Sequence record: PQ478073.1 | Source: a phage | Strand: one strand, 5' to 3' | DNA: 64,000 nucleotides | Shown: positions 1 through 64,000 of the stretch, piece after piece | Numbering within the stretch: the first letter of the stretch is position 1 | How the letters are laid out: each line of letters starts with the position of its first letter | Translations under genes and position numbers: made by a program | The notes under the pieces: model-generated | Database searches by the model: none | Told to the model about the DNA's origin: nothing | What the model saw: only the letters and a program-made list of their open reading frames with translations

Positions 1-131
1 CTGAACACACATATAGGAACACGACAAGAAATGAAAATGTTGCTAACGATTCGAATATTATCGAAGATGTTGAATTCATAAACACAATTTTTGATCGTTG
101 TTCTAAGGATTTAAAAAAAGTATACATGTAA

Positions 132-160
132 TGGGACATTATATGTTCCAATGATATAAT
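132..160 (+). promoter_or_regulatory. promoter-like site, class A (TGGGACA-N-TGaTATAAT)
   Basis: TGGGAC at 132-137, 17-nt spacer, TG-extended TATAAT at 155-160; same architecture recurs at 11231 and 30242. Confidence 0.55.
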
Positions 161-656
161 GTATATAGAAAATGACAACGGACATTGAAAAATGGACACT
201 GAGAACCTACTTCTCTTGAAAATGTAAAGGATAGATGAGCTTTACCGTTGTAGCGAACAGCAGAAGAAACCTGTTAGAGTACTGGCATTCAAACAAACAC
301 GATGTAAGACCACGAATCACGGCGACACGGCTGTATAAAGAACTCCGATAAGCATACAGAGAGTTCCTAGATAGATGTATAAGGTTCGCACCTTACCAGA
401 TTTGCTAAGGGAGTTCAAGGATAGCGGACGCAATTTTTACAAGAAAGTTGCGTCCAAAATTTGAGAACAAGTACTACTTTGATCGAATAGAGTTAGTACT
501 GAGTGCTGTTGATGAAAAGACCAGCGACCGTTGCATATGACTGCGATAGAGAGAAACCGAGCAACCCGCTTTCGCTCTCTAAATTTTGGTACAAGAAAGA
601 TCCGTCCAAAATTTGAGAAATTCGCAATTCGATAATATCCGATGCCATCATCGTCA

Positions 657-685
657 AGAGAGACTTAATTGTCTCTTTTTTATTA
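657..685 (+). terminator. rho-independent terminator
   Basis: agagagac / ttaatt / gtctct hairpin followed by ttttttatt. Confidence 0.6.
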
Positions 686-821
686 CCTTCATTCCCCTGC
701 GGGGGGATGTAATAGTCCTCAACAAATCCCGTCAAGTTTTTAAAGTACATTATCATTTTCAGAAGGAACTAGTTTACGAAGTAAACGCAGTGACTTCTTG
801 AGTTACGAGAGAACGAAGTGA

Positions 822-1250
822 ATGAGTAACACAACGAAAATATCCGATAAATCCGAATTAACACAAATGTTATTCAAAGAATATTTTGAGTTTCAGATAA
901 AAGACGAACATCAATTACCACAGCAATATTTGAAAAGAATTAAAGATCCGTCAGTAATTACTAAAGAAACTAATTTTTATAATAGTATTTTGGATTTCGT
1001 TAAATCAGTTCATACAACAAGACCTATTGTAGTTTTGTTTTTTGATAAATCTATTCCTTTAGTAGTTCCTGAAAATGTATTTTTTATTTCAGAAACTGAT
1101 TTAAATAATCAAAGTACTGTAAGTAGATTAAGAAATTGCTTACTTGTAGTATGTGATTCTTCTTTGTATAATAACAGAATACTATGGGATAGAAGTAAAC
1201 GCAATGCAGTTTCTGAAATGAATCCTGAAATTACCTTTATTATTAACTAA
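822..1250 (+). CDS. hypothetical protein (142 aa)
   Basis: ORF track; ATG start; first long ORF after terminator 657-685; no recognisable motif. Confidence 0.5.
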   Translation: MSNTTKISDKSELTQMLFKEYFEFQIKDEHQLPQQYLKRIKDPSVITKETNFYNSILDFVKSVHTTRPIVVLFFDKSIPLVVPENVFFISETDLNNQSTVSRLRNCLLVVCDSSLYNNRILWDRSKRNAVSEMNPEITFIIN

Positions 1251-1282
1251 ATAATAAGAGAATAACTCTAAGGAGAGATATT

Positions 1283-1723
1283 ATGGAAGATATTAATGAT
1301 TTACGACACGTAATGGACTTTATCGGTAGTACTGAAGAAGATAATTCGTATGATGAAGTACTATTAACTTTTATTGAAAATAGTTTGTTTTTAAGTTCTG
1401 CTGCACATAACTGGCACTTACAATGTCATTTTTATACAAAGCATTTACAATTAGATGAACTATATAAAGAATTACCAGAATATGTAGACGCATTTGTTGA
1501 AGGTATCATGAATAATCGTGGTGCTTTACAAGTTGGAACTGGTAATAGTTATCGTTTTACACCAATTGAAGATTGTGTACCAATTCTTGAAGAATATGTT
1601 GAGCAATGTAGAGCAATTCATGATATGCTTGAAGAATCAGGTGATTACGGCAGTGTAAACACATTAGAAGATATTATGAGTTTTGTTGAAGGAACACTTT
1701 ACAAACTTAAAGTTTTACAATAA
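1283..1723 (+). CDS. Dps-like ferritin-fold protein (146 aa)
   Basis: SD aaggagag upstream of ATG; segment AAHNWHLQCHFYTKHLQLDELYKELPEYVDAFVEG reproduces the Dps ferroxidase-site spacing H-x11-H-x14-D-x3-E. Confidence 0.6.
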   Translation: MEDINDLRHVMDFIGSTEEDNSYDEVLLTFIENSLFLSSAAHNWHLQCHFYTKHLQLDELYKELPEYVDAFVEGIMNNRGALQVGTGNSYRFTPIEDCVPILEEYVEQCRAIHDMLEESGDYGSVNTLEDIMSFVEGTLYKLKVLQ

Positions 1724-1730
1724 AATATAT

Positions 1731-1760
1731 GGAGAGTCATTGTGACTCTCCTTTTCTTTT
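1731..1760 (+). terminator. rho-independent terminator
   Basis: ggagagtca / ttg / tgactctcc hairpin followed by ttttctttt. Confidence 0.7.
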
Positions 1761-1771
1761 GGAGAAATAAA

Positions 1772-2389
1772 ATGAAATCTCATGATTTAGCAAAATTACT
1801 ACTATCTCAACCAAATCTAGAAATTTATCATTATGATGCAGAGAGTGACTTGCATTATCAGAATTTTGATAATAAATTAATGGTCACCCCATCTGGCATT
1901 TTCACAACGGTAAAACCCACATCAGTTTCTGAAAATGTACTTACACCATACGAAACCCCGCTCTTGGGTCATGTACAAATTTTCTTTAAGGATGGTACTA
2001 TTACTCCAAAATTGGAGGGTTCATCTATTCAAACTGTTCTTAACTTAGAATCTGGGTTGATATTTAACATTCCTTATGAAAAGCCAATTGTTTTATTAGG
2101 TAAAAATCAATCAGCACCATCAGGGAATCAAAATGCTGTTTGGTATACACCCGATGATATTGATTTCATTTCAGTACTGACAGAATATGATCCTAATACT
2201 TGGCATGAAACATGGGAAAATATGTCATATGATGAAGCAATTGAATGTGGTAAAAATTTAGCCAAAATGTTATTTCCACCAAAAAAAGAACTTTCACAAG
2301 AACAAAATGAATCATTTTCTAAAGATTTTCCTGATTCTGAATTCAATGTAAAAGTATCACCTTCTATGATTGATAAAATTGAAAAATAA
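1772..2389 (+). CDS. hypothetical protein (205 aa), paralogue of 3125..3709
   Basis: ORF track frame; start moved to ATG 1772 (SD ggagaa, downstream of terminator); N-terminus MKSHDLAKLLLSQPNLEIYHY matches MKAKDLAALLLQNPEMEVYHEH of 3125..3709. Confidence 0.6.
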   Translation: MKSHDLAKLLLSQPNLEIYHYDAESDLHYQNFDNKLMVTPSGIFTTVKPTSVSENVLTPYETPLLGHVQIFFKDGTITPKLEGSSIQTVLNLESGLIFNIPYEKPIVLLGKNQSAPSGNQNAVWYTPDDIDFISVLTEYDPNTWHETWENMSYDEAIECGKNLAKMLFPPKKELSQEQNESFSKDFPDSEFNVKVSPSMIDKIEK

Positions 2390-2401
2390 AAGAGGTTGAA
2401 C

Positions 2402-2755
2402 ATGAGTGATTACCGCGTAACATCTGGACTAATGGCACGTCTTATTGAAGCAGTTCCTGAAGATGATTATGAAGCTATTTCAGATCGTCTTTTTGACGCA
2501 GATTCTAAACTCCATATTACATATGATGGTGCATTGATTTACAGTACTGATATTGATATGTCTAGTTATGAATTTGAGATTTCTTTTGGTAACAAACTAA
2601 CTACTGAAGAATTCGCTCGAAAATGTGAGCGTGAAGGATTCTGTATTGATATTAGTTCAGTTCAGCCATATACATCACTGTGGTATGATGGTGCTGATAG
2701 TCCAATGTCTACTACATCTTTACAGGATTTTCTAAATGCAAATCAAAAAGATTAA
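2402..2755 (+). CDS. hypothetical protein (117 aa)
   Basis: ORF track frame; ATG 2402 preceded by agagg SD. Confidence 0.5.
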   Translation: MSDYRVTSGLMARLIEAVPEDDYEAISDRLFDADSKLHITYDGALIYSTDIDMSSYEFEISFGNKLTTEEFARKCEREGFCIDISSVQPYTSLWYDGADSPMSTTSLQDFLNANQKD

Positions 2756-3128
2756 ATTCCACCAGCATTGTTCTATACATGAATGTGATGATTGTGGTAT
2801 ACAAATGAGTGACATTTATACAGTTTCCTGTAAAGGTTTCAAATTCACTCACGGTGAACCTGCTTATTGTTATGGTACAGAAGAAGGTGATATCGAAGTA
2901 GTACTGAAAGAATTGTTCCAGTACTTGCAAAGTGTAGGTCATGATGTTACAATACCCACATATTATGAAGATGATTATGATGCACATGTAGAAGAAAATA
3001 CATATTATAATCAATTCGTTTATGGTAATGGTTTTATCACATATCTACATGAGAATGGTATTGAGGTAAAAACTAAGTACACCAGTGATGATTATGATGA
3101 TGATAATTCTATGGAGATTGAAGATTGA
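2736..3128 (+). CDS. hypothetical protein (130 aa), acidic, Cys-containing N-terminus
   Basis: ORF track; 20-nt overlap with upstream gene; start uncertain (alternative ATG 2805). Confidence 0.45.
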   Translation: MQIKKIKFHQHCSIHECDDCGIQMSDIYTVSCKGFKFTHGEPAYCYGTEEGDIEVVLKELFQYLQSVGHDVTIPTYYEDDYDAHVEENTYYNQFVYGNGFITYLHENGIEVKTKYTSDDYDDDNSMEIED

Positions 3129-3709
3129 AAGCAAAAGACTTAGCAGCACTGTTGTTGCAGAATCCTGAAATGGAAGTGTATCATGAGCACATGCACATTG
3201 ATGACATGTGTGACGCTTACTATTCACCAGAAAATGTGTCTGGTATTGAAATTACCCCTAGTGGCGTATTCATCAGTACTGAACGTATTGATTATAATTC
3301 CCAGCAAGAAATCAAAACTCCACATAATAAACCTCGCATTGGTGCTATTGACCTAGTATTTCATCAGGACCGTTTGGTAGAATATGATGAAGAAGATGGT
3401 ACTACCCGAACTGATGTTGAGAATGTAGTTTTTCGTTTTTATAATGCATACGAAGACCCAACTACTGGAGAAGATTTCTTCCGTGAGCTATTAGAGGATG
3501 GAGAAGTTTATGGTCAGGATGGTACGGTTTTTGTACTGGACCCTAACTATGAGCCAGATCACAATACATGGCAATTCTATACACCAGAAGATGTAATGGA
3601 AGTTAAAGTACTTACTGATCTTGACGATAAATGGAATCCTATGTATACTTCAATGACATATGAAGAAGCCAAAGAATACTTCGTTTCTAAACTAAACATT
3701 ACAAAATAA
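3125..3709 (+). CDS. hypothetical protein (194 aa), paralogue of 1772..2389
   Basis: TTG start overlapping upstream stop, GGAG SD 7 nt upstream; shares N-terminal motif and TPSG[IV]F / NTW motifs with 1772..2389. Confidence 0.55.
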   Translation: MKAKDLAALLLQNPEMEVYHEHMHIDDMCDAYYSPENVSGIEITPSGVFISTERIDYNSQQEIKTPHNKPRIGAIDLVFHQDRLVEYDEEDGTTRTDVENVVFRFYNAYEDPTTGEDFFRELLEDGEVYGQDGTVFVLDPNYEPDHNTWQFYTPEDVMEVKVLTDLDDKWNPMYTSMTYEEAKEYFVSKLNITK

Positions 3710-3726
3710 TAAGGATTCACAAATTT

Positions 3727-4008
3727 ATGAAAATTGTTGCAAGTGCATGGATGAAACTACCAGATGGTACAACTGCTTTTGAAGAATATGGCTTTGTTGA
3801 AAGTGTCGATGAATTAAAGCGTTTCAAGAGTGAAAATGATGATGATGTTTTTGATATTGTATTTGTATATCATCATATTCCTAATGATACTGATTATGAA
3901 CATTATTATTATCATCCTGATTTGTTGGAAACACTTGTATGCGACAACTATCATGAAATTGATGAAAATACAGCTTTACTAATGTTGAGTACCGTATCTC
4001 CGGTATAA
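3727..4008 (+). CDS. hypothetical protein (93 aa)
   Basis: ORF track; SD-like aaggattc upstream. Confidence 0.5.
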   Translation: MKIVASAWMKLPDGTTAFEEYGFVESVDELKRFKSENDDDVFDIVFVYHHIPNDTDYEHYYYHPDLLETLVCDNYHEIDENTALLMLSTVSPV

Positions 4009-4016
4009 GGAGTAAT

Positions 4017-4496
4017 ATGTATAATCTTATAATTATCCGCGAACCATATGAATCTGACAACAGTTCAACTGATGGTGAGGTTTTAGTATATCAAAGTTAT
4101 GAACAAAGTGGCATTGAACATGAATTAAAAGATTATTTACGTCAACATATATATCTATATCGTACCGAACCACGTGAACAGTATGGAGATATAATGTTTA
4201 TCGTAACTCATAATGGTGCAGTAATTGAACATGTAAATATGACAAATAACATGTATTTTCATAATTACACTGACACGTCTAAAGAATTAGGAAACGATTT
4301 CAAGTCTGTTTTCGATGCATTGCGTATCAATTTTTTTAAAAATGACAAATTCTGTACTGATATTAGATTAGAAGAAGCAAATACAAAAAAGAAACTTTCT
4401 CGAAAATACGAGAGTGATAGAAAAAAAGAACAAGAGATTCAGCGTTTACATGAATTGATGAAAAAATACCCTAATGAGGTACAACATGGCTCTTAG
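4017..4496 (+). CDS. hypothetical protein (159 aa)
   Basis: ORF track; aaggag SD upstream. Confidence 0.5.
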   Translation: MYNLIIIREPYESDNSSTDGEVLVYQSYEQSGIEHELKDYLRQHIYLYRTEPREQYGDIMFIVTHNGAVIEHVNMTNNMYFHNYTDTSKELGNDFKSVFDALRINFFKNDKFCTDIRLEEANTKKKLSRKYESDRKKEQEIQRLHELMKKYPNEVQHGS

Positions 4497-4824
4497 AGGT
4501 TCAAATCAATATAAATGTATTGCAGAGATCAGGAAGAAAGATGGAACACTTGTAGACCGAGCATTGAAGCAAGAATATAAAGAATTACGTGATGTGGTAC
4601 ATAATGATAGTTATGGTGGGATGCGTCGTCAAAAAATTTATGAATATCTAAAGAAAGGTTTAGAAATTCAGGTTAATGGTCTTCATTGCATTCAAACAAA
4701 AAACGATCCTGATATTCTACGTTTGTTGAAAGAAGATAAGATTGAAATGTTTAATGTTCCTATTTCATTCTATGGTAATAAACTAAAATGTAAGCATACT
4801 TTCTTGAGGATTAAAAATGGTTGA
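4474..4824 (+). CDS. hypothetical protein (116 aa), basic
   Basis: ORF track; overlaps upstream gene end. Confidence 0.45.
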   Translation: MRYNMALRGSNQYKCIAEIRKKDGTLVDRALKQEYKELRDVVHNDSYGGMRRQKIYEYLKKGLEIQVNGLHCIQTKNDPDILRLLKEDKIEMFNVPISFYGNKLKCKHTFLRIKNG

Positions 4825-5041
4825 TTCATTTATGAAAAAAATCTTTAAAAAATTACTATCTGGATTTGAAAAAGCAGTAAGTCTTATTTTCAGTTCAGTT
4901 GTAATGGTTATTACAGTACTGGTGTTTTCTCTAGTACTGCATTTTGTACCATTCTGGTTAATCTTTATTGTACTTATTGCTCTGCTAGGTGCACATGTTT
5001 ATTATGTTTACCGTGACGCATTGGATGATGATAACGATTAA
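4817..5041 (+). CDS. small membrane protein, holin-like topology (74 aa)
   Basis: GAGGA SD 6 nt before ATG; two predicted hydrophobic helices (VSLIFSSVVMVITVLVFSLVL, FWLIFIVLIALLGAHVYYVY) and acidic C-terminus DALDDDND. Confidence 0.45.
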   Translation: MVDSFMKKIFKKLLSGFEKAVSLIFSSVVMVITVLVFSLVLHFVPFWLIFIVLIALLGAHVYYVYRDALDDDND

Positions 5042-5049
5042 ATGTATTT

Positions 5050-5074
5050 GACCTCACTATGTGGGGTCTTTTTT
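5050..5074 (+). terminator. rho-independent terminator
   Basis: gacctcac / tat / gtggggtc hairpin (one mismatch) followed by tttttt. Confidence 0.5.
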
Positions 5075-5086
5075 AAGGAAAATTAT

Positions 5087-5539
5087 ATGCTTATAGAAAC
5101 AGAAACATTTAAGCGTTTTATTGACGTATGTCGTGATACGTGTTTTTGTTATCTTTCATCACAAGAACAGTTCGATGCAATGAGTGATGTGTTAGGTTAT
5201 CGCCGTTCGGTATTGATGTATTTTGATGGTCCTTTGATTGAAGTTCATGATGATGTGTATTCCCTACAATATGTATCAATTAACAATGCGTTCATTTTTA
5301 TTGCTGACTCGTACTCAATTGTAGTTGAGGAACGTGGTAAAGGTATACCAACAACACACTATATTGATTGTCAAAGAACTGATTGTGTTTATAGTTCTGG
5401 ACTAATACAAACACCAATTCCATATCCTAGCATTTATATAAACACACTCCATCAAGAAATTATTGAGTACTGTAATAGTATTTCTGATACAGATACACAG
5501 TATTTTCCTATTGTATTATTGAAAGGAGTTAGAACATGA
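5087..5539 (+). CDS. hypothetical protein (150 aa)
   Basis: ORF track frame; start placed at ATG 5087 downstream of terminator with aagga SD. Confidence 0.5.
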   Translation: MLIETETFKRFIDVCRDTCFCYLSSQEQFDAMSDVLGYRRSVLMYFDGPLIEVHDDVYSLQYVSINNAFIFIADSYSIVVEERGKGIPTTHYIDCQRTDCVYSSGLIQTPIPYPSIYINTLHQEIIEYCNSISDTDTQYFPIVLLKGVRT

Positions 5540-5925
5540 GATGGCGTAAACGACACGTAAAAAGATTTGATAAAATAATCAAAAAATATTACTCACATAA
5601 GTTAGATCCAATCATACTTCAACTAAGAAGTAGTATGTTTGATAGACGTTTTCCACAGTGTTTAGAATCGTACAGTCGTAAACGTTACAAGAATGAATAC
5701 CTGGTATATCGTTATGATTTATCAGAATTCTTTTTGAATACTCGTGTATCTGTACCCATCAGACTGTACTCAAGGGTAAAACGAAGTAGGGTTCAAGATA
5801 TTACATATGGATATCTTATGATTGAAATCGACGACCTGAATGAAAAAACTGGCAGAAATTACAGTACTTTATGTCTGGAAAACCATGATTCAATAAAAAG
5901 AATCATAGAAGAGTTGGGAAAGTGA
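5536..5925 (+). CDS. hypothetical protein (129 aa), basic
   Basis: ORF track; start overlaps upstream stop (ATGA). Confidence 0.5.
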   Translation: MRWRKRHVKRFDKIIKKYYSHKLDPIILQLRSSMFDRRFPQCLESYSRKRYKNEYLVYRYDLSEFFLNTRVSVPIRLYSRVKRSRVQDITYGYLMIEIDDLNEKTGRNYSTLCLENHDSIKRIIEELGK

Positions 5926-5954
5926 GATTTTTAGTGCTATAATTGGAGATGAGT

Positions 5955-6299
5955 ATGAAATACATCGATAAAGGTACAGTGGAGACACAGTACTGGAATA
6001 TCCATATTGCTGGTGATATTCAAACAGCAAGAGAATACACAAGAAAATTTGCGTTTAAGCATGGCTTTTGTGTACAATTAATTCCCTGTGAATATATCTA
6101 CACTGGTGGTCTTGAAAGTGGGATGTGTGCTCGTATTATTCAGTACCCACGCTTTCCAAAAGAAGAAGTATATCTCAACCGAGATGTATTAAACTATGCA
6201 AAGGGTTTAGCTGAAGAGTTGTGTCAAAAGAGCTTTACTATAGAGCGAAATAATGATACAATTTATTATGAAAGTGATGAACCTTTACACAAGAAATAA
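5955..6299 (+). CDS. hypothetical protein (114 aa)
   Basis: ORF track frame; ATG 5955 six nt after GGAG. Confidence 0.5.
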   Translation: MKYIDKGTVETQYWNIHIAGDIQTAREYTRKFAFKHGFCVQLIPCEYIYTGGLESGMCARIIQYPRFPKEEVYLNRDVLNYAKGLAEELCQKSFTIERNNDTIYYESDEPLHKK

Positions 6300-6310
6300 A
6301 AGGAAAATAT

Positions 6311-6442
6311 ATGAATGGACTAAAGAAATTTGGTAAAGATTTTCTAAAATGCATACGCTACACATATGATGCAAATCCAGAAATGACTGCCATTGTGGGT
6401 GTGTTTATTACACTCGTTGTATTAAGCTTTATTGTGGTGTAA
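6311..6442 (+). CDS. small hydrophobic protein (43 aa)
   Basis: Below ORF-track cutoff; aaggaaa SD, ATG, C-terminal hydrophobic stretch AIVGVFITLVVLSFIVV; fills gap between neighbours. Confidence 0.35.
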   Translation: MNGLKKFGKDFLKCIRYTYDANPEMTAIVGVFITLVVLSFIVV

Positions 6443-6445
6443 AAT

Positions 6446-6649
6446 ATGATTGAAATTAATGCTGATATATATTGTAGTGCATCACCCAATTACTTCATTT
6501 ATGCACTAAGTACATTTGGTGAAACTGAAGGTGAAACTTTTGTTTTAGTAGAGAATACTACATGGTTCAAAACAAGTAATAAAATTCCGAAAGATGTTTT
6601 GGAAACATATGTTCGTATTGAAAATAAAAACATATATGTAATTTTATAG
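6446..6649 (+). CDS. hypothetical protein (67 aa)
   Basis: ORF track. Confidence 0.4.
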   Translation: MIEINADIYCSASPNYFIYALSTFGETEGETFVLVENTTWFKTSNKIPKDVLETYVRIENKNIYVIL

Positions 6650-6656
6650 GTAACAT

Positions 6657-7067
6657 ATGATTGAAATGGAAGGAACTCTGGTGTATGATCCAGATCGTGG
6701 CACTATGAAAAAGAAGAAGGACTTCTGGTTAGTACTACAACTTCCATTACAGTTGGTTCGATACTACCAGTACTTCATCAGAACTGACTTACATATTGAT
6801 ATTAAAGACCCACAATGGGGAGCACATGTCAGTATCGTTCGTGGTGAAGTGCCACCAAATCCAGAGTACTGGAAAAAGTACGATGGAATGAAAGTAAAGA
6901 TAAAGTTCAATCCTTGTATTGAGATAGTAAAAGATAAAAAGAATCCAGGTTCATTCTTTATCATTGAATTTGAAGATGATTTCATCACACATATTAGAAA
7001 TGAACTAGGACTACCAACCAAGTACTTTAAATATCACATCACTGTAGGTAGAACTTACTACGATTAA
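6657..7067 (+). CDS. 2H phosphoesterase superfamily protein (136 aa)
   Basis: Two H-x-[TS]-x motifs with hydrophobic fourth residue (AHVSIV and YHITVG) about 70 residues apart, the hallmark of the LigT/2H fold. Confidence 0.55.
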   Translation: MIEMEGTLVYDPDRGTMKKKKDFWLVLQLPLQLVRYYQYFIRTDLHIDIKDPQWGAHVSIVRGEVPPNPEYWKKYDGMKVKIKFNPCIEIVKDKKNPGSFFIIEFEDDFITHIRNELGLPTKYFKYHITVGRTYYD

Positions 7068-7235
7068 TGTGGTTTTTACAGTAAATATGTCTTGTAATAA
7101 AATAAAAATATGCTATACTACTTAAACATTTGAAAAGAACGTTTTTGTACTGTAGAAAGTCCGATGAGGCTTTTGCAAATGGCCTCTTTGCCATCTTTGT
7201 GATTGCCCATCTTAACAATCAACAAAGGAGGCGTT

Positions 7236-8162
7236 TTGAAACAAGCGAAAAAAGCACTGAAAACTAAGACTACTTATGGTGTTCTAGTTTGCACAGTACT
7301 TGTCGCTGCGATTGGATTTTATGGTTTTTCTCAAAATGATCGTGTATCATCATCGGACGAAAGTCAGGTACACAATTTAAAACCACAAGTTACGCAAATT
7401 CAAAAGCAGGAATTACCAAAGGTAGAAATATCAAAGGATGTTCCACGCGGCGAGAAGCATTATACGGTTCAACCTGGTGATAGTTATTATTCTATTGCTA
7501 AAAAGTTTAAACCTAAAAATGTACAACTTGAAGAGTATGTTATTTTGTTGAAAAATATCAATTTAAATGCTACTCTTCATACTTCTCAGGGTATCTTTAT
7601 CCCAACAAAAGAGGATTTGAAGAACGTATTGTTACCAGATGTGACTGTACTGTTTGATTATAATGATCCAGAAATTGTCAATCACATCAAAGAAGCTGAA
7701 GGTTCAATTGAATTTCAGTCCAAGAACAAACGCCGTTTACTTGGTGGGAAAGTCGGAGTTCCTTTCCACAATTCTAAATTTCATCCCTACAAGGACATGA
7801 AAGGTAATTATACAATAGGTTATGGGCATTATTTGGGTAGAAAAGAATCTGATGCGATTAAGTACAGAAACGGTATTACCAAAGCTCAAGCCAATAAACT
7901 TTTAATGCAAGATATGAAAAGAACATATAATGACTTTTTATTATTGATGCAGAAAAAAGAAGCAGTAAATCTGACCAAAGAACAACAACGTATTCTTTAT
8001 GAAATGTCCTATACAATGGGTGTTGATAAATTAGCAACGTTTAATAAACTTTGGAAAAGTGTGAAAAATGATAACCCTAAGAAATTTAAAAAAGAAATTA
8101 TGAATTCCTTATGGTATCGTCAAGTTACAAACCGAGCAGATTTGTTGTTAAGTTCACTCTAA
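7236..8162 (+). CDS. membrane-anchored LysM + T4-lysozyme-family (GH24-like) protein
   Basis: Perfect SD aaaggagg then TTG 7236 (ORF track starts 7203); N-terminal hydrophobic helix VLVCTVLVAAIGFYGF; LysM-like YTVQPGDSYYSIAKKF; lysozyme motifs YKDMKGNYTIGYGH, GITKAQANKLLMQDM, SLWYRQVTNRADLL parallel T4 lysozyme. Confidence 0.7.
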   Translation: MKQAKKALKTKTTYGVLVCTVLVAAIGFYGFSQNDRVSSSDESQVHNLKPQVTQIQKQELPKVEISKDVPRGEKHYTVQPGDSYYSIAKKFKPKNVQLEEYVILLKNINLNATLHTSQGIFIPTKEDLKNVLLPDVTVLFDYNDPEIVNHIKEAEGSIEFQSKNKRRLLGGKVGVPFHNSKFHPYKDMKGNYTIGYGHYLGRKESDAIKYRNGITKAQANKLLMQDMKRTYNDFLLLMQKKEAVNLTKEQQRILYEMSYTMGVDKLATFNKLWKSVKNDNPKKFKKEIMNSLWYRQVTNRADLLLSSL

Positions 8163-8178
8163 AAAAGGAAGGTGAAGT

Positions 8179-8511
8179 ATGCTAAATCTAAATATTCAAG
8201 GCAACGTTGATATCACTCCAGCAATCCAAGATGCTATTTACAATGAAGCAAAAAGTCTGGATAAGTACCGTACTTCTTCAGTACTAGACATTGGTGTTCA
8301 TGTTAAGAAAGAGCATAAAACTCAATATGCTGTAACTTTAACTGCTGGTAGTAAATCAGTAACTGCTGATGATGCTGATTTGTATAAAGCAATTGTTGAA
8401 TCTTTTGATAAGATGGAAACTGTATTCAGTAAAGACAAAAGCATTAAATTACACCGCAGAAACCATCCAGAACACCCAGTTCTTGATGATTTGACAGAAA
8501 ACGAAGAGTAA
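8179..8511 (+). CDS. hypothetical protein (110 aa)
   Basis: ORF track; aaggaaggtg SD. Confidence 0.5.
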   Translation: MLNLNIQGNVDITPAIQDAIYNEAKSLDKYRTSSVLDIGVHVKKEHKTQYAVTLTAGSKSVTADDADLYKAIVESFDKMETVFSKDKSIKLHRRNHPEHPVLDDLTENEE

Positions 8512-8521
8512 TATATACTAA

Positions 8522-8550
8522 AGGGACAGATTAATTCTGTCCCTTTTCTT
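8522..8550 (+). terminator. rho-independent terminator
   Basis: agggacaga / ttaat / tctgtccct hairpin followed by tttctt. Confidence 0.7.
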
Positions 8551-8564
8551 ATGGAGTTTTAATT

Positions 8565-15896: not shown

Positions 15897-18560
15897 ATGG
15901 CAGGAGATCTACTCTCACCTGGCGTTTCCATTTCAGTAACTGATGAAAGTATGAGTACCGCTGCTGCTCCTGGCACTGTACCACTATTTGTAATCGCTAC
16001 TGCTGAAGACAAACTTGTCCCAGGAAGCAGTGCAATAGCTGCGGGAACTACTAAAGCAAACGCTGGAAAACTACAGCTTCTAACATCACAAAAAAGCTCA
16101 CTTGATACCTATGGTACACCAATTTTTCAAATGAATAACGGTTCTGTTGTTCAAGGTGATGAACTAAACGAATATGGCCTACATGCAGTATATTCTTATC
16201 TAGGCATTACTAACCGTGCATATGTAATTCGTGCTGATATCGATCTAGCACAACTAGCACCAAGTGCTGAAGCACCAACTGGCCCAGTATCCAATGGTAC
16301 TTTGTGGTTTGATACCGCACAATCACAAGTAGAAGCGTATGTAGCGAAGAAAGATAGTCCAAGCAGTTTTTATGATTGGCAACTTAAGCCAGTAACTATT
16401 GTAAGTGCTGAAGAAGTTGAAGATGTAAGTCTAGTAGGTTTAAATGTTGATGATTTAGTTCTACGTTACAAACCAAGCAATGGTCAGATGCTAATGTATA
16501 AACGTTCTGCTTCTGGGCTAGTGCAAATGGAAACTTATCTATCACCAATTAACAAAGTTCCAGTTGGCTCAACTGTAGAAAAAGGTAACATTTGGATTCG
16601 TGATGGTTACACCCAAAATGGTTCAAACTATTTTGGTACTCGTTTTGTTATTAAACGTTATGCATCCCTAACTCAAGTTTGGAATATTGTACCAGCATAT
16701 ACTGGTAATTCATTCCAAGAAATTGAAGCGAAAAGTGGTGTACTAAACAATAGTTATATCGCATCTCGTTTTGATGAAGATAGTAAGAGTTTCTCTTTCT
16801 ATATTCAAAGTGCAAAACTAACAACAATTAGTGCTCCTGCTTTGCCACTTGGTGAAACTATTATTGAACAAGCAGGTGCTGATAGTTATATGACTTTTGT
16901 TTATTTGAATAAATCAGTTAAAGTACTAGCAGTTCCACAAGGCGGTGTTATTAATACCCAAACTATCATCAATAATCTAAATGCAAATGCTGAAATTATT
17001 AACGATGGTTTTAAATTTAAACGTGAAACTAATGGTGGTTTAGTTGTTTCCAATACAAAAGGTTACAGTTTCAAAATCACACAAAGTGGTGATGATATTT
17101 TTGCTGAATCTGAACTACAAAAACTAACTGTAGATAGTAACAACTACTCTCTAATTAACGTTAATAACTTCCGTGTTAGTTATTCAGTACCACGTAGTGT
17201 AGCAAAAGAAGGAACTCTCTGGTATGATTTCGGGAACTCCGATAATCTAACTGTAACTATGTATGTTGCTGATGTTGCTAATGATGAATGGGATCTAGTA
17301 CAAGAAGAAAACAAATATGTACAAGTTGATGAACCAGCGGCTGACCGTTTAATTTGGGTTTGTCCTTTGTCTCAAGGCATTGATGGTTATGATTTCTATC
17401 GTAACGTTGATGGTGAATGGGTTAAACTTGACAGTACTGATCAAAGTACACTAAATGGTATGATTTTCCAAGACTTTAATTTCCCAAGCCAAGTTCCTGC
17501 TGCGGCATTGTATCAAAATGGTATGCTTGCAGTTGACCTAGGTAACACTGAAGGTGTTGTTAAGAAAATGGTTAATGGTCAATGGGAAGTTGTTAGTGGT
17601 GTAAGTCTTGATGGTGCTGGCCTATTTGGTCGTGCTGCACAACGTCAACTAGTAGTTGAAGCACTAGCTGCTGTTATTATTGGTAATGATGACATTCGTT
17701 CTGAATTTATTGATTTTAACCTAATTTGTGTACCTGGTTACGTTGAAACACTTGATGAATGTGTAACTTTAAACACTGATCGTAAAGAAACTGCATTTAT
17801 TGTTACTGACGTTCCAGCACGTTTGAATCCAACTGGAAACGGTAGTGCTGTACAACAATGGGCTACTAATGCTAACAATGCACCAAGCAACGGTTCAGTT
17901 GGTCGTACAACTGCTTATGATTATGCTGCTCAGTATATGGGTTGGTGTCTAAGTACTAACGTTGATGGTGAAGAAGTTGCAGTTCCTGGTAGTACTATTG
18001 CAATGCGTACATATGCATACAGTGATAGTGTTAGTTATGTATGGTATCCACCTGCTGGTACAACTCGTGGTGTTGTAACAAACGCTGCAAGTACTGGTTT
18101 TATCAACAGCGAAGGTGAATATCAACCAGTAGTATATAACCAAGGTCAACGTGACGTTATGTATACTAACAACATTAACCCAATTGCAATGCGTCCTAAC
18201 CGTGGTTTGCTTGTTTATGGAGATAAAACTCTATCTGCTAATCAAACTTCTGCACTAAGTCGTGTTAACGTTGCTCGTTTAGTTGTTTATATTCGTCGTC
18301 AACTAGAAATTATTTCCGAACCATTCCTATTCCGTTTGAATACTCCAAGTACTCGTCAGGAATTTAGTGGTGTAGTTAATAGTTTCTTGGCTGAAATTGT
18401 TCAACAACAGGGTCTTTATAACTTCGCAGTAGTTTGTGATGAAAGTAACAATACCGCAGAGCGTATTGACCGTAATGAACTTTGGATGGATATTGCAATC
18501 CAACCAACTAAGAGTATTAACTTCATTTACGTACCAATCCGTATCGAAAAAACTCAATAA
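15897..18560 (+). CDS. tail sheath protein (887 aa)
   Basis: GGAGGA SD; N-terminus LLSPGVSISVTDES and C-terminal block VNVARLVVYIRRQ...FAVVCDESNNTAERIDRNELWMDIAIQPTKSINFIYVPIRI parallel T4 gp18; codon usage less AT-rich than neighbours. Confidence 0.85.
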   Translation: MAGDLLSPGVSISVTDESMSTAAAPGTVPLFVIATAEDKLVPGSSAIAAGTTKANAGKLQLLTSQKSSLDTYGTPIFQMNNGSVVQGDELNEYGLHAVYSYLGITNRAYVIRADIDLAQLAPSAEAPTGPVSNGTLWFDTAQSQVEAYVAKKDSPSSFYDWQLKPVTIVSAEEVEDVSLVGLNVDDLVLRYKPSNGQMLMYKRSASGLVQMETYLSPINKVPVGSTVEKGNIWIRDGYTQNGSNYFGTRFVIKRYASLTQVWNIVPAYTGNSFQEIEAKSGVLNNSYIASRFDEDSKSFSFYIQSAKLTTISAPALPLGETIIEQAGADSYMTFVYLNKSVKVLAVPQGGVINTQTIINNLNANAEIINDGFKFKRETNGGLVVSNTKGYSFKITQSGDDIFAESELQKLTVDSNNYSLINVNNFRVSYSVPRSVAKEGTLWYDFGNSDNLTVTMYVADVANDEWDLVQEENKYVQVDEPAADRLIWVCPLSQGIDGYDFYRNVDGEWVKLDSTDQSTLNGMIFQDFNFPSQVPAAALYQNGMLAVDLGNTEGVVKKMVNGQWEVVSGVSLDGAGLFGRAAQRQLVVEALAAVIIGNDDIRSEFIDFNLICVPGYVETLDECVTLNTDRKETAFIVTDVPARLNPTGNGSAVQQWATNANNAPSNGSVGRTTAYDYAAQYMGWCLSTNVDGEEVAVPGSTIAMRTYAYSDSVSYVWYPPAGTTRGVVTNAASTGFINSEGEYQPVVYNQGQRDVMYTNNINPIAMRPNRGLLVYGDKTLSANQTSALSRVNVARLVVYIRRQLEIISEPFLFRLNTPSTRQEFSGVVNSFLAEIVQQQGLYNFAVVCDESNNTAERIDRNELWMDIAIQPTKSINFIYVPIRIEKTQ

Positions 18561-18567
18561 AATACTA

Positions 18568-18592
18568 AGGGAACCTTTTGGTTCCCTTTTTT
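18568..18592 (+). terminator. rho-independent terminator
   Basis: agggaacc / tttt / ggttccct hairpin followed by ttttttatt. Confidence 0.75.
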
Positions 18593-18955
18593 ATTGTTTA
18601 AAATTAAATACCTTTATATTGATGTTATAAAGGGACATTATGGATATGGAAGAAATACTAAAAAGAACAATACAAGATGTCAGTAAAATAGTTTTAACTC
18701 AGTTAGAATCAATACACATACTAAATATATTTTTAAAAAATTTAGAAGATTGTCGGTATAATTGAAAAATACGAAGTATACACAAATGGAAAATGGTCTA
18801 TATCAGTAAACTATATTGACCACACTAAACGAAAAAGATACTTATATTGTGTTAATATTAATTGGTTCCCTGTTGATGACACTTTAGTTAATTAAAAATA
18901 TACTTCCAGATAGATAAATAATATAAAGATGTCATTCCATAATAGGAGAATATAA

Positions 18956-19642
18956 ATGGCTACAATGCTTGATCGATATGGCGTACCGCTCGCTGGCGGT
19001 GGTCGTATCTCTATGAAACAACCAAAAGCAAAATACAAATTTCGTGTTATTTTCTTTGGTTTTGGTACTAATGATGATGGTAATATGATTACACTAGACA
19101 CCAATACCGTTGGGGCAGTATCTGTATCACATGAAAACGTCACTGTTCATAGTTACAACAGTTCTGCACACTACAAAGGGAAATACACTTGGGATACAAT
19201 TGATGTTGCTTTCCGTGACTCTGTAGGTAATGCTTCTGCTAAAGCACTATACAACCAAATGCGTAAAGAATTTAACTACTACAGTCAAGAATCTCGCATG
19301 ACAGATTCACAATTTAAATTTGAAATGTGGATTCAAGAGCTTGATGGTTCTAATAGTGAAAATACAACAAACTTGTTTGAAGGAACATTGAGTACTTGGG
19401 TATGTCAAGGTTGCTTTATTGAATCCAGCAACTTTGGTGATTGGGATTATTCCTCAAGTGAAGCACAAGTTATTTCAATGACTGTTCAACCAGATGGTTG
19501 TGCTAAATTGGGTCCAAATGGCGAAGCGTTCGGTGATGAAGTTAGTGGCTTCGGTAATCCATCAACTGCTACCTCTATTTCTGGTGCACAAACTAATATT
19601 AGTAGTACTACTCTACCAGATAGTAACTTCTACGAAAATTAA
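18956..19642 (+). CDS. putative tail tube protein, paralogue 1 (228 aa)
   Basis: Immediately downstream of sheath; N-terminus YGVPLAGGGRISMKQPKAKYKFRVIFFGFG shared with next gene. Confidence 0.5.
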   Translation: MATMLDRYGVPLAGGGRISMKQPKAKYKFRVIFFGFGTNDDGNMITLDTNTVGAVSVSHENVTVHSYNSSAHYKGKYTWDTIDVAFRDSVGNASAKALYNQMRKEFNYYSQESRMTDSQFKFEMWIQELDGSNSENTTNLFEGTLSTWVCQGCFIESSNFGDWDYSSSEAQVISMTVQPDGCAKLGPNGEAFGDEVSGFGNPSTATSISGAQTNISSTTLPDSNFYEN

Positions 19643-19662
19643 TTTTATTTAAACTTAATATA

Positions 19663-19691
19663 TAGCCTCGAATCTATTCGGGGCTTTTTTT
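19663..19691 (+). terminator. rho-independent terminator
   Basis: agcctcgaa / tcta / ttcggggct hairpin (one mismatch) followed by ttttttt. Confidence 0.6.
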
Positions 19692-19736
19692 ATGCTAAAT
19701 AAAGTATAATGCCTTATAAAATAAAAAGAGGTTGCT

Positions 19737-20513
19737 ATGGCAAATAACATGATTAATAAATATGGCGTTCCTTTACCATCGGGGCGTAATCGTTCAATGC
19801 TACAACCGAAAGCAAAATACAAGTTTCGTGTTATTGTGTATAATTTCGGTACTGATATAGATGAACGTGATCACATCGCATTAGATGTTGATAAAATTGA
19901 TAGACCTACTGTAACATTTAGTACTCATAAACTATATCAATTTACTACTAATACTTCCTATATAGGTAGTCATGATTGGGAACCAATTACTATATCTATA
20001 CGTGATTCAGTTGGAAATGCATCAGCAAAAGCATTATCACGCCAACTACAAAAACAACTTGACTTTCAACGCAGAATAACTTCAAGAAATGACCAAGATT
20101 ATGGTTCTTATAAATTTGGTTTAGTTATACAGATGTTGAGTGGTCGTAACTCAGATGATACACTAGAAAATCTAGGAAGAGATACACTAGTAGATGCTGC
20201 AACTGCTGCAACAAATAATGCTGGCTTAGTAAATGCAGTAGATCAATTTATTGGTGGTTCTTCTTATAACAGTGCTGGTGTTATGGAATACTTTGTTTTA
20301 ACCGGATGTGTTATTCAAAACATATCATACGATTCATTAGACTATAGTTCAAGTTCTCCAGTTGAAATGGTAGTGACTATCAAACCAGATAATTGTATAC
20401 AATTTGATAACATTGAAGAAATGTATAGTACCAGAATTAATTCACTTTTACCTGAAAATGTCAATCAAGGTTTAGATATCATTGATCGTGTTTTTGGTAG
20501 TGTAGGATTTTAA
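19737..20513 (+). CDS. putative tail tube protein, paralogue 2 (258 aa)
   Basis: N-terminus YGVPLPSGRNRSMLQPKAKYKFRVIVYNFG; C-terminal motif VEMVVTIKPDNC similar to paralogue 1 ISMTVQPDGC. Confidence 0.5.
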   Translation: MANNMINKYGVPLPSGRNRSMLQPKAKYKFRVIVYNFGTDIDERDHIALDVDKIDRPTVTFSTHKLYQFTTNTSYIGSHDWEPITISIRDSVGNASAKALSRQLQKQLDFQRRITSRNDQDYGSYKFGLVIQMLSGRNSDDTLENLGRDTLVDAATAATNNAGLVNAVDQFIGGSSYNSAGVMEYFVLTGCVIQNISYDSLDYSSSSPVEMVVTIKPDNCIQFDNIEEMYSTRINSLLPENVNQGLDIIDRVFGSVGF

Positions 20514-20524
20514 GGAGATAATGA

Positions 20525-22632
<2,108 letters not shown>

Positions 22633-22659
22633 CTTAAACGACCTTATGGAGTTATTAAA

Positions 22660-23196
22660 ATGAATAGATTACAACAAATCCTAACTGAAAAAAAACCAGT
22701 TTATGAATACCGAGTTAAGTTTGCAGTTGAACCATCACCGGAACAACTTAGTAAAGTAACACAGCGACTAATGGACCGCTATGATGCATTTGAAATTGGT
22801 GCACTTAAGAAAACAATTTTTATGGAAAAACCATTAGATTTCTATGAATTAGATTGTGGTGAAATTTGGATGTTTGATTTTAAATGTCATCGTGGTGTTC
22901 AATCAAACGTACTAATGTATGAAATCGGTAATTTACTAAGTATGACCGAAGCACTGATTCGTGTACGCAGTAAAGATGAACCTCGTCAAATTGAAATGAC
23001 TGACCTAGAAGATGATATCGATTTTGATGATGTTGATGAGCCAATTATTGGTGTAGATTTTGGTAAACCAGAAGACAGTTATGATTTAGCTGGTCAACAA
23101 CGTGCTGAAACAGCAGTTGATGATGCAATTGAAGCATCTAAAAAAGACAATAAATACTCTCAATATATGAGTGCTGGTTTTGGTAAAAAGGATTAA
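22660..23196 (+). CDS. hypothetical protein (178 aa)
   Basis: ORF track. Confidence 0.5.
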   Translation: MNRLQQILTEKKPVYEYRVKFAVEPSPEQLSKVTQRLMDRYDAFEIGALKKTIFMEKPLDFYELDCGEIWMFDFKCHRGVQSNVLMYEIGNLLSMTEALIRVRSKDEPRQIEMTDLEDDIDFDDVDEPIIGVDFGKPEDSYDLAGQQRAETAVDDAIEASKKDNKYSQYMSAGFGKKD

Positions 23197-23199
23197 CAC

Positions 23200-23742
23200 A
23201 TGAGTATACTTAATGAAATGTTAGATTATGAAGACAATGAGTTAAATGAAGCTCGTCCTTATAGTCGTTCACAAAGTGCAGTTGATAGTGCAAAAGGAAA
23301 AGTAAAAGGCTTTTTTGGTAGTGGACAGATAGAACAAGGTGCACAAGAGGTTGGTGCTGAAGCTAACCGATTGTGGGCCGAGTTTAAACGATATGTTGGA
23401 CGTAAATATGGTAAAGCTCAACCATCAGTACCTTACGCTGATGTGGCACAGTTTTTTAAAGGTAACAATCTTGATATTAAACATTTAGGGAACAATCCTC
23501 GTCGTTCTTTTACACCAAAAGATGTAGGTAGTGCTCTATTAAATGCGGCTCGTGATTTAATGAATGATTACCGTGACCAACAAGGCGGCGAAGAAAGTTC
23601 AGAATCACAACCATCACAATCGACCTCAACTGAGCAACCAGCACAACAAGAACAACCAAAAGCACAAGGTTCCAGTATCCCTGATGCTCTACAAAAATTA
23701 AGTCCAGAGCAACGCGACCAACTGTTACGTATGCTTTCTTAA
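23200..23742 (+). CDS. hypothetical protein (180 aa), Q/E/S-rich low-complexity C-terminus
   Basis: ORF track. Confidence 0.5.
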   Translation: MSILNEMLDYEDNELNEARPYSRSQSAVDSAKGKVKGFFGSGQIEQGAQEVGAEANRLWAEFKRYVGRKYGKAQPSVPYADVAQFFKGNNLDIKHLGNNPRRSFTPKDVGSALLNAARDLMNDYRDQQGGEESSESQPSQSTSTEQPAQQEQPKAQGSSIPDALQKLSPEQRDQLLRMLS

Positions 23743-23755
23743 GGAGAATCAACAC

Positions 23756-25273
23756 ATGGATAATTTTTTCAGTACTGAAACTACCACAGTTCCTAATGGA
23801 TATGTATATACGTCACATACTGGTGCAAAATATGTATTTCTTGAAGGATTCTGGTTCAATGACAATAATATGTTAATGGTAGACCCTAGAAAATACCCAT
23901 CCATGTACGCAAGTGCTCGACAACAGATTGTCGAGCACAATCTAGCTTCAAATGAATATAAGATTGGTAACAAATATATTGTTGAAGGTAAAGAGTGTAC
24001 ATTTATTGGTGAAAACCGTTTCAATTCAAAAGATGGAATTCTATTAACTGAAAGTGAATTCATCACTGAATTAATGGCAGATGATCATCGAGTATATAAT
24101 GTTTCTAAAGAAACACTACAAAAAGAATGGAATGCATTAAAATTTTACATTCTTCCACCATATGCTGATGATATATCAATTCCAGCAGGTATGGAAGTAA
24201 GTGGATTTAAATTTGTGCCAAAGAATCACCGTTTTGTTGATATGAAATCAGGACGAGCAGTTGATCCAGCAATGACCCGTAAACTATCAGATGAAGGTAT
24301 GCGTATTGCTCGTCAGTTAGCTTCTAAAAATAAACTAATTCCAATCAAATCAACCTTAGTTCAAGGAAATACACGTTGTGAGTGGAATGGTAAAGAATTT
24401 TGTGATAATGATGGTAATGTAGTAATTCCAGAACAAAATGCACATGCAATTATTAATGCATATCAGCAATTTGTTAAGAATAACCCAAGTGATTTTCCAA
24501 CATTAACGGGTGAACAAGAACATAGTGAGCAACGTTTTGGTTCAGGTGAAAAGCCACAACAAGCTTCACAACCTGCTAAACAGCCAGTATTTGCAACTAA
24601 AGAATCAATTAATGAAGCAGATGAAGAAATTGAAGAATTTGAAAGTATTACTGTTCCTGACGGTTATAGAATGACTTCTTCTAAAGGAAAAACATACGCT
24701 AAGAAAAATAACTTGTGGTATGATATCGAAAGTAAAAAGCAACTTAACACAAGTGCTTCTAAAAGTGTTGAACGAGCAGCACAGCGTGATATTTTCCGTC
24801 ATAACAATTCCGGTGCTATGAAAATCGGTACAAAAGTTAAATCCAAACAAGGCAAAGAATATTCGTATGTTGGTGGTGACAGATTCATTAGTGCTGATGG
24901 TAAGTTTATACCAAAAGCAACTGCTGCTAAATTACTTGCCAAATATGAACAAGATAAAGAAGTTAAAAGTGATGAAACACCGGAAGTAGACTCTGGTACT
25001 GAGCAAATTCAATCAAAAGAAGAACCTAAGAAAGAACCAGAATCTGAACAAAAACCAGACGAAGTTCCTGAACCAGAAACTAAATCTGAAACAATTGCTG
25101 GTGATGATGTACAATCATTAGCTTCTAAAATTAAAGAGTCACCTTATGCTAAAAAAATCACAGTACTACTAACTCGTGGTGATGAGGTTTCTCTACTTGC
25201 TGCTGACATTTTACTTTCAGGTAAAAAGGATGAAACAGTGCAAATTTTAAAATCATTAAATAATAATGATTGA
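23756..25273 (+). CDS. hypothetical protein (505 aa), K/E-rich low-complexity C-terminal third
   Basis: ORF track; aaggagaa SD. Confidence 0.55.
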   Translation: MDNFFSTETTTVPNGYVYTSHTGAKYVFLEGFWFNDNNMLMVDPRKYPSMYASARQQIVEHNLASNEYKIGNKYIVEGKECTFIGENRFNSKDGILLTESEFITELMADDHRVYNVSKETLQKEWNALKFYILPPYADDISIPAGMEVSGFKFVPKNHRFVDMKSGRAVDPAMTRKLSDEGMRIARQLASKNKLIPIKSTLVQGNTRCEWNGKEFCDNDGNVVIPEQNAHAIINAYQQFVKNNPSDFPTLTGEQEHSEQRFGSGEKPQQASQPAKQPVFATKESINEADEEIEEFESITVPDGYRMTSSKGKTYAKKNNLWYDIESKKQLNTSASKSVERAAQRDIFRHNNSGAMKIGTKVKSKQGKEYSYVGGDRFISADGKFIPKATAAKLLAKYEQDKEVKSDETPEVDSGTEQIQSKEEPKKEPESEQKPDEVPEPETKSETIAGDDVQSLASKIKESPYAKKITVLLTRGDEVSLLAADILLSGKKDETVQILKSLNNND

Positions 25274-25295
25274 TAACTAAAAGGATTTATTTAAA

Positions 25296-26276
25296 ATGGC
25301 TAAAAAAATTAATGAAGCACAAGTTAAAATCGATATCGCAGGTTTAGAATCTGATGATTTGGAAACACTATCACGTATGTTAGCACTTGCTGGTCAAGCT
25401 GAACGTCAAGACCCAGTTGTTGCTGCTCCAGTACCATCAATGGGGTCTATGACTCCATCTCTTCCACCTATTGCTCCACTAGATCTAGATTCTATTGGTG
25501 CTGAAGAAGAAATTGGTGGAATTGAAACTTCAGTTGAAGACCCACTAGCAGCGGCAGTTGATGATCTTTCCGCTGATGTTGGTGATTTTGGTGCTGACTC
25601 AGATGAAGTTAGTATGGATGCTGAATTTTCAGAACCAGGTGTAGAAGGTGAAGAAGATTTTTCTCTTGACCTTAGTGGTCAACCTCAACTAGAATCAGTT
25701 GAAGAAGACGATGAGGAAGAAGAAGAAATTATTGAAGAAGAATTCGATTTTAGTCGTATGCTATCCCTTGCTGGTATTAACGAAGAAGAAGACGAAGATT
25801 TTTCCGTAGAGGGTAATCCTGCTACCGATAAAGAAATGAAAGATACCCAATTTCTACCAGATCTAAGTATCTCTGAAGATGAAGAACCATCTAACAGTAC
25901 TGATTATGGTCCATATGAAACAGAAGCTGATGCCGTTCGTGATGGTCAACTAAAGACTAATGGTGTTGAAGGTGACCATTTTGTTGTAATTGCAAAAGGC
26001 AATCAATTTTATTGGAGACGTGTTGTAGATGAAGATCTTGACAATCGTCCAGAACCTGAGTATTATGATAATGAAGGGAACGAAAATCGTGTTCATAAAT
26101 TTGAACCAAAATTCCCAGGCACTGCATTAGGAGATAACCCACTAAATGTTAATGAAAGTGAAGAAGATGATTCACCTGAAGGTAACATTGACTTGGAAGA
26201 TGATTCTGATGAAGAAGTAGAAGATATTTTTGAAAGTCTCCAAGAAAAATACAAGAAATTTTTAGGAGACAAATAA
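25296..26276 (+). CDS. highly acidic protein (326 aa)
   Basis: ORF track; long D/E runs (EEDDEEEEEIIEEEFDF). Confidence 0.55.
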   Translation: MAKKINEAQVKIDIAGLESDDLETLSRMLALAGQAERQDPVVAAPVPSMGSMTPSLPPIAPLDLDSIGAEEEIGGIETSVEDPLAAAVDDLSADVGDFGADSDEVSMDAEFSEPGVEGEEDFSLDLSGQPQLESVEEDDEEEEEIIEEEFDFSRMLSLAGINEEEDEDFSVEGNPATDKEMKDTQFLPDLSISEDEEPSNSTDYGPYETEADAVRDGQLKTNGVEGDHFVVIAKGNQFYWRRVVDEDLDNRPEPEYYDNEGNENRVHKFEPKFPGTALGDNPLNVNESEEDDSPEGNIDLEDDSDEEVEDIFESLQEKYKKFLGDK

Positions 26277-26277
26277 T

Positions 26278-26673
26278 ATGCAATATAATTATCGTGAACT
26301 AGTTGAAGCGTTAGACGAAATTACCGGAAGAGATGAAGACGAAAGTTTTTCAGTTGAAGTTGAATCCGATGTTGTAGCAGTTGATGTTCTTAAGGATATT
26401 ACCAAATGTCTTATTAACATTGTTGATAAGATTAAATCTGGTGAAGACCAAAAAGAAATTGTAGATAAACTACAAAAAGCCTGTGACATTTTGTCTGATA
26501 TTCGATATAATGATGAAAGTACTGAAGTTGCTGATGATGAAGTGTTGGAAGCCATTGCAGGTTGTTTTGGTACTGAAGGTATGGGACCAACAATTGACAA
26601 AGAAGGTGTACAACACTATAATGAACCTGGTGCACCATCTTATGCTGCACGTCAAGGTTTTGTTGGAGACTAA
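26278..26673 (+). CDS. hypothetical protein (131 aa), acidic
   Basis: ORF track; start overlaps upstream stop. Confidence 0.5.
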   Translation: MQYNYRELVEALDEITGRDEDESFSVEVESDVVAVDVLKDITKCLINIVDKIKSGEDQKEIVDKLQKACDILSDIRYNDESTEVADDEVLEAIAGCFGTEGMGPTIDKEGVQHYNEPGAPSYAARQGFVGD

Positions 26674-26676
26674 TAT

Positions 26677-27057
26677 ATGTTTCCAGAACCATCACATAAC
26701 AGTACTGAATATCAAAATAATGTACTTTCCAAAGTTAGGGAAGTACATGAATCAGATTCAGAAATAACAGACCGTATGCTTCTGATGTCAATTTTTGAAA
26801 ATTTCAGAACTGGCGGTGGTTTACGTCTTAGTAAGTTTGGATATGGAATTTGTAAAGAAAATAATCTTTATGAATTTACAAAAATCCCCTTGCAAAGAGA
26901 ATTTAAAAGTTCTATAATGTTTACATCACTTGACAGAATATGTACTTCACCTTACTATGTTGAAGGTCAGTACATATATCTGACAGATGCAATGATAATA
27001 ACTGAATTAACATTGTGTTGTGATGATTTTAAACAGTTATTTTCTATTCATATGTAA
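26677..27057 (+). CDS. hypothetical protein (126 aa)
   Basis: ORF track. Confidence 0.5.
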   Translation: MFPEPSHNSTEYQNNVLSKVREVHESDSEITDRMLLMSIFENFRTGGGLRLSKFGYGICKENNLYEFTKIPLQREFKSSIMFTSLDRICTSPYYVEGQYIYLTDAMIITELTLCCDDFKQLFSIHM

Positions 27058-27080
27058 GAAAAATGAGTTAAAAATAAATG

Positions 27081-27108
27081 TTGACAAGATAGAATGATGT
27101 GATATAAT
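27081..27108 (+). promoter_or_regulatory. sigma70-like consensus promoter (class B), upstream copy
   Basis: TTGACA 27081-27086, 16-nt spacer, TG-extended TATAAT 27103-27108. Confidence 0.65.
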
Positions 27109-27173
27109 AAGCATCAGACATAAAGTTTTCAAGCGTCACAAGATGTGAGTTTGAAAAAAAGAAAAAAAAGTGA

Positions 27174-27201
27174 TTGACAAGTTGAAACGATGTGATATAA
27201 T
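27174..27201 (+). promoter_or_regulatory. sigma70-like consensus promoter (class B), downstream copy
   Basis: TTGACA 27174-27179, 16-nt spacer, TG-extended TATAAT 27196-27201; core TTGACAAG...GATGTGATATAATG nearly identical to upstream copy. Confidence 0.65.
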
Positions 27202-27262
27202 GTTCACATCAAGACAGCAAAGAGATTTACCTTTTAAACACACGGATGATTCATGAAGTAAC

Positions 27263-27303
27263 AAAGGAACTGATAAGTTAAATTATTTTAACACAGTTCC
27301 TTT
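27263..27303 (+). promoter_or_regulatory. 5'-leader hairpin upstream of MoxR-like gene
   Basis: 10-bp perfect inverted repeat aaaggaactg ... cagttccttt with 21-nt loop. Confidence 0.45.
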
Positions 27304-27370
27304 ACTTTTGCCCACGGATTGGCTATAATAGAAACTTAAACGATTTTATCCAACAAAAGGAAATATATAC

Positions 27371-28696
27371 ATGACTACTCAAAACGATATCCTGAACGTT
27401 AAACTGACTCCAAAGAAAGCTAAAGAAGCAATGGCACTAGCTGACATGATTCAAGATAGCCTGATGATTTGGGGTAGCCCAGGTATCGGTAAGTCTGCAA
27501 TCGCTCGTCAATACGCTGATGAAAATTACCCACTGCGTAAAGATAACGTAGCTAAAATCGAGTTCATGAAACAACAAATCGAAGCTGACCCTGAAAATGC
27601 TGATCAGCTACGCCGTGAACTGGTTGCATTTGAAGCAAAACTAATCGACCAAGATACTAACTTTATCGATTTCCGTTTGTCTCAAATCGAACCAAGTGAC
27701 CTTCGCGGTATCCCTGTACCAGAGAAGCTTTTCCGTAAAACTGACGGTTCTCTTCTCAAAGAATCTGAGCTTGCTGAAGCAAAAGATTATGTGGCTGAAA
27801 CTGCTGTAGTATGGGCTGCACCTAAAGTACTGAAATTGTCCGAAGATTGGAAAGGTGTTATTCTGTTTGACGAAATTAACTCTGCAATGCCTATTGTTCA
27901 GGCAGCGTCTTATCAGCTAATCCTCGACCGTTGTGTTGGTGAGATGAAGCTACCTAAGACTGCACTGATTCTTGCAGCAGGTAACCGTGAAACTGATGGC
28001 GGTGTAACGTTCTCTCTTGCTACACCACTGCGTGACCGTATGACTCACATTGAGATGATTCCTTATCATCAAGATTGGATTAACGATTATGCGATTGCAA
28101 AACGTTTGAACCCAGCAACTGTTGCGTTCATCAACAACACTGGTTCTAAGTACTTTAACACACTTAGCCCACAAGATCCTTCTCACAGCGGTGGTACTTC
28201 TCCACGTTCATGGGAAGCAGTAGCACGCTACGAAGATCTCAAGAAAAATAAGACAATTGATAAAGAAGTGTTCCGTGCAATGATTGCTGGTCGTGTTGGT
28301 GAAGGTGTTGCGACTGAATACATTGAGTACGTTGAGAACGTTGCTAAACTACCAGATACTATGTCTATTCTGTCTGGTGAAATCAAAGAAATCGACGCAA
28401 CGCTGGATATTTCTGCGAACTACTTTATCACTCTGAACTTGGTTTATAAAATTATCGACCTGTTCAATGAGAAGCAAGAACAACGTCTACCAGTGGAAGA
28501 ATGGGGTAAACTGTGTAACAACTTCATCACCTTCCTAGACCATAACTTCTCTGCAACTCAAGCAGAACTGGCAGTACTGGCAATTCGTACCATCACGCTT
28601 CATAAGGTTGCGATTTCCATTAAAGATGTACCAGCGTTTAAAGATTTCATCGCTAAGTACTCTGAACTTGTACGTAAAGCACGCTCTCTTGGCTAA
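27371..28696 (+). CDS. MoxR-like AAA+ ATPase (441 aa)
   Basis: Walker A GSPGIGKS, Walker B VILFDEIN, ILAAGNRE sensor-1-like, SPRSWEAV sensor-2-like; aaggaaa SD; G/C-richer codon usage than neighbours. Confidence 0.75.
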   Translation: MTTQNDILNVKLTPKKAKEAMALADMIQDSLMIWGSPGIGKSAIARQYADENYPLRKDNVAKIEFMKQQIEADPENADQLRRELVAFEAKLIDQDTNFIDFRLSQIEPSDLRGIPVPEKLFRKTDGSLLKESELAEAKDYVAETAVVWAAPKVLKLSEDWKGVILFDEINSAMPIVQAASYQLILDRCVGEMKLPKTALILAAGNRETDGGVTFSLATPLRDRMTHIEMIPYHQDWINDYAIAKRLNPATVAFINNTGSKYFNTLSPQDPSHSGGTSPRSWEAVARYEDLKKNKTIDKEVFRAMIAGRVGEGVATEYIEYVENVAKLPDTMSILSGEIKEIDATLDISANYFITLNLVYKIIDLFNEKQEQRLPVEEWGKLCNNFITFLDHNFSATQAELAVLAIRTITLHKVAISIKDVPAFKDFIAKYSELVRKARSLG

Positions 28697-28717
28697 TTAA
28701 CAAAGAGTTGTTGACAA

Positions 28718-28750
28718 GAAGGATGCCTAATGGTATCCTTCTTTTATCTT
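28718..28750 (+). terminator. terminator-like hairpin overlapping a TTGACA -35-like hexamer
   Basis: gaaggat / 10-nt loop / atccttc followed by ttttatctt; TTGACA at 28711-28716. Confidence 0.5.
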
Positions 28751-28770
28751 AACTAAACGAGGAAATATAC

Positions 28771-30195
28771 ATGTCAGATAACAAATCTACTTCCAGATTT
28801 AATGAAGTATCTCCGGCACTCCAGAAAGAATGTCAAGAACGTCTGGTTCTGGCTCGTACATCTTTGATGTTAACTGCACCATTCTTTGGTGTACTCGCTT
28901 CACGTTTACGTCCAGTTCCTAATAATACATGGTGTCGTACTCTAGCAGTGGATGGTAAACATCTATTCTACAACGTAGAATTTGTAATGGGTATTCAAGA
29001 CCCATCTAAAAAGAAAGAATATGAAGAAGCTATTCGTGAAAAGCACCCTGAAGTTACAGACGAACAATTAAAAGAAATGACTGAAGGTTTGACTGATGAA
29101 AACCTTGTTGCAGTAATTTGTCATGAAATCCTACACTGTGCTTACGATCACTTCCTTCGTCGTGGTATGCGTGATCCACAACGTTATAACCGTGCAGCGG
29201 ATTATGCCATTAACCAAATCATCGTTCGTGAGAAAATTGGAAAAATCCAAAGTTCATGGTTGTATGATAAAAAATATGAAGGTATGACCGCAGAAGAGAT
29301 TTACATTCTTCTTGAAGAAGAAGAAGAAAAGCAAGATGGTGAAGGACAAGGACAACCACAAAGCGGTGGTGGTGAAGGTGAAGGTAAAAATCGTGGAACT
29401 TTTGGTGATATTAAAGATGGTAAGGGTAAACCAAAAGGTACTACAATTGACCAACATGACGTTCCACAAGAAGGTCAAGAAGGTGGTTCTAGTGAACAAC
29501 AAAAACGCGATTATATGGATGATTTCAAAACAGCAATGATGAATGCTGCACGTGCAGGTGGTACACCAGCAGAAATCGCTCGTATGATTAACAACTTCAA
29601 AGAACCAAAGATTGACTGGCGTTCAAAACTTCAACGTACTCTTCGTAGTTGGTTGAAGTCTGATGCAACTTATCAAAATCCAAATCGCCGTTCATGGGGT
29701 GCTGGTTTTGGTTCTAATGGTTCATTCTATGGTAATCCAATTTACCCAGGGATGAAACCAGATGATGATATTGATATTGCGATTGCACTAGATGCTTCTG
29801 GGTCTATTTCTGAAGATATGCTTCGTGATTTCATTAGTGAAGTTCTTGGCATCACTAAACAATTCAAACAGTTTAAGATTCGTATCATGACTTTTGATAC
29901 TGAAGTTTATACTGTAAAGGATTACAAAACTGGCGAAGAACGTAAGATTCTGGAATATCCAGTAAAAGGTGGTGGTGGTACTGACTTTGAAGCAGTATGG
30001 GTTCATATGAAGAACGACAACTACAAGCCTAAACAGCTTGTAATGTTTACTGATGGTGAACCGTGGCAGTCATGGGGTGATCCAAACTACTGTAAAACAC
30101 TGTTCGTGATTCACAGTAACCCAAATAAAGTTGCACCATTTGGTGAGACTGTACACTACGAATATGAAGCTGATAAAAAGCGTCAACGTAGTTAA
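28771..30195 (+). CDS. HExxH putative metallopeptidase domain + von Willebrand factor A (VWA) domain protein
   Basis: VAVICHEILHCAYDH (HExxH); Gly-rich linker; MIDAS-like DIAIALDASGSIS and downstream FTDGEP. Confidence 0.7.
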   Translation: MSDNKSTSRFNEVSPALQKECQERLVLARTSLMLTAPFFGVLASRLRPVPNNTWCRTLAVDGKHLFYNVEFVMGIQDPSKKKEYEEAIREKHPEVTDEQLKEMTEGLTDENLVAVICHEILHCAYDHFLRRGMRDPQRYNRAADYAINQIIVREKIGKIQSSWLYDKKYEGMTAEEIYILLEEEEEKQDGEGQGQPQSGGGEGEGKNRGTFGDIKDGKGKPKGTTIDQHDVPQEGQEGGSSEQQKRDYMDDFKTAMMNAARAGGTPAEIARMINNFKEPKIDWRSKLQRTLRSWLKSDATYQNPNRRSWGAGFGSNGSFYGNPIYPGMKPDDDIDIAIALDASGSISEDMLRDFISEVLGITKQFKQFKIRIMTFDTEVYTVKDYKTGEERKILEYPVKGGGGTDFEAVWVHMKNDNYKPKQLVMFTDGEPWQSWGDPNYCKTLFVIHSNPNKVAPFGETVHYEYEADKKRQRS

Positions 30196-30206
30196 GTACT
30201 AAATAA

Positions 30207-30237
30207 TGAGAACGGAATTTTCCGTTCTCTTCTTTTA
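30207..30237 (+). terminator. rho-independent terminator
   Basis: gagaacgg / aatt / ccgttctc hairpin followed by ttcttttat. Confidence 0.7.
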
Positions 30238-30241
30238 TAAG

Positions 30242-30270
30242 TGGGACAACTTATAAAAATATGATATAAT
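30242..30270 (+). promoter_or_regulatory. promoter-like site, class A
   Basis: TGGGAC 30242-30247, 17-nt spacer, TG-extended TATAAT 30265-30270. Confidence 0.55.
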
Positions 30271-30304
30271 AGTTAATGTACCAATATACATGGAGAGTAT
30301 TAAA

Positions 30305-30550
30305 ATGGAACAAGAAAATAATCAAATTCAACTAACCCTTCTAGACCTAATCAATGCTGCAAAAATCATGGAAGCTGCTGTTGCACGAAACACCTTTAAA
30401 GTTGAAGAACTCGTTGAGGTTGCTCCAGTTGTATCTAAATTTGTTTCTTTTGCAAATGTAGCTCTTGAAGATATTAAAGCACAAGAAGATGCAGCTAAAG
30501 AAGAAGCTGAATCACAAGATAGTGAAACTCAAGAAGATAAAGGAGAATAA
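30305..30550 (+). CDS. hypothetical acidic protein (81 aa)
   Basis: ORF track frame; ATG 30305 six nt after GGAGAG. Confidence 0.5.
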   Translation: MEQENNQIQLTLLDLINAAKIMEAAVARNTFKVEELVEVAPVVSKFVSFANVALEDIKAQEDAAKEEAESQDSETQEDKGE

Positions 30551-30552
30551 TT

Positions 30553-31209
30553 ATGGCAGCTATTCGTCATGTTGGTGTAATGCGTAATACAGGTTCTCGT
30601 GTTTTTGTTGTTTGGCGTTCACTACCAGATGATCCTGAACACTGCCTTATTGTTTATCGTGATTCACTACCAGAAGCATATGTTCACGCAGTAACTGATA
30701 TTGTTATGGGTCATGGTCAATCTAATATTGATTTGTGGGAAGTAATGCATAAAATTGGTTATCTCGATGGACGCAAAATGCTAGATGTTCTACACAATAT
30801 GCAGCATCTACGTCGCGTTCGTACTTGTGACATTGATATGCACACTGGTGGTAATAATAAAATTTCTCTTGATGTTCTAAACAAAGCATTAGATGAAAAT
30901 CAAGCAAAAGTACAAGAAGATGGTAAAGTAAAAGACTTTAACCCATTCAATCCACAAGAAGCGGACACTAAAGTAGAAGAAGCTACTATTGTAGAACAAC
31001 TTCTCACTGATGCACAAAAATATGAAAAACTGGCTAAAGAACATTATGAACGTGCATATAATTTAGAGCCAAGTTTGCGTCCACAAACACAAGTTGTTGA
31101 ACAACCGAAAGATAGTAAAACAATTTATCTAGAAATTCCAGAAGGTATTTCACAGACTAAAGCTATTGAGAAAGTAAAACAACTATTTGCAGAACGTAAA
31201 GCAAAATAA
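30553..31209 (+). CDS. hypothetical protein (218 aa)
   Basis: ORF track; aaggagaa SD. Confidence 0.55.
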   Translation: MAAIRHVGVMRNTGSRVFVVWRSLPDDPEHCLIVYRDSLPEAYVHAVTDIVMGHGQSNIDLWEVMHKIGYLDGRKMLDVLHNMQHLRRVRTCDIDMHTGGNNKISLDVLNKALDENQAKVQEDGKVKDFNPFNPQEADTKVEEATIVEQLLTDAQKYEKLAKEHYERAYNLEPSLRPQTQVVEQPKDSKTIYLEIPEGISQTKAIEKVKQLFAERKAK

Positions 31210-31212
31210 AAT

Positions 31213-31806
31213 ATGAAAAAGAATGAATTAGATGAAGCAATAAAAGGTTTATCTAATGTATGTTTTAGTGGCGGGGCAGCAGGTGCTGACCGCCTTTTTT
31301 CTATCTATGCAAAAAATAATGGATTTGAAGTTATTAATTTTTCATTCAAAGGTCATGAGCATAGTGTAGATGAAAGTACTATATTAGAAATACCATCCAA
31401 TATTCTATCTGATATTTCTATATTAAATCAACTAAACATTGCATGTTACTCGTTACAGCGAAAAGTACCGAAGCCTGGTTCTTATGTTTACAACTTACTT
31501 GCAAGGAATAGTTATCAGATACTTAATACAGAAAGAATATATTGTATTGCAAATATCACATCACCAACTAAGGTAAGTGGTGGTACTGCATGGGCAGTAC
31601 AGATGTATATGGATTCAGTTGAAAATCCTGAAATTTATTGTTATGATATGAATTCACGTTCAGTATTTTATTTCGATACAGTACTGAAAGAGTTCACACA
31701 AACATTCGTCGTTCCAGCACCACATGGTAACTGGACTGGTATTGGTTCACGCAATGCCACCGAAAAACATATGGAACATTTTATTACATTTTTCAAGGAA
31801 GAATAA
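31213..31806 (+). CDS. SLOG/Rossmann-like nucleotide-binding fold protein (197 aa)
   Basis: Gly-rich motifs CFSGGAAGADRLF and TKVSGGTAWAV resemble the two glycine loops of the DprA/LOG/YpsA-type fold; translationally coupled to thyA. Confidence 0.35.
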   Translation: MKKNELDEAIKGLSNVCFSGGAAGADRLFSIYAKNNGFEVINFSFKGHEHSVDESTILEIPSNILSDISILNQLNIACYSLQRKVPKPGSYVYNLLARNSYQILNTERIYCIANITSPTKVSGGTAWAVQMYMDSVENPEIYCYDMNSRSVFYFDTVLKEFTQTFVVPAPHGNWTGIGSRNATEKHMEHFITFFKEE

Positions 31807-32735
31807 TGAAACAACTACAAGAACTATATCAAAAAATTCTAGATGAAGGCGTAGAAAGCGTTGACCGTACTGGTGTTGGGACAATCAAACTTATCGGTCA
31901 ACAAATGCGTTTCGACCTTAACGATGGTTTCCCAGCAGTGACGACAAAACGTCTAGCTTGGAAAGCAATGACTTCAGAATTACTATGGTTTATTGAAGGT
32001 TCCCATGATGAGCGTCGCCTTTGTGAAATTTTGCATGGAACTCGTGATACCGAAAAGAAAACAATTTGGACAGATAATTACCTAAATCAAGGCGTTGCTC
32101 TTGGTTATACTGGTGGTGAATTGGGTCCAGTGTATGGTAAGCAATGGCGTGAATGGGAAGATTATAAATTTAGTTCCAGTACTGAAGAAATTCAAGAATT
32201 AAAAGATAAAGGATACAAAGTTATCGATTATACTGGTTCACATGGTGTTGTTATGAAACGTACAACTGACCAATTACAAGAACTAATCAAAGGTATAAAG
32301 TCCGATCCATATGGTCGTCGCCACATTCTAAGTGCATGGAACGTTGGTGAGCTTGATGATATGACGTTGCCACCTTGTCATAGCTTTGTGCAATTTTGTG
32401 TAGTACAAGGGAAACTAAGCTGCATTCTACATCAACGCTCCGCTGATCTATTTTTAGGAGTTCCATTTAATATCAGTAGTTACTCACTACTAACTCATAT
32501 GATTGCACAAATTACTGGTTTAGATGTTGGTGAATTTATTTGGAATGGTGGTGATTGTCACATTTATAAAAACCACGTTGAACAAGTAAAAGAACAACTA
32601 CAGCGAAAACCTCGTGAATTACCTGAATTGTGGCTTGATCCTACAATTACTAATATTGAAGATTTCACAATGGATTCTTTCAAATTAGTGAATTACAACC
32701 CAATGCCAACAATTAAAGCACCGATGGCTGTATAA
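31806..32735 (+). CDS. thyA: thymidylate synthase
   Basis: DRTGVGT, FPAVTTKR, LGPVYGKQWR, SAWNVGELDDMTLPPCHSFVQF, GKLSCILHQRSADLFLGVPFNISSY, IKAPMAV closely parallel ThyA. Confidence 0.95.
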   Translation: MKQLQELYQKILDEGVESVDRTGVGTIKLIGQQMRFDLNDGFPAVTTKRLAWKAMTSELLWFIEGSHDERRLCEILHGTRDTEKKTIWTDNYLNQGVALGYTGGELGPVYGKQWREWEDYKFSSSTEEIQELKDKGYKVIDYTGSHGVVMKRTTDQLQELIKGIKSDPYGRRHILSAWNVGELDDMTLPPCHSFVQFCVVQGKLSCILHQRSADLFLGVPFNISSYSLLTHMIAQITGLDVGEFIWNGGDCHIYKNHVEQVKEQLQRKPRELPELWLDPTITNIEDFTMDSFKLVNYNPMPTIKAPMAV

Positions 32736-32739
32736 ACGA

Positions 32740-32769
32740 AAAGGGAGAACTAATGTTCTCCCTTTTTTT
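32740..32769. terminator. bidirectional rho-independent terminator at convergent gene ends
   Basis: A-run, gggagaac / taat / gttctccc hairpin, T-run. Confidence 0.75.
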
Positions 32770-32770
32770 A

Positions 32771-34735
32771 TTATCTAATTGTTACCAATGTTCTTCCGTC
32801 GAAACGTACATCAGGAGTTGAAGGTATACTAAACACTACGTTAGTGCCGTTAAACGTAACGCTATCGACCTCAACACGAGTATAGACACCAGGACTAACC
32901 TGTTCCTGTATCTCTGCTGTGACGATGTTTGAGGCTGTTACAGTAAGGGTGTAGTAGTTACCACTTAATACCCAAGATGAAATGGTAAAAGCATCGGTTC
33001 TCACTGAACCTGAACCAATCGGAACCCATTGACCTTGAACTTTTTGCATTGAAGTACGCTCGGTATTTGAGTATGCAATCATACCATCAACGCCAACAGA
33101 GTTATCAATAGTTGCTAGTACTGGTAATTGGATACCATATCTATTAAAACGTGTTCTTATAGTTCCATTATCATAGATACTTACATCAGCATAATTACCC
33201 ATTGATAGTTTTAAATCAGAACTAACTAATTGGATTGTACTTTGATTAGTAGTACTTTCTAATGTAATTATACCATTAGCTAATAGATTTATATTTTTAA
33301 ATTTATTAGTTGTTCCATTGAAATTAGTGTTTGCTGTAAACGTACTAACTCCATTAACTGTAATTGTATCTGATGCAGCATCGCCTAATATGGTATTACC
33401 TTGAATGTTCAAATTACCACTAGCAGTGATATTACTAGCTGATGTATCACCAGTCAATGTGCTTGTACCATCAACCACAATATTACCATGAAACGCACTT
33501 TCACCATTTTTAAATTCAACTTGTACTTTATTCATTGAACTAAATGAAATAATATTACTACTAGCACTTAGTCCAACATTAGTATTGGTTGCATTATCAA
33601 ATCTTAGTACTGGGGTTGATGCTGGGGTTGAGGTTGTTTGGTATAATGTTAATGTTGAATTATTAATTCTAATACGTTCAGTTCCCGCAGTACTGAAACC
33701 AATTGCATCATCTGCTGGATGAAACATACCAGTATTAGCGTCTGACCATTTTGCAGGATCATTACCTGGGTTATTGGTTGGATCAAATGGATTGTTATTA
33801 AATGTCAATGCTGGTGCTGCTGCACTACCATACACCACACCAAAACGCCCTGAGCCGCTTGTTCCATCATTATACATGGAATCACCAGTTCTACGTAAAC
33901 ATTCAATCACAACGTTATCTATGGATGTTTGTACGGTTCCTGCGTTCGTTCTAAATTGACGATGGTTTGCAATCATTACTGTATTGTCATATAATACAGA
34001 AGCAGCAGAAATGCTTGTTCTTGACTGGCGTAGACGTATGTTTTTATCTTCAGTTATAATGATCCAATCACCATCTGATAGTGCGGTTTGGTTCATTGGA
34101 ACGCCTGAAGCAAATGGTTTGGTTAAGTCAGCATCTGTTGCTAAATTTTTAAGACCATCATGACCAGTACTAGGTATGGAAGCAGTAATAATTCTAGCAA
34201 ATGCATAAGTGACAAGTTTTGCACCTGAAACATTTGGATTTGAATCAACATAATAAAGGATTTCAATCCAGTTTCCCTGACCAGTTGGGTTGGTTGGTGT
34301 AAATGTAACCGGACTTGTTTGTGGGTTATTTGCTTCAAAGTGTGCTTGTGCTGCATCCATAATACCACGAACAACATAATAATCACCATTAAGTGATGCT
34401 GAAGGTGCAGGGAGCGGTGTTTGTGCCAAAGGTGGATCGATGTCGTCAGGGATTGGATTATATGTACCTACGAACTGCAAACCACTTGTTACCGAATCTG
34501 GTAATTGTGAAGTAAGGAGTTTGCCATTGGCATCTAAGTTTGCAAAACGACGATATGCCATTGTACCATCTTCAAAATCCAAAACACCTTCAAATGATTT
34601 CCATTCTTTATTGTACCTAATCATCCCTGAACGTATTACATCAGCGGTTTCTTTAGATGGTGCTTTCGGTAACTCTAAAAAAGATTTACTATCTATGATA
34701 ACACCACCATCACCTCTAATTCGATTTATACTCAT
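32771..34735 (-). CDS. tail fibre / receptor-binding-type structural protein (654 aa)
   Basis: ORF track; GAGGAA SD; T/S/N/G-rich beta-rich composition; located in fibre gene block. Confidence 0.5.
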   Translation of the reverse strand: MSINRIRGDGGVIIDSKSFLELPKAPSKETADVIRSGMIRYNKEWKSFEGVLDFEDGTMAYRRFANLDANGKLLTSQLPDSVTSGLQFVGTYNPIPDDIDPPLAQTPLPAPSASLNGDYYVVRGIMDAAQAHFEANNPQTSPVTFTPTNPTGQGNWIEILYYVDSNPNVSGAKLVTYAFARIITASIPSTGHDGLKNLATDADLTKPFASGVPMNQTALSDGDWIIITEDKNIRLRQSRTSISAASVLYDNTVMIANHRQFRTNAGTVQTSIDNVVIECLRRTGDSMYNDGTSGSGRFGVVYGSAAAPALTFNNNPFDPTNNPGNDPAKWSDANTGMFHPADDAIGFSTAGTERIRINNSTLTLYQTTSTPASTPVLRFDNATNTNVGLSASSNIISFSSMNKVQVEFKNGESAFHGNIVVDGTSTLTGDTSASNITASGNLNIQGNTILGDAASDTITVNGVSTFTANTNFNGTTNKFKNINLLANGIITLESTTNQSTIQLVSSDLKLSMGNYADVSIYDNGTIRTRFNRYGIQLPVLATIDNSVGVDGMIAYSNTERTSMQKVQGQWVPIGSGSVRTDAFTISSWVLSGNYYTLTVTASNIVTAEIQEQVSPGVYTRVEVDSVTFNGTNVVFSIPSTPDVRFDGRTLVTIR

Positions 34736-34817
34736 TAAATATTTCCTCAGAATAGATTATATATGATGTATTTATTTTAGTTAAAAGAAAAGGCCAACCA
34801 TAGTTGACCTTATAATA

Positions 34818-35597
34818 TTAACGAGTACGTTCAGGAATTTCAATACCTTCATATACCCAAGTTGCAGCTTGTTGTGCTTTATAAATTGCATCAGGATCTA
34901 AATCATCAACTGCATCAATTGCAGCACACTGACGATCACATTCTGCAAACAACTGTTCTACCATAGCAAATGCTTCAGTATATAGTTGTGTCATTTCAGC
35001 AGCAGATAGTTTAACTATTGCATCATCGAGAAATATAGAGACAGTTTCAGCACCAGAAGTTACTTGAGTATAATAGTTAAGTAACATTTGACGACCAGCT
35101 AGATCAGTACTATAACGTTGTCCTTTAAACAAATAACCACGATTAATACGTTCACCACGTTCTGCTACAGTTCTGGATTTTAAATCATATTTCACATCAG
35201 TAATATTCATATCAACGTAATGGTATGTTTTCAGTACTGTTAGTGCTTTATACTCTGATGTAGCTTCTTCAATAAATTCAACAACTGGTTGATTATCATC
35301 TTTTAACTTAATAAACTCCAATGGTTGTTCAATAGCATTAACATTGCCAATATTTTTATACACTAACCACCAAAAACCTTCTTCTTTTCTAACAGCATCA
35401 TTAGGTTCCACTGGAGAACCATCTTTACTTGAAATACCATAAAGAGTTCTAATATCACTATAAAGATAACGATAGGTTTGTGGATCTTCTGGTGTAGCAC
35501 CTGGACGTTCTTTCAATCCTTTTACACCAATTGGGTTAGAAATAATGCTACCCAATTCATAATTTTCTTTTGAATTTCCTTTCACATATGTGAACAT
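34818..35597 (-). CDS. hypothetical protein (259 aa), possibly fibre-associated
   Basis: ORF track; GAGGT SD; position between fibre genes. Confidence 0.5.
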   Translation of the reverse strand: MFTYVKGNSKENYELGSIISNPIGVKGLKERPGATPEDPQTYRYLYSDIRTLYGISSKDGSPVEPNDAVRKEEGFWWLVYKNIGNVNAIEQPLEFIKLKDDNQPVVEFIEEATSEYKALTVLKTYHYVDMNITDVKYDLKSRTVAERGERINRGYLFKGQRYSTDLAGRQMLLNYYTQVTSGAETVSIFLDDAIVKLSAAEMTQLYTEAFAMVEQLFAECDRQCAAIDAVDDLDPDAIYKAQQAATWVYEGIEIPERTR

Positions 35598-35660
35598 ATA
35601 ACTACCTCACTTGTTATGATGGTGTCACCCAAAAGAGTGACACCTTTATTATTATAATTA

Positions 35661-38600
35661 TTAAGCTGTACGTTGTGCAATAAACATATCTACAACTGGA
35701 CTTACACCATCATAAATGACTTGGTAAATGGTCACAGAGTTTGCAGTTTTGTTTAGAGTGCCATCAACAACCGCATAAGTACCATCAGTAGTAAAGTTTC
35801 TGTTACCAGTTGCATCTTGTTTCACATAAATGTATACTGAAGATGCTTTACCACCACCGATTAGACCAGTGATTGGTGCTAGAGTTGTATCTTGATCAAG
35901 GGTGATAAAGTATACGTTGCTAGTACCATCAGGAGTCCAAGTACCAGTTGGTGCAATAACAGAAGAAGTTACTTGATTAGGAATAACATCATATTTTTTA
36001 GTAGTTACAGTAGTAGTAGTTAAATCAGCATTAGTTGTTGTTAGTTGACCAGTAACTGTTACATTTTTGTCAAACACAGCATTTTCTTTGAAAGAAGATG
36101 TTGCATTAACAGTTAATGTATCAGCAGCAGCGTCACCTAGAACAACACTACCATTTGCAGTCATTAAACCAGTAACAGTTAAAGTACCACCTACGGTTGC
36201 TGCACCAGTTACAGATGCACTAGCAAGAGTAGCAGCACCAGAAGTAGTAATTGTAGTTACAGAAGTAGCAGCAAGGGTAGCAGTACCAGTTGCAGAAATA
36301 TCACCACCGACAGTTAGGTTACCAGAAGTAATACCAACAGTTCCTGTGATATTCGCACCACTTGACATAGTAACTGCACCACCGAATGAACCAGTAGTAG
36401 TTACTTCAAGAGTGTTACCTTTTAGTAAACCAGTTGCAGTAATGCTTGTTCCTGCGGTAATACTAGTACCAGCAGCAACACTGTTAGTTGCAGTTAAAGA
36501 TTTAACAGCCACATCAGAGTTAGCTTGGTTTAGCGTTGCGTTTAGAACACCAGTTACTGTAAAGTTACCATTGTTAACTACGTTACCATTGATGGTTAAG
36601 TTGTTGTTTTGTGAACCAACATCACCAATAGTTGCAGATTTAGAAATCAATTCTGCACCAGATGTGATATTACCTGCTGCACTAATAGTATCAGCAGCAA
36701 CAACAGCATATGGTTCGATAGTTTGACCACTAACATCGATATCAGCGTTGATACCACCGTCTACACGCAAGGAACCTGCGATGTAAGTGTTAGGGAAAAT
36801 CTGAACTGTTTCTGGTTGATCACCAATTTTTGTACCAATTACAACGTTCGCACCAGTTTTAACTGCACCAGATGTTGTTAGTGAACCTAAAGTTGCTTCA
36901 CCAACTACACCTAATGTACCACCTACGGTTGCGTTATTAGTAACTGCCAAAGCTGTTCCTTCACCGTTAAGGGTGATAGATGGAGCAGTCGCTGCACCAG
37001 TTACGCCTAATGTACCACCTACGGTTGCGTTGCCATCAGAATGTAGTGTAGTAGCTACAGAAAGACTGTTTGCAACTACATCAGTACTTGCAAGATCCAA
37101 TGCACCTGGTGTTAATGTACCAGTAATGTTAACATTATTACCAAAGGTTGCTGCACCAGTAACATCTAGAGTTGTACTAAATGTACCAGAAGTTGCAGAA
37201 ACAGCACCAGAATCTAGTGAACCTACAGTTGCTTTTCCAGTTACACCTAGTGTACCACCTACAGTTGCGTCGGTTGTTACACCTAATGTACCAGTACTAA
37301 CTTCTTGAGCGGTTGCTTTACCAGATGCAGTAATAGTTGAAGTAGATACTCCCCCAGTTAATGTGCTTGCACCAGTTACTGCTAAAGTTGTTGCTGCTGT
37401 TACGCTGTTCACGTTAAGGTCAGCACCAGCTAGGTTCAAACCACCTTCAGGAATAAATTCACCCTTCACTGTTAGTTTTTGTACTGTACTATCACCAGTG
37501 ACTGCCAGTGTAGATGCAGTTAAACCACCATTCATACTAGCTGCACCAGTTACACCGAGTGTAGTGGTTACAACAGCACTATTAAGAGTAGCAGTGTCGG
37601 AAATATTAGCACTTGGTGCAGCAATAGTCCCAGCATCAACTTGAATACCACCAGTAACAACTTGGATACCACCAGCATTAACAGTGAGTTTACCAGCAGT
37701 GTTTAAGGTATTTGATACAGTTGTAGCACCAGATAGTGTACTTGTACCAGTAACACTTAGATTACCAGAAATTATTGGGCTACCAGTTACATTACCAGTT
37801 GTTAGAATTAAATCAGTACCTACAGTTGTAGAACCAGTACTTTCTAATGTTACACCAACAATGTTAGAAGAACTTAGGTTAATTGAACCTGTTACAGTCA
37901 AGTCACCATTAACAGTTGCGTTACCTAGTGAATTTAATGATTTCACTGAAACATCAGTAGTGCTAAGGTCAATTACACCCGCAGTTAATGTACCAGATAC
38001 AGCCAAATCACCAGTGATTGCAGTGTTTTTAGTAATAGAAACACTTTCAGCAGCAGAAGTTAGAGAACCAACAGTCAAAGCACCGCCAACAGTGGCGTTA
38101 TTAGTAACGTTAAGTGCAGTACCAACACCAGATAGTGTTGCAGACGCACCATTAACAGCACCAGAGATATTTGCATTTGCAGCAGATACATCACCTGAAA
38201 CAACCGCAGTTGTTGCATTTACTGTAGTTGCAGTAATATCAGTACTTTGTACTTTTGGTAGTAGGTTAACACCTTCAGCACTACTAACAGTGATGATTCC
38301 AGCACTTGTTAGAGATTTTACTGATACATCAGCAGCAGATAGGTCTACAGTACCAGAAACAACAAGGTCACCACCAATATTTGCACCAGCAGTTGTTGTG
38401 ATTGATTTAGCATTAACATCAGTTGTTGTTAAATCAATAGCACCTGGTGTTACTGTACCAGAAACTGTTAGGTCACCAGTAATAGATGTATTATTAGCAA
38501 TAGATACACCCGCAGTATTACCAATGGTTGGAACTTCAATAGAAACTGCTGTAACTTTACCAGAAGATGTTACATCAGCAACAGAAGTTGCACCAGTTAC

Positions 38601-41186
38601 ATTCAAATTAGTAATATTCGCAGTAGTAGAACCTAGAGTTGCAATTGTCGCATCAGTACTTTGTAGTTTAGGTAGAACACTACTAATAGTTGATTCATTA
38701 CTAACGATTGCACCAGTACTGGTTAGAGATTTAACTGTTACATCAGCAGCAGTTAGGTCTACTGTACCGTTAACGGTTAAGTTTCCACCAATTGTTGCAC
38801 CAGCAGTTGTTGTGATTGATTTAGCGTTAACATCAGTTGATGCTAGGTCGATAGATCCAGGAATCACAGCACCACTAACAGTTAAGTCACCAGTGATAGA
38901 AGTATTATTACCAATTGTAACACCAGTTACATTGGAAATAGATGGAGTAACTAGAGATGCAGTTGTTGTTTCACCACTTACATTTAAAGTTGTTCCGACT
39001 ACAACATCAGCACTTGTACGAACAGATGCTAGATTAGATGGACCTGTTACCGCAAGTTCAGTTGCATTAACAGTATTAATTGTTGCAGTAGTACTATTAA
39101 GTACTGGTAAAACGTTGGCATTAACCAAATCATTACTTTTAACAATACCAGAAGTTGTTACAGATTTAACGTTAAGATCAGCGGCTGATAAATCAAATGA
39201 CCCTTGAACAACTAAATCACCACCAATTGTTGCACCAGCAGTTGTTGTAATAGAGTTTGCATTAATATCAGTAGTGCTTAGATCTAAAGAACCTACAGTC
39301 AAACTACCAGTAATATCAACGTTTTCAGTAAAGTTAGTATTTCCAGTAATAGTTGGAGCAGAAAGACTTGTAGCACTAATAGTTGTACCATTAATAGTTC
39401 CACCACTTAGTGTACCACTTGCAGTAATAGTTGGAGCACTTACTTCAGTGGAAGCAGTAATAGATGGTGCAGATACAGATGTTGTACCAGTAATAACACC
39501 AGCATTAATAGAACCAGCAGATAATGCACCAGATAGATTTGCAGTAGTACCTGCAATATCACCAGTAACGGTTAGTTTAGCACCTACGGTAGTATTTCCA
39601 GTACTTTCAAGAGTTGCACCTTTCACGTTTGCAGCAGCTACAACAGAGTTAGGAGTTAAGTTTTGACCACTAACATCAACAGTTAGGCCAGTAACAGTAC
39701 CAGTGAAATCAACATCATTAAGAATAGTTTTACCACCAACTTGTAGGAATGGTGTACCTGGGGCTTGTGTTTCATTACCAGTGATAGTTAGGTAATCTAG
39801 TTTGTTAAGACCGTTACCAGTAATACCATAGGTAGATAGTGAAGCATTACCAAAAGTTGCGGTTTTTAGAACATTCAATGTTGCAGGTGAAACAACTTCT
39901 GATTGAACTTCGTTAGGTAAAATAACAGTTGGGCGTTGGCCTGGTGCTGTATATCCAAATCCTAATTTAACTGCTGCATCTTGACTGTTTTGACCCAAGC
40001 TAATGGATTTGAAAGAAGCAGTACTATTAAAGCCAGTGATATTTGAACCTAAAGTTACTGCACCAGTTAGTGAAGATGTACCAGTAACATTCAATGAAAC
40101 TGCATTAATATCGTCAAGTTGGAATGTACCACCAAGTAGACCAGAAACGTTAATGTTATTAAAGTTTGCGGTTCCTGTACTTTCAATATTAGGAATAGTT
40201 GCTGTGCCAGTAACTTCAAAGTCAGCAACTTTGGTTTTACCCTTTTGAACTTCCAATAGTGGGGTGTCTGGGGATTGAGTATTGTTACCAGATACAGTTA
40301 GGTAATCTAGTTTGTTAAGACCATTACCTGTAATACCATAAGAAGAAAGAGAAGCGTTACCAAATGTTGCAGATGTCAAAACTGTTAAATTTGCAGGTGA
40401 CATTAATTCAGATTGAATTTCGTTTTGAAGAACTACAGTAGGACGTTTACCTGGAGCACTGTAAGGGAAGCTTAGTCTGAAGGTTTGAGATTCAGAGTTA
40501 GAACCAATACGAATATCTTTGAATGTAGCAGTACTGTTAATACCAGTTACGTTTGCACCAAAAGTTACTGCACCTTGTTGGTTAGATGCACCAGAAACGT
40601 TCAATGTTACTGCATTCAAATCTGATAGATTAAATTGTCCACCAAGTGTACCACTAATAGTTACATCGTTAAATGTAGCAGTACCAGTACTACTAATATT
40701 GGTTGTACTTACATTAGTAATTTCTGCGGTATTAGCAGTAATTTTATCAAATGCAGCAGTAGTACCAACATCAGCAGTAATATTACCTTTAAATGCTGTT
40801 GTTTCAGCAACTTCTAAGTTTTTAACTTTAGTTGCTTGTAGAGTGGTTGTACCAGCAGTTTGTGTAAAATCAGAACCAACTGATACAGTACCGTTAAAGG
40901 TAGCGTTTGAATTAATTGTTGCTGTATCAGACCCGACAACTGCACTACCGATTGTAGTATTACCCTCAACACCAAGACCACCAGAAAGTGTTGCTTTGCC
41001 ACCAACATCTAAAGTAGATGTAATGTTGGCAGTTGATGATTCAATGGCAGTAAAAGTTGCATTTGCAAAAGTTACAGTACCATTTACAGTTAGGTTATTA
41101 TTGAAAACAGCATTTCCTTTGACTAAAAGATCCTTACCAACCGTACCAGCACCAGTAATATCTAAGTCAGTTTTTATTGAGTACAT
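35661..41186 (-). CDS. giant repetitive tail fibre-like protein (1841 aa)
   Basis: ORF track; Thr/Gly/Ser/Ala/Val-rich with tandem repeats of about 170 and about 150 aa; SD ggaggg. Confidence 0.65.
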   Translation of the reverse strand: MYSIKTDLDITGAGTVGKDLLVKGNAVFNNNLTVNGTVTFANATFTAIESSTANITSTLDVGGKATLSGGLGVEGNTTIGSAVVGSDTATINSNATFNGTVSVGSDFTQTAGTTTLQATKVKNLEVAETTAFKGNITADVGTTAAFDKITANTAEITNVSTTNISSTGTATFNDVTISGTLGGQFNLSDLNAVTLNVSGASNQQGAVTFGANVTGINSTATFKDIRIGSNSESQTFRLSFPYSAPGKRPTVVLQNEIQSELMSPANLTVLTSATFGNASLSSYGITGNGLNKLDYLTVSGNNTQSPDTPLLEVQKGKTKVADFEVTGTATIPNIESTGTANFNNINVSGLLGGTFQLDDINAVSLNVTGTSSLTGAVTLGSNITGFNSTASFKSISLGQNSQDAAVKLGFGYTAPGQRPTVILPNEVQSEVVSPATLNVLKTATFGNASLSTYGITGNGLNKLDYLTITGNETQAPGTPFLQVGGKTILNDVDFTGTVTGLTVDVSGQNLTPNSVVAAANVKGATLESTGNTTVGAKLTVTGDIAGTTANLSGALSAGSINAGVITGTTSVSAPSITASTEVSAPTITASGTLSGGTINGTTISATSLSAPTITGNTNFTENVDITGSLTVGSLDLSTTDINANSITTTAGATIGGDLVVQGSFDLSAADLNVKSVTTSGIVKSNDLVNANVLPVLNSTTATINTVNATELAVTGPSNLASVRTSADVVVGTTLNVSGETTTASLVTPSISNVTGVTIGNNTSITGDLTVSGAVIPGSIDLASTDVNAKSITTTAGATIGGNLTVNGTVDLTAADVTVKSLTSTGAIVSNESTISSVLPKLQSTDATIATLGSTTANITNLNVTGATSVADVTSSGKVTAVSIEVPTIGNTAGVSIANNTSITGDLTVSGTVTPGAIDLTTTDVNAKSITTTAGANIGGDLVVSGTVDLSAADVSVKSLTSAGIITVSSAEGVNLLPKVQSTDITATTVNATTAVVSGDVSAANANISGAVNGASATLSGVGTALNVTNNATVGGALTVGSLTSAAESVSITKNTAITGDLAVSGTLTAGVIDLSTTDVSVKSLNSLGNATVNGDLTVTGSINLSSSNIVGVTLESTGSTTVGTDLILTTGNVTGSPIISGNLSVTGTSTLSGATTVSNTLNTAGKLTVNAGGIQVVTGGIQVDAGTIAAPSANISDTATLNSAVVTTTLGVTGAASMNGGLTASTLAVTGDSTVQKLTVKGEFIPEGGLNLAGADLNVNSVTAATTLAVTGASTLTGGVSTSTITASGKATAQEVSTGTLGVTTDATVGGTLGVTGKATVGSLDSGAVSATSGTFSTTLDVTGAATFGNNVNITGTLTPGALDLASTDVVANSLSVATTLHSDGNATVGGTLGVTGAATAPSITLNGEGTALAVTNNATVGGTLGVVGEATLGSLTTSGAVKTGANVVIGTKIGDQPETVQIFPNTYIAGSLRVDGGINADIDVSGQTIEPYAVVAADTISAAGNITSGAELISKSATIGDVGSQNNNLTINGNVVNNGNFTVTGVLNATLNQANSDVAVKSLTATNSVAAGTSITAGTSITATGLLKGNTLEVTTTGSFGGAVTMSSGANITGTVGITSGNLTVGGDISATGTATLAATSVTTITTSGAATLASASVTGAATVGGTLTVTGLMTANGSVVLGDAAADTLTVNATSSFKENAVFDKNVTVTGQLTTTNADLTTTTVTTKKYDVIPNQVTSSVIAPTGTWTPDGTSNVYFITLDQDTTLAPITGLIGGGKASSVYIYVKQDATGNRNFTTDGTYAVVDGTLNKTANSVTIYQVIYDGVSPVVDMFIAQRTA
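37850..39340 (-). repeat. intragenic tandem repeats, 3-4 units of about 0.42-0.45 kb
   Basis: Protein repeat IDL[AST]TTDVNAKSITTTAGA[TN]IGG[DN]L.V.GTVDL[ST]AADV.VKSLTS.G recurs; matching DNA strings near 38401 and 38815. Confidence 0.6.
39700..40700 (-). repeat. intragenic tandem duplication, 2 units of about 512 nt
   Basis: gttaggtaatctagtttgttaagacc at 39785 and 40297; encodes two 170-aa repeats (TATFNDVTISG... and TANFNNINVSG...). Confidence 0.65.
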
Positions 41187-41282
41187 TTATACCCTCCATT
41201 ATAACCTTGTTAATATGTATATATTTAGTTTTATTATGCTGTTATCCAACAATTAATACATTATTTGACAAAAGCAAATATA

Positions 41283-41320
41283 ATAAAAAAACCAGACTTA
41301 TTTAGAACAAAGTCTGGTTA
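41283..41320 (-). terminator. rho-independent terminator
   Basis: aaccagact / 12-nt loop / agtctggtt hairpin with U-run on the minus strand (A-run 41284-41290). Confidence 0.65.
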
Positions 41321-41325
41321 ATTTT

Positions 41326-42222
41326 TTACTTACCGGAGATAACAATCTTACCACTGAAAGAAATATCAGAAGTGAAGATTACATCACCAGTACTACTAAT
41401 TTGTGTATCAGTCACTACCAACTCGAATGGAGATGACGCAACACTCCCAGGTGTTTTATTTGCATAAATTGAAATATACAAATTATCTGGGGTTTGATTG
41501 TGTTCGGATGCTGGAATAGTGATTGTGAAATCACCAGCACTAGAAACCCAATCTGCTTGGTTTACTAATTTACTATAAGGTACTGTCATTGTGGTTGCTC
41601 CTATAATGTTTACTTTAACACTTGCATAATCTGTGATTTGACCAATCACATCAATTGTTATATCCCCAATACCACTAACTGTTACTGTGGTTTGGAATAC
41701 TGATTCCAATGCAACATTACCTGGGTCACCTTGTAGTTGAATCATAATATCAGAACCTCTACCATGAACTGATTCTGGTAGTGTGTAAGTATAATGATCA
41801 GTAGTATCTGGTACTAATGTAAATGCAGAAACAGGAACTATTTCAGTAGTTACATATGAGCTATCAGTTCCAGGTGAGCTACCTTTAAATGGTTTCCAAA
41901 TACCAAGATCTTTAATATAAATTTGAAGAACATTAGTACTATCAACCAAAAAGTAAACGTCACCATCTAGACCAATAGAATCGGATGGTGCTGTTGTTCC
42001 ACGTAAGATACCAGAACTACCACCACCACTGTGTGCGTTTAAATATCCCAATGTAACCAAGTGTGTGTTTGCAGTTGGTTCACCTGCTGAAATTGGAAGA
42101 AGTTGTGTTCCTGAGTAGTTTTGAATTTGCACAACACTACCATTTGTGGTAATCTGTGCACCATTCTTCCCAAGAATGAAGGACTTCTTCATGGTTCCTT
42201 CTAAATTAGAAAAAACTGCCAT
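41326..42222 (-). CDS. tail fibre/spike protein with conserved N-terminal anchor (298 aa)
   Basis: AAGGAG SD; N-terminus MAVFSNLEGTMKKSFILGKNG shared with 42239..44380. Confidence 0.55.
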   Translation of the reverse strand: MAVFSNLEGTMKKSFILGKNGAQITTNGSVVQIQNYSGTQLLPISAGEPTANTHLVTLGYLNAHSGGGSSGILRGTTAPSDSIGLDGDVYFLVDSTNVLQIYIKDLGIWKPFKGSSPGTDSSYVTTEIVPVSAFTLVPDTTDHYTYTLPESVHGRGSDIMIQLQGDPGNVALESVFQTTVTVSGIGDITIDVIGQITDYASVKVNIIGATTMTVPYSKLVNQADWVSSAGDFTITIPASEHNQTPDNLYISIYANKTPGSVASSPFELVVTDTQISSTGDVIFTSDISFSGKIVISGK

Positions 42223-42238
42223 TTTAATATAATCTCCT

Positions 42239-44380
42239 TTATGGTAGGGTTATGTAAGTTACGGGTTGGGCGGCTTTTAATGCTGCACCAGCGGCAGTTG
42301 CTGTTATGATAGGATCTGCAATATCAATTCTATATACGTTGTTTACAACATACACTGCACGAGTTATATACGTTCTCAAATCACCACCATTTTCACCAGC
42401 ACCAGATATAATAATCTCAGTACCAGCAGCTTTTGCATATTGGTTTTCACCCCATGACACACCCAATGCTTCTATATATGTTTGTCCTACTACGGTTTGT
42501 CTAATAGTGTCGTATTTTCCGAAAAAAGAACCACCAACGGTCACAATATATTTTCCACCAGATTGCTTATGTATAATAGTACCTTCTGGGAAATAACGAC
42601 CACCCGGAAAAGTGTCGTAGGGAATATAATATTGTTCAACTACTGGTATCAGTACTGGGCCACGGTGACCTGTACCATCGATTGCAGTTGTAACTTTAAA
42701 GTTATTAGATGATTGGTCTATTCTGTCTACATACATTTTAGAAAAACTATATTTTGAAACATTACAATCATCTTGAACAACACAGTTAGTCCAATTAGTA
42801 TAAGTATATTTAGAGCGAGTATAGATACCACCACCTTCGCCTTCTGTAGAGAGATGTTGACCAATTACATCTAATTCTTTAGTTCTAATATCACTAAATT
42901 TAGATGATGATGGCAAACCACGCCAAAGGATTTTAGAACAAGTGATATTGCTCAATTCTGTATTATTTAACCAATTATCAGAACCGGAAGTATAAACAAG
43001 TATAGAAGACTCAGGAATATAGAGATTAGAAATTTTAAAGTTTCTAGGTGGCCCAGCAAAACGACCAGAAGTTACACCCCAGTTTATTGAAACCATTCTA
43101 TTTGTGATAGAAGGATCATTAAGCAAATGACCAGTCAACCCATCAATAATGAATTCTTTAGAACCATAAGTTATAACACCAGCAGTGGTTAATCCAGTAC
43201 CGACAGAAACTAAAGATGATGGATAAACTTCATTATTAAGTATTTTAAAGTCCATGCCTAATTCAACGTGGATACATTGTCTAACATTATATAGTCTGTT
43301 ATTTTTAATAACAAAGTTTCTGACATATTGTGTATCTGGTGCATCTAAACCATAAGGACCAGAACCAGCAACACCAATACCAATACCCCAGTTTGAAAGT
43401 GGGATTGGAGCGTTAGAACCATCAACGTTTTCAATTATGTTCCCTTCAATAACAAAACCATCAGGATAGTGTGAGTTAATTACGTTTAGTTCAATTGCAT
43501 CACCATATATATCATGTATGTGGTTATATGAATATCTACCAACCTTCATTTTCTCACCAGTACCTTGTTGAAGAACACCATACTTACATTGGGTCATTTC
43601 ATTAAAGCAAAAATCTATTGTACCTGGTTGTGTCATGCCTTGCATTAAAAATGCAGCAGTACTTGTGATGTTTATAAATTTATTAAAATAAAACTTACCA
43701 TCGCCACCGAAGAATTTTAAATAACATCCAGTAAGTGTTGCAAATTGTATTTGGGAATTAATAACGGATACCATAGTACCACCGTTACCAGTAATAGTTC
43801 CCCCAAACCAAGTTACATCTTCCAGATATATTGCCGTTTTGATACGGTAATTACCACCAGCCTGAATTTGTATTTTATTTTCTTTAGCATACGCAGCACA
43901 TAAATTTACAGCAGCAGTGTCATCAGTTTCGCCATCACCTTTAGCACCAAATTCTTCTGGTGTTATATAAAACTGTGCCTGTTGAACTGTACCTCCAGTA
44001 ATAAGTCCGATGAAATCCCCACCATTTTTACTGGATAGAACTTTTTTATTAATGTATAATGATTTTACCCATGTACCATTGCTTTTTGCAAAAATATCAA
44101 CAATACCATCTTCATCAATTTGAAAATACGTATTATTGTTCTTTCCTATATCATCGGTAGGTGGTACAACACCAAATAATGCATTAGGGTTATCTTCAAG
44201 ATATTTTACGTTAACTGCTGAATTAGGATCAGATGAAGTTCCTACCTTCAGTGGTAGGAACTGTTCTCCTAGATAATCTTTTATAGAAACTGAATCATTG
44301 ATAAAATTTATTGAAGCACCTTTTTTCCCCAATATGAATTTGGGCTGCATAGTTCCTTCAAAATTAGAAAATACTGCCAT
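42239..44380 (-). CDS. tail spike protein, putative beta-helix (possible depolymerase), shared N-terminal anchor (713 aa)
   Basis: GGGAGGA SD; N-terminus MAVFSNFEGTMQPKFILGKKG; central region with repeated short beta-strand/Gly-Asn turns typical of right-handed beta-helix. Confidence 0.5.
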   Translation of the reverse strand: MAVFSNFEGTMQPKFILGKKGASINFINDSVSIKDYLGEQFLPLKVGTSSDPNSAVNVKYLEDNPNALFGVVPPTDDIGKNNNTYFQIDEDGIVDIFAKSNGTWVKSLYINKKVLSSKNGGDFIGLITGGTVQQAQFYITPEEFGAKGDGETDDTAAVNLCAAYAKENKIQIQAGGNYRIKTAIYLEDVTWFGGTITGNGGTMVSVINSQIQFATLTGCYLKFFGGDGKFYFNKFINITSTAAFLMQGMTQPGTIDFCFNEMTQCKYGVLQQGTGEKMKVGRYSYNHIHDIYGDAIELNVINSHYPDGFVIEGNIIENVDGSNAPIPLSNWGIGIGVAGSGPYGLDAPDTQYVRNFVIKNNRLYNVRQCIHVELGMDFKILNNEVYPSSLVSVGTGLTTAGVITYGSKEFIIDGLTGHLLNDPSITNRMVSINWGVTSGRFAGPPRNFKISNLYIPESSILVYTSGSDNWLNNTELSNITCSKILWRGLPSSSKFSDIRTKELDVIGQHLSTEGEGGGIYTRSKYTYTNWTNCVVQDDCNVSKYSFSKMYVDRIDQSSNNFKVTTAIDGTGHRGPVLIPVVEQYYIPYDTFPGGRYFPEGTIIHKQSGGKYIVTVGGSFFGKYDTIRQTVVGQTYIEALGVSWGENQYAKAAGTEIIISGAGENGGDLRTYITRAVYVVNNVYRIDIADPIITATAAGAALKAAQPVTYITLP

Positions 44381-44394
44381 TATGACATCCTCCC

Positions 44395-45510
44395 TTAAAT
44401 ATTATCTTGAATCGGTTGGATAGGAGCTTGCCATGAAAGAGTACAAATAATTTCCATTTTTCCATAAGGACTGTTGTTAACAGAATCGTTGAATACACAT
44501 GAAATAATTTCATCAACATCGGATGCTGCATGATTAGTTTCATTAACAATAAAACGCATCTGACGATTGATATCAAAGTAGGAAGTTGGTGCAATTACAG
44601 TCCCACCAATATCTTCTTGTGCTTCACCACCAAAACGTACAAACATATCAGTTACAGGAAGAGAATAAGGTTGTATAACGTTTACATCAATATTAGAAAC
44701 TACATATCCAGCAGGACACGTACCAATAACTAATAGTGCGTTAGTCCATGAGCTATCTATAGTATTTCTAATAGAAATTGTATCTTTACCTGGTGCACCT
44801 GGTTCGCCTTGTATACCTTGAATACCTTGCTGACCTTCTTTACCACGGAATAGAATACCATCACTCCACTCTTTTGAAGGAGGGGTAGTTGTAGTTACTT
44901 CATCAACATAATATAGTTTTCCATCAGTGTTGTTATAAAAACAATAATCAACTGGAAGATTTTCAATACTTGGAAATTGATCACCACTGCTATCAATATG
45001 GAAACGACCACGCGGACCTTGTTCACCACGGAAAGGGATACCATCACTCCAAGTGGCAGTTACACTTTGATAGAAATAAATCTTACCATCTTGAGTATTA
45101 TAAAATGTATAGTTATTAAAAAGACCAGTTGTTGGGAAAGTAGTTCCAGCACTATCAATGTGGAACGGCTTACCCGCTTCACCCGTATCACCTTTACCAA
45201 ACTCAACACTAATCCATGTACTTGTCGGATCTTGTGCATCATTTGATTTAAAGTATAGAGTACTGGTATTGTTAGCCAAGCTTAAGTAGCACCACCCAAG
45301 TGGTTCACCAACTTTAAATTGTTCGGAAGGAATTTCAAAACCAATCTCATTAGGATAAAAGTTTTTACCATTCTCGCCATTCTGTCCTACAACAAGACCT
45401 AAATCTTGAATTGTGTTATCTGCATAGGTTACAATTAAATGCCCAGCACCATTAATAACTAGACTTTTGATGCCGGAGTTATTACATGAACCATTAAATG
45501 AAATTGTCAT
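44395..45510 (-). CDS. tail fibre-like protein with collagen-like G-X-Y triplets (about 371 aa)
   Basis: ORF track frame; start placed at ATG 45510 (AAGGGA SD); GEQGPRG, GKEGQQGIQGIQGEPGAPGKD; internal repeated FHIDS.G..FP motif. Confidence 0.5.
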   Translation of the reverse strand: MTISFNGSCNNSGIKSLVINGAGHLIVTYADNTIQDLGLVVGQNGENGKNFYPNEIGFEIPSEQFKVGEPLGWCYLSLANNTSTLYFKSNDAQDPTSTWISVEFGKGDTGEAGKPFHIDSAGTTFPTTGLFNNYTFYNTQDGKIYFYQSVTATWSDGIPFRGEQGPRGRFHIDSSGDQFPSIENLPVDYCFYNNTDGKLYYVDEVTTTTPPSKEWSDGILFRGKEGQQGIQGIQGEPGAPGKDTISIRNTIDSSWTNALLVIGTCPAGYVVSNIDVNVIQPYSLPVTDMFVRFGGEAQEDIGGTVIAPTSYFDINRQMRFIVNETNHAASDVDEIISCVFNDSVNNSPYGKMEIICTLSWQAPIQPIQDNI

Positions 45511-45620
45511 AATATTTCCCTTGTATGAGTTAATGTCATATACCAATATTTATCAGTACAAAATACATTTCGTTATCATTAATAAATAAATGAAAGTTCA
45601 CTACTAAAAGGGCTTAAACA

Positions 45621-46118
45621 ATGGCATTAAGATCAAAAGACTTTCTCTTCAGAAGAAAAACAAAAGATGGTTCATGGCAAGATTTTCCTGAATCTGATAG
45701 CTGGTATCCAGCTAACTTGGATTATCACTGGAATGAACAAACGTTACCACTCGCAAGTGGTGGCTACTATGGCTGTACTACAGGTTTACATACTATTTCA
45801 TTTACACTACGTAATTTTATTGGTAGAATTTATGTATTAGCTACATTAGCTAGTAATCCTACTGATGATGATTGGTTTCCAATTAAATTCACTGAAAGTT
45901 GTAATTATTATCTTGAATTTACTGATATGGTTATTTTAAATCCAAATGGTGGGGATTTAATTAGACAACAAGGAACTACCGGAACATTTGCTGAAACAGT
46001 AACTGGTAATTTTACTTACCTTAAAGTTGGTATAGACCGTGATTATATTAGTAAGTATCCATCAGATGTCCAAAAAAGTTTAGCTGGGAAGTTAGAACAA
46101 ATTTTAATTAACTACTAA
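45621..46118 (+). CDS. hypothetical protein (165 aa)
   Basis: ORF track. Confidence 0.5.
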   Translation: MALRSKDFLFRRKTKDGSWQDFPESDSWYPANLDYHWNEQTLPLASGGYYGCTTGLHTISFTLRNFIGRIYVLATLASNPTDDDWFPIKFTESCNYYLEFTDMVILNPNGGDLIRQQGTTGTFAETVTGNFTYLKVGIDRDYISKYPSDVQKSLAGKLEQILINY

Positions 46119-46127
46119 GGATTAGAA

Positions 46128-46736
46128 ATGAAATTAGAAACAGAACAACCAAAACTATTTGTTAAAGGTCATGTCCTAATTACTGACGTTACTGATCCAT
46201 CAAATCAAAAAATCGTTTTAGATAAATCTAACGCTATTCACCCTGAAAATATGAGTACTGCCATTGCTAATGCGTTAGCATATAATCAAGACAGTACTGG
46301 TATTCCTATTGGTTCTATTAGCGAGATGCGTTTTGGTAATGGTGGTACAGTAGTTTTAAGTACTGGTCGTGTTACTTATAAAAAACCACGTGTTACATCA
46401 TTCGGTGGTTTGTATTCACAAACATATTTGAAAAAAATCAACCCACGAATTACGGCAGGTATTGATTCACAATACAATAATATTACAACTGTACATATAC
46501 CAGGACAGTCCTATACTGATATTGTATGTATTTGTACTCTAGGGTTAGGTGAACCATCCGACCAAGGTGTAAGCTCAGGGACAAGCATGGATGGAACTTA
46601 TGTATTTGATGAATTGGGATTGTACACGGATGGCGATAGTGGTATTCCTTTAACCCATATCATTTTTCACCCAGTTGAGAAAAGTGCAAACCGTGTCTTA
46701 CAAATTAAATACACAGTTCGTGTACAATTACAATAA
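46128..46736 (+). CDS. hypothetical protein (202 aa)
   Basis: ORF track. Confidence 0.5.
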   Translation: MKLETEQPKLFVKGHVLITDVTDPSNQKIVLDKSNAIHPENMSTAIANALAYNQDSTGIPIGSISEMRFGNGGTVVLSTGRVTYKKPRVTSFGGLYSQTYLKKINPRITAGIDSQYNNITTVHIPGQSYTDIVCICTLGLGEPSDQGVSSGTSMDGTYVFDELGLYTDGDSGIPLTHIIFHPVEKSANRVLQIKYTVRVQLQ

Positions 46737-46748
46737 TGGGGACATATA

Positions 46749-47849
46749 ATGAGTGTTAATTATACAATTTATAGAAGTAATGGTAGTGTTTATGCTACCA
46801 TTCCAAATAATGTTATTTTAGGACCAAACCAACCCGGAAGTAACCCAGTTCCGTTAAATTTAGTTGGTAGAAATAAAGTAAGTTACGGTCAAGCATGGAA
46901 TGAAAACTTTTTACATTTAGTTGAAAATTTCAGTTCAGCATCTGCACCACGTGGCAACGTCAATGGTCAACTTTGGTATAGAAACACTGGTAGTACTGGT
47001 GAGTTATTGATATCATTAGTTGATAATGCTAGACAACCTGCTGATATGGTAAGTGAAGCTGAATGGGCGTCTATCCCTATGATTACTGTTTTTAACACAG
47101 TACCTGATGGTGAAAATAGTGTTATGGGTCGTATGGTATTAACTAGTAACGGTGATTCTCTTCGTGTGTTAATGAAAAACAAAGAATGGCGTGAAATTCA
47201 AACATCTAGACCAGAAAACAAAGAGTATTCATCATTATTAGATATTAACTATGATAATGGTAAAAAATATATAGAGTTCACACAAAGTAATAGTACTAAA
47301 CCGATTGCGTATTTTAACTTAGGTGGTACTTCACAAGTAGATACAAATAACTGGACAACATTAACTAATGGTACAGGTGTCTTTGAATTTGGTAGCAACT
47401 ATTTCTATGAATTAAAAATTATGATTAGAGAAGTAAATGATTCTTCTGGTGAGATAGTTTCTCTTCCATACAATTCCAAAACCTTTTTTATAAAAGGGCA
47501 ATTTTATGTAGATAATCAAGGAACTTTTGTTCCTGGTTCGGTGGGGGCAAGTCAAATGCCAGACCCACGTAGGATTACACAATTAGAATCCATTAAAGAT
47601 GTTATTACCAGTAGTCGCCCAAACTGGGACGTAAATATTGTTATTAATGGTGTAGATCCATCTATCCCAAATCCTAATGGAACATCTAAAGCTGATTATG
47701 AAAATTGGGTTATCAATTCTCTAAACTCAAATAAAAATTTAGGTTTTCGAGTTGATGGTAGTATTAGTAATCTAACTGCTGGTGAATCCGTTAAACTACA
47801 AGCATCCGTGTTGTTAAATATTACAGGTATTCCGATTATTGGAGTATAA
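46749..47849 (+). CDS. hypothetical protein (366 aa), possibly structural
   Basis: ORF track. Confidence 0.5.
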   Translation: MSVNYTIYRSNGSVYATIPNNVILGPNQPGSNPVPLNLVGRNKVSYGQAWNENFLHLVENFSSASAPRGNVNGQLWYRNTGSTGELLISLVDNARQPADMVSEAEWASIPMITVFNTVPDGENSVMGRMVLTSNGDSLRVLMKNKEWREIQTSRPENKEYSSLLDINYDNGKKYIEFTQSNSTKPIAYFNLGGTSQVDTNNWTTLTNGTGVFEFGSNYFYELKIMIREVNDSSGEIVSLPYNSKTFFIKGQFYVDNQGTFVPGSVGASQMPDPRRITQLESIKDVITSSRPNWDVNIVINGVDPSIPNPNGTSKADYENWVINSLNSNKNLGFRVDGSISNLTAGESVKLQASVLLNITGIPIIGV

Positions 47850-47880
47850 AAAAAAAAGGAGCCACACGGCTCCTTTTTGT
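47849..47880. terminator. bidirectional rho-independent terminator
   Basis: A-run, ggagcc / acac / ggctcc hairpin, T-run, between convergent genes. Confidence 0.75.
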
Positions 47881-47881
47881 T

Positions 47882-48346
47882 TTAATATCTATATGGTAAA
47901 CTGTTGACAAACTGTGTACCTTCACGTATACTTTCCCATAGTGAGTAAAAATCTTTCATTAAGTTTGTGTTAAGTAAAGTATTTTTAGCACCAGGGTGTA
48001 ATGGTTTAGGCCAAGAACCAATTCTAACCCAAGCATAACCAGAGCTTTCATGATTTAAAGTTGGTACAAATTCATTCTCAACTACAATAACAAATGAATA
48101 ATATTTAAATTTACCATTTTTTGTACAAAATACATCAAACGGTATAATATCAATAATGTTAGGTATTGAGTTGCCCAACTCTTCTTTAATTTCTCTCATC
48201 AGACCTTGTAGTGGTGTTTCGTTATGTTCAAGCTTTCCACCAACAAATGCCCAGTTGTTAGAATAGGTACTTCTTTCAGAACGCAAGTTTAACATCATAT
48301 GTCCAGTACTTTTTGATAAAAATATAGCACCAACCGCTTCATTCAT
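47882..48346 (-). CDS. NUDIX hydrolase (154 aa)
   Basis: AAGGAGG SD; Nudix box GGKLEHNETPLQGLMREIKEELG. Confidence 0.8.
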   Translation of the reverse strand: MNEAVGAIFLSKSTGHMMLNLRSERSTYSNNWAFVGGKLEHNETPLQGLMREIKEELGNSIPNIIDIIPFDVFCTKNGKFKYYSFVIVVENEFVPTLNHESSGYAWVRIGSWPKPLHPGAKNTLLNTNLMKDFYSLWESIREGTQFVNSLPYRY

Positions 48347-48359
48347 AACAACACCTCCT

Positions 48360-49703
48360 TTATTTGTCAGTGAAAGTTATTTTCCAATATCCCTGACGAT
48401 ACACAGGCATGATACTTTTATGCCATTTAAATTTGTCATTATATCTATAATAACCATTGTCTTCTTTATTATAAATGTAATTTCGTACAGTAGATGGTTC
48501 AATTAATTGTGCACCGTCATTTGTAATTTTAAACAAATAATTTGATGGGATTTCGGTTTCTTTATAAATGATGTTATGTATACTGTTATTTACATAATAT
48601 TGTTCAGGTAATGCACTTGAAAGTACTGAATCTTTCTGCACAAACCCATGTATAGTGTAATCAACAGTATAATTGGTATTATCAAGCTGTACTATAATTT
48701 TGTTGGCATCTTCATTTTCACCATACGACGCTATATGACCTTTTAGTGGGTTGTCTTCTTCAATAGATTGTTGAAATTTAATCCCTACTTTTTTGTCATC
48801 AAAATTTGGTTCTAGATATTTAAGATATTTTTCCCATGAATATATTCCACCGTTGGGAGAAACCGCAGATAGCGATTGGCTAACCAAGGTAAGTTGGTAT
48901 GTATCAGGTAAATTATACTTGGAATTAGTAATTTCTTCAACTTTAATGCATAAATTCTTGGGTGTAAAAACATCTGTTATTATATCTGAATAATTTCCCA
49001 TTTCAAAATCAAATTCGTCACGAGCACCTTTAATATTTGTAGTAATCTGTTGGATTAATTTTGGTTTTTCAACAATAGCTGGTAAAGAAAACCATATTGT
49101 CGTTTCAAATGTTAAAACCATTATATCCAAATCTGGGTCAGTTCCTTGTGGAAAACCACGAGTAGAAAACTGACAATCTATTAGTTCAACATCACTAAGC
49201 GATGTCCAATCTAACGGGTTATCAGATAATTGAAGTTGTATACTAGGTGCAAACAAAGTTGAGATTTGTTCGAATAATTCCATTTTAGTTTGAGTTTGAG
49301 TTACCCAAATATTCAAATCAAACGTAAAAGTCCAAGGTACTGGGTTATGTCTTACAATTTTGTATTGTGTGTCAAGATCTTTTGTGTACTCATTAATAGC
49401 AGGGGACTTGTTAGACCCCATTACTATAGTTTCGTTGGCATTAGAACGAATATTTTTACGATCCAACTTTAGTTGATTAACACTTATGGTCATTATAGGT
49501 GCTGATGGGAGAACATTTTCACTATTCCCATTTATAATTGCTGCTGCCATTCTTGAAATATCGGCATAGCGACATGGAACCTTTTTGTATTTTGGGTTTC
49601 CATTAGCATCAATACCATTTTGTACTTGAAATTCACCAAAAACTCTGATAAGATGTTTCAGTACTCTGCGAAATTGACCGTCATAATAATAATCTATTTT
49701 CAT
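48360..49703 (-). CDS. hypothetical protein (447 aa)
   Basis: ORF track; AAGGA SD; start overlaps upstream stop. Confidence 0.55.
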   Translation of the reverse strand: MKIDYYYDGQFRRVLKHLIRVFGEFQVQNGIDANGNPKYKKVPCRYADISRMAAAIINGNSENVLPSAPIMTISVNQLKLDRKNIRSNANETIVMGSNKSPAINEYTKDLDTQYKIVRHNPVPWTFTFDLNIWVTQTQTKMELFEQISTLFAPSIQLQLSDNPLDWTSLSDVELIDCQFSTRGFPQGTDPDLDIMVLTFETTIWFSLPAIVEKPKLIQQITTNIKGARDEFDFEMGNYSDIITDVFTPKNLCIKVEEITNSKYNLPDTYQLTLVSQSLSAVSPNGGIYSWEKYLKYLEPNFDDKKVGIKFQQSIEEDNPLKGHIASYGENEDANKIIVQLDNTNYTVDYTIHGFVQKDSVLSSALPEQYYVNNSIHNIIYKETEIPSNYLFKITNDGAQLIEPSTVRNYIYNKEDNGYYRYNDKFKWHKSIMPVYRQGYWKITFTDK

Positions 49704-51205
49704 TCTGTGTCCTTATGTATGCGATAAACAGTATTAGGTTTAACTGCGTCATGTAATGGAACTTTGTTATCACTATTTACAAACTGTGTAAGTGCTAAGT
49801 CTGCACCTTCCCACGGTTTTCTTCCACCATAATCAAAAATAACCCATGAATTCTTAGTTGCATTGAATTCCCATAACGTAACTGGAGTATAATCGGTGCG
49901 ATAGAAATAGTCACCATCTACTGCATCAGTTGGGAACATATTTCCTTCAGGGACTGTACCTCGTGCTGGTGGAATTTTAGGACGATAATCTTGTTGCGAA
50001 TCAATATTACCATATACACAATTGGACGTGAATGGTTCATTGACATAAGTTACCTTTGGTTCCCCCCACTTGTCATCATTATACTGATAAATGTGTGGTT
50101 CTTTATAAAAAATACAAAAATCTTCCACATCTTCTGGTGGAACATCACTGGTAGTATATTCTACATCACAATTTAACCATTTTTTAGCACTTTTATCATA
50201 TTGATACAACGTATAACCTGTCACATCTGCGTCATTTTCTTTAAAGAAGAAGTCACCATCCATTGGTTTTCTGGGAAAGATGGTTCCACGCTTGACTTCC
50301 ACAAAAATCCATGTATCATTAACAAACTCTTTGAGTACTGGGTATGTTTTTTTCAAAAAATACATTCCATCGGCAGGTTCTTCTGGAAAATCATAACCGT
50401 TAAGCATATATTTTGATAAATCTACTGTATCAGGTCGATCATCATACAAATGTTCATTTGTATAATGAATATAGGGTACTTCATCATCAGCTTGCATGAT
50501 GATACGGTTCATGATATCCATTTCATTGCCATAGTTACTGTTTTCCGACGAACCATCATCGGTATTTCCATTACCATTATTAGGGTCATCTGGATTATCA
50601 GGATAATTATTGTTACCGAGTAAATCGGAGTACTCAGGTGAGTCGGTTAGCGGTTTAACTCTAAGTTTATAAATGTGATGTTGCCACGTAACCGAGTATC
50701 CCTCAGATGTACGAAATGCATCTTGGACGACATAGAAGCGGTTTAGACCTGTATCTTTACCCAATACATCAAAATCACGTAAATTTGGTAGTTCTATCAC
50801 ATCCCCTGGCATGATTTTTCTACCTAAACGCTGCATCATTGTATTATAATGGATTGTGATGTCCATAGTGTTGAAATTAAAGAACAATCCTGGGATTTTC
50901 AAGTCTGGAGTTGCTTCTTGAACTTGATAGACACAACTAAGTGTGATAGCTTCAAGGTTGTAGTTTCTGTTTGGTGTGTCACCAAAAATTAAATCGCCAA
51001 TACTTGACACAACTGATCCTGAAGATGTATAATCACCTCCATAGGATAAGTCAGTGTTGTCAGCAACTTGTTTTGGACCGACATATGCATAAAGCCACAT
51101 GTCAACTCCACCAATGTTGTATTGTTCAGCAATGGCAGAATCAATGAACTTGTAATCATTGGTTCTACCTTTTTTCCACATTCTATATGTCATGATTGTC
51201 TCCAA
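49700..51205 (-). CDS. hypothetical protein (501 aa) with three copies of a DG[DM][FY]F...W motif
   Basis: ORF track; GGAGA SD; repeats PMDGDFFFKEND..., PADGMYFLKKTYP..., AVDGDYFYRTDYT... Confidence 0.55.
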   Translation of the reverse strand: METIMTYRMWKKGRTNDYKFIDSAIAEQYNIGGVDMWLYAYVGPKQVADNTDLSYGGDYTSSGSVVSSIGDLIFGDTPNRNYNLEAITLSCVYQVQEATPDLKIPGLFFNFNTMDITIHYNTMMQRLGRKIMPGDVIELPNLRDFDVLGKDTGLNRFYVVQDAFRTSEGYSVTWQHHIYKLRVKPLTDSPEYSDLLGNNNYPDNPDDPNNGNGNTDDGSSENSNYGNEMDIMNRIIMQADDEVPYIHYTNEHLYDDRPDTVDLSKYMLNGYDFPEEPADGMYFLKKTYPVLKEFVNDTWIFVEVKRGTIFPRKPMDGDFFFKENDADVTGYTLYQYDKSAKKWLNCDVEYTTSDVPPEDVEDFCIFYKEPHIYQYNDDKWGEPKVTYVNEPFTSNCVYGNIDSQQDYRPKIPPARGTVPEGNMFPTDAVDGDYFYRTDYTPVTLWEFNATKNSWVIFDYGGRKPWEGADLALTQFVNSDNKVPLHDAVKPNTVYRIHKDTE

Positions 51206-51232
51206 AATAAATCGGGTATATCTTTATTTACC

Positions 51233-51262
51233 TTGTAGACAAACCGTAAGAATGTGATATAA
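51233..51262 (+). promoter_or_regulatory. promoter-like site (class B -10, weaker -35)
   Basis: gaatgTGATATAATg with TATAAT at 51257-51262; TTGTAG/TAGACA -35-like 15-18 nt upstream. Confidence 0.45.
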
Positions 51263-51303
51263 TGTTTATTAATTAGAGTGACGTGAATCACATAGGAGAA
51301 TAC

Positions 51304-53592
51304 ATGAATCTTACTCAATTGTTCAAAAAAAGCGACGAACTGGCAACATCTCTAGGTCATACATTCTTGACTATTGACCACGTAAGTGCCACAGTACTGA
51401 CTATTGATAGCATCAAGAACGTATTTGAAGATATGAACATTGATGCAGACAAACTGCACAACCGCCTGATGAACTATCTTAAAAATACAACAGTTCCACA
51501 TGCACCAAAAAGTGTTAAAGATGAAGACGCGAATCGCACTTCACTTCTAGTGAATCGCGTTGTACATGAGCTTTCTAAAAAATCAGTTATTGAACAACTA
51601 AAAAGTGATGATTTTTCGATTGATGCATATTTTGTTCTATTCGAATGTCTGTCTTTCCCTAACACAGCACTAGAAGCTGCGTTGAAAGAAGAAGGTGTTA
51701 GCTGTACTGAAGCTGCACGTGCATTGCAAAAACACGTTGAGTCACTTGATAAGGGTATCAACTTACAAAGTATTAATGACGAACCGATTGGAGATAAAAA
51801 AGTGGCCCAACAGCAGCAATCATCTAAACAAAAAGGTTTGGAAGACTATACAACGAATCTAACAGCTCTTGCAAAAGAAGGCAAACTAGATCCTATGATT
51901 GGTCGCCAGAAAGAATTGTCTGCATTGATTGAGACTCTTGCTCGCAAAACCAAAAAGAATGCTATTCTTACTGGTGAAGCTGGTGTAGGTAAAACACAAA
52001 TCATCGACGGTCTTGCACAAGCTATTGCTGACGGCAACGTACCTGAACACCTGAAAGACGTTGAAATTCTTTCACTAAATGTTGGTGCATTGACTGCTGG
52101 TACTAAGTATCGTGGTGAGTTTGAAGAACGCATCGACAATTTGCTAAAAGAACTAAAGAAACGTGAAAATACTATTGTTTTCATTGATGAAATTCATATT
52201 ATGGTTGGGGCTGGTTCCGCAAGTAATGGTTCTATGGACATGAGCAATATGCTTAAGCCAGCACTTTCACGTGGTGAGATTCGTGTAATTGGTGCAACAA
52301 CATATGATGAATATCGTAAAAATATCGAGAAAGATAGTGCATTAACTCGTCGTTTTATGAAAATTGATGTAGTTGAGCCGTCAATTGATGAAACTCGTGC
52401 AATTGTTAATGGTTTGAAACCAACTTATGAAAAATTCCATAATGTTGAGTTCACAACTGATGCAATGGATGCTGTAATTTCTCTCAGTGATAAATTCCTG
52501 AAGAATAAGCACTTCCCAGATAAAGCAATTGATCTAATGGACGCTGCTGCTGCAAAAGTTCGTTCACGTGACAACAATAGTAAGCTTATTACTGCCAATT
52601 TGATTCAAGAAGTTGTTGCTGGTATTGCCAATTTGGATATCAACGTGGTTGCATGTACTGAAAGTGATCGTATGCGTAATCTACCAGATGCACTACGCTC
52701 ACGTGTATACGGTCAAGAGGAAGCTATTCAAAAATTAGTTGATAACGTGATGGTAGCTCGTGCAGGTCTGCGTGACAAATCTAGTGTTCAGGGTGCATTT
52801 ATGTTTGTTGGACCATCTGGTACTGGTAAAACAGAAATTACCAAAGCATTAGCAGATGCAACTGGTGCGGAACTGATTCGCTTTGATATGTCAGAATTTT
52901 CTCAAGAACATACTGTTTCTAAACTAATTGGTTCACCTCCAGGTTATGTTGGTCATGATTCTGGTAACGGTTTACTGTTGGATAAAATTGAGCAGTTCCC
53001 TAATGCAGTACTGTTACTTGATGAAATTGAAAAAGCAGATCGTAAAGTACTACTAACCTTCCTACAGGTTTTGGATGAAGGTCGCCTGACTGGTTCACAA
53101 GGTAAAACTGTATATTTTAATAACGTAACTGTTATTATGACTACAAACCTTGGTGCGGCAGATTCAACGAAGCGTAGCATTGGTATGAGCGGTAGTGATA
53201 CTGCACAAGACAAGGCTATTAAAGCATTCTTGCCACCAGAGTTCATTAACCGTATTGATAGTATCGTTACGTTTAAAGACCTAAGCAGTGAAGCTATTGA
53301 CAGCATCATTGATAAGTTCATGGGCAGTTTGAATGAACAAGTCAAAGACCGCAATGTTAAAGTTACGTTGACAAAAGCTGCACGTGAATGGCTTGCGAAA
53401 AATGGGGTAAAAGTTGGCATGGGTGCACGTCCAATGAAACGTACCATTGAACAAAACATTCGTGTACCACTAGCTAAAGAAATGTTGTGTGGTTCACTTG
53501 TGAATGGTGGTAACATTACATTTGATGTTATTGATGGTAAAATCGGTATTAAACCTAAACGTTCCAAAGCTGTAGATAAAGCACTGGCATAA
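51304..53592 (+). CDS. ClpA-like double-AAA+ chaperone/unfoldase
   Basis: Start at ATG 51304 after AGGAG (ORF track GTG 51283); Walker [11 protein letters not shown] and [10 protein letters not shown], Walker B FIDEIH and [22 protein letters not shown] tripeptide (KRSIGMSG) at the ClpA IGL-loop position; no long ClpB-type middle domain. Confidence 0.85.
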
Positions 53593-53628
53593 AAAAAGAA
53601 AAGGAGAGCAACATGCTCTCCTTTTTTA
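53593..53628. terminator. bidirectional rho-independent terminator
   Basis: A-run, ggagagca / aca / tgctctcc hairpin, T-run, between convergent clpA-like and giant gene. Confidence 0.75.
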
Positions 53629-56600
53629 TTATTTAACTAATAATATATTTTTAATATCATTACCACTAACTTGTAGACTATCAGTGTATACTGAAAGATC
53701 TATAGTGTAACTATTTTGTGTGTAACGTTTTAACATATCATAATTACCTAAATTAATTCCATTGAATGAATATGTAGTATTAAGTTTAAAATCATGTTCT
53801 GCACTATACATTACTCCACGGAGTAAATTATTTGCATTTCTAACTTCAACTTTTTCATATCCAATCGATATAATATCATTTATGTTCGCGGCAGAACCGG
53901 ATAAAACATTATTTCTAATACTATAAGGACTTATTGATTTAGGTTGAGAAACATAGGTTGTATTTTCTTCACTAATGGTTGTGATGTTAGTAACCGTACC
54001 ACCAACAACACCGATGTACATACCGTCAACCATTGGATAACCATAAACCCATATACCTTCATTATTTCTAAACGGTTGAATAACACTTGAATCATATTCA
54101 ATAACGTTGATTTCTAAACTATCAGTCATTTTAGTTCTTGCTAATTCACTAAGAACTCCCGCACCAGTAATTGGTAGGTTATAACCGTTGTCGATAGTAA
54201 TTCCATCAACATCAAATATTTCGTTAGAGATTATCCAAACGTCAACGTCATCTGGTGTTATTCCGTCATTGTACTTACCACCATTTAAAGTAGTATCGTA
54301 GAAAACATCATAATTAATTACATCAATTGTGTAATTTCTATTTTGTTCGTACAATTTGATACCATTCTTCACAAATTCTGGGTCAGCAAATGTTCTAACA
54401 CGAACAATGTTCAATGCAAGAGGCTGTACTGGCTCATTTTGTTGTGCAAGAGTGATATTATCATAACGGAGAACTGCACCAGTACTCTCATCAATCAATT
54501 CAATCGTTTCTTTACCTGTATTTCTTACAGTGAATAGGATCGGAGTTGTATTGTTTTTGATGTTAGATACACGCAAGATTGTTTCCCATGTGTGATTTTG
54601 ATATCTCACAAAATCTTCACCATCAGGAGTGAAAATCATCACCTTATCACCATCAGATAGGTCATTGTCAACTATTTCTGCTTCAGTTAAGCTATTAATA
54701 GATCTCACACGATAGAAATATTTTTCATCAAACTTCGATGTTGTTTTATTAATATCATTTTCAATCTTAGCATATGAAGGAATACTAACAATTGCTTCTG
54801 TATGTTTATATGGATTGATAATTGCCATACCTTCAGTTTGATATCTGCTGTTATCACGTAATTGTACAAGAGATACATTGTCAAACCCATATCCATCAAC
54901 TGTAAATCTAATTTGACCAACATCACGCCCAGAAGGGTTTATGTCAGATATATCCACAATATAAGGATCAACTTCATCATCTTTAACTTCCCATTTTATT
55001 GAAGAAGTTTGAGATTCTAATGCTAGGTTATCAAATGCATTCATATCATTGAAGTACTTAGCTTCAGTAATACTATCAAGTATATATTGATAATCTGAAT
55101 ACATTGGGTTATTTTGATCTAGTGGTAAATCATCTAGATTTATTTCAGCTAGTTCAATCATTTCACCATTTGTGATAAAATAATCTTCCATGAAATCATC
55201 AATACTTTGTTCATCAGGTATACTTTGATATACACCGTTAACATTTAAGTAAACATATTTTCGTGGAATCATTGTAATTGCATAGATATCAATTGGGGTT
55301 TTACTAAGAATCTCTTCAGCTTTTTCGTACTTATCAGTAGCGTCTTTGTCGAATAACCCTCTCATACCTGCTAATACGTGAATAGCATCAGTATAGAAAC
55401 GGGTATCACCACCGACTTCATCATAACGATAAACATATACACCATACTCAACTTCAAGTTTAACTTTTACTTCATAGTCTGATGCGTCAGGATTTTTATC
55501 TTTAATTAATGAAATATATTTTTGATACAGTTCACTGCTTATTTCAAAATATCCATAGTTATAATCATTACTAGAAGAAAAGCCTAATGGAAGTCTAGTA
55601 CTAGGATTGTCATTATAAGTAAGTCCACTAAATCCACAACCAACTTCATCGTGAATTTTCTCATCACTTATATCTTTATAAAGTTTCAAACGGTTTGCCA
55701 ATGTGTTATACTGAACATATTGTCTAAGGTCAGTAAACATATCGTTCTGCGTTGATTCTTTATAAACACGCTCCAATGTAGCAGTAAATTCATCAGTTGC
55801 TTCTAAATCTTCCGCATGGTCTTTATACCACTGGTTAACACCATATGCTGTTCCTAATGTTACATCCAATTCTGGATAGTAGATTTGCATTTGATAAGCA
55901 ATAAGAAGATCGAAAGTTTCTTCACTATATTCTGGGAAAGAATATATATAACGTTGTAATTCATAGTTACTAACAGCATCCTTTTCATTGGATTGATATT
56001 TGTTATTAACACTTACTAATTCATTTATGCTTGCTAAATCTGCATTTGGTTTACATTGAATGTTATCGTAATGCATAATAATATCAATTTCTTGGAATCT
56101 TCTATTTGGTGTAATGAAATCACTTGGTAGTGAACCTACCTGTTCCCATTTTTGGGTAATTTCATTAAATTGAGCGTACTCATAATCCCAAATATCTTTT
56201 TCAGTTTTGACCCAAGAACCGTCAACGAAAATATATCCATTAGGATCTAAATCATTACACAGACCTTTTATTAAATCATCATCAGATGTCTTTTGCTCTA
56301 TTTGTGAACGAATTTTAGTTCTATAAGGTTTAACTTCTTCAAAATATTCAACAATTTGATTAATCAAATTATCGTTTGAATAGTTTTGAACTAATGATTG
56401 TTCCAAACCAACAATATAGATATATGATGTTTTAAATACCCAATCCACAACACTTTGTTCAACATGTACATATTTGACCATATCAAAAACAATTTCGCTT
56501 TGATGTAAATCGAAAGAATTTTTGAGTAAAGCTAGTGCTTTACGAACGTTGATTTCACGATTGCTTAGTGAACCATTATCATTATGAACACTATAATCTG

Positions 56601-59600
56601 CGTAAAGCATATCATTGAGTTCAACTGTACTGTTTTCACGACCAATCGCTTTCCAATAAATTGAATCGCGTGATTGTGATTTAATATACAATGTCCAAAT
56701 GTTTTCACTATCGGTAACTCTGATAATATCTCCAACTTGGTAGTTTTTAGTATTAGCATCTTCTAAGCTTGACTCTTGTGTATAAGTCGTGTTACTATCA
56801 TACCCAACATCATACCAATCAGCATATGACCAGTACTGAGTCATGTCCAATGAAGTTCCTAGTGATTCAACATAATCAGATTGTTTAATCATTTTATGTT
56901 GTCCCTCACCTTTGTTCTCTAACGTTATAGTAACAACACTACCCGCGTTTGCTGGACTATTCATTAACTGAATATATCCATTTTCGTCGAAGTGAATAAA
57001 ATAAACAGCACTAGAAGTTAATGGATTTGGTAGATATCCACTAGTACTTAAAATAACAGCGTCATTTTCTTTAAATTTATCACTTTCAACTGCAATAACT
57101 AATTCATTATTGTAAGACAATACACGGAAAGAAACTTCATTCGGGTTAACTTCAGTGGTTTTAACATTAAACACATCTTCCATAACAACACTATTAGTGG
57201 TTATGTTTTGTGACCTATAATAATTATTAGCACTTTCTACAAAGTTTCTACGAGCTTCTATAACATTTTGGAACCAAGTTTTGTTTGAACCTAAACCGTT
57301 ATCAACATCTGGATATAATAAATTAATCACAGAACCTGATTCAGTTGTTTCTTGACCAATTAGTGAGTTCCACATTGAATCCCAAATTAGTGGGTTAAAG
57401 TTATAGCTGTCACCTTCTTTACATAGTTGATACTGGTCATGTTTAACAACTTCAGTACTATCCATGTAATAAGAAACAGTTAAAATACTGGTATCATCAT
57501 TCACTTTAAATTGCATATTACTAAGAATAAACGAGTTTTCATTGATTGGAGCGAACCAAGGAATGTTTAGCTGTGTTGGATCTTTAATAATACGAGCAAT
57601 GTCAGTACATGATTTTGTTCTGGTATGTAGTGGTGGTACATAAATTGTATCACGTACCCAGAAATAGTATTTTGTCACATAACTATCAGTTGAACTATCA
57701 TATTCCAAAAATGTACTATAATTATCTTCAAGTGCAGTTCCACTTGGTAGATACATAGTATTATTTTTGTTTTTCTTAGCAACATCTTTACAGTATTTGT
57801 CCCAGTTATATGGCTCAACTGGTGAACAAACCCACTCTAACACATCAATTGTACTATGTGGTAATAAACGACCCCAGTTGTAACGTTTGTATTCATTGGT
57901 TGCATCAATGTCAACATTACCGTCTGCGTCATAAATTGCACGAGTATAATCCAAATAAAATGCAGTGCTAGTGTTCCACCATACTTGACCAACTTTATCA
58001 GCACCCCAAGCCTGGATTAACTCTCCATTACTATTATACTGTGCAGGATCAACTGGTGAAGTATATGTTACGTTTTGCATAGCCGCACCTGGAATAACAC
58101 CATTAATTGGGTCATAAACGTTTAGATATAGCTCAGTAATGTTAGTACGTTCATCATATGTCGTTGGACGATCAAATAAAGTACTTTGTGGTGCTTTAAA
58201 ACTATATTTCTTGTCAATGTAAGCTTGACGTTCATCAGTACTGGCAAAACGTGATACATAACGATACAAACGTGGACGTGTATCTGGATCAGTAAATTCA
58301 ATATCAATAGAAGTGTCAAATGGAACTACCATAACTTTAGGATCAGAACCAGCAGTATAATATTGACTTTCTACTGTTAAAGTATCTGGCATAAAGTTAG
58401 TTTCATCAACAAAATAATAATAATCACCATCTTCAAGTGGTACATTATCAGTTAAAGTTACTTTACAAAATTGTTCAGCATACACATCGGTATTTTCAAT
58501 AGGTGTTATAGAAACCATTTGAACATTAGTATCAACCAATTCAAAAATGTTCCACAAACCATTACCGTCTTTAAACATCCACACAGATTCAGGATTTTCA
58601 CCTTTACCATTAGTATAAGTTATGCGGTCATTATATGCAGTACTGAAATCTTTTGTTGTGTACGATACTTCATCCAATGTTACTGGACCAATATCTGGAA
58701 GTTGGATATTTTCACTTCTTCCACTACGCATTGGGAATGAGAACTTACCATTTGGACGTGTAATCCAACGAGGATCTTTACCCTGCTCACCGAAGTATAC
58801 AATATGATTACCATTACCATTTGAAGTTGCATTTACATCAAAAGAAACCATTTGAGGTTGTTGTTTAAATTGGTCATTGATTAGTTTAAATTGAAGGTTT
58901 TTCTTACCATCAATATTACCATATGTACCAATTTTAAATGCCCATTCTTGTAATGCTTTATATTCATCAGTGTCATATGATTTAGAAACACGAAGGACAC
59001 GTTCTAAAACTTGGTTAGTACCTTTATCGTGAATGAATCCTTTATAGAAATCAACACGACTAACATCACTACTAATCATACGCTGTAGATAATCACGAGA
59101 TTGATAACCAATCAAATGGTTTGACAACTCTTGTAATTGTACATCACTTACTGGAGTTTCACTATCATAATAATGTTGGAAATCCGACACTAATTTTTCA
59201 AATGATGGTAGTGTTCCAGCTTCCAAGATAATAAATCCAGGAGCTTGTAGGCGACCAGTCCATGAACCAGTAATATATCCATACATTTTAATTAGTTCTT
59301 GAATAGAACCATATGTTGGCTGATAAATGTAATCACCAAAAATAGTTTTATCATCAAAAATAACAGCATGTTCATATGAACACAAACTTAAACGAATCAA
59401 TGCAATGCGTTTATTAGATTCTAAAGTTCTAACAGTGAAGATATTTCCAATACGAGAAGTTTCAATTTCATATTGGCGAATACCTTGGTTATTATCATCA
59501 AGTAATGACCATACACCACCATTATTTTGCGTAATAGATTGTACTGAACCAAAGTCTGCCCCAAATTTAGCGTTTGCAGCACTTGGGGTACAAGAAATAA

Positions 59601-62600
59601 ATTCACCAGTTACTAGAGAATTCTGACTCCAGATCACGAAATCTTTAGCAATAGTGTTCCAATCTTGTTGAGCACCACTATCATTTACATCTTCAAAAAT
59701 CCAACCATGTTCTTTAAGATATTCACCATATCCACAAATAAAAGTATAAACTTCTTGGTAACTATTGAAAACTTTACCATATTCAATTGAAGCTTCAGAC
59801 TTCCATTCATTATAATGAACAACATTACGGTTTTCCAATTTAAGAGTTACTTTTCTACCATTTTTTACGGGAAGTTTATATTTAAATTTAGCACCAACTA
59901 GATCATATCCATCAATCTGATATGCACTACCATTCCAAGTAATTTTGATCGCACTCATTTGCTCATCACGGATATTATTAGAACGAACAAGACCAATGGT
60001 TTGGTTTTCTTGTGAAATAAGACCGAAAGATTTAGCATTGAATGTTAGCTGATCTGCTTTAGTAAATCCTCCAATTTTATGACCAACATTTATATAAGAA
60101 GAACGAACTACATCCCCATACTTGGTGGTAATATTTTTATTTTGATACATCAAATGGTCACTTACAAACATTTGATAACCAATTGTTCTTGTGCTATTTT
60201 CACCATGAACTACTGTATTTTTATCAAAATTAATACGCTTACGTGTATCACCATAAAGGAATTGTGAACCATCAGTGAATACTTCTTTTAAGTTATCATT
60301 GCGGGTATCCCAGAAATAGTTAGCAAATTGTGCTGGTTTAGCTTTATACAAAAGCATCATTTGGTCATATGCAAACAATGTAGTGTTCATGTATGTAAAT
60401 TCCATGTCACCCATATCACCATATGTCCAAGGTTCTGCTCTATGATTTAAAGATCCAGACACTAAACCTAAAATTTCAGGTGCAATATATTCAACCACAC
60501 AAATATCAATACCAGAAGATGTTTTATTTCCAGTTTTTGTAATTTTGAATGGCTGTACACCAAATCTTTTATATTTGTCATATTGACCACGACGATCACC
60601 AAATAAAATAGTTCCAGTACTGCTATCGCCAATACTTCCGTCAATATCCCAAAGACCACTAGGAACTAAATCACCTTGCTCATTCATAACAAGTGCTTCA
60701 TATACATATACAACATCACTATCACGTTCACCAACTTGAACAGCCGTTGGTTCGTATTCTTGGTTCCACCAAGTTGGACGTTGTGTAAAGCCAAACATTT
60801 CCCACGGATGGGTAGCTGGGCGATATGTACCATATTGGTCAGTGTAAATGGCACGCCATGAACCACGTGCAGGAATTTCAGTACTTTGACCATTAACTAC
60901 ATAATAAGTGCCAGTATAGTTCCAAGTTCTCCAATTGTTAGGATCATAATCATGTGTACTATTACTGATACCATTAGTTGCGGTGAAGTTAATGTATCCA
61001 CGTAGTAATAATGTTTGTTTCTCTTCAGCACTATATTCAGTTTTAGTGAAATATGGTGTAGGGAAAAGGTCATCACTATTCAATACTGGTACGTAATCAA
61101 CATCTTTGAATTTATTATCAATACTATTAAAAATTCTATTTTCTAATTCATATACAACATCATCCATTTTATCAACACCATTGATAACACGGTATGCTTT
61201 GGAAATAATACCAGTATGACTGATGTTATAACAGCTTGGTTTACTACCAGCAGTGAGGAATGTCGCTTTTTCTGGTACATATGCTTGAAGAATACCTAAG
61301 AACTGTGGTGTTGGTGGTATAAATGCACGAATGAATCCAGAAGTACTTCCAACATTATCATAATAGAATGGGAATGAACTATCACGTCCCATATTAATAG
61401 TAGTTAAAATTGCATCAACAATGTTTGCAGCACTATTTTGTAAAAAGTCTGATGGATTTTCATCATACATACGAAGCATTTGTGTATTAAATTTATTAAT
61501 GAATCTAAAATATTCAGATTGCATAAACATAGTTGCTTCAAATAAATCAATATCTTCATTTGCAGTATGTGCCATCAATGGAAGCATAGATGCTTCATTT
61601 TGGATAATTTTAGTACCTACGCCATTATTAACCAATCCTTTAGCCAAACGTTCTTCATAGTCATTGAAATCATCAGAAGAACCACGTGTAATGTTCTTTT
61701 GAATAATATCCTGAAAATGTAAAGTGTAGTCACCTTGGTTAATGTATATAATATTAGAATTATATGGGTTATTTTGTAGGTTGATTGGAACTTCATAAGC
61801 ACCTAATTCTTTATCAGGTGTTACAGTACTGCTATAAGTTCTGATTTGAATAACAGAATCTTCATCCAATTCTACAGTACTATCTAGAGTGATGCTTTGT
61901 ACTTGACCTTTTGAAACATTTTTGGTATATTTGGACACATCAACACCATCAACCACAACTTCAATAATATCAGAATCATTATCTAAAACTTTTTGTGCCA
62001 ATTCGAATGTATGGTCATATTTTACAATCTGAACACCATCACCAGTAATTGGATGCCAATCTAGATAAGTTTCTCGGTCAGCTTTATAGTACTGATATGT
62101 TCTATCAACTTCAATAACATATGCATACATACCATCAACTGGTTCTTTAAAAACTTCCATATCATAAACAGTACTGAATACACGATACATATCAGTACGT
62201 TTGACTTGTGGAGTTTGTTTTACAAATTGTTTAGAGTACTCTTCTGAACGAACCCAATCGGTTTGAAGATTCATTTCATTATTTTCATCAATAATGTTAT
62301 AATAGTATAAACCATCAATTTCAACTTCTTTTCCAAGATGGTCATAGGTATAACGTTGGGATTGTAAAAAGTTTTCATAAATGTAATAATTATAATCACC
62401 AAGTTCAATGTTATATCCATATACACTATCAGTTGCATAGTTGTAATTTATTTTAAAACCAAACAACTCTGAACCTTTAAAGTTACTTGATGGATATGTA
62501 GTACTGTTGTCAAGTTTGATACCATTACGATCATAAAGTTGGAATTTAGGGAATACGTTAACACTAGTTTTTGATTGTGCACGAACCCACAAAGAACCAT

Positions 62601-63600
62601 TCCAGTACATAGAACTATTACCATACTCATTACCTTTAGTGATTAGAACAACATCACCATCTTGAGGTTCACCACTTGGGCGTGATTCGGTTTCTTCTTC
62701 TGGATCTAGTGCTAAACCATAAACACGAGTACCATCTTGCATTTTTTTCACATATACATTATAAATTCTATTGTTTTCACCATTGTTACCAATACTGGTG
62801 AATAGAATACGCATTCCATCTTGCGGAATAATACCATCAATACGTATACCACTATTAATATCTTTTTGAACGATATCTTCAGGTTTAATAATATCAGAGA
62901 ACAGATCAACAGTTCCACGGAATTTTGTACCGTAGTTAATTAGCTCAATATTTTTATTATATTCAATAATTGGTGCACGTGCACGAATAAAACGTGAATC
63001 TTGCATTAATTCTTCAGTTAATATTGAGCCATCTTCTAATGTTTCACCTAAAGTATACCAAAAGTTTTGTAGTGACCATGTATTACCATTAAGTGCTCCG
63101 CGTTCCATTACAATGTAATCAGGTGAAGTAATATTATAAGAGTTTTTAGTATCCCAAAGATATGAGCTAAAATTGTTCATTTTATTTGGGTTAATAGCTG
63201 GAGTCCATGCATAAAACTTACCGTTGAACAAACGGCTTTCATTATCGGTTAGTGCTCCATAATGATTCATGTATCCAACTAGATCATCATAAAATTGAAT
63301 TGAACGAATTGTCGAATCATCATTTTTTGAGACGTAAGCAGTGGACAACTGATAAAGTTGACGTGCTACAGTACTTTCATGTAAGAAGATATTACCAGCA
63401 GCGGCAGGAGAACCCATATCACCAATATAGCCGTCAACTAATTCGTTTTCAGCCGGATTAAACCATTGTTGAATAACATCATCACTGACTTTTTGAATAT
63501 CTTCTAAGCCTTGCATCCACTCAGGCAATCTTTTAATAAAAAGCTTCTTCTGTACTGCTTCAGCCATCTGTGTAGGTTGAAACTTAAAATTATTAGTCAT
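53629..63600 (-). CDS. giant protein of unknown function (about 3323 aa; 3333 aa if first ATG 63630 is used)
   Basis: Single uninterrupted ORF of about 10 kb; GGAG SD 7 nt upstream of ATG 63600, none upstream of 63630; Y/N/D-rich, no transmembrane or catalytic motif recognised by eye. Confidence 0.7.
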   Translation of the reverse strand: MTNNFKFQPTQMAEAVQKKLFIKRLPEWMQGLEDIQKVSDDVIQQWFNPAENELVDGYIGDMGSPAAAGNIFLHESTVARQLYQLSTAYVSKNDDSTIRSIQFYDDLVGYMNHYGALTDNESRLFNGKFYAWTPAINPNKMNNFSSYLWDTKNSYNITSPDYIVMERGALNGNTWSLQNFWYTLGETLEDGSILTEELMQDSRFIRARAPIIEYNKNIELINYGTKFRGTVDLFSDIIKPEDIVQKDINSGIRIDGIIPQDGMRILFTSIGNNGENNRIYNVYVKKMQDGTRVYGLALDPEEETESRPSGEPQDGDVVLITKGNEYGNSSMYWNGSLWVRAQSKTSVNVFPKFQLYDRNGIKLDNSTTYPSSNFKGSELFGFKINYNYATDSVYGYNIELGDYNYYIYENFLQSQRYTYDHLGKEVEIDGLYYYNIIDENNEMNLQTDWVRSEEYSKQFVKQTPQVKRTDMYRVFSTVYDMEVFKEPVDGMYAYVIEVDRTYQYYKADRETYLDWHPITGDGVQIVKYDHTFELAQKVLDNDSDIIEVVVDGVDVSKYTKNVSKGQVQSITLDSTVELDEDSVIQIRTYSSTVTPDKELGAYEVPINLQNNPYNSNIIYINQGDYTLHFQDIIQKNITRGSSDDFNDYEERLAKGLVNNGVGTKIIQNEASMLPLMAHTANEDIDLFEATMFMQSEYFRFINKFNTQMLRMYDENPSDFLQNSAANIVDAILTTINMGRDSSFPFYYDNVGSTSGFIRAFIPPTPQFLGILQAYVPEKATFLTAGSKPSCYNISHTGIISKAYRVINGVDKMDDVVYELENRIFNSIDNKFKDVDYVPVLNSDDLFPTPYFTKTEYSAEEKQTLLLRGYINFTATNGISNSTHDYDPNNWRTWNYTGTYYVVNGQSTEIPARGSWRAIYTDQYGTYRPATHPWEMFGFTQRPTWWNQEYEPTAVQVGERDSDVVYVYEALVMNEQGDLVPSGLWDIDGSIGDSSTGTILFGDRRGQYDKYKRFGVQPFKITKTGNKTSSGIDICVVEYIAPEILGLVSGSLNHRAEPWTYGDMGDMEFTYMNTTLFAYDQMMLLYKAKPAQFANYFWDTRNDNLKEVFTDGSQFLYGDTRKRINFDKNTVVHGENSTRTIGYQMFVSDHLMYQNKNITTKYGDVVRSSYINVGHKIGGFTKADQLTFNAKSFGLISQENQTIGLVRSNNIRDEQMSAIKITWNGSAYQIDGYDLVGAKFKYKLPVKNGRKVTLKLENRNVVHYNEWKSEASIEYGKVFNSYQEVYTFICGYGEYLKEHGWIFEDVNDSGAQQDWNTIAKDFVIWSQNSLVTGEFISCTPSAANAKFGADFGSVQSITQNNGGVWSLLDDNNQGIRQYEIETSRIGNIFTVRTLESNKRIALIRLSLCSYEHAVIFDDKTIFGDYIYQPTYGSIQELIKMYGYITGSWTGRLQAPGFIILEAGTLPSFEKLVSDFQHYYDSETPVSDVQLQELSNHLIGYQSRDYLQRMISSDVSRVDFYKGFIHDKGTNQVLERVLRVSKSYDTDEYKALQEWAFKIGTYGNIDGKKNLQFKLINDQFKQQPQMVSFDVNATSNGNGNHIVYFGEQGKDPRWITRPNGKFSFPMRSGRSENIQLPDIGPVTLDEVSYTTKDFSTAYNDRITYTNGKGENPESVWMFKDGNGLWNIFELVDTNVQMVSITPIENTDVYAEQFCKVTLTDNVPLEDGDYYYFVDETNFMPDTLTVESQYYTAGSDPKVMVVPFDTSIDIEFTDPDTRPRLYRYVSRFASTDERQAYIDKKYSFKAPQSTLFDRPTTYDERTNITELYLNVYDPINGVIPGAAMQNVTYTSPVDPAQYNSNGELIQAWGADKVGQVWWNTSTAFYLDYTRAIYDADGNVDIDATNEYKRYNWGRLLPHSTIDVLEWVCSPVEPYNWDKYCKDVAKKNKNNTMYLPSGTALEDNYSTFLEYDSSTDSYVTKYYFWVRDTIYVPPLHTRTKSCTDIARIIKDPTQLNIPWFAPINENSFILSNMQFKVNDDTSILTVSYYMDSTEVVKHDQYQLCKEGDSYNFNPLIWDSMWNSLIGQETTESGSVINLLYPDVDNGLGSNKTWFQNVIEARRNFVESANNYYRSQNITTNSVVMEDVFNVKTTEVNPNEVSFRVLSYNNELVIAVESDKFKENDAVILSTSGYLPNPLTSSAVYFIHFDENGYIQLMNSPANAGSVVTITLENKGEGQHKMIKQSDYVESLGTSLDMTQYWSYADWYDVGYDSNTTYTQESSLEDANTKNYQVGDIIRVTDSENIWTLYIKSQSRDSIYWKAIGRENSTVELNDMLYADYSVHNDNGSLSNREINVRKALALLKNSFDLHQSEIVFDMVKYVHVEQSVVDWVFKTSYIYIVGLEQSLVQNYSNDNLINQIVEYFEEVKPYRTKIRSQIEQKTSDDDLIKGLCNDLDPNGYIFVDGSWVKTEKDIWDYEYAQFNEITQKWEQVGSLPSDFITPNRRFQEIDIIMHYDNIQCKPNADLASINELVSVNNKYQSNEKDAVSNYELQRYIYSFPEYSEETFDLLIAYQMQIYYPELDVTLGTAYGVNQWYKDHAEDLEATDEFTATLERVYKESTQNDMFTDLRQYVQYNTLANRLKLYKDISDEKIHDEVGCGFSGLTYNDNPSTRLPLGFSSSNDYNYGYFEISSELYQKYISLIKDKNPDASDYEVKVKLEVEYGVYVYRYDEVGGDTRFYTDAIHVLAGMRGLFDKDATDKYEKAEEILSKTPIDIYAITMIPRKYVYLNVNGVYQSIPDEQSIDDFMEDYFITNGEMIELAEINLDDLPLDQNNPMYSDYQYILDSITEAKYFNDMNAFDNLALESQTSSIKWEVKDDEVDPYIVDISDINPSGRDVGQIRFTVDGYGFDNVSLVQLRDNSRYQTEGMAIINPYKHTEAIVSIPSYAKIENDINKTTSKFDEKYFYRVRSINSLTEAEIVDNDLSDGDKVMIFTPDGEDFVRYQNHTWETILRVSNIKNNTTPILFTVRNTGKETIELIDESTGAVLRYDNITLAQQNEPVQPLALNIVRVRTFADPEFVKNGIKLYEQNRNYTIDVINYDVFYDTTLNGGKYNDGITPDDVDVWIISNEIFDVDGITIDNGYNLPITGAGVLSELARTKMTDSLEINVIEYDSSVIQPFRNNEGIWVYGYPMVDGMYIGVVGGTVTNITTISEENTTYVSQPKSISPYSIRNNVLSGSAANINDIISIGYEKVEVRNANNLLRGVMYSAEHDFKLNTTYSFNGINLGNYDMLKRYTQNSYTIDLSVYTDSLQVSGNDIKNILLVK

Positions 63601-63648
63601 TTTTGGACTCCATATAATTCGTTCATTCATTTGATTTATTTATGATAT

Positions 63649-63672
63649 AAAAAAGGCGTTCCGAAGAACGCC
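63649..63672 (-). terminator. rho-independent terminator
   Basis: ggcgttc / cgaa / gaacgcc hairpin with U-run on the minus strand (A-run 63649-63654). Confidence 0.65.
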
Positions 63673-63679
63673 CGTTATA

Positions 63680-64000
63680 TTAAGAACCGATATTAATATT
63701 ACTTTTAGCTAGTGAGTTAACAATTTGAACATTTTCAACAGATGCAGTACTCAAGAATATTTGGTCTGAACGTGAAGGGATTTCAAATAGAGAACCAAAT
63801 TTTGAATTTGGATTTTGTGCAACTATAACAATAGTACTAATATGTCTACCTAACTGTGAGTGTATGTAAGTACACAAATCAGTATAATAGAAACTTTCAC
63901 CGAAATCCCAGTTATCAACATTGAAGTATTCATTAGTTAATGCTATGACATTTTGACGAATTTCATCATCACTCATTGTGCTGTTTGGTAATTTCACTAC
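63680..64000 (-). CDS. hypothetical protein, 3' portion (gene probably continues beyond window end)
   Basis: ORF track 63680..63997; reading frame open to window edge. Confidence 0.45.
   Translation of the reverse strand, partial: VVKLPNSTMSDDEIRQNVIALTNEYFNVDNWDFGESFYYTDLCTYIHSQLGRHISTIVIVAQNPNSKFGSLFEIPSRSDQIFLSTASVENVQIVNSLAKSNINIGS

What the first reader, a model, noticed from the sequence alone, without database searches (positions are those of the whole stretch)
7236..8162. Membrane-anchored LysM + GH24 lysozyme-fold protein with His at the catalytic Glu position
Domain order is N-terminal hydrophobic anchor, LysM-like segment, then a T4-lysozyme-family domain. By eye alignment to T4 lysozyme (E11-x8-D20-x5-T26), the D and T are conserved (YKDMKGNYT) but the residue aligned with the catalytic Glu is His (FHNSKFHPYKD) and there is no acidic residue nearby. 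This could be a signal-anchor-release type endolysin with a variant active site, or a non-catalytic peptidoglycan-binding structural protein. A holin-like gene (4817-5041) lies 2 kb upstream, not adjacent.
Basis: partly seen in the sequence, partly recalled or inferred. Interest (0 to 1): 0.45.

Follow-up and report, generated by a model that had tools for sequence, protein, structure and literature searches.

The report
Membrane-anchored phage lysozyme, active site intact
This is the already-described membrane-anchored LysM-lysozyme of Rak2-like jumbo coliphages; its catalytic glutamate is present but pushed 23 residues upstream by a conserved loop, so the "His instead of Glu" active site is an alignment artefact and the gene is ordinary.

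Summary
The gene at 7236-8162 (+) is real: 308 aa, TTG start behind AAGGAGG. The window is an Asteriusvirus jumbo coliphage. The protein is 100% identical over the aligned 96% to slurp01 and 99.7% to 121Q gp532. Public records annotate it as lysozyme or LysM protein.

The key claim fails. His178 sits at the Glu position only if T4 lysozyme is aligned without gaps, and it is variable (His in 5 of 34 family members, Lys in 19). An invariant Glu155-Gly156 (IKEAEGS) lies 31 residues before Asp187. In a 42-sequence GH24 alignment it falls in the column of T4 lysozyme Glu11 (42/42 Glu, then 42/42 Gly). Asp187 and Thr193 match Asp20 and Thr26. So the triad is intact as E-x31-D-x5-T.

A related E-x21-D spacing occurs in the phage's hub lysozyme and in its 162-aa soluble lysozyme. 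A near-identical homolog of the soluble one (LysUE1) has published lytic activity.

Buttimer et al. 2017 already described this architecture for orthologs, proposed a signal-arrest-release endolysin, and reported toxicity on induction. The phAPEC6 ortholog was not found in virions. Most likely it is a Sec-exported, membrane-anchored active muramidase. Whether it is released or stays tethered is unresolved. Low interest.

The parts
7092..7119 (+). Sigma-70-like promoter candidate, TTGTAA-16 nt-TG-n-TATACT (extended -10). An overlapping candidate lies at 7075-7103.
   Evidence: Consensus scan only. Similar TGnTATAAT elements recur in other intergenic regions of the window. Function is not shown.
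7167..7194 (+). Hairpin region in the 168-nt upstream spacer, followed by T-rich sequence. It could be a leaky terminator of the upstream gene or a 5'UTR structure.
   Evidence: Terminator-like hit at 7179-7194. An RNA fold of 7120-7245 gives z = -2.6 and pairs the Shine-Dalgarno region. This is weak evidence.
7225..7231 (+). Shine-Dalgarno sequence AAGGAGG, 4 nt before the TTG start.
   Evidence: Read directly from the sequence. The AAGGAG core is conserved in phAPEC6, RaK2 and pEa_SNUABM_49.
7236..8162 (+). CDS of 308 aa plus stop: membrane-anchored LysM-GH24 lysozyme, ortholog of 121Q gp532, phAPEC6 gp293c and CBB_187.
   Evidence: (phrog_15410, E = 3e-173, full length).
7272..7328 (+). Residues 13-31, TYGVLVCTVLVAAIGFYGF: a single N-terminal transmembrane or signal-anchor segment. 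The Lys-rich N-terminus would be cytoplasmic, giving an N-in/C-out topology.
   Evidence: Best 19-residue Kyte-Doolittle window scores 1.86. The segment is conserved in all 34 homologs, with A24, G27 and G30 nearly invariant. Hydrophobicity is marginal.
7332..7451 (+). Residues 33-72: low-complexity, predicted disordered linker with an invariant I55 followed by Q56-K57 (IQKQ) motif.
   Evidence: pLDDT is below 50 for residues 1-72.
7452..7610 (+). Residues 73-125: LysM-type peptidoglycan-binding domain.
7662..8159 (+). Residues 143-308: GH24 (T4-lysozyme fold) catalytic domain.
7698..7703 (+). Codons for Glu155-Gly156, the catalytic-Glu motif equivalent to T4L Glu11-Gly12.
   Evidence: Invariant in 34/34 family members. 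Same column as T4L E11/G12 in 42/42 sequences. Aligns to KEYEG of hub lysozyme gp241.
7713..7781 (+). Residues 160-182: a 23-residue insertion relative to T4L between the Glu and the Asp. It contains the conserved basic loop K165-R166-R167-L168-L169-G170-G171.
   Evidence: MAFFT gap placement. Q161, R166, L168 and G171 are invariant. Model pLDDT is 85-90.
7767..7769 (+). It is a variable, non-homologous position inside the insertion.
   Evidence: His 5, Lys 19, Arg 4, Ser 3 and others 3 of 34.
7794..7814 (+). Asp187 through Thr193 (D-x5-T), equivalent to T4L Asp20 and Thr26.
   Evidence: Invariant in the family. In the 42-sequence alignment the Asp column is 37 D and 5 C, and the Thr column is 42/42 T.
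8179..8511 (+). Downstream gene for a 110-aa ribosome hibernation factor (RaiA/HPF, S30AE) homolog, 16 nt after the lysozyme stop. It is probably co-transcribed. It is a conserved neighbour, not shown to be functionally linked.
   Evidence: PF02482, E = 3.3e-10. The same lysozyme-then-S30AE pair occurs in three relatives whose GH24 domain is 42-46% identical.

Best explanation
The gene encodes a catalytically competent GH24 muramidase. It is inserted into the inner membrane as a type II (N-in/C-out) signal-anchor protein. About 40 disordered residues, a LysM peptidoglycan-binding module and the lysozyme domain would lie in the periplasm. The catalytic triad is Glu155, Asp187 and Thr193. The Glu sits at the end of the first helix of the domain, as in T4 lysozyme, but a conserved 23-residue insertion separates it from the Asp (E-x31-D-x5-T instead of E-x8-D-x5-T). 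Because it carries its own export signal, it would reach the cell wall without a holin-made hole. Its most likely role is a Sec-dependent, signal-anchor type endolysin or lysis-assisting muramidase of Rak2-like jumbo phages, held in check by the membrane tether until the membrane is de-energised.

Shown here: the domain architecture, fold, triad conservation and homology.

Taken from papers: absence from virions, toxicity of the ortholog on induction, and activity of a paralog type with an extended E-to-D spacing.

Inferred: topology, Sec export, enzymatic activity of this protein, timing, and whether it is released from the membrane.
For: Architecture and fold.

Triad. E155, G156, D187 and T193 are invariant in 34/34 homologs down to 45% identity. 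E155 falls in the T4L E11 column, which is 42/42 Glu and is followed by 42/42 Gly, in an alignment spanning the E-x8, x13/14, x21 and x30/31 spacing classes. BLASTP aligns KEAEG to KEYEG of the virion hub lysozyme gp241 with a single 10-residue gap. The model places helix 145-152 just before E155, like T4L helix A before E11.

Extended spacing is compatible with activity. phAPEC6 gp242 has E-x21-D spacing and starts MSKWEIK and ends RIVESV, as the LysUE1 primers encode. LysUE1 was purified and lysed E. coli (PMC12805682).

Topology. The N-terminus is Lys-rich, the hydrophobic segment is 18-19 residues, and the C-flank is acidic. Distant members P0080, P0082 and P0083 carry an 80-95 residue N-terminal extension before the hydrophobic segment, which argues for an uncleaved anchor rather than a signal peptide.

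Not a virion protein. phAPEC6 Gp293 was not detected by virion MS, whereas Gp241 was (PMC7247149).

Published view. CBB_187, 121Q gp532 and GAP32 gp180 were predicted as a TM-LysM-lysozyme endolysin, possibly signal-arrest-release, that inhibited growth on induction (PMC5259590).
Against: No enzymatic or topological data exist for this protein, and the toxicity report is 'data not shown'.

The phage also has a soluble 162-aa lysozyme in the baseplate gene block. A near-identical homolog of it is active, so that protein could be the real endolysin.

The gene lies among nucleotide and translation-related genes (2H phosphoesterase-like, HPF, CCA-adding enzyme, Nudix, glutaredoxin). It sits behind sigma-70-like promoter candidates, not in a recognisable lysis cassette. 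No holin, pinholin or spanin family is matched by its neighbours.

The regulatory couplings known for SAR endolysins cannot apply. No Cys is conserved, and the catalytic Glu is about 120 residues from the anchor.
Confidence: 0.6

Rival explanations
1. A permanently tethered, LysM-guided muramidase with a non-lytic or auxiliary role. It would be made early or mid infection together with the downstream hibernation-factor homolog. It would remodel or locally thin the sacculus (for example to accommodate the swollen infected cell, or for a superinfection-related function). The soluble 162-aa lysozyme would be the true endolysin.
For: The gene is in a non-structural, non-lysis block with conserved synteny: 2H-like, then lysozyme, then S30AE, then CCA enzyme, then Nudix. 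Sigma-70-like extended -10 promoter candidates lie upstream. A separate soluble lysozyme exists, and a near-identical homolog of it has shown activity. Many family members have clearly hydrophobic anchors, with Hessa sums down to -2.5. Some relatives have a cytoplasmic N-terminal domain before the anchor. The SAR-style regulatory features are absent.
Against: There are no expression data, and promoter calls are consensus matches below the shuffle expectation (7 found against 9.8 expected). An active periplasmic muramidase made early would be hazardous, and the ortholog was reported toxic on induction. In this phage the anchor is only marginally hydrophobic (+1.1), in the range of the SAR controls.
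Confidence: 0.25
2. One reading: a GH24-fold protein whose catalytic Glu is replaced by His. It would be either a variant catalytic mechanism or a non-catalytic peptidoglycan-binding protein.
For: Counting 9 residues back from Asp187 without gaps lands on His178. Standard local profile alignments (Pfam, phmmer against PDB, hhalign) all start after the insertion, so they do not display the Glu.
Against: His178 is His in 5/34 homologs and mostly Lys; His183 is Tyr in 31/34. E155-G156 is invariant and homologous to T4L E11-G12. The rest of the active-site motif is under the same strict conservation.
Confidence: 0.03
3. A virion-associated (ejection or tail) peptidoglycan hydrolase that acts at entry.
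For: The best PHROG and PDB matches outside its own family are lysozyme domains of baseplate hub and internal virion proteins. The GH24 domain is related to the C-terminal domain of hub protein gp241.
Against: It was not detected in the phAPEC6 virion proteome, while gp241 was. It has no structural (gp5 OB-fold or spike) domain. It has an N-terminal membrane anchor and lies outside the structural modules.
Confidence: 0.03

Closest known systems
CBB_187 / 121Q gp532 / GAP32 gp180 / phAPEC6 gp293c / RaK2 'e' (RaK2_00029): the predicted endolysin of Rak2-like jumbo phages (Buttimer et al. 2017, PMC5259590)
   Same: It is the same gene. It is 99.7% identical to 121Q gp532 and 100% to slurp01 over the aligned 96% of the protein, and 48.8% to RaK2. 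It has the same TM-LysM-lysozyme architecture and the same genomic neighbourhood.
   Different: Nothing substantive differs. The displaced catalytic Glu and the E-x31-D spacing were not pointed out in the passages I read.
T4 lysozyme (gene e product; GH24, E11-D20-T26)
   Different: T4L is soluble, cytoplasmic and holin-dependent, with no LysM, and its spacing is E-x8-D. Here there are a membrane anchor, a LysM domain and a 23-residue insertion between the Glu and the Asp.
GH24 lysozymes with E-x21-D spacing: phAPEC6 gp242 / LysUE1 (162 aa, soluble) and the C-terminal domain of hub protein gp241 (887 aa)
   Same: They share the motif EG[ST]xxYQ...(Y/F)(R/K)NxKF..YxDxxGxxTIGYGH. About 13 of the 23 inserted residues are shared. 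LysUE1 has published muralytic activity.
   Different: The anchored family has 10 more residues (the K-R-R-L-L-G-G-K loop), plus the TM segment and LysM. gp241 is a virion protein.
Signal-arrest-release (SAR) endolysins: P1 Lyz, P21 R, phiKMV gp45
   Same: Both are N-terminal membrane-embedded GH24-type lysozymes exported without a holin. In this phage the anchor is only marginally hydrophobic, comparable with SAR controls in a crude scale.
   Different: In SAR endolysins the SAR helix directly abuts and regulates the catalytic domain, by disulfide caging in P1 Lyz or by refolding in P21 R (from my own knowledge of the Young-lab work). Here about 120 residues, including a LysM domain, intervene and no Cys is conserved. 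The Gly/Ala/Ser/Thr content is lower, 0.32-0.47 against 0.53-0.63. No pinholin was recognised nearby.
KZ144 / EL188-type modular endolysins of Gram-negative jumbo phages
   Same: Both are jumbo-phage lysins that combine a peptidoglycan-binding module with a catalytic domain, which is unusual for Gram-negative hosts (noted in PMC5259590).
   Different: Those carry a different binding domain, a lytic transglycosylase catalytic domain and no membrane anchor.

Membership tests
GH24 / Phage_lysozyme (PF00959) | Profile match above the curated threshold | tested here: met
   45.1 bits against a cutoff of 22.3, residues 182-289. hhalign probability 97.7% to T4L.
GH24 / Phage_lysozyme (PF00959) | T4-lysozyme two-lobe fold | tested here: met
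GH24 / Phage_lysozyme (PF00959) | Catalytic Glu (T4L E11) followed by Gly at the end of the first helix | tested here: met
   E155-G156 is invariant in 34/34 members. Same column as T4L E11-G12, 42/42. A 3D superposition was not possible with these tools.
GH24 / Phage_lysozyme (PF00959) | Asp/Cys and Thr of the triad (T4L D20, T26), D/C-x5-T | tested here: met
   D187 and T193 are invariant. Alignment columns are 37 D + 5 C, and 42/42 T.
GH24 / Phage_lysozyme (PF00959) | Canonical E-x8-D/C spacing | tested here: not met
   The spacing is E-x31-D. Among the 148 representative hits scanned, about 82 have x8, about 23 have x21, 10 have x30/31 and 6 have x13/14. The spacing is a common pattern rather than a requirement: a protein type with x21 spacing is reported active.
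GH24 / Phage_lysozyme (PF00959) | Muramidase activity | not testable with these tools
   Evidence is only indirect: ortholog toxicity (data not shown) and activity of LysUE1, a homolog of the phage's soluble paralog.
LysM (PF01476) | Profile match and beta-alpha-alpha-beta fold | tested here: met
LysM (PF01476) | Binding to peptidoglycan | not testable with these tools
SAR (signal-arrest-release) endolysin | N-terminal TM segment that is weakly hydrophobic and rich in Gly/Ala/Ser/Thr | tested here: inconclusive
   The Hessa-scale sum is +1.1 for this protein. The family ranges from -2.5 to +5.1, with mean +0.3. SAR controls give +0.5 to +2.2 and LepB TM1 gives -3.2. The small-residue fraction is 0.37 against 0.53-0.63 in P21 and P1.
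SAR (signal-arrest-release) endolysin | Anchor directly coupled to the catalytic domain (Cys-disulfide caging or refolding that completes the active site) | tested here: not met
   The catalytic Glu is about 120 residues from the anchor, with a disordered linker and LysM between them. No Cys is conserved in the family.
SAR (signal-arrest-release) endolysin | Release from the membrane on depolarisation; partner pinholin or holin | not testable with these tools
   Release needs experiments. None of ten neighbouring ORFs matches a holin family, which does not exclude an unrecognised one.
Virion-associated (tail or ejection) lysozyme | Present in purified virions; fused to a structural domain | tested here: not met
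   Gp293 was not detected in the phAPEC6 virion MS, while Gp241 was (PMC7247149). No structural domain was found.

The most novel reading that the evidence does not exclude
The protein is not the endolysin. It is a permanently membrane-tethered, LysM-targeted muramidase, co-transcribed with a ribosome-hibernation-factor homolog from a host-type promoter, and it acts before lysis. Possible roles are controlled thinning or remodelling of the sacculus in cells producing very large virions, or a superinfection-related function. The 10-residue basic loop unique to the anchored class (K165-R166-R167-L168-L169-G170-G171-K172) would serve as a regulatory or substrate-selecting element.
Probability: 0.15. 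Interest if true: 0.5.

Novelty: already known. Interest (0 to 1): 0.13.

Why it matters
Its importance is mostly as a correction. The apparent His-for-Glu active site would have been an unusual lysozyme chemistry, but it is an artefact of aligning by eye across a 23-residue insertion.

Two practical points follow:
- GH24 domains fall into discrete Glu-to-Asp spacing classes (x8, x13/14, x21, x30/31). Local profile alignments (Pfam, phmmer, hhalign) stop short of the Glu in the long-spacing classes. Automated or by-eye active-site checks can therefore wrongly flag these enzymes as inactive.
- Rak2-like jumbo phages carry three GH24 paralogs: a virion hub protein, a soluble 162-aa protein and a membrane-anchored LysM protein. 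The division of labour between the two non-virion ones is still untested. This is a modest open question about lysis in jumbo phages.

Tried and rejected
1. Local profile methods to place the Glu. Pfam, phmmer against PDB and hhalign against T4L all begin at T4L residue 15-16, just after the insertion. They neither confirm nor refute the Glu. The question was resolved with the family alignment, BLASTP to paralog gp241, the representative search and a 42-sequence L-INS-i alignment.

3. A solved structure of an E-x21-D or E-x31-D enzyme. None appeared by sequence search; the nearest matches are T4L variants.

4. Other GH24 genes in the window. None was found by tblastn or by a LysUE1 primer search. 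The paralogs lie elsewhere in the genome.

5. T4-type late promoter TATAAATA. There are zero occurrences in the window, so it gives no timing information for this gene. Sigma-70 scan hits are no more frequent than in shuffles.

6. Lysis-cassette context. Ten neighbouring ORFs match no holin or spanin family. Contigs of distant relatives show the same metabolic-type synteny and no lysis genes. P0085, a TM-GH24 with x21 spacing and no LysM, has an uninformative context.

7. SAR versus stable anchor from hydrophobicity. The result was ambiguous.

8. Cleavable signal peptide or lipoprotein. I considered and rejected both. The hydrophobic region is 18-19 residues, the -1 and -3 positions are not conserved as small residues, there is no lipobox, and some relatives have long N-terminal extensions.

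9. Literature on expression timing in Rak2-like phages. I found none.

Full report
**What is there**

The ORF list shows one long + strand frame over the finding, 7203-8162. It lies 4 nt after AAGGAGG (7225-7231). It corresponds to the annotated start of phAPEC6 gp293c, which is 927 nt, and to the N-termini of 33 homologs, M-x-K-A-I-Q-E-L-K-T. The product is 308 aa.

The window itself is an Asteriusvirus jumbo coliphage. Positions 5000-12000 are 97-99% identical to SP27, phAPEC6, slurp01 and 121Q. By tblastn the protein is 100% identical to slurp01 and 99.7% to 121Q gene 532, in both cases over the aligned residues 14-308. It is about 49-63% identical to Erwinia and Klebsiella Rak2-like phages. 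Those records annotate it as 'lysozyme', 'LysM peptidoglycan-binding domain-containing protein' or 'hypothetical protein'.

**Checking the observation: domain order**

The domain order is confirmed.
- Residues 13-31 form the only strongly hydrophobic segment. A Lys-rich stretch precedes it and an acidic stretch follows it.
- Pfam gives LysM at 22.5 bits against a cutoff of 20.9, covering only the first 17 profile positions. It gives Phage_lysozyme at 45.1 bits against a cutoff of 22.3, at residues 182-289.
- PHROGs gives a full-length match to phrog_15410 (unknown function, E = 3e-173), plus weaker matches to lysozyme domains of hub, endolysin and internal-virion families.
- An AlphaFold2 model built on the 34-sequence alignment is confident from residue 73 to the C-terminus and disordered for residues 1-72. 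It shows a beta-alpha-alpha-beta LysM unit at 75-121 and an alpha-rich lysozyme domain.
- Relatives with 41-44% identity in the GH24 domain give full-length LysM profile matches.

**Checking the observation: the active site**

This is where the finding fails.

Counting nine residues back from Asp187 does land on His178. But His178 is His in only 5 of 34 family members (Lys 19, Arg 4, Ser 3). The neighbouring His183 is Tyr in 31 of 34.

In contrast, Glu155-Gly156 in the motif I-K-E-A-E-G-S is invariant in 34/34. It directly follows the model's helix 145-152, as Glu11-Gly12 follows helix A in T4 lysozyme.

BLASTP against the phage's own virion hub lysozyme (phAPEC6 gp241) aligns IKEAEGSIEFQ with LKEYEGTLQYQ and needs only one 10-residue gap before the YxD motif.

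An exhaustive phmmer search of 1.84 billion representatives with residues 135-308 gave 1318 hits. I scanned the listed best hits other than the two already held (148 proteins) for the distance between the EG motif and the D/C-x5-T motif. They fall into discrete classes:
- about 82 with x8, the canonical spacing as in T4L;
- about 23 with x21, covering soluble proteins of about 150-230 aa and hub-type or other large proteins of 657-984 aa;
- 10 with x30/31, all 289-405 aa;
- 6 with x13/14.

A MAFFT L-INS-i alignment of 42 domains from all classes plus T4L puts window Glu155 in the T4L Glu11 column (42/42 Glu). The next column is 42/42 Gly. Asp187 falls with Asp20 (37 Asp, 5 Cys) and Thr193 with Thr26 (42/42).

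The triad is therefore intact as E-x31-D-x5-T, with a 23-residue insertion at residues 160-182. The insertion is itself conserved: Q161, R166, L168 and G171 are invariant, and K165, L169, G170 and G174 are nearly so.

The usual local alignments (Pfam, phmmer against PDB, hhalign) all start just after the insertion, at T4L residue 15-16. This explains why the Glu is easy to miss.

**Is the long spacing compatible with catalysis?**

phAPEC6 gp242 is a 162-aa protein encoded just after the hub lysozyme gene. Its sequence begins MSKWEIKNTDEQFFKEIKEFEGTIAYQKKLGYFKNDKFWVYKDSLGLDTIGYGH, which is an E-x21-D spacing. Its termini match the primers used to clone LysUE1 of phage UE-S1. LysUE1 was purified and lysed E. 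coli in turbidity and CFU assays (PMC12805682). So at least the x21 class is enzymatically active. The x31 class is x21 plus ten residues in the same loop. I found no solved structure of an x21 or x31 enzyme by sequence search.

**What it most likely does**

Topology is inferred from the positive-inside pattern and the 18-19 residue hydrophobic core. The prediction is N-in/C-out, with the linker, LysM and GH24 in the periplasm.

A cleaved signal peptide is unlikely. The -1 and -3 positions after the hydrophobic core are not conserved as small residues. Three distant members carry 80-95 residues before the hydrophobic segment.

Virion mass spectrometry of phAPEC6 found the hub lysozyme Gp241 but not Gp293, the ortholog of this gene (PMC7247149).

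Buttimer et al. 2017 described exactly this architecture for CBB_187, with homologs in GAP32, 121Q (gp532) and RaK2. They predicted it to be the endolysin and pointed to signal-arrest-release endolysins. They reported that induction inhibited E. coli growth, as data not shown (PMC5259590).

My best explanation is therefore a Sec-exported, membrane-anchored, catalytically competent LysM-GH24 muramidase that serves as a holin-independent endolysin or lysis-assisting enzyme. I put confidence in that functional statement at about 0.6. Confidence that the triad is intact is much higher.

**What remains open**

Whether the anchor is a releasable SAR domain or a stable tether could not be decided. 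On a simple Hessa-scale sum this protein's segment scores +1.1. The family ranges from -2.5 to +5.1. SAR controls score +0.5 to +2.2 and LepB TM1 scores -3.2.

The regulatory couplings known for SAR endolysins cannot apply. No Cys is conserved, and the Glu is about 120 residues from the membrane segment.

The gene is not in a lysis cassette. Its neighbours are a weak 2H-phosphoesterase-like gene, a RaiA/HPF (S30AE) homolog, a CCA-adding enzyme, a Nudix hydrolase and a glutaredoxin. This block is conserved in RaK2, in Erwinia phages and in a metagenomic relative whose GH24 domain is 44% identical. None of ten neighbouring ORFs hits a holin or spanin family.

Sigma-70-like promoter candidates sit upstream, including an extended -10 at 7092-7119, but such hits are not enriched over shuffles.

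Because a soluble lysozyme with an active near-identical homolog also exists, a non-endolysin role for the anchored enzyme cannot be excluded. I give about 0.25 to a stable-tether auxiliary role and 0.15 to the more specific novel reading.

**Comparison with known families and novelty**

It is a member of GH24 by profile, fold and triad. It departs only in the Glu-to-Asp spacing, which is a frequent pattern rather than a requirement. It carries a LysM domain.

It works like a signal-anchor endolysin, but it does not meet the structural hallmark of characterised SAR endolysins, in which the anchor is fused directly to the catalytic domain and regulates it. It is not a virion lysin.

The identical gene is in many public genomes, and its architecture and proposed role are in print. 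I therefore rate it 'already known'. The only small addition is the explicit placement of the catalytic Glu and the recognition of the spacing classes. Interest is low (0.13).

Noticed in passing
window 8179-8511 (+); also L005:1237-1566 and L006:8908-9246: A 110-aa ribosome hibernation factor homolog (RaiA/HPF, PF02482, E = 3.3e-10) starts 16 nt after the lysozyme stop. The same lysozyme-then-S30AE pair, with gaps of 11-23 nt, occurs in three metagenomic relatives whose GH24 domain is only 42-46% identical. It is a phage-encoded hibernation factor that is probably co-transcribed with a periplasmic muramidase.
   Followed up: partly
whole window, both strands: The T4 late-promoter core TATAAATA occurs 0 times in 64 kb, against 10.2 +/- 3.1 expected from shuffles. 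The phage group nevertheless encodes a gp55-like late sigma factor (phAPEC6 gp237c). Upstream of probable late genes (15897, 19737, 32771-, 53629-) I see AATAAATA/TAAATAA-like strings instead.
   Followed up: partly
window 7120-7245 (+): The presumed 5' leader of the lysozyme gene folds more stably than shuffles (-32.4 kcal/mol, z = -2.6, 2 of 200 shuffles as good). The Shine-Dalgarno region is paired with an upstream U-rich stretch, and an internal hairpin followed by T-rich sequence lies at about 7167-7194. This could be translational control, an attenuator, or just the terminator of the upstream gene.
   Followed up: partly
window 7398-7406 (residues 55-57): I55 is invariant, and Q56 and K57 are nearly invariant (the IQKQ motif). 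They sit inside an otherwise variable, predicted-disordered linker between the membrane anchor and LysM. The meaning is unknown.
   Followed up: no
window 7728-7751 (residues 165-172): The basic loop K-R-R-L-L-G-G-K is nearly invariant and specific to the anchored E-x30/31-D class of GH24. It is absent from the E-x21-D paralogs of the same phage.
   Followed up: partly
window 6657-7067 (+): The upstream 136-aa ORF has a sub-threshold match to the 2H phosphoesterase 'Swiss Army Knife' domain (PF22547, 25.6 bits against a cutoff of 27). The same weak hit precedes the lysozyme gene in the distant relative L006.
   Followed up: no
window 4817-5041 (+): This 74-aa ORF has two adjacent hydrophobic segments and a strongly acidic C-terminus (RDALDDDND). 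It matches no holin family, only phrog_22328 of unknown function. The acidic tail is atypical for holins.
   Followed up: partly
window upstream of 11332, 14888, 30290 and 51283: Extended -10 elements of the form TGnTATAAT recur in intergenic regions. They are likely the host-RNA-polymerase (early) promoter type of this phage.
   Followed up: no
L002:9410-12598 (phAPEC6, outside the window): The 887-aa hub lysozyme gene (gp241) is followed immediately by the 162-aa soluble lysozyme gene (gp242, LysUE1 type) and then by a gp25-like gene. The two lysozyme domains share the E-x21-D insertion, which suggests duplication of the catalytic domain within the baseplate module.
   Followed up: partly

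Follow-up and report, generated by a model that had tools for sequence, protein, structure and literature searches.

A two-gene cassette of a 121Q-like jumbo coliphage encodes a MoxR-type AAA+ motor and a partner with putative zinc-peptidase and VWA domains

In a 64,000-nucleotide stretch of phage DNA (record PQ478073.1, hereafter the window), two adjacent genes behind two strong promoters were originally predicted to form a MoxR/VWA pair of the NorQ-NorD/CbbQ-CbbO type, which raises the question of what such a pair does in a phage. The two co-directional open reading frames, 27371-28696 (441 aa) and 28771-30195 (474 aa), make up the cassette: the first encodes a MoxR-type AAA+ motor and the second its putative zinc-peptidase/VWA partner, and the phage is a 121Q-like jumbo coliphage. 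All features described below are on the plus strand. The pair is not new, as many large phages are already annotated with proteins of the N4 gp24/gp25 type; the phAPEC6 orthologues are labelled in GenBank as 'MoxR ATPase' and 'N4 gp25-like protein'.

The ATPase and its partner protein

The ATPase (27371-28696; PHROG 1297) is the orthologue of 121Q gp563, phAPEC6 gp265c, and the 'Gp24-like' protein of RaK2. A ribosome-binding site, AAAGGAAA, can be read from the sequence at 27355-27363, about 8 nt before the ATG. All of the predicted ATPase motifs are present. The Walker A motif GSPGIGKS (residues 35-42; 27473-27496) contains invariant G35, G38, K41, and S42, the Walker B motif FDEIN (residues 166-170; 27866-27880) contains invariant E168 and the at least 90% conserved D167, and the sensor 2 motif SPR (residues 277-279; 28199-28207) contains invariant P278 and R279. 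The invariant residues, which also include N205 and R223, are shared by 28 homologues down to ~30% identity. By its sequence, the protein is a MoxR-class helix-2-insert AAA+ ATPase in which the catalytic residues are all intact.

A profile of the family finds its best match in the AAA_5-type modules of Midasin (E 7e-14). The scores of the ATPase against Pfam AAA_5 and AAA_3 are below the thresholds, whereas homologues with ~30% identity pass AAA_5. The structures most similar to the AF2 model of the ATPase (pLDDT 86) are NorQ hexamers and NorQ-NorD complexes (E 2e-7, TM on target ~0.6). The TM on query is 0.38 for NorQ, in comparison with 0.24-0.30 for clamp loaders and RuvB.

The Walker A lysine and Walker B aspartate are separated by 125 residues, in comparison with 61-65 in compact family members. 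The extra length that had been noticed between the two motifs is thus real, but it amounts to ~62 residues in two pieces rather than one insert of ~110 aa. Insertion 1 (residues 53-93; 27527-27649) is limited to the jumbo-phage clade, is missing from compact homologues, and is modelled as a helical hairpin with helices 56-72 and 74-90 (pLDDT > 90). Insertion 2 (residues 118-146; 27722-27808) lengthens the helix-2-insert beta-hairpin to 29 residues, compared with 5-10 in compact homologues, with modelled strands at 114-123 and 140-149.

The partner (28771-30195; PHROG 1314) is the orthologue of 121Q gp564 and phAPEC6 gp264c 'N4 gp25-like'. It is organized into an N-terminal zincin domain, a Gly/Glu-rich linker, and a C-terminal VWA domain. 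The putative zinc-binding and catalytic motif HEILH (H118, E119, and H122 within residues 118-122; 29122-29136) and the MIDAS residues D341-x-S343-x-S345 (DASGS), T404, and D428 (TDG) of the VWA domain (residues ~330-465; 29758-30165) are invariant among 30 homologues. The linker (residues 193-221; 29347-29433) is probably disordered (pLDDT < 50) and differs in length among homologues. These motifs and the linker are those of the original prediction. The N-terminal domain corresponds to DUF2201_N, a putative metallopeptidase (E 3.5e-35), and its profile also matches the minigluzincin selecase MJ1213 (E 1e-3); the C-terminal domain corresponds to the VWA-like DUF2201 (E 6.9e-21). The partner thus combines, as read from its sequence, an HExxH domain of the zincin type with a VWA domain bearing a MIDAS. 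HExxH is retained in N4 gp25 and Bas58_0055. The partner is frequently mislabelled as an 'HNH endonuclease'.

Two outcomes named beforehand as speaking against a MoxR/VWA pair, an ATPase of the clamp-loader/RuvB family and a second gene lacking VWA/MIDAS structure, did not occur: NorQ ranks above both of the other groups, and the second protein has the VWA fold profile and the MIDAS residues. The NorQ-NorD/CbbQ-CbbO assignment holds for the probable way of working, but not for subfamily membership, because the N-terminal domain of the partner is a zincin. NorQ-NorD and CbbQ-CbbO form the CGN subfamily of MoxR AAA+ proteins with VWA partners. They share with the cassette the order of two genes, ATPase then VWA, and likely the same finger-in-pore mechanics; NorQ is the closest solved fold to the ATPase, and the VWA domain of NorD resembles that of the partner. 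However, sequence identity is 11-15%, NorQ has ~255 aa and lacks the ~150-aa helical C-terminal region and two insertions of the phage protein, an HExxH domain is missing from NorD and CbbO, and the cassette is not accompanied by a cNOR or Rubisco client.

Relatives of the pair in phages and bacteria

The pairing of the two genes is ancient and widespread. Each gene occurs in ~750-840 phage records, and a partner homologue is present at 71 of 84 loci, nearly always no more than ~2 kb downstream of the ATPase gene. Synteny of the pair extends across Rak2-like genera, whereas the genes are non-adjacent in V5-like and PA5oct-like phages. PHROG 1297 unites the ATPase, Bas54_0063, and N4 gp24 (E 1.9e-107, 2.2e-110, and 2.1e-136, respectively), and PHROG 1314 unites their partners.

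The N4 (Schitoviridae) proteins gp24 (ATPase) and gp25 (vWFA protein) belong to these families over their full lengths, and their genes are adjacent and ordered as in the cassette, with HExxH and MIDAS kept; the RaK2 and phAPEC6 orthologues carry N4-derived labels. The jumbo-phage ATPase is ~90 aa longer than that of N4 and has two clade-specific insertions, and the jumbo-phage partner's N-terminal domain contains an additional insert of 34 aa. Tandem sigma-70 consensus promoters and a conserved leader belong to the cassette itself, whereas the N4 genes are middle-class. In the V5-like phage Bas54 (Escherichia phage MaxBurger, Vequintavirinae), the MoxR ATPase bas54_0063 is a full-length homologue (BLASTP E 5e-33 over 383 columns, ~24% identity) with neither insertion, and the putative metallopeptidase bas54_0055 matches the partner in both domains. 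The two Bas54 genes are on opposite strands, ~4 kb apart.

Many bacteria carry the pair as a stand-alone operon of AAA_5 and DUF2201_N/DUF2201 genes (Sll7029/Sll7028 in some records), with the architecture and gene order found here; the ATPases are ~30% and the partners 24-44% identical to those of the cassette. With 25,141 representatives at 50% identity (E <= 1e-3), the family is very large. The bacterial ATPases are compact and exceed the Pfam AAA_5 threshold that the phage protein does not reach. The operons are cellular and located in housekeeping neighbourhoods, not in prophages, which shows that cells use the module for a function unrelated to phages. A literature search under the names DUF2201 and COG3864 found no paper.

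The MoxR-vWA ternary conflict systems (Kaur et al. 2020) also combine a MoxR ATPase with a vWA-peptidase fusion, occasionally a metallopeptidase, add VMAP/iSTAND components, and have a proposed role in virus-host conflict. In contrast to these host defence systems, in which a sensor forms the third component and the effectors are mostly trypsins or caspases, the cassette is a phage-borne two-gene module without a third conserved gene. It has no match in PADLOC.

Promoters, leader RNA, and expression

The cassette genes lie behind host-type sigma-70 consensus promoters. As predicted, promoters P1 (27081-27108) and P2 (27174-27201) both have the form TTGACA-16-TATAAT with an extended -10 TG and match the consensus at 12 of 12 positions. 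They are located in the two copies of a 39-nt direct repeat (27070-27108 and 27163-27201; spacing 93 nt), P2 in the second. Four perfect TTGACA-N15-18-TATAAT sites occur in the 64 kb, versus 0.21 expected, and none of 100 shuffles reaches four. The -10 of P1 is TACAAT in 121Q. The TGnTATAAT extended -10 precedes the leader hairpins in the ten relatives whose 135-nt upstream stretch extends that far, and the full TTGAC -35 is also present in the window, L089, and L090.

The promoters are followed by a conserved leader RNA element (27240-27323), delineated from an alignment of 14 distinct relatives and from covariation. It contains an ACGGAU motif conserved in the alignment (GGA at 27244-27246), the predicted hairpin 1 with a perfect 10-bp stem (27263-27272/27294-27303; -15.2 kcal/mol, z = -4.35) followed by ACUUUUG in a terminator-like manner, and hairpin 2 with a CGGA loop (27310-27323). 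In the alignment, 90.7% of the cells are paired, versus 18-49% in slid controls, compensatory changes affect 7 of 16 pairs, and the covariation score is 0.286, versus 0.10 on average in shuffles (0/500). The covariance model gives the leader 53.5 bits, and elsewhere in the window it matches only ordinary terminators. The two-hairpin leader may attenuate or regulate transcription from the promoters.

Terminators had been expected on both sides of the cassette. The closing one is present at 30208-30229 (9-bp stem followed by UUCUUUU), and in all relatives examined, a terminator and then a TGnTATAAT promoter follow the partner gene. However, no terminator-like site was found between the stop of the upstream gene (27057) and P1, so the cassette is not terminator-flanked on both sides. 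Among the terminator-like hairpins, the strongest, absent from the original prediction, is located between the two genes (28716-28743; 12-bp stem followed by UUUUAUCUU; -18.6 kcal/mol, z = -6.3) and has an equivalent in 10 of the 14 distinct relatives.

The G/C-richer codons noticed in the ATPase gene are borne out: it ranks first of 55 ORFs in GC (0.42) and GC3 (0.354; mean 0.22, sd 0.05), and CTG accounts for 39% of its leucine codons, versus a median of 3%. This bias is common to the Klebsiella RaK2-like clade. The cassette is probably strongly expressed. In view of the intergenic terminator and the ATPase-specific codon optimisation, the ATPase may be made in excess over the partner, which would fit a 6:1 complex. 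The mass-spectrometric detection of phAPEC6 gp265c, but not of gp264c, is in keeping with such an excess.

Proposed function and its alternatives

The cassette is best explained as encoding an AAA+ machine built from two components, of the same type as N4 gp24/gp25. The loss of HExxH in one bacterial homologue, which has NCVMH instead, speaks against this explanation. If the pair works like NorQ-NorD, the ATPase would assemble into a ring of six subunits, the VWA partner would insert a loop or linker into its pore, and ATP hydrolysis would twist or pull the partner. A target protein may be held at the MIDAS site through one of its acidic residues and would be cut by the attached zinc peptidase once this is positioned or activated. 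The peptidase activity, hexamer, and ATPase-partner contact are predicted. The cryo-EM structure of NorQD contains such a finger-in-pore contact and a stretched NorD linker, and its authors presume the same for all AAA+/VWA pairs (PMC13036017).

The likeliest target of the machine is a host protein, and its likeliest purpose may be the early neutralising of a bacterial anti-phage system, as suggested by one homologue; we give the explanation as a whole about an even chance of being correct. Within the family, a phenotype is reported for Bas54 alone. In the HIDEN-SEQ preprint (10.1101/2025.11.20.689424), bas54_0063 proved non-essential on K-12, with insertions in 60 of 64 TA sites, and bas54_0055 likewise tolerated insertions (81 of 86 sites). 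Cloned DS-28, a defence system from UPEC strain CFE311, acted against the bas54_0063 knock-out. The resampling table gives log2FC -7.23 (q = 0) for bas54_0063 and -2.20 (q = 0.009) for bas54_0055, so that both genes are depleted on this clinical isolate; the sheet with these values is labelled CFE303, although its command line names the 311 sample. This lead comes from one preprint, a homologue with ~24% identity, and a single poorly described system. Furthermore, bas54_0055 was depleted far less than bas54_0063, and the authors do not name it as anti-DS-28. A more basic role is hinted at by the synteny in Rak2-like phages and the core status of the genes in N4-like phages, since typical counter-defence genes are variable accessories. 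The housekeeping neighbourhoods of the bacterial homologues likewise speak against the anti-defence reading.

It is unlikely, though conceivable, that the two proteins form a morphogenesis chaperone that remodels or matures head, tail, or fibre proteins, with the peptidase domain processing a structural precursor and some of the ATPase staying with the particle. The cassette is positioned directly downstream of a gene block that carries structural annotations in 121Q and phage BF, and PMC7159879 cites a MoxR-VWA pair for tail assembly in an archaeal virus (Scheele 2011). Mass spectrometry identified the ATPase orthologue gp265c in the virion proteome of phAPEC6 (6 peptides, 19% coverage). However, the partner gp264c was not detected in the same proteome, which includes thymidylate synthase, indicating that abundant non-structural proteins were carried over. 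The transposon tolerance of the V5-like homologues on K-12 indicates that infective virions form without them. The cassette is served by sigma-70-type promoters of its own instead of being read from the structural operon, and the N4 genes are middle-class, not late.

There is a similarly small probability that the pair acts as a cofactor- or metal-insertion chaperone or enzyme activase, like NorQ/NorD, CbbQ/CbbO, and CobS/CobT, activating a phage or host metalloenzyme, for example of nucleotide metabolism, and degrading nothing. N4 gp24 weakly matches the CobS-type PHROG 249 (E 6.8e-7), genes of nucleotide metabolism are close by (thymidylate synthase in the window, dCTP deaminase beside N4 gp25), and the housekeeping contexts of the bacterial homologues would suit such a role. 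Nevertheless, the invariant HExxH marks the N-terminal domain of the partner as a zincin, whereas that of NorD is described as binding the ring and target rather than as a peptidase. The pair has no fixed client gene, as its neighbours differ among Rak2-, V5-, N4-, and PA5oct-like phages, and a phenotype that depends on a specific clinical strain better fits a host-specific target.

A further alternative concerns the leader alone and is compatible with any of the proposed protein functions. The promoters might mainly produce a short non-coding RNA, ~100 nt from P2, that starts at P1 or P2 and ends at hairpin 1 and its U-tract, the ATPase mRNA being only the read-through fraction; we regard this as improbable. 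The order of promoter, terminator-like hairpin, and gene is found in every relative with upstream sequence reaching the promoter and is the reverse of the usual order after the partner gene. Hairpin 1 is similar to the ordinary intrinsic terminators of the phage. The leader has two conserved A(C/U)GGA(U/A) motifs, the first single-stranded and the second within the hairpin 2 loop, and CsrA recognizes GGA within a hairpin loop; the RNA could titrate CsrA or another RNA-binding protein. However, the leader matches no Rfam family, and termination at hairpin 1 may be weak because of its 21-nt loop and interrupted U-tract. The codon optimisation and mass-spectrometric detection of the ATPase argue for plentiful read-through mRNA.

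A replication or transcription factor acting on DNA or the transcription apparatus at the early-to-middle switch is suggested by the position of gp24/gp25, which are core genes of all N4-like phages and middle transcripts (PMC4193335), beside dCTP deaminase and upstream of rIIA/rIIB, and by the labels 'transcriptional regulator MoxR1' and 'Transcription factor' of uncertain origin on homologues, but it is very unlikely, since no DNA-binding domain was detected in the cassette proteins, RuvB, clamp loaders, MCM, and sigma-54 activators match structurally worse than NorQ, the Bas54 homologues are dispensable on K-12, and the VWA/MIDAS and zincin domains of the partner point to a protein substrate.

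Identity and predicted structures of the two proteins

The cassette consists of two adjacent ORFs located where the original prediction placed them: a MoxR-type AAA+ ATPase of 441 residues (27371-28696) and a partner of 474 residues (28771-30195). None of the Walker A, Walker B, sensor 1, arginine finger, or sensor 2 motifs of the ATPase is disrupted. All motifs from which it was first recognized are present, and they are invariant or at least 90% conserved in homologues down to about 30% identity. Residues G35, G38, K41, and S42 of Walker A, as well as E168, N205 (sensor 1), R223, and P278 and R279 (sensor 2), are invariant in 28 homologues, and the Walker B residue D167 is at least 90% conserved in the same set. 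The scores of the ATPase itself are below the Pfam gathering thresholds of AAA_5 (15.5 versus 22) and AAA_3 (16.7 versus 27), and exactly at the threshold of the generic AAA family (21.2). Full-length homologues with about 30% identity pass the AAA_5 threshold with 39.8 and 31.1 bits, and homologues carry precomputed PF07726/PF07728 assignments. The ATPase matches PHROG 1297, labeled "ATPase", over residues 8-436 (E 1.9e-107).

The best match of the ATPase family profile among solved structures is to the AAA modules of Midasin (E 7e-14). The AlphaFold (AF2) model of the ATPase, calculated from 28 sequences, is confident (pLDDT 86), and the top eight matches of the model in a Foldseek search of the PDB are NorQ or NorQD chains (E 2e-7 to 2e-6, TM-score on the target 0.58-0.61). 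The structures of the NorQ hexamer and NorQ-NorD complexes were released in the PDB in 2026. McrB, sigma-54 activators, Lon, clamp loaders, and RuvB rank after NorQ among the structural matches. Assignments of the ATPase as a clamp loader, RuvB, MCM, or sigma-54 activator were rejected, with ranks below NorQ, poorer TM-scores, and much larger rmsd values. Because NorQ- and Midasin-type matches are ahead of those to clamp loaders and RuvB, the objection that the ATPase belongs to a clamp-loader or RuvB family rather than to MoxR fails.

In the model, strands 114-123 and 140-149, both located between the two Walker motifs, form a long beta-hairpin, whereas a short hairpin at approximately 188-194 precedes strand 199-205, ahead of sensor 1. 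As read from the secondary structure of the model only, the two predicted beta-hairpins correspond to the inserts that a member of the helix-2-insert clade should have. A confident helical hairpin, formed by residues 56-90, occurs only in the jumbo-phage clade. The spacing between Walker A and Walker B is long, as originally described (125 residues versus 61-65 in compact relatives); however, it is not caused by a single insert of about 110 residues but by two separate insertions of approximately 41 and 22 extra residues. If there are clade-specific contacts, the longer helix-2 insert and the additional helical hairpin of the model are the obvious places for them. The invariant motifs, the helix-2-insert hairpins, and NorQ as the closest solved structure support the reading of the ATPase as a MoxR protein.

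The partner contains the predicted metallopeptidase and MIDAS motifs, all of which are invariant (H118/E119/H122, D341/S343/S345, T404, and D428). The HExxH motif, formed by H118, E119, and H122, is invariant in 30 homologues and is positioned in helix 109-128 of the partner model. Pfam searches identified DUF2201_N (PF13203, "putative metallopeptidase", E 3.5e-35) and DUF2201 ("VWA-like", E 6.9e-21). The VWA domain has the Rossmann-like alpha/beta fold and a complete DxSxS-T-D MIDAS, which answers the concern that the second gene might lack VWA or MIDAS structure. The profile of the N-terminal domain alone reaches the minigluzincin selecase (MJ1213, E 1e-3) in an alignment that spans a strand and the HExxH helix; the M48-type peptidases HtpX and BepA have weaker scores. 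Judged by its sequence, the N-terminal domain is predicted to be of the zincin metallopeptidase type and is a putative peptidase. Two segments of the partner, residues 193-221 and 298-329, are probably disordered (pLDDT < 50 in the model).

The partner matches PHROG 1314 over residues 12-465 (E 3.1e-128). The "HNH endonuclease" label of this PHROG, repeated in many GenBank records, is an annotation error, as no HNH family was detected in the partner, the domains of which are a predicted zincin and a VWA. The labels "T4 gp25-like" and "gp25-like" in phages 121Q and K64-1 are likewise erroneous, since no baseplate family was detected, and probably mix up N4 gp25 with the baseplate protein gp25 of T4. 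Scans of both proteins against NCBIfam and the defence-system models of PADLOC-DB v2 (E <= 0.01) returned nothing, and single-sequence searches of PDB sequences gave no significant matches to either protein, so that profiles were required. Literature searches for DUF2201 and COG3864 returned nothing relevant.

Distribution and genomic context of the pair

Along its whole extent, the region 27000-30300 shares 98.4% identity with Escherichia phages 121Q, PBECO4, phAPEC6, G17, and other Asteriusvirus members, which are jumbo phages with genomes of about 350 kb. The counterparts in 121Q are gp563 ("ATPase") and gp564 ("Zn-dependent hydrolase (T4-gp25-like)"), and those in phAPEC6 are gp265c ("MoxR ATPase") and gp264c ("N4 gp25-like protein"). 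Both genes were therefore annotated earlier, under inconsistent names, and the pair falls into a family that is known and has been annotated before, but is mechanistically unsolved. The original prediction was essentially right in its observation, and its interpretation is supported. New from the present analysis are the structural link to NorQ, the correction of "HNH endonuclease" as the name of the partner, the link to the one phenotype reported for the family, and the conserved leader RNA.

In 121Q, gp563 and gp564 are flanked by a block of genes annotated as structural on one side and by thymidylate synthase on the other. An extremely acidic, Asp/Glu-rich protein of 326 residues is encoded at 25296-26276; it is annotated as structural in 121Q (gp560), and its phAPEC6 counterpart, gp267c, was detected in the virion proteome. 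A single ORF of 3333 residues occupies 53629-63630 on the minus strand, and no tRNA genes were found across the 64-kb window.

A tblastn search of 50,697 phage records identified 754 that encode the partner and 840 that encode the ATPase. Among the carriers are PA5oct-like phages and Rak2-like jumbo phages, Bacillus phage G, N4-like podoviruses, V5-like and CR3-like myoviruses, cyanophage S-TIM5, and Thermus phage phiYS40. The N4 proteins gp24 and gp25 and the homologues from Bas54 and Bas58 belong to the same PHROGs, 1297 and 1314, as the window pair. The 14 genes that form the core of N4-like phages include those encoding gp24 and gp25, which are described as middle transcripts (PMC4193335). 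Pairs of the N4 gp24/gp25 type are among the most widely conserved gene pairs of large lytic phages without an assigned mechanism.

The ATPase and partner genes are direct neighbours in the window, N4, Rak2-like phages, and the majority of bacterial loci, whereas V5-like phages carry both genes apart. In the PA5oct-like Pseudomonas phage Paride, the ATPase gene (4001-5116 of the locus) is followed about 3.4 kb downstream by homology to the partner (8557-9099), which falls under a CDS annotated as "homing endonuclease"; another "homing endonuclease" is among the intervening ORFs. PA5oct itself also carries a partner homologue. In the Bas58 locus, bas58_0056 (3984-4958), directly upstream of the partner homologue bas58_0055, is annotated as "anti-sigma factor" in V5-like phages and matches PHROG 3118 ("HNH endonuclease") as well as, less strongly, PHROGs of Srd and sigma-70 decoys. 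The product of bas58_0056 is not an ATPase; the ATPase gene of V5-like phages is found on the opposite strand, at a distance of about 4 kb.

Relatives of the ATPase are encoded on 462 bacterial stretches in one-genome-per-species data. A partner homologue was found in 71 of 84 loci examined, nearly always no more than about 2 kb 3' of the ATPase gene. The two bacterial loci inspected are ordinary chromosomal regions, one with Hsp33 and type II secretion genes and the other with genes of cysteine and sulfate metabolism. The partner family comprises 25,141 representatives (50% identity clusters, E <= 1e-3). The pair is an old and widespread cellular two-gene module that was taken up by large phages.

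Promoters, leader RNA, and expression of the cassette

The tandem promoters at 27081-27108 and 27174-27201 are perfect, as predicted, with 12 of 12 consensus positions and an extended -10 TG, and both are located inside a 39-nt direct repeat. They are two of four perfect promoter sites in the 64 kb, where 0.21 would be expected. The other two have the form TTGACA-N17/18-TATAAT and are positioned at 26594-26622, inside the ORF 26278-26673 and about 480 nt upstream of the first promoter, and at 51004-51033. The duplication of the promoter is confined to Asteriusvirus. A -10-like TATAAT at 27324-27329, 3' of the first leader hairpin, was left out of the promoter count because it is conserved in the closest relatives only.

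The leader (27240-27323) is located 3' of the promoter and contains two hairpins and two A(C/U)GGA(U/A) motifs; the same element is present at 3864-3945 and 3885-3951 of two other phage loci (L002 and L003, respectively). The first hairpin (27263-27272 / 27294-27303) has the perfect 10-bp stem noticed originally, and its folding energy is far beyond that of shuffled controls (z = -4.35). The leader was compared among 18 IMG/VR loci with ATPases 54-100% identical, which represent 14 distinct upstream regions. All 14 share one layout, in which an extended -10 promoter is followed by A(C/U)GGA(U/A), a hairpin of 9-10 bp with a U-tract, a 5-bp hairpin with a YGGA loop, and a start codon 40-60 nt further on; the promoter part is visible in the 10 regions where the 135-nt upstream stretch reaches it, and the promoters of the window and of phage locus L090 were seen in a scan of the full 340 nt. 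In the two leader helices, 90.7% of cells are paired, compared with 18-49% in slid controls, 7 of the 16 pairs are changed on both sides, and none of 500 shuffles reaches the score. The two helices are supported by covariation across the 14 relatives, which belong to several jumbo-phage genera.

A covariance model of the leader detects the complete element in the window only upstream of the ATPase gene. The weaker matches at 8505-8562 and 12506-12565 are ordinary intergenic terminators and not copies of the leader. A scan of 26500-30600 against Rfam (E <= 1) returned only chance matches to miRNA and snoRNA families and no family for the leader. The literature searched contains no description of this leader RNA, which adds a putative regulatory element to the cassette. 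The pattern of GGA in a hairpin loop resembles the binding sites of CsrA. At the leader the promoter precedes the terminator-like hairpin, and the order is reversed after the partner gene in all relatives. The conserved promoter-then-terminator order argues for attenuation, a binding site of a regulatory protein, or a short RNA product.

The cassette was originally described as insulated by terminators on both sides, but nothing terminator-like was found between the upstream gene and the first promoter. The strongest terminator-like hairpin of the locus (28716-28743) is positioned between the ATPase and partner genes, and it overlaps a promoter-like TTGACA-17-TATCCT (28711-28739). The intergenic hairpin is kept in 10 of the 14 relatives; in the other four the genes are nearly abutting, 14-21 nt apart. 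Downstream of the partner gene, at 30208-30270, a terminator is directly followed by an extended -10 promoter, GGGACA-16-TGaTATAAT, a junction conserved in all relatives. The unit that starts there encodes an acidic protein of 86 residues and a protein of 218 residues.

The GC-rich codon usage ascribed to the ATPase gene is borne out, as it ranks first of 55 ORFs in both GC and GC3, and CTG accounts for 39% of its leucines versus a median of 3%. The bias is common to the Klebsiella RaK2-like clade, with 79% amino acid identity, and absent in Serratia phage BF, which makes recent horizontal transfer a less likely source of these codons. This distribution of the bias fits host-specific translational selection. 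Mass spectrometry of phAPEC6 detected the ATPase, gp265c, but not the partner, gp264c. Together with the intergenic terminator and the ATPase-specific codons, this suggests that more ATPase than partner is made. Such an excess would match the need of a 6:1 complex containing a putative ATPase hexamer.

Candidate functions of the pair

The sole reported phenotype of the family comes from the HIDEN-SEQ preprint (10.1101/2025.11.20.689424), which describes a transposon library of the V5-like phage Bas54 (Escherichia phage MaxBurger, MZ501093). The ATPase homologue bas54_0063 (57234-58418) matches the window ATPase with E ~1e-30 in tblastn and E 5e-33 in BLASTP over the whole AAA+ core and lid, and like it belongs to PHROG 1297. 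Neither bas54_0063 nor the partner homologue bas54_0055 is essential on K-12, where 60 of 64 and 81 of 86 TA sites were hit, respectively (10.1101/2025.11.20.689424). In the comparison with a clinical strain, bas54_0063 was depleted with a log2FC of -7.23 (q = 0) and bas54_0055 with -2.20 (q = 0.009) (10.1101/2025.11.20.689424), and thus both halves of the module matter on that host, the ATPase much more. The depletion sheet, "Data S6" of supplement 9, is titled resampling_K-12_vs_CFE303, whereas both the data files and the command line given there refer to the 311 sample. Both resampling sheets report 27 significant genes, and their labels may be swapped or duplicated (10.1101/2025.11.20.689424). 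The requirement conditional on a defence-carrying host, seen as sensitivity of a bas54_0063 knock-out to cloned DS-28, is reported for Bas54 only. In the literature searched, the defence system DS-28 of UPEC strain CFE311 is described by its DefenseFinder name and two genes and nothing further, and the pair is unmentioned in the PA5oct transcriptome preprint, the CRISPRi-ART paper, and a second transposon-mutagenesis preprint.

Because the Bas54 homologues are depleted on the clinical host, counter-defence is ranked first, and by analogy we infer that the window pair may have such a role. It is possible, although this is a tentative proposal, that the cassette encodes an ATP-driven counter-defence protease directed at a host immune protein, that gp24/gp25 modules are a general anti-immunity machine, and that the leader tunes the output. 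The MoxR ring would use the VWA/MIDAS partner to seize a host immune protein, for example a component of DS-28, which the tethered zincin would cut or dismantle. The output may be tuned by the conserved promoter-proximal terminator/GGA-hairpin leader, from which a small RNA might also be made. However, the pair belongs to the core genes of N4-like phages and is syntenic in Rak2-like phages, which is unusual for anti-defence genes. The proposal of an AAA+-driven protease acting on a host protein, relevant to jumbo coliphages considered for therapy, is put forward because the NorQ-like fold, the complete MIDAS, and the invariant zincin motif coincide with counter-defence as the sole reported phenotype of the family. 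If the role in counter-defence is true, the pair would provide ATP-dependent enzymatic immune evasion and help to explain host range.

The manner in which the two proteins could cooperate may be transposed from NorQD. In the cryo-EM structure of NorQD, a finger of the VWA domain is inserted into the pore of the ATPase ring, where it is touched by the helix-2 inserts; a further contact is C-terminal, and rotation driven by ATP stretches the linker that leads to the N-terminal domain of the partner (PMC13036017). The authors presume that the finger-in-pore arrangement is general for AAA+/VWA pairs (PMC13036017). By analogy, the ATPase ring would grip the VWA domain of the partner or one of its disordered segments (193-221 or 298-329), the MIDAS may hold an acidic side chain of the target, and the mechanical work might either open up the target or unmask the zincin, so that cleavage can occur. 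The pair was originally assigned to the NorQ-NorD / CbbQ-CbbO type; a likeness in mechanism is probable, whereas membership of the subfamily is not supported. NorQ and CbbQ ATPases are compact, with about 260 residues, whereas the window ATPase has 441 residues, two insertions, and a long C-terminal helical region. In place of the NorD/CbbO-type partner expected in the CGN subfamily, the N-terminal domain of the window partner is a predicted zincin, and no nitric oxide reductase (NOR) or Rubisco client gene is present in the 64-kb window. The pair would therefore resemble the NorQ/NorD - CbbQ/CbbO subfamily in mechanism only. The insertion of a cofactor, as performed by NorQD or CobST, is improbable as the function of the pair: the fold fits, but the invariant HExxH motif does not, and the pair lacks a fixed client gene.

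A morphogenetic role of the pair is similarly unlikely. The virion proteome of phAPEC6 contains the orthologue of the ATPase, and structural genes are located next door; however, thymidylate synthase was found in the same proteome, and the V5-like homologues are dispensable on K-12. The position of the genes in N4 and database labels are the sole indications of a role in replication or transcription, which is very unlikely.

What the first reader, a model, noticed from the sequence alone, without database searches (positions are those of the whole stretch)
31213..32735. SLOG-like nucleotide-binding protein translationally coupled to thymidylate synthase
The gene directly upstream of thyA (stop/start overlap at 31804-31808) encodes a protein with two glycine-rich loops (SGGAAGAD and SGGTAWA) reminiscent of the DprA/LOG/YpsA Rossmann-like fold. 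The coupling suggests a shared pyrimidine or modified-nucleotide pathway, potentially a DNA base-modification or nucleotide salvage step.
Basis: inference. Interest (0 to 1): 0.45.

Follow-up and report, generated by a model that had tools for sequence, protein, structure and literature searches.

The report
Permuted SLOG nucleotide-binding protein beside thyA
The gene in front of thymidylate synthase in this 121Q-like jumbo phage does encode a nucleotide-binding protein of the SLOG (DprA/LOG/YpsA) type, from a large and already catalogued phage family, but its pairing with thyA is limited to one phage lineage and nothing points to DNA base modification.

Summary
ORF 31213-31806 (197 aa, 100% identical to coliphage 121Q gp567) ends in TAATG, which starts a canonical thyA (31806-32735). 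Both glycine-rich loops are present and are the most conserved positions of the family.

The family is large, with 2,830 cluster representatives. No Pfam model covers it. PHROG 768 and RefSeq already label it "DprA-like".

The inferred link to thyA is weak.
- thyA adjacency occurs only in the Rak2-like clade, as one syntenic block, and usually with an extra ORF in between.
- 20 of 57 same-strand gene pairs in the window are equally tight.
- In other phages the recurrent neighbour is a dNMP kinase.
- The domain also occurs inside giant virion proteins, fused to NADAR, and beside Acb1 or the gp46/47 nuclease genes.

ThyA is canonical, and nothing indicates base modification. The most likely role is binding or processing of a nucleoside-5'-phosphate ligand. 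The substrate is unresolved. This is a new member of a known kind, of modest interest.

The parts
30208..30229 (.). Terminator-like hairpin that closes the upstream ATPase/VWA unit and marks the 5' boundary of the four-gene unit
   Evidence: 9-bp stem, found on both strands
30243..30270 (+). Sigma-70-like promoter (GGGACA-16-TATAAT with an extended -10 TG) in front of the four-gene unit
   Evidence: sequence. This is a consensus match only.
30290..30550 (+). 86-aa ORF (121Q gp565 homologue, PHROG 13789), function unknown
30553..31209 (+). 218-aa ORF (121Q gp566 homologue, PHROG 15894). It is restricted to Rak2-like phages. The N-terminus is an SH3/KOW-like beta-barrel, followed by long helices. 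Function unknown.
31213..31806 (+). 197-aa circularly permuted SLOG-domain protein (121Q gp567; PHROG 768 'DprA-like')
31267..31290 (+). Loop 1, S19-GGAAGA-D26, the Gly-rich loop with the GxD signature (equivalent to DprA SGLARGID)
   Evidence: The GxD/E signature of the YpsA clade is described in PMC6459960.
31495..31518 (+). L95-LARNSY-Q102, the 'RN' helix motif. R98 is 100% conserved (equivalent to DprA FPRRNRII).
31576..31596 (+). Loop 2, S122-GGTAW-A128. GGT is 100% conserved and W127 97% (equivalent to DprA SGSLVTA and LOG GGxGT).
31738..31752 (+). C-terminal strand and loop G176-IGS-R180, the DprA-type 'GSR' motif displaced from the N-terminus to the C-terminus (circular permutation)
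31795..31801 (+). Shine-Dalgarno-like AAGGAAG for thyA, inside the 3' end of the SLOG gene
31804..31808 (+). TAATG stop/start overlap
31806..32735 (+). Canonical thymidylate synthase ThyA (309 aa), with insertions of about 8, 5, 2 and 29 aa relative to E. coli ThyA
32738..32767 (+). Strong intrinsic terminator (13-bp stem plus T-run) between the convergent thyA and a tail/structural gene

Best explanation
ORF 31213-31806 encodes a stand-alone, circularly permuted SLOG domain of the YpsA/DprA-like branch. Its nearest solved structure is 3IMK.

Four near-invariant elements match the loops that line the nucleotide-phosphate pocket in DprA and LOG (inferred from motif correspondence; the model's coordinates could not be inspected): S19-GGAxGA-D26, R98-N-xx-Q102, G123-G-T125-A-W127 and the C-terminal G176-IGS-R180. 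R180 and R98 correspond to the two arginines needed for phosphate contacts in DprA and ShosA. W127 is placed where it could stack on a base.

The gene belongs to a tightly packed four-gene unit running from a sigma-70-like promoter to a terminator. The unit ends with a normal thyA.

Inferred mechanism: the protein binds a free nucleoside-5'-phosphate-type ligand, and probably hydrolyses or sequesters it, as an accessory to phage nucleotide-pool management. The dNMP level is most likely, because that is the substrate class of its two recurrent neighbours, ThyA here and dNMP kinase in other phages. It is neither an obligate partner of ThyA nor a DNA-hypermodification enzyme.

Shown here: the fold, the conserved motifs, the family and the genomic contexts. 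Inferred: the ligand class and any catalysis.
For: Fold:
- The AF2 model has pLDDT 97.4 and pTM 0.92.
- 3imk is also the top Foldseek hit, with probability 1.00.
- Sequence support is weak but consistent: YAcAr hits in 16 of 53 members and DprA hits in 6 of 53, and PHROG 768 at E 1e-26.

Permutation:
- The motif order differs from E. coli Smf in the way a circular permutation predicts.
- After the C-terminal GIGSR element was moved to the N-terminus, 4 of 10 members aligned to Pfam DprA across the artificial junction, best E 3e-5.

Conserved ligand site: G20, G24, D26, R98, T125 and G178 are 100% conserved in 250 members, and S19, Q102, W127 and R180 at least 97%.

Nucleotide-metabolism context:
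- A dNMP kinase (Pfam DNMK) lies directly upstream on the same strand in 29 of 60 non-Rak2 loci, mostly with overlapping or very short spacers. It lies within two genes in 33 loci.
- This pairing persists although the flanking genes are rearranged and the SLOG proteins diverge to 34% identity.
- The same pair occurs in a 549-kb phage contig, in phage Phosso and in Atu_ph07.
- thyA is adjacent in all 15 Rak2-like loci and lies 1.4 kb downstream in Vibrio phage 2.275.O.
- dUTPase, dCMP deaminase and a PRTase occur nearby in single loci.
- Guanylate-kinase fusions of viral SLOG domains are reported in PMC9503650.

Superfamily chemistry: characterised LOG-type members act on nucleoside 5'-monophosphates (PMC9503650).
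Against: - No ligand or activity was tested.
- The LOG catalytic Glu (PGGxGTxxE) is absent; the equivalent position is A128, 98% Ala. A LOG-type hydrolytic mechanism therefore cannot simply be transferred.
- The dNMP-kinase and thyA associations amount to only a few evolutionary events. Each sits inside a conserved block among structural genes.
- In T4 (my own knowledge) the region next to gene 1 also carries the anti-CBASS gene 57B/acb1. Adjacency to dNMP kinase is therefore also compatible with an anti-defence islet.
- Other contexts point elsewhere: a NADAR fusion, an ART-containing polyvalent protein, an Acb1 neighbour, the gp46/47 nuclease genes and giant virion proteins.
Confidence: 0.35

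Rival explanations
1. Counter-defence enzyme or sponge. The SLOG domain binds or cleaves ADP-ribose-derived or other nucleotide immune signals (cADPR isomers and similar) early in infection, as Iyer et al. predicted for viral YpsA-like SLOG domains.
For: - The prediction and its rationale are in PMC9503650 and PMC7824862. Viral SLOG domains are mainly of the YpsA-like clade, occur in 31% of jumbo phages, and are fused to Macro or NADAR.
- In this family, P0198 carries SLOG followed by NADAR.
- P0244 is a 4,050-aa polyvalent protein with SprT-like, ART-PolyVal, SF1 helicase and SLOG domains.
- NADAR lies two genes away in L060, and Acb1 (E 4.6e-33) lies directly downstream in L073.
- NMNAT-Nudix and NAMPT lie nearby in L101.
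- The domain is embedded in giant proteins that are probably ejected: the Pylas virion RNA polymerase at residues 984-1156, and the 4,328-aa gp38 of crAss-like cr113_1.
- A sigma-70-type promoter is consistent with early expression.
Against: - Each of these associations is sporadic, seen in one locus or one protein. The commonest neighbours of the stand-alone form are dNMP kinase and ThyA.
- No PADLOC or anti-defence model matches the window protein.
- No experimentally characterised phage SLOG anti-defence protein turned up in the literature searches.
Confidence: 0.3
2. DprA-like ssDNA-binding protein. The permuted Rossmann-like domain binds single-stranded DNA through the GSR and RN arginines. 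It would act as a recombination mediator or ssDNA protector for the phage RecA/UvsX-like recombinase.
For: - The motifs correspond one-to-one with E. coli Smf/DprA.
- R180 and R98 correspond to H. pylori DprA R52 and R143, and to ShosA R139 and R234, which are needed for ssDNA binding (PMC12961424). The mapping is by motif position and is inferred.
- Weak Pfam DprA and PADLOC ShosA hits occur in several members.
- RaK2 encodes a RecA-like protein but no UvsY (PMC3622015). Iyer et al. suggested that phage DprA/SLOG proteins act as extra ssDNA binders.
- In Caulobacter phage Cr30 the gene directly follows the gp47/gp46 recombination nuclease genes.
- The Flavobacteriaceae chromosomal homologue sits beside a WYL/WCX regulator and topA. 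This resembles the smf-smg-yrdD (topoisomerase-like) arrangement in E. coli.
Against: - All DprA model hits fall below the gathering threshold. The hhalign comparison with Smf is not significant (probability 0.1%).
- There is no SAM or winged-helix domain.
- The third DNA-binding Arg is replaced by Trp (W127).
- The window protein is acidic, with pI 5.7 and net charge -4, against pI 9.2 for the Smf Rossmann domain.
Confidence: 0.2
3. One reading: a dedicated partner of ThyA in a pyrimidine or modified-nucleotide pathway, leading to DNA base modification or nucleoside salvage.
For: - The stop/start overlap with thyA and a shared promoter-to-terminator unit.
- Adjacency is conserved across the Rak2-like genera.
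Against: - Adjacency is absent outside that clade: 65 of 80 loci have no thyA within 6 kb.
- In 12 of the 15 Rak2-like loci another ORF lies between the two genes.
- The overlap is commonplace in this window.
- ThyA is canonical.
- No hydroxymethylase or glycosyltransferase context was found. RaK2 DNA shows only methylation-type protection.
Confidence: 0.07

Closest known systems
cpYpsA (Pfam PF12694, 'circularly permutated YpsA SLOG family'; structure 3IMK, deposited as a putative molybdenum carrier protein)
   Same: - Both are single-domain proteins of similar size.
- The sequential alignment implies the same permuted strand order.
   Different: - The window protein gives no hit to PF12694 at E of 1 or less. 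The best hit in the family is P0218 at 19.5 bits, against a cut-off of 26.2.
- The phage family carries an extra beta-hairpin (residues about 141-164) and is about 40 aa longer.
- That 3IMK belongs to PF12694 is recalled from memory and was not tested here.
- The function of cpYpsA is itself unknown.
DprA/Smf (PF02481) and ShosA
   Same: - All four motifs are shared: GSR, SGxAxGxD, RN and SG(S/G)xxTA.
- PHROG and RefSeq label the protein 'DprA-like'.
   Different: - The first strand is moved to the C-terminus.
- There are no SAM or winged-helix domains.
- Pfam scores fall below threshold.
- The third ssDNA-binding Arg is replaced by Trp.
- The protein is acidic.
- ssDNA and RecA binding were not tested.
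YAcAr / DUF2493 (PF10686)
   Same: It is the only Pfam model that touches the window protein, covering residues 6-44, the first Gly-rich loop. 16 of 53 members give weak hits. One GenBank record annotates its homologue of this protein as a DUF2493 protein.
   Different: The score is 20.2 bits against a cut-off of 28.2, and the match covers one strand-loop-helix only.
LOG / PpnN phosphoribohydrolases
   Different: The catalytic Glu of PGGxGTxxE is Ala128 here. There is no Pfam hit.
Viral YpsA-like SLOG domains catalogued by Iyer, Burroughs, Aravind et al. (Viruses 2021 and 2022)
   Same: Both are stand-alone or fused SLOG domains enriched in jumbo phages, with NADAR and polyvalent-protein fusions and sporadic kinase fusions.
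   Different: Those papers emphasise NAD/ADPr signalling. The recurrent dNMP-kinase-then-SLOG gene pair, the thyA-linked Rak2 clade and the permutation of this particular family are not described in the text that could be read here. The supplements were not available.

Membership tests
SLOG superfamily | Three-layer Rossmannoid alpha/beta fold structurally similar to LOG, DprA and YpsA proteins | tested here: met
   [not shown]
SLOG superfamily | Two conserved Gly-rich nucleotide-binding loops (GGxxGxD/E-type and GGT/GxGT-type) | tested here: met
   S19-GGAAGA-D26 and S122-GGTAW-A128 are present. G20, G24, D26 and T125 are invariant in 250 members.
cpYpsA (PF12694) | Match to the family HMM above the gathering score | tested here: not met
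   The window protein gives no hit at E of 1 or less. P0218 scores 19.5 bits against 26.2.
cpYpsA (PF12694) | Circularly permuted SLOG topology, with the canonical first strand at the C-terminus | tested here: met
   [not shown]
YAcAr (PF10686) | Match to the family HMM above the gathering score | tested here: not met
   20.2 bits against 28.2, E 5e-4, residues 6-44 only.
DprA/Smf (PF02481) | Match to the family HMM above the gathering score | tested here: not met
   The window protein gives no hit. Six of 53 members hit with best E 0.006, and P0218 scores 26 bits against 29.6.
DprA/Smf (PF02481) | Conserved ssDNA-contacting arginines (H. pylori DprA R52, R143, R170) | tested here: inconclusive
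   R180 (GSR) and R98 (RN) are conserved. The third position is W127. The mapping is by motif position, not by superposition.
DprA/Smf (PF02481) | ssDNA binding, dimerisation and RecA loading | not testable with these tools
   These need EMSA and pull-down experiments. The only indirect observation is the acidic pI of 5.7.
LOG phosphoribohydrolase | PGGxGTxxE motif with the catalytic Glu | tested here: not met
   The position three residues after T125 is A128, which is Ala in 98% of members.
Thymidylate synthase ThyA (the neighbouring gene) | Family HMM above cut-off and conserved catalytic residues (Cys146, Arg21, Glu58, Tyr94, Arg126/127, Asn177, His207, C-terminus; E. coli numbering) | tested here: met
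   PF00303 E 1e-101 and NF002497 342.7 bits against 327. All listed residues are identical in the alignment with E. coli ThyA.
Translationally coupled SLOG-thyA gene pair | Stop/start overlap with an internal ribosome-binding site | tested here: met
   TAATG at 31804-31808 and AAGGAAG at 31795-31801.
Translationally coupled SLOG-thyA gene pair | The pairing is conserved across relatives of the SLOG gene | tested here: not met
   Direct juxtaposition occurs only in the 121Q and RaK2 types (L001-L003). In 12 other Rak2-like loci an ORF of about 87-125 aa intervenes. In 65 other loci there is no thyA within 6 kb.

The most novel reading that the evidence does not exclude
The permuted SLOG protein that follows dNMP kinase in many large phages, and precedes thyA in Rak2-like phages, could be an undescribed enzyme of the phage dNMP pool. 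One possibility is a dNMP N-glycosidase or base-exchange enzyme. Such an enzyme could sanitise non-canonical dNMPs. It could also rebalance purine dNMPs released from host DNA (about 51% GC, from my own knowledge) for a 35% GC phage, as a purine counterpart of the dCMP-deaminase/ThyA route. The same module, built into giant ejected virion proteins of N4-like and crAss-like phages, would then act on host nucleotides from the first moments of infection.
Probability: 0.12. Interest if true: 0.65.

Novelty: new member of a known kind. Interest (0 to 1): 0.3.

Why it matters
- It gives a firm structural assignment to a gene that most GenBank records call 'hypothetical' and some call a 'DprA-like recombination mediator'.
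- The family is large: about 2,800 clusters at 50% identity. It is spread through jumbo phages, T4-like environmental phages, and N4-like and crAss-like virion proteins. No Pfam model covers it and no member has been tested.
- The near-invariant set of polar residues makes it a tractable biochemical target.
- The three competing ligand classes (dNMP/NMP, ADPr-type immune signals, ssDNA) can be told apart with simple binding assays.
- For this particular finding, the result mainly corrects an over-reading: the thyA overlap does not indicate a DNA-modification pathway.

Tried and rejected
- Sequence searches against the PDB found nothing significant, whether with the single protein, the family profile or P0218.
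- NCBIfam gave no hit for the SLOG protein. PADLOC gave none for the window protein.
- hhalign of the family profile against E. coli Smf aligned the RN motif only, at probability 0.1%.
- Foldseek against AFDB50 could not be run because the library was unavailable.
- Direct dNMP kinase-SLOG fusions were sought among 250 family members with an HMM built from the neighbouring kinases. None was found.
- Pfam found nothing in the extension of about 100 aa C-terminal to the domain in the 255-312-aa forms, nor in several proteins with N-terminal extensions.
- The giant SLOG-containing ORFs were compared with the Pylas virion RNA polymerase. Only the SLOG segment is shared, so they cannot all be called vRNAPs.
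- The genome-contig scan used a single strict peptide pattern and returned only 15 loci, so it says little about how common cellular homologues are.
- Burroughs et al. 2015 (NAR) and the supplements of the two Viruses papers could not be read.
- The DNA hypermodification idea was rejected. ThyA is canonical, no modification genes lie nearby, and the RaK2 literature gives no support.
Full report
WHAT THE WINDOW IS. The 2.5 kb around the finding is 98-99% identical to Asteriusvirus jumbo coliphages such as 121Q, E9.1, G17 and phAPEC6. The ORF in question is 100% identical in protein sequence to 121Q gp567. RefSeq names that protein 'DprA-like DNA recombination-mediator protein', and most GenBank records call it hypothetical.

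CHECKING THE OBSERVATION. ORF 31213-31806 (197 aa) and ORF 31806-32735 (309 aa) are present, and a TAATG overlap joins them. An AAGGAAG ribosome-binding site lies at 31795-31801. The motifs SGGAAGAD (residues 19-26) and SGGTAWA (residues 122-128) are present.

The downstream protein is an ordinary ThyA. It scores PF00303 E 1e-101 and passes the NCBIfam equivalog cut-off. It is 53% identical to E. coli ThyA. Arg21, Glu58, Tyr94, Arg126/127, Cys146, His147, Asn177, His207 and the C-terminus are all conserved, and the differences are surface insertions.

The overlap is real but not distinctive. Of 57 same-strand neighbouring ORF pairs in this window, 20 overlap or are 10 nt or less apart.

The two genes close a four-gene unit (30290-32735). 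A terminator-like hairpin (30208-30229) and a sigma-70-like promoter with an extended -10 (30243-30270) precede the unit. A strong terminator follows it at 32738-32767.

FOLD AND FAMILY. Pfam gives only a sub-threshold hit to YAcAr, a SLOG family (E 5e-4). PHROG 768 'DprA-like' matches at E 1e-26.

A search of 5.8 billion proteins found 106 homologues, none with a Pfam domain on record. A profile search of 1.84 billion cluster representatives found 2,830 hits at E of 1e-3 or less, and 780 at E of 1e-30 or less.

CIRCULAR PERMUTATION. The family has four near-invariant elements:
- S19-GGAxGA-D26.
- R98-N-xx-Q102.
- G123-G-T125-A-W127-A.
- At the very C-terminus, G176-IGS-R180.

Each has a counterpart in E. 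coli Smf/DprA: SGLARGID, FPRRNRII, SGSLVTA and VVGSR. In DprA, however, the GSR strand comes first. I moved the C-terminal strand and helix to the N-terminus in ten family members and rescanned them against Pfam. Four then aligned to the DprA model from the GSR strand straight across the artificial junction, with best E 3e-5, still below threshold. Together with the best, sequential, structural match to 3IMK, this supports a permuted YpsA/DprA-like SLOG domain. The GxD signature matches the GxD/E motif described for the YpsA clade (PMC6459960). The LOG catalytic Glu is missing, because the equivalent position is Ala128.

GENOMIC CONTEXT. I collected 79 viral loci, called ORFs and clustered the neighbours.

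Rak2-like clade:
- thyA is adjacent only in this clade, in 15 of the 80 loci held, where SLOG identity is 49% or more.
- All 15 loci share the same syntenic block, so this counts as about one evolutionary event.
- In 12 of them an acidic ORF of about 87-125 aa lies between the SLOG gene and thyA.
- Vibrio phage 2.275.O, a distant relative, has four small ORFs in between.

Other loci:
- In the other 60 loci analysed the recurrent neighbour is a dNMP kinase (Pfam DNMK).
- It lies directly upstream on the same strand in 29 loci, usually with overlapping or very short spacers. It lies within two genes in 33 loci.
- This holds although the surrounding genes (tail sheath, PTH2, neck proteins) are rearranged and the SLOG proteins diverge to 34% identity.
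- The same pair occurs in a 549-kb contig, in Sinorhizobium phage Phosso and in Agrobacterium phage Atu_ph07.

Sporadic contexts:
- NADAR is fused in P0198 and lies two genes away in L060, together with dUTPase.
- The anti-CBASS gene Acb1 lies directly downstream in L073.
- NMNAT-Nudix and NAMPT lie nearby in L101.
- PRTase_3 and a HAD hydrolase lie upstream in L102.
- A histidine phosphatase is fused in P0153.
- The gp47/gp46 recombination nuclease genes lie directly upstream in Caulobacter phage Cr30.

Giant proteins:
- The domain is embedded in proteins of 2.6-4.3 thousand residues.
- One is a polyvalent protein with SprT-like, ART-PolyVal and SF1 helicase domains.
- Another is the annotated virion RNA polymerase of N4-like phage Pylas, at residues 984-1156.
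- A third is the 4,328-aa gp38 of a crAss-like phage.
- These giant proteins share only the SLOG segment with one another.

Cellular homologues: a strict-pattern scan of cellular genomes returned 15 loci. Thirteen are from Flavobacterium, Paenimyroides and Myroides, and in the eleven that could be read the gene sits beside a WYL/WCX regulator and topA.

MECHANISM. The shown facts are the fold, the near-invariant polar residues (S19, D26, R98, N99, Q102, T125, W127, R180) and the contexts. Everything about the ligand is inferred.

Three readings compete.
(a) A mononucleotide ligand at the dNMP level. The main support is the deep dNMP kinase-SLOG pairing, the thyA-linked clade and the monophosphate chemistry of LOG-type members.
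(b) ADPr-type or other nucleotide immune signals, as Iyer et al. predicted for viral YpsA-like SLOG domains (PMC9503650, PMC7824862). The NADAR, ART and Acb1 contexts and the presence in probably ejected giant proteins support this.
(c) DprA-like ssDNA binding. The support is the motif identity, including the two arginines needed in DprA and ShosA (PMC12961424), the absence of UvsY in RaK2 (PMC3622015), and the Cr30 and Flavobacteriaceae contexts.

Several points count against (c): the acidic pI of 5.7, the missing accessory domains and the weaker structural match to DprA. Against (a) and (b), each association rests on few independent events. I rank (a) 0.35, (b) 0.30 and (c) 0.20.

THE OPERON PARTNER. 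The 218-aa protein encoded just upstream is restricted to Rak2-like phages. Its model shows only an SH3/KOW-like barrel plus helices. It adds no functional information.

NOVELTY AND SCORE. SLOG domains in jumbo phages are already described computationally, and this gene already carries a 'DprA-like' label in RefSeq. What this analysis adds:
- The structural confirmation.
- The permutation.
- The size of the family and the absence of a Pfam model for it.
- The lineage-restricted nature of the thyA link.
- The recurrent dNMP kinase pairing.

It is a new member of a known kind, with interest about 0.3. The most novel reading not excluded is an undescribed dNMP-pool enzyme that is also built into ejected virion proteins. 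That reading has a probability of about 0.12.

Noticed in passing
window 26594-26622, 27081-27108, 27174-27201 (+): Three perfect 12/12 matches to the sigma-70 consensus (TTGACA, 16-17 nt, TATAAT) cluster within about 600 nt upstream of the AAA ATPase gene (27371-28696). The density is unusually high and suggests a strong early promoter array.
   Followed up: no
window 28771-30195 (+): The 474-aa ORF is named 'HNH endonuclease' in RefSeq and PHROG 1314. Pfam instead finds a DUF2201_N putative metallopeptidase plus a DUF2201 VWA-like domain (E 3.5e-35 and 6.9e-21). It follows an AAA+ ATPase, an arrangement that resembles (from memory) a MoxR-type ATPase paired with a VWA protein. The HNH name looks wrong.
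   Followed up: partly
window 31806-32735 (+): ThyA carries insertions of about 8, 5, 2 and 29 aa relative to E. coli ThyA. In the near-identical phage phAPEC6, thymidylate synthase (gp259c) was detected in purified virions by mass spectrometry, with 3 peptides (PMC7247149). The gene sits among tail genes.
   Followed up: partly
L081, L084-L088 and L090-L093, about 5700-7500 (SLOG gene plus the 309-aa gene); topA about 7500-10100; L084 examined in detail: A 186-aa chromosomal homologue of the SLOG protein is conserved in Flavobacterium, Paenimyroides and Myroides. It lies between a divergent MiaB-like radical-SAM gene (identified by eye) and a WYL/WCX regulator, followed by topA. This echoes the smf-smg-yrdD arrangement in E. 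coli.
   Followed up: partly
L103 6046-17505 (Klebsiella phage Pylas) and L105 1-4777 (crAss-like cr113_1): The same SLOG domain is embedded in the N4-like virion RNA polymerase gene (residues 984-1156 of 3,819; E 1.4e-54) and in a 4,328-aa crAss-like protein. These proteins are probably ejected into the host.
   Followed up: partly
L016-L069 (many), e.g. L025 5342-6540, L099 4387-5579, L106 3312-4864: A dNMP kinase gene directly followed by the SLOG gene, often with overlapping stop and start, recurs in T4-like environmental phages and in phages of 470-550 kb. The surrounding genes are rearranged.
   Followed up: yes
L073 6769-7230; L060 5207-5647 and 6957-7433; L101 6413-9703; L104 2329-5528: Single-locus neighbours of SLOG homologues include anti-CBASS Acb1 (E 4.6e-33), dUTPase and NADAR, NMNAT-Nudix plus NAMPT, and the gp47/gp46 recombination nuclease genes in Caulobacter phage Cr30.
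   Followed up: partly
L004-L014 and L021, about 6590-6930 (e.g. L009 6590-6934): In most Rak2-like genera an acidic ORF of about 87-125 aa, probably coiled-coil, lies between the SLOG gene and thyA. It has a weak Yae1_N hit (E 2.4e-4). It is absent from the window and from RaK2.
   Followed up: partly
window 53629-63630 (-): A single 3,333-aa ORF. It was not examined.
   Followed up: no
[not shown]
   Followed up: partly

What the first reader, a model, noticed from the sequence alone, without database searches (positions are those of the whole stretch)
41326..44380. Two receptor-binding-type proteins sharing one N-terminal anchor module
Adjacent minus-strand genes begin with near-identical N-termini (MAVFSN[LF]EGTM...FILGK[NK]G...) but diverge completely afterwards; the larger (713 aa) has beta-helix-like composition typical of tailspike depolymerases. 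Shared anchor with swapped distal domains is the classic signature of modular, multi-receptor tail spikes and of host-range evolution by domain exchange.
Basis: partly seen in the sequence, partly recalled or inferred. Interest (0 to 1): 0.5.

Follow-up and report, generated by a model that had tools for sequence, protein, structure and literature searches.

The report
Colanidase tailspike sharing a phage adaptor
Two neighbouring genes of a PBECO4/121Q-type jumbo E. coli phage share a ~105-residue N-terminal attachment module; one carries an already-annotated enzyme that probably degrades the colanic acid slime layer, and the other is a small conserved virion protein, so this is an ordinary, tidy example of modular phage tail proteins.

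Summary
ORFs 41326-42222(-) (A, 298 aa) and 42239-44380(-) (B, 713 aa) share an N-terminal module: 39% identity over 109 aa (E=7e-20), with only the first ~22 residues near-identical. The window is an Asteriusvirus (about 98% identical to PBECO4/121Q/slurp01).

B residues 96-712 match the crystal structure of phi92 gp150 colanidase (E=1e-236), and GenBank already annotates the gene as colanic-acid-degrading. B is a chimera of a jumbo-phage N-module and a phi92-type colanidase body, with the junction at residues ~96-107. It occurs only in the E. coli clade.

A is not a swapped-domain receptor binder. All 73 homologues are full-length (284-309 aa) across phages of many host genera. Its C-terminus is predicted as two beta-sandwich domains, and its CBB ortholog is in virions. 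RaK2/K64-1 keep only the 115-aa module.

The module has two parts. S1 (~65 aa) is strictly N-terminal and has no Pfam or PDB match; elsewhere it is fused to beta-helix depolymerases and sialidase-like propellers. S2 (~45 aa) is a widespread repeat weakly resembling collagen XV/XVIII trimerization domains.

So "shared adaptor plus exchangeable body" is supported for B and for S1 in general, but not for A. New member of a known kind; modest interest.

The parts
42239..44380 (-). Gene B, 713 aa: colanidase tailspike (ortholog of 121Q gp573, 'colanic acid-degrading protein'; the PBECO4 copy is 99.4% identical)
   Evidence: ORF; PHROG 6117 E=5e-264; 99.4% identical proteins in PBECO4, UB, G17 and others; annotation in 121Q.
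44189..44380 (-). B residues 1-64: S1 sub-module (N-terminal adaptor domain; the first ~22 aa are nearly invariant)
   Evidence: S1 HMM E=1.1e-25; alignments; S1 is strictly N-terminal in 26 of the 150 listed cluster representatives.
44066..44188 (-). B residues 65-105: S2 sub-module (one copy of a widespread ~45-aa beta-hairpin repeat; putative trimerization unit)
42239..44065 (-). B residues 106-713 plus stop: phi92 gp150-type colanidase body (neck plus right-handed beta-helix plus C-terminal domain)
   Evidence: phmmer against PDB hits 6e0v/6e0w 'Bacteriophage Phi92 gp150' at E=1.1e-236, query 96-712. 58% identity to the PaulScherrer bas60_0035 protein starting at B96 aligned to residue 189. 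Pfam Pect-lyase_RHGA_epim and End_N_terminal hits are below cut-off.
41326..42222 (-). Gene A, 298 aa: conserved small virion protein (ortholog of 121Q gp572, GAP32_221, CBB_227)
   Evidence: ORF; PHROG 10468 E=5.5e-100; 73 full-length homologues; CBB_227 detected in virions with 5 peptides and 32% coverage.
42025..42222 (-). A residues 1-66: S1 sub-module
   Evidence: S1 HMM E=1.6e-31. Mean identity across the family is 66%, the most conserved part of the protein.
41887..42024 (-). A residues 67-112: S2 sub-module, preceded by a Gly/Ser linker
   Evidence: S2 HMM E=5e-27. AF2 strands at 73-75, 89-93, 98-105 and 108-111, with pLDDT about 90.
41326..41886 (-). A residues 113-298 plus stop: two predicted beta-sandwich (Ig-like) domains, about 122-208 and 216-297
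44395..45510 (-). Upstream gene in the same cluster: 371-aa 'tail protein' (121Q gp574) with a short collagen-like Gly-X-Y stretch; candidate neighbour or partner in the virion
   Evidence: PHROG 13565 'tail protein' E=2.7e-220, matching from residue 13 of the 383-aa ORF. 121Q annotates 1116 nt. The orthologs CBB_228 and phAPEC6 gp253 are abundant in virion MS.
35661..41186 (-). Downstream gene in the same cluster: 1841-aa long tail fibre (121Q gp571)
   Evidence: PHROG 4549 'tail fiber protein' E=1.5e-223. phAPEC6 gp256 (180 kDa) is in virions. The only strong terminator-like site is at 35621-35644, after this gene.

Best explanation
B is a colanic-acid-degrading tailspike of a PBECO4/121Q-type jumbo myovirus, assembled from two evolutionary pieces.

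The body (residues ~106-713) is the phi92 gp150-type colanidase: a neck, a right-handed beta-helix and a C-terminal domain. It most likely works as a trimer that hydrolyses the colanic acid layer of E. coli, so the phage can reach the cell surface.

The first ~105 residues are an attachment module specific to the RaK2-like jumbo phages. It consists of S1 (~65 aa, with an almost invariant first 22 residues) and S2 (~45 aa, a beta-hairpin unit that probably helps trimerize the chain). S1 most likely docks the protein onto a conserved site on the tail or baseplate periphery.

The same module heads protein A, an older and conserved small virion protein whose body is two beta-sandwich domains. In the E. 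coli-infecting clade a colanidase body was joined to a copy of this module and inserted between the 'tail protein' gene and gene A. This gave the phage an extra capsule-stripping activity without a new attachment site having to evolve.

Shown: the homologies, the domain boundaries, the distribution, and the virion presence of an A ortholog. Inferred: the docking role of S1, the trimerization role of S2, the enzyme activity, and the virion location of B.
For: B body: PDB 6e0v/6e0w (phi92 gp150) at E=1.1e-236 over residues 96-712; 58% identity to a phi92-like homologue; PHROG 6117. gp150 is reported to hydrolyse the beta-1,4 Glc-Fuc bond of colanic acid (PMC13450770, citing Xu et al. 2025).

Chimera: the phi92-like protein has an unrelated 188-aa N-terminus, and homology begins at B96, whereas the A/B similarity ends at about B104.

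Distribution: the module occurs in 72 RaK2-like jumbo phage records. About 36 E. coli-clade records have two copies and all others have one. GAP32, CBB, RaK2 and K64-1 lack a gene between the 'tail protein' gene and the A ortholog.

Genome-wide HMM scan of 121Q plus the window: only gp572 and gp573 carry S1/S2.

S1 as an adaptor: it is always at residue 1 of proteins with unrelated bodies, namely a beta-helix with Peptidase_S74, another beta-helix, and BNR/sialidase-like propellers with CBM5/12. These lie in phage fibre-gene clusters. S1 is the most conserved part of A, and its first 22 aa are nearly invariant across paralogues and genera.

Virion: CBB_227 was detected by MS. The cluster is tightly packed with flanking virion proteins and shows no convincing internal terminator in the inter-gene gaps.
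Against: There is no direct evidence that B is in the virion. The phAPEC6 proteome lists the flanking gp253 and gp256 but neither gp254 nor gp255, although those two CDS are also missing from the deposited record.

No docking partner has been identified. S1 has no structural or sequence match to any known anchor domain, and only monomer models could be made.

Enzyme activity is inferred from 58% identity and was not tested. The catalytic residues of gp150 were not available to check.

The B gene is split, truncated or internally deleted in several relatives, so it may be dispensable.
Confidence: 0.62

Rival explanations
1. One reading: both A and B are receptor-binding proteins on a common anchor, and the locus is a hot spot where distal domains are exchanged to change host range.
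Against: A's whole length is conserved at 38-80% in the C-terminal part across phages of many host genera, the opposite of a host-range determinant. RaK2/K64-1 dispense with A's body entirely. Every two-copy genome has the same colanidase at the B position. A's fold prediction is not fibre- or spike-like.
Confidence: 0.2
2. A is a purely structural connector, for example a small baseplate-periphery or fibre-socket protein for the adjacent 1841-aa long tail fibre. The module's primary role is in virion architecture, and B merely borrowed it.
For: A always lies immediately upstream of the long-fibre gene or its replacement. It is conserved across genera. The module alone suffices in RaK2, whose fibre apparatus is different. 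CBB_227 is in virions.
Against: No interaction data exist. RaK2 lacks the long fibre homologue yet keeps the module, so the module's partner is not that fibre. This explanation overlaps with, rather than excludes, the best explanation for B.
Confidence: 0.35
3. B is a soluble enzyme released at lysis and is not a virion spike. The shared N-terminal module would then be a folding or oligomerization unit rather than an anchor.
For: gp254 and gp255 are absent from the phAPEC6 virion proteome while both neighbours are present. S2 resembles a trimerization unit. PHROG files B's family under 'moron, auxiliary metabolic gene and host takeover'. B is disrupted in several isolates.
Against: The two CDS are missing from the phAPEC6 record, so they may not have been in the MS search database. 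The A ortholog with the same module is virion-bound in CBB. B lies in a tightly packed cluster of virion genes. Its phi92 homologue is regarded as a tailspike or fibre candidate. S1 occurs only at the N-termini of fibre- or spike-like proteins within fibre-gene clusters.
Confidence: 0.15
4. The N-terminal similarity is a recent tandem duplication or gene conversion with no functional meaning.
For: The genes are adjacent, and the first 33 nt are 30/33 identical.
Against: Overall module identity is only 39% at protein level, with no DNA similarity beyond about 60 nt. B's S1 is as close to the S1 of tailspikes in an unrelated contig (47%) as to A's (44%). The invariant N-terminal peptide is conserved across all genera, including single-copy genomes where conversion is impossible.
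Confidence: 0.03

Closest known systems
Bacteriophage phi92 gp150 colanidase tailspike (PDB 6e0v/6e0w) and its homologues in phi92/rV5-like phages (e.g. PaulScherrer bas60_0035)
   Same: B residues 96-712 align end to end with the solved structure (E=1.1e-236) and share 58% identity with a phi92-like homologue. A colanic acid hydrolase beta-helix body is therefore expected.
   Different: The N-terminal attachment region is unrelated: 188 aa in the phi92-like protein against the 105-aa S1+S2 module here. The host virion is a 350-kb jumbo myovirus rather than a ~150-kb phage.
Branched tailspike systems with conserved N-terminal anchor or adaptor domains (CBA120 TSP1-4, G7C, KP32 RBP1/RBP2, RaK2 gp526-534)
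   Same: The logic is the same: a conserved N-terminal particle-binding part and an exchangeable enzymatic body, as summarised in PMC10253068. The nearly invariant 22-residue N-terminal peptide is reminiscent of the conserved docking peptide described for KP32-type RBP2 (PMC13352976 abstract).
PHROG 10468 'virion structural protein' (GAP32_221, CBB_227, 121Q gp572, RaK2 ORF061)
   Same: A is a full-length member (E=5.5e-100). Synteny is conserved.
   Different: No function has been assigned to this family. The RaK2/K64-1 members are truncated to the 115-aa module.
E. coli WcaM (colanic acid biosynthesis cluster protein; TIGR04004)
   Same: Local similarity over B residues 262-459, E=5e-26. This is the probable source of the 'colanic acid biosynthesis protein' annotations in several phage records.
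   Different: The score is 91 bits against a cut-off of 795, so B is not a WcaM equivalog.
Collagen XV/XVIII non-collagenous trimerization domain

Membership tests
phi92 gp150-type colanidase tailspike (PHROG 6117) | Sequence homology across the whole catalytic body to the solved gp150 structure | tested here: met
   phmmer E=1.1e-236, query 96-712 against chain 11-623 of 626; PHROG 6117 E=5e-264, 90-711.
phi92 gp150-type colanidase tailspike (PHROG 6117) | Right-handed parallel beta-helix fold | tested here: inconclusive
   Inferred from 58% identity to a close relative of the crystallised protein. Pfam beta-helix-type hits are below the gathering score (23.4 against 27 bits). B itself was not modelled.
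phi92 gp150-type colanidase tailspike (PHROG 6117) | Hydrolysis of colanic acid | not testable with these tools
   Activity is reported for gp150 only (PMC13450770, citing Xu et al. 2025). Kim et al. 2015 (AEM) is cited for the PBECO4 gene but could not be read.
phi92 gp150-type colanidase tailspike (PHROG 6117) | Attachment to the virion as a tail spike | not testable with these tools
   Not listed in the phAPEC6 virion MS, and the CDS is missing from that record. No other proteome covering B was found.
PHROG 10468 virion structural protein (protein A) | Full-length homology and conserved synteny between the 'tail protein' gene and the long fibre gene | tested here: met
   E=5.5e-100; 73 full-length homologues; synteny in 121Q, GAP32 and CBB.
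PHROG 10468 virion structural protein (protein A) | Presence in purified virions | tested here: inconclusive
   The ortholog CBB_227 was detected (5 peptides, 32% coverage). phAPEC6 gp255 is not listed.
   The C-terminal region is homologous in all 73 relatives, at 38-80% identity across host genera.
   S1 sits at residue 1 of beta-helix/Peptidase_S74, beta-helix and BNR-propeller proteins. Two different S1-spikes occur in one contig.
CBA120/T4 gp10-like (XD) branched tailspike anchors | T4 gp10-like XD domains or a TSP4-type triple beta-helix anchor at the N-terminus | tested here: not met
WcaM (TIGR04004) | Score above the curated equivalog cut-off | tested here: not met
   91.3 bits against a cut-off of 794.6.

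The most novel reading that the evidence does not exclude
S1 would be a previously undescribed, portable 'plug' domain that fits one conserved socket on the tails of RaK2-like and related uncultured large phages.

In Asteriusviruses, A and B would then compete for, or alternate on, the same socket, so virions would be mosaics carrying either a colanidase or an Ig-like head at each position.

In RaK2/K64-1 the socket would be capped by a bodiless 115-aa plug. If this holds, any enzymatic body could be grafted onto S1+S2 to retarget these jumbo phages.
Probability: 0.15. Interest if true: 0.5.

Novelty: new member of a known kind. Interest (0 to 1): 0.3.

Why it matters
It identifies which ~105 residues attach a capsule-degrading enzyme to a therapeutically studied group of jumbo coliphages. 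It also shows that the first ~65 residues form an unannotated domain family (no Pfam, NCBIfam or PDB hit) that is reused with depolymerase and sialidase-like bodies in uncultured phages. That gives a concrete boundary (B residues ~96-107) for engineering or swapping spikes. It corrects the recurring 'colanic acid biosynthesis protein' annotation. It also warns that the neighbouring 298-aa protein should not be assumed to be a host-range determinant. The underlying principle, a conserved N-terminal anchor with an exchangeable body, is textbook, so the conceptual gain is small.

Tried and rejected
1. Similarity between S2 and the internal repeats of the upstream 371-aa tail protein: not significant (E=0.022, and on a different segment).

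2. Extra, more divergent S1/S2 copies in the window, in the rest of the 121Q genome or in the RaK2 gp525-534 fibre cluster: none found with HMMs. The RaK2 gp528 '105-aa anchor' is therefore not this module.

3. The RaK2 115-aa form as a split gene: there is no trace of A's C-terminal domains nearby or in the fibre cluster.

5. PDB profile search with the module: no hit even at E<=10.

6. The word-indexed homologue search with the module profile returned only 7 truncated forms. The exhaustive HMMER search was needed.

7. Promoter and terminator scans inside the cluster: fewer promoter-like sites than in shuffled sequence, and no convincing terminator in the gaps between the genes.

8. Literature: no paper was found that notes the shared N-terminus. 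Kim et al. 2015 could not be read. From memory, its enzyme may come from phage NST1 rather than PBECO4, so I do not rely on it.

9. Recent duplication or gene conversion: rejected on the divergence pattern.
Full report
**What is there**

The window belongs to an Asteriusvirus, a ~350-kb jumbo myovirus of E. coli. The 5-kb stretch around the finding is 98.0-98.5% identical to vB_Eco_slurp01, PBECO4, 121Q, phAPEC6 and others.

In 121Q they correspond to gp572 ('structural protein') and gp573 ('colanic acid-degrading protein').

They sit in a tightly packed minus-strand cluster:
- a 371-aa tail protein (44395-45510);
- B, after a 14-nt gap;
- A, after a 16-nt gap;
- the 1841-aa long tail fibre (35661-41186), after a 139-nt gap.

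No convincing terminator lies in the gaps between the genes. A strong bidirectional terminator-like hairpin occurs only after the fibre gene.

**Checking the observation**

The N-terminal similarity is genuine. BLASTP gives 39% identity over 109 residues with E=7e-20. These are the only two copies in the window by tblastn and by profile HMMs.

'Near-identical' is true only for the first ~22 residues. DNA similarity disappears after about 60 nt. Beyond residue ~105-110 the proteins are unrelated.

**Protein B**

Residues 96-712 align end to end with the crystallised phi92 gp150 (PDB 6e0v/6e0w) at E=1.1e-236. They share 58% identity with the phi92-like PaulScherrer protein bas60_0035. PHROG 6117 'colanic acid degradation' matches at E=5e-264.

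gp150 is reported to hydrolyse the beta-1,4 Glc-Fuc linkage of colanic acid (PMC13450770, citing Xu et al. 2025).

The phi92-like protein has its own unrelated 188-aa N-terminus, and homology to B starts at B96 (aligned to residue 189). The similarity between A and B stops at about B104. B is therefore a clean chimera with a junction at residues ~96-107.

A sub-threshold match to host WcaM (91 bits against a cut-off of 795) explains why several records call the gene a 'colanic acid biosynthesis protein'.

**Protein A**

A belongs to PHROG 10468 (E=5.5e-100). All 73 homologues found are 284-309 aa and cover 100% of A.

Mean identity to A across a 32-sequence sample:
- 66% for residues 1-65;
- 63% for residues 66-112;
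- 44% for residues 113-208;
- 51% for residues 209-298.

The body is therefore conserved, not swapped. The named homologues come from phages or genome records of Escherichia, Cronobacter, Yersinia, Erwinia and Salmonella, and tblastn places the N-module in jumbo phages of Klebsiella, Serratia, Pectobacterium and Xanthomonas as well.

The CBB ortholog CBB_227 was detected in purified virions with 5 unique peptides and 32% coverage (PMC5259590).

In RaK2 and K64-1 the ortholog is only 115 aa, which is the module alone. There is no remnant of the body nearby.

**Distribution**

Using either paralogue's module as a tblastn query finds the same 72 phage records, all of them RaK2-like jumbo phages, with 108 places in total. 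The roughly 36 E. coli-clade records have two copies and every other genus has one.

GAP32, CBB, RaK2 and K64-1 have no gene between the 'tail protein' gene and the A ortholog. The colanidase gene is therefore an insertion specific to the E. coli clade.

I fetched the rest of the 121Q genome and scanned all ORFs with S1 and S2 HMMs. Only gp572 and gp573 scored. The RaK2 gp525-534 fibre cluster did not score.

**Anatomy of the module**

An exhaustive HMMER search of 1.84 billion representatives with a module profile gave 285 hits at E<=0.001, and they resolve the module into two parts.

S1 (profile positions 1 to ~70):
- It is found only at the very N-terminus of its targets; 26 of the 150 listed hits carry it.
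- The target proteins range from 113 to 1366 aa.
- Bodies attached to it elsewhere include a pectate-lyase-like beta-helix with a Peptidase_S74 intramolecular chaperone (P0095), a right-handed beta-helix (P0101), and BNR/sialidase-like propellers, one with a CBM5/12 (P0110, P0120, P0131, P0145).
- P0095 and P0101 lie 6 kb apart in the fibre-gene cluster of one 120-kb phage contig. Its layout after nrdD/nrdG mirrors 121Q gp499-501.
- P0145 heads a cluster of giant fibre-like genes in another contig.
- S1 has no Pfam, NCBIfam or PDB sequence match and no structural match.
- Its first ~22 residues are almost invariant across both paralogues and all genera.
- Its C-terminal 'P....DA.T..Y.D'-like motif also recurs inside other fibre proteins.

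S2 (profile positions ~65-112):
- It is a short repeat present in up to 14 copies in many large proteins, frequently alongside collagen-like repeats.
- These scores are weak, so a trimerization role is an inference.

**How it most likely works**

B is most likely a trimeric colanidase spike held on the tail or baseplate periphery through S1, with S2 helping to trimerize the neck. It would strip colanic acid so the phage can reach its receptors.

A uses the same adaptor and is an older, conserved small virion protein whose two beta-sandwich domains may bind something conserved or may be purely architectural. The bodiless RaK2 form argues that the module itself has a structural role.

B's S1 is no closer to A's (44%) than to the S1 of the tailspikes in the uncultured contig (47%). 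This comes from a short alignment and an unsupported tree, but it suggests that B's module is not a recent copy of A's.

**Weak points**

Virion presence of B has not been shown. The phAPEC6 proteome lists gp253 and gp256 but not gp254 or gp255. Those two CDS are also absent from the deposited record, even though the DNA is 98% identical.

B is split, truncated or internally deleted in several relatives.

No docking partner is known, and multimer modelling was not available.

**Comparison and novelty**

The B gene and its likely activity are already annotated. The principle of a conserved N-terminal anchor with an exchangeable body is well established for CBA120, G7C, KP32 and RaK2 fibres (PMC10253068).

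Three things appear not to have been described, in the papers I could search:
- gp572 and gp573 share this module;
- the module consists of an unannotated strictly N-terminal domain plus one copy of a widespread repeat;
- S1 is reused with other enzymatic bodies in uncultured phages.

This is a new member of a known kind, of modest interest.

Noticed in passing
window 44395-45546 (-): The mechanical 383-aa ORF starts at TTG. The PHROG alignment begins at residue 13, and 121Q annotates 371 aa, so the real start is probably the ATG at 45510. The protein has a short collagen-like Gly-X-Y run (about aa 235-253) and two internal ~55-aa repeats ('F.IDS.G..FP....Y.FYN..DGK.Y....W.DGI.FRG').
   Followed up: partly
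L005 (phAPEC6 MK817115.1) 7188-10393: The deposited phAPEC6 record has no CDS for gp254 and gp255 (the numbering jumps from gp253 to gp256), although the DNA is 98% identical to the window. This may explain their absence from the published virion proteome.
   Followed up: partly
L007 (vB_Ec-M-J) 3941-6083; P0079 (JNE01, 141 aa); P0077 (201 aa); SD-6_S16 and SD-1_S14: The colanidase gene is split into two CDS, truncated, or carries a large in-frame internal deletion (N-module joined directly to the last ~45 residues) in several relatives. This reflects either sequencing errors or dispensability in culture.
   Followed up: no
one search hits H66-H69 (MG065639 and others): Four 146-kb records labelled 'Campylobacter phage' (host C. 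jejuni) carry a 57.5%-identical colanidase homologue, with the same match as phi92-like coliphages. The host labels look doubtful.
   Followed up: no
annotations (slurp01, Sharanji, BF17, fEgEco12, UE-S1, CRJP21): B is annotated as 'colanic acid biosynthesis protein' in several records and as 'MutT/NUDIX hydrolase family protein' in CRJP21. The former probably stems from a sub-threshold WcaM match, and the latter looks like a shifted annotation.
   Followed up: partly
window 53629-63630 (-): A giant 3333-aa ORF (121Q gp582, 'hypothetical protein'). By position it matches phAPEC6 gp245 (382 kDa), which was detected in virions.
   Followed up: no
window 36067-41256 (+), e.g. 37684-39207 (507 aa) and 40519-41256 (245 aa): Long antisense ORFs run opposite the 1841-aa fibre gene. 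They are almost certainly artefacts of its repetitive Thr/Ser/Gly/Ala/Val-rich coding sequence.
   Followed up: no
L010 (Logan SRR18476386_53) 7619-20688; L017 (121Q) 33287-41993: An uncultured 120-kb contig has nrdD-nrdG followed by an S1-tailspike, 902/199/919-aa PHROG 3573 proteins, and a second S1-tailspike. 121Q has nrdD-nrdG followed by 898/195/886-aa genes of similar sizes but without the spikes. This suggests a second fibre locus where S1-spikes come and go in related jumbo phages.
   Followed up: partly
L018 (Logan SRR31175869_973) 214-13894: The C-terminal third of S1 (the 'P....DA.TK.YVD' motif) recurs internally in neighbouring fibre-like proteins: S1 HMM positions 42-68 match at residues 49-72 and 462-485 of a 587-aa protein, and at 405-428 of P0145.
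   Followed up: no

What the first reader, a model, noticed from the sequence alone, without database searches (positions are those of the whole stretch)
51304..53592. Phage-encoded ClpA-like unfoldase with an IGM ClpP-docking-type loop
Full two-ring AAA+ architecture with Clp-N-like N-terminus and a KRSIGMSG segment at the position of the ClpA IGL/IGF ClpP-binding loop, but no ClpP gene in this window. This suggests the phage unfoldase could dock onto host ClpP to redirect proteolysis, or act as a stand-alone remodeller. It has its own promoter-like site and terminator.
Basis: partly seen in the sequence, partly recalled or inferred. Interest (0 to 1): 0.5.

Follow-up and report, generated by a model that had tools for sequence, protein, structure and literature searches.

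The report
Jumbo-phage ClpA unfoldase; ClpP encoded elsewhere
This is the already-annotated ClpA-type protein-unfolding motor of the 121Q/PBECO4 group of giant coliphages, and because these phages also carry their own ClpP protease gene about 84 kb away, it most likely belongs to a phage-made ClpAP protease and does not need to hijack the host's ClpP.

Summary
Window 51304-53592 (+) encodes a 762-aa protein that aligns end to end with E. coli ClpA (E=6.5e-181, 43.9% identity). Every Walker, pore-loop, arginine-finger and sensor motif is intact. 'KRSIGM' lies column-for-column on the ClpA 'RKSIGL' ClpP-docking loop.

The gene is not new. The window is 96-98% identical to Asteriusvirus phages, where this gene is annotated 'ClpA-like' (121Q gp581, PHROG 4871). 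The literature notes it as conserved in Rak2-like jumbo phages.

The 'no ClpP, so host ClpP' reasoning fails beyond the window. 121Q and the window's closest relatives encode a genuine ClpP (gp464) with an intact Ser-His-Asp triad, plus a weak ClpS-like protein. ClpA is the only Clp-type ATPase in that genome. clpA and clpP carry near-identical rare extended -10 promoters.

One thing appears not to have been described. In the phage clade the docking tripeptide is atypical and hypervariable (consensus [IML]-G-M), against x-G-F in 88% of 150 diverse ClpAs. The phage ClpP pocket is also remodelled (F82 to N/S, L114 to G). This hints at a private interface but is unproven.

Best reading: the ATPase of a phage-encoded ClpAP(S) protease. 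Host-ClpP docking and stand-alone chaperone remain rivals. Interest is low to moderate.

The parts
51236..51263 (+). Sigma-70-type promoter-like site TAGACA-N16-TATAAT with extended -10 (GTGATATAAT), 41 nt upstream of the ATG
   Evidence: 11 of 12 matches plus TG. The strict motif occurs 3 times in the window against 0.06 expected from shuffles. It occurs only 7 times in the 348-kb 121Q genome, all on the + strand, and one copy lies in front of clpP.
51294..51299 (+). Shine-Dalgarno AGGAGA, 4 nt before the ATG
   Evidence: Read directly from the sequence.
51304..53592 (+). clpA-like CDS, 762 aa (N-domain, D1 AAA+, D2 AAA+, D2-small); orthologue of 121Q gp581
   Evidence: dN/dS is 0.08 against phage A4.
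51334..51480 (+). Clp_N repeat (aa 11-59) of the N-domain
   Evidence: PF02861 at 24.8 bits against a cutoff of 20.7. The N-domain also aligns to E. coli ClpA from residue 17.
51973..51996 (+). D1 Walker A GEAGVGKT (aa 224-231). Further D1 motifs: KYRG pore loop aa 268-271, Walker B FIDEIH aa 293-298, Arg fingers RR aa 349-350
   Evidence: the catalytic positions are invariant in 115 phage-clade sequences.
52792..53265 (+). D2 AAA+ module (PF07724, aa 497-654) with Walker A GPSGTGKT (503-510), GYVG pore loop (547-550), Walker B LLDEIEKA (571-578) and Arg finger R650
53179..53187 (+). IGM tripeptide (aa 626-628) at the position of the E. coli ClpA IGL ClpP-docking loop; it is followed by S, where E. 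coli has the fourth contact residue Ile
   Evidence: Gap-free alignment to 1ksf/6w1z. Pocket contacts are taken from bioRxiv 10.1101/820209.
53597..53627 (.). Bidirectional intrinsic-terminator-like hairpin between the convergent clpA and the 3333-aa virion gene
   Evidence: 14-bp stem with T runs on both strands.

Best explanation
The gene encodes a functional ClpA-type hexameric AAA+ unfoldase/translocase that is the ATPase component of a phage-encoded ClpAP protease.

Proposed mechanism:
1. Host sigma-70 RNA polymerase transcribes clpA from its own strong extended -10 promoter. This transcription is independent of the late virion genes that flank it on the opposite strand.
2. The protein assembles into a two-ring hexamer.
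3. It grips substrates with its KYR (D1) and GYVG (D2) pore loops.
4. It threads them, using ATP, into the chamber of the phage's own ClpP (121Q gp464 orthologue, encoded about 84 kb away). It docks on that ClpP through the [I/M/L]-G-M loops.
5. A phage ClpS-like protein (121Q gp48 orthologue) may feed substrates through the N-domain.

What is shown and what is inferred:
- Shown: ClpA identity, intact motifs, the position of the loop, purifying selection, the presence of ClpP in the lineage, and the shared promoter type.
- Inferred: the physical ClpA-ClpP(phage) pairing, the role of ClpS, the early timing, and the substrates (host proteins for takeover, or quality control of the very large phage proteome).
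For: ClpA identity:
- Full-length ClpA homology with no M-domain.
- All ATPase, pore-loop, arginine-finger and sensor motifs are invariant across 115 clade members.
- dN/dS is about 0.08 in every domain.
- IGM lies exactly at the IGL docking position.

Phage ClpP:
- 121Q gp464 matches PF00574 over 2-179/182 at 141 bits. It matches ATP-dependent ClpP models at 152-155 bits, but the ClpP-related head-maturation model at only 51 bits.
- The capsid protease is a separate T4 gp21-like gene, gp601.
- Ser-His-Asp is conserved in all 65 scored phage-clade ClpPs.
- ClpP is 99.6-100% identical in the four Salmonella SD phages closest to the window's clpA.

Pairing:
- At >=60% identity the phage collection holds 71 records with this ClpA and 70 with this ClpP.
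- Contig-matched pairs show that even phages with an MNM loop keep the ClpP.
- ClpA is the only Clp-type ATPase detectable in the 121Q genome.
- clpA and clpP each have their own terminator. Both have near-identical rare promoters, T[AG]GACA-N13-TGATATAAT, of which there are 7 in 348 kb.
- The ClpS-like gp48 matches PF02617 at 24.7 bits, above the cutoff of 23.
Against: - No experiment on any phage ClpA or ClpP was found in the searched literature.
- clpA and clpP are about 84 kb apart and are not an operon.
- The docking tripeptide is among the most variable positions of D2 in the clade. Some relatives have IGG, IGA, MSM or MNM. That could mean ClpP docking is relaxed or lost in parts of the clade.
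- Phage A4 changed IGM to LGL with no change in the listed ClpP pocket residues, so strict co-variation was not seen.
- The ClpS-like match is weak, and some N-degron and ClpA-contact residues differ (M40 to A, H66 to N, K84 to F).
- The TIGR02639 score of 755 is below the equivalog cutoff of 993.
- The ClpP evidence comes from close relatives (96-98% nucleotide identity), not from the window's own genome. That genome was not available beyond 64 kb.
Confidence: 0.6

Rival explanations
1. The phage ClpA docks through its IGM loops onto the host E. coli ClpP. It either redirects host proteolysis or competes with host ClpA and ClpX. This may happen in addition to pairing with phage ClpP.
For: - IGM is at the docking position and Met is hydrophobic.
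- E. coli ClpP accepts both IGL (ClpA) and IGF (ClpX).
- Ile and Gly of the tripeptide, and the preceding Ser, are retained.
- Iyer et al. propose that phage ClpS proteins feed the host ClpAP (PMC7824862).
Against: - The premise that no phage ClpP exists is false for this lineage.
- The loop differs from E. coli ClpA at L619M, I620S, H621G and Q622S, all of them contact residues in the ClpAP structure.
- In ClpX even I268L and F270L cause severe defects in E. coli ClpP binding (PMC7112951).
- x-G-M is found in only 1 of the other 150 diverse ClpA representatives.
Confidence: 0.2
2. Stand-alone unfoldase or chaperone. The ATPase works without any peptidase, remodelling or unfolding proteins. 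An example would be assisting assembly of the giant baseplate and tail proteins encoded next to it, as Iyer et al. suggested for jumbo-phage ClpA and ClpX.
For: - The gene is embedded in the tail and baseplate module, between a virion protein gene and the 3333-aa virion protein gene.
- The docking tripeptide is hypervariable, and in some relatives barely hydrophobic (IGG, IGA) or lacking the Gly (MSM, MNM).
- The suggestion appears in the literature (PMC7824862).
Against: - The gene is on the opposite strand, with a sigma-70-type promoter of its own, and is not part of the late structural operons.
- A hydrophobic x-G-x tripeptide is retained in the window's phage and in most of the clade.
- A canonical, catalytically intact ClpP co-occurs throughout the clade and has no other Clp ATPase partner in the genome.
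- The 62-protein virion list of the close relative phAPEC6 contains no Clp-named protein.
Confidence: 0.15
3. A decaying or non-functional captured host gene.
For: None, beyond the sub-threshold equivalog score.
Against: - The reading frame is intact.
- All catalytic motifs are invariant in 115 homologues.
- dN/dS is 0.08.
- Identity to E. coli ClpA is only 43.9%. The gene forms a deep phage-specific clade at >=53% identity, separated from other homologues (<=47%), so it is an ancient and maintained acquisition.
Confidence: 0.01

Closest known systems
E. coli ClpA (ClpAP protease ATPase; PDB 1KSF/1R6B, ClpAP cryo-EM 6W1Z, 7UIV)
   Same: - Same domain order: N-domain, D1, D2, D2-small, with no M-domain.
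- One end-to-end alignment at E=6.5e-181.
- Walker A/B motifs, KYR and GYVG pore loops, arginine fingers and sensor-2 are all present.
- The docking loop has the same length and position.
   Different: - Only 43.9% identical, and below the TIGR02639 and PRK11034 equivalog cutoffs.
- The loop is IGM-SGS where E. coli has IGL-IHQ.
- The N-D1 linker is Gln-rich and has no equivalent of the internal Met169 start.
- It is encoded by a virulent phage and is paired in the genome with a divergent phage ClpP.
ClpA-like proteins of Rak2-like / Asteriusvirus jumbo phages (121Q gp581, PBECO4, phAPEC6, RaK2_00069, GAP32; PHROG 4871 'ATP-dependent protease')
   Same: - 99.3-99.6% amino-acid identity to 21 GenBank records, and 76% to RaK2.
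- PHROG 4871 matches at 1036 bits over the full length.
- Synteny is identical to 121Q and A4.
[quoted passage not shown]
   Different: Essentially nothing: this is the same gene. Across the clade the docking tripeptide differs: IGM here, LGL in A4, IGV in RaK2, LGM in GAP32, MGM in XbC2.
ClpB/Hsp104 and ClpC (other class-I Hsp100 ATPases)
   Same: Two AAA+ rings and a Clp_N domain, with strong sequence similarity in D1 and D2.
   Different: These align only as two separate stretches, because their coiled-coil M-domain has no counterpart here. ClpB also lacks a ClpP-docking loop. The scores are lower than for ClpA.

Membership tests
ClpA (class-I Clp/Hsp100 ATPase of the ClpAP protease) | Two AAA+ modules, each with Walker A, Walker B, arginine finger(s) and sensor motifs | tested here: met
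   D1 has [14 protein letters not shown] and RR. D2 has [17 protein letters not shown]650 and GARP. All are present, and the catalytic positions are invariant in the clade.
ClpA (class-I Clp/Hsp100 ATPase of the ClpAP protease) | N-terminal Clp_N domain | tested here: met
   PF02861 matches aa 11-59 at 24.8 bits against a cutoff of 20.7. TIGR02639 aligns from aa 3. The second repeat was not detected separately.
ClpA (class-I Clp/Hsp100 ATPase of the ClpAP protease) | No coiled-coil middle (M) domain between D1 and D2, which distinguishes ClpA from ClpB and ClpC | tested here: met
   The protein is 762 aa. It aligns to ClpA as one stretch, but to ClpB, ClpC and Hsp104 as two stretches.
ClpA (class-I Clp/Hsp100 ATPase of the ClpAP protease) | Substrate-gripping pore-1 loops (KYR in D1, GYVG in D2) | tested here: met
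   KYRG is at aa 268-271 and GYVG at aa 547-550. Both are conserved in the clade.
ClpA (class-I Clp/Hsp100 ATPase of the ClpAP protease) | ClpP-docking loop with the hydrophobic [LIV]-G-[FL] tripeptide in D2 | tested here: inconclusive
   The loop has the right position and length, and I-G is retained. The third residue is Met, however, and the following contact residue Ile is Ser. Among the other 150 diverse representatives, x-G-F makes up 88% and IGM occurs once.
ClpA (class-I Clp/Hsp100 ATPase of the ClpAP protease) | Score above the curated equivalog cutoff (TIGR02639 993 bits; PRK11034 1350 bits) | tested here: not met
   The scores are 755.2 and 656.3 bits. ClpA is the best-scoring family, but this is a divergent phage clade and not an NCBI equivalog.
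ClpA (class-I Clp/Hsp100 ATPase of the ClpAP protease) | Binds ClpP and supports ATP-dependent degradation | not testable with these tools
   This needs biochemistry. No multimer structure prediction was available.
Rak2-like jumbo-phage ClpA clade (PHROG 4871) | Full-length match to the phage family profile and conserved genomic position | tested here: met
   PHROG 4871 matches at 1036.5 bits, aa 2-756 against 11-761/764. Synteny is the same as in 121Q and A4.
Complete ClpAP(S) system encoded by one genome | A catalytically competent ClpP in the same genome | tested here: inconclusive
   ClpP is absent from the 64-kb window. It is present with an intact triad in 121Q, and is 99.6-100% identical in the four Salmonella SD phages closest to the window's clpA. 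The window's own complete genome could not be examined.
Complete ClpAP(S) system encoded by one genome | A ClpS adaptor with an N-degron pocket and a ClpA N-domain contact surface | tested here: inconclusive
   121Q gp48 matches PF02617 at 24.7 bits (cutoff 23) but only weakly matches the NCBIfam ClpS models. D35, T38 and E79 are kept. M40 is A, H66 is N and K84 is F.
ClpB/Hsp104 disaggregase | M-domain coiled coil and no ClpP-docking loop | tested here: not met
   There is no M-domain, and a docking-type loop is present.

The most novel reading that the evidence does not exclude
Rak2-like jumbo phages carry a self-contained, orthogonal ClpAP(S) protease whose unfoldase-peptidase interface has drifted away from the cellular standard. 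On the ClpA side the consensus is [IML]-G-M. On the ClpP side, F82 has become N/S, L114 has become G, and there is a clade-specific C-terminal extension of about 20 aa. Under this reading the phage ClpA and phage ClpP work with each other, without being titrated by host ClpX, ClpA or ClpP. That would give the phage a private degradation channel, expressed early, for host takeover or for proteome quality control.
Probability: 0.3. Interest if true: 0.6.

Novelty: already known. Interest (0 to 1): 0.3.

Why it matters
The gene as such is a re-discovery of an annotated, literature-noted phage ClpA.

What could matter is that no one appears to have tested what a virulent phage does with a complete AAA+ protease of its own. 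The sequence data also suggest that its docking interface differs from the host's. If the phage ClpA-ClpP pair is orthogonal to E. coli ClpP, ClpX and ClpA, three things would follow:
- it would be a natural example of an insulated degradation module;
- it could serve as a tool for targeted proteolysis in bacteria;
- it would open a way to study how jumbo phages reshape the host proteome.

None of this is demonstrated here.

Tried and rejected
1. Searched the window for ClpP, ClpS and HslV homologues by tblastn at E<=10 and found nothing. I therefore fetched the whole genome of the close relative 121Q.

2. Tested for co-variation between the ClpA tripeptide and the ClpP pocket residues in 11 genome-matched pairs.
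- The clade-wide shift is clear.
- Within the clade there was no convincing residue-for-residue compensation. A4 has LGL and 121Q has IGM, yet their pocket residues are identical.
- MGM co-occurs with Y62F only in three closely related phages. RaK2 has IGV with Y82/F112, which is a single anecdote.
- I therefore do not claim co-evolution.

3. Considered gp464 as the capsid maturation protease, as RefSeq and PHROG 94 name it. I rejected this for two reasons. It matches ATP-dependent ClpP models three times better than the head-maturation model, and a T4 gp21-like prohead protease exists separately.

4. Looked for a second Clp-type ATPase in 121Q that could be ClpP's partner and found none. The AAA ATPase gp563 (window 27371-28696) has no IGF-like motif and no PDB relative.

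5. Literature searches for experimental work on phage ClpA or ClpP in Rak2-like phages returned only genome descriptions. This covers open-access PMC and bioRxiv only.

6. tRNA and Rfam scans of the window found nothing.

Full report
**What is there**

The window holds one long ORF on the + strand, from 51283 (GTG) or 51304 (ATG) to 53592. The ATG at 51304 follows an AGGAGA ribosome-binding site by 4 nt. It is also the start annotated in the orthologous gene of phage 121Q, so the product is 762 aa.

Pfam finds a Clp_N repeat (aa 11-59, above the gathering score), AAA (D1), AAA_lid_9, AAA_2 (D2) and ClpB_D2-small. The best NCBIfam model is TIGR02639 ClpA. It covers almost the whole protein and the whole model at 755 bits, which is below the equivalog cutoff of 993. 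ClpB, ClpV, ClpK and ClpG score lower and align only in two pieces.

Against the PDB, the top hits are E. coli ClpA (1ksf, 6w1z, 7uiv) as one stretch, 17-741 against 20-734, E=6.5e-181. Identity over the 710 aligned columns is 43.9%.

**The IGM loop**

In that alignment '[19 protein letters not shown]' pairs without gaps with E. coli 'TTNAGVRETERKSIGLIHQ'. IGM (aa 626-628, nt 53179-53187) therefore sits exactly where the IGL ClpP-docking tripeptide sits.

In the ClpAP cryo-EM structure, I617, G618, L619 and I620 insert into a ClpP cleft. That cleft is formed by A52, L48, F49 and F82 of one protomer, and L23, Y60, Y62, I90, M92, F112, L114 and L189 of the next. H621 and Q622 make polar contacts (bioRxiv 10.1101/820209). 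The phage protein keeps I and G but has L619M, I620S, H621G and Q622S.

**Is the protein functional?**

In an alignment of 115 phage-clade homologues, the catalytic positions of every Walker A/B, pore-loop (KYR, GYVG), arginine-finger and sensor-2 motif are invariant. Against the orthologue of phage A4 (84% amino-acid identity), dN/dS is about 0.08 overall and 0.05-0.09 in the N-domain, D1 and D2. dS is close to saturation. This is a maintained, active-looking ClpA-type motor.

**Where the window comes from, and what is already known**

- The gene is 98.2-98.6% identical in DNA and 99.3-99.6% in protein to 21 GenBank records. These are Asteriusvirus jumbo coliphages (121Q, PBECO4, phAPEC6, slurp01, SP27 and others) and four Salmonella 'SD' phages. 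It is 76% identical to Klebsiella phage RaK2.
- The whole window is collinear with 121Q positions of about 247.3-311 kb.
- It matches PHROG 4871 'ATP-dependent protease' at 1036 bits.
[quoted passage not shown] The existence and family assignment of this gene are therefore not new. I found no experimental study of it in the open-access literature I could search.

**The missing ClpP**

The window indeed has no ClpP or ClpS homologue. I fetched the complete 121Q genome and found the following.

- **A genuine ClpP, gp464.** It lies at 214,364-215,059, about 84 kb from clpA.
  - It matches PF00574 over 2-179/182 at 141 bits. It matches ATP-dependent ClpP models at 152-155 bits, against 51 bits for the 'ClpP-related head maturation protease' model.
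  - It is 35.6% identical to E. coli ClpP, and the Ser-His-Asp triad is conserved.
  - The capsid protease of these phages is a separate T4 gp21-like gene, gp601. The RefSeq name 'head maturation protease' for gp464 is therefore an annotation artefact inherited from PHROG 94.
- **The ClpP is present in the window's nearest relatives.** It is 99.6-100% identical in the four Salmonella SD phages closest to the window's clpA, 100% in PBECO4, 121Q and many others, and 65-75% in RaK2, GAP32, CBB, XbC2 and Serratia BF.
- **ClpA and ClpP co-occur.** At >=60% identity the phage collection holds 71 records with this ClpA and 70 with this ClpP.
- **Other protease-related genes in 121Q.** These are a ClpS-like protein (gp48, PF02617 at 24.7 bits against a cutoff of 23) next to an IF3 homologue, a very divergent ClpP-like protein with a signal-peptide-like N-terminus (gp473), and a weak HslV-like protein (gp475).
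- **No second Clp-type ATPase.** tblastn with the D1 and D2 modules finds none in 121Q. ClpA and gp464 are therefore each other's only phage-encoded candidate partners.

**Regulatory signals**

A promoter-like site lies 41 nt upstream of the ATG: TAGACA-16-TATAAT with an upstream TG, at 51236-51263. A bidirectional hairpin terminator (53597-53627) separates clpA from the convergent 3333-aa virion gene.

The generic promoter scan is not enriched over shuffles. The strict motif TNGACA-N13-TGNTANAAT is enriched: it occurs 3 times in the window against 0.06 expected. It occurs only 7 times in the 348-kb 121Q genome, all on the + strand. One copy precedes clpA and one precedes clpP (TGGACA-N13-TGATATAAT). 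clpP also has its own terminator.

The IF3/ClpS-like pair is preceded by a perfect TTGACA-17-TATAAT. The flanking virion genes lie on the other strand, and the phage encodes a late sigma factor. I infer that clpA and clpP are transcribed by host sigma-70 RNA polymerase as independent, probably early, units. I have not shown this.

**An apparently undescribed feature: an atypical, variable docking interface**

- Among 150 representatives of ClpA-like proteins clustered at 50% identity, the tripeptide is x-G-F in 88%. Gly is present in about 147 of the 150. IGM occurs once.
- In the phage clade (>=53% identity to the query, separated by a gap from other homologues at <=47%) it is IGM, MGM, LGM, IGV (RaK2), IGA, LGL, IGG, MSM, MNM, VGF and others.
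- The clade consensus is [IML]-G-M, with Met in 60 of 115 sequences. Positions 626 and 628 fall in the 87th and 92nd percentile of variability within D2, while the catalytic motifs have zero entropy.
- On the other side of the interface, all scored phage-clade ClpPs keep the triad. However, E. coli F82, which is aromatic in the non-phage-clade ClpPs sampled, is N, S, G, T or C in nearly all of them; RaK2 has Y. L114 is G in nearly all of them. Y62 is mostly kept.
- The phage ClpPs also share a C-terminal extension of about 20 aa (...RNEEGKYLVKRRGGVEEWV) beyond the E. coli C-terminus.
- In ClpX, even I268L and F270L cause severe defects in E. coli ClpP binding (PMC7112951). Cross-docking of an IGM-S loop onto host ClpP therefore cannot be assumed.

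These observations fit a lineage-specific, perhaps private, ClpA-ClpP interface. The test for residue-level co-variation was negative or anecdotal. Phage A4 has LGL with exactly the same pocket residues as 121Q. MGM goes with Y62F only in three closely related phages. Loop variability could equally reflect relaxed constraint on docking.

**Verdict**

It is partly wrong where it is most interesting, because the phage lineage has its own ClpP.

- **Most likely (about 0.6).** The gene encodes the ATPase of a phage-encoded ClpAP protease, possibly with a ClpS-like adaptor.
- **Rival: docking on host ClpP (about 0.2).** This is not mutually exclusive with the main reading.
- **Rival: peptidase-independent chaperone role in virion assembly (about 0.15).** Against the virion-associated form of this idea, the 62-protein virion list of the close relative phAPEC6 contains no Clp-named protein. 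CBB virions yielded only a single ClpP peptide.

The finding is a re-identification of a known, annotated gene. Its residual interest lies in the untested biology of a phage-encoded Clp protease and its atypical docking interface.

Noticed in passing
window 27081-27108 and 27174-27201 (+), upstream of the ORF at 27371-28696 (+): There are two tandem copies of the same rare strong extended -10 promoter motif (TTGACA-N13-TGATATAAT) found in front of clpA and clpP. They precede a 441-aa AAA-type ATPase (121Q gp563). That protein matches PHROG 1297 'ATPase', has a weak Pfam AAA hit, has no PDB relative, and is of unknown function.
   Followed up: partly
window 53629-63630 (-): A 3333-aa ORF converges on clpA. 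It is the orthologue of 121Q gp582, a 'virion structural protein', and of the 381.9-kDa virion protein detected in phAPEC6. It is one of the largest phage structural proteins, and its function is not assigned.
   Followed up: no
L006:18364-19059 (121Q gp464), outside the window: RefSeq names this canonical ClpP a 'head maturation protease', a name inherited from PHROG 94. It scores three times better against ATP-dependent ClpP models, and the phage has a separate T4 gp21-like prohead protease (gp601). The name is probably a systematic mis-annotation across Rak2-like phages.
   Followed up: yes
C-termini of the phage-clade ClpPs (e.g. L006:18364-19059, P0127, P0140): There is a conserved C-terminal extension of about 20 aa (...G-x-RN-E-x-G-x-Y-x-V-K-RR-x-G-x-x-x-W-V/I) beyond the end of E. 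coli ClpP, next to the docking cleft. In some bacterial ClpP paralogues the C-terminus occludes that cleft. The role here is unknown.
   Followed up: partly
L006:22420-23028 and L006:23356-23952 (121Q gp473, gp475), outside the window: A small cluster of further protease-like genes lies 3-5 kb from clpP. One is a very divergent ClpP-like protein with a signal-peptide-like N-terminus. The other is a weak HslV-like protein (NCBIfam E about 1e-3).
   Followed up: partly
L002:33944-35006 (121Q gp47-gp48), outside the window: A phage IF3 homologue, with both IF3 domains, lies directly upstream of the ClpS-like gene and behind a perfect consensus sigma-70 promoter. In Atu_ph07 and AP-J-162 the literature reports a gene annotated as clpX in the same IF3/topoisomerase neighbourhood.
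   Followed up: no
window 2360-2725: About 366 bp of the window have no megablast counterpart in 121Q, where the flanking matches are only 15 bp apart. This is a small indel or replacement relative to 121Q.
   Followed up: no
MH494197.1 Escherichia phage CMSTMSU (hit H56): In this record the ClpA orthologue is matched in 5 pieces and is annotated as several fragments (ClpA x2, ClpB, hypothetical x3). Its ClpP is matched in 2 pieces. This is probably due to frameshift or sequencing errors in that assembly.
   Followed up: no
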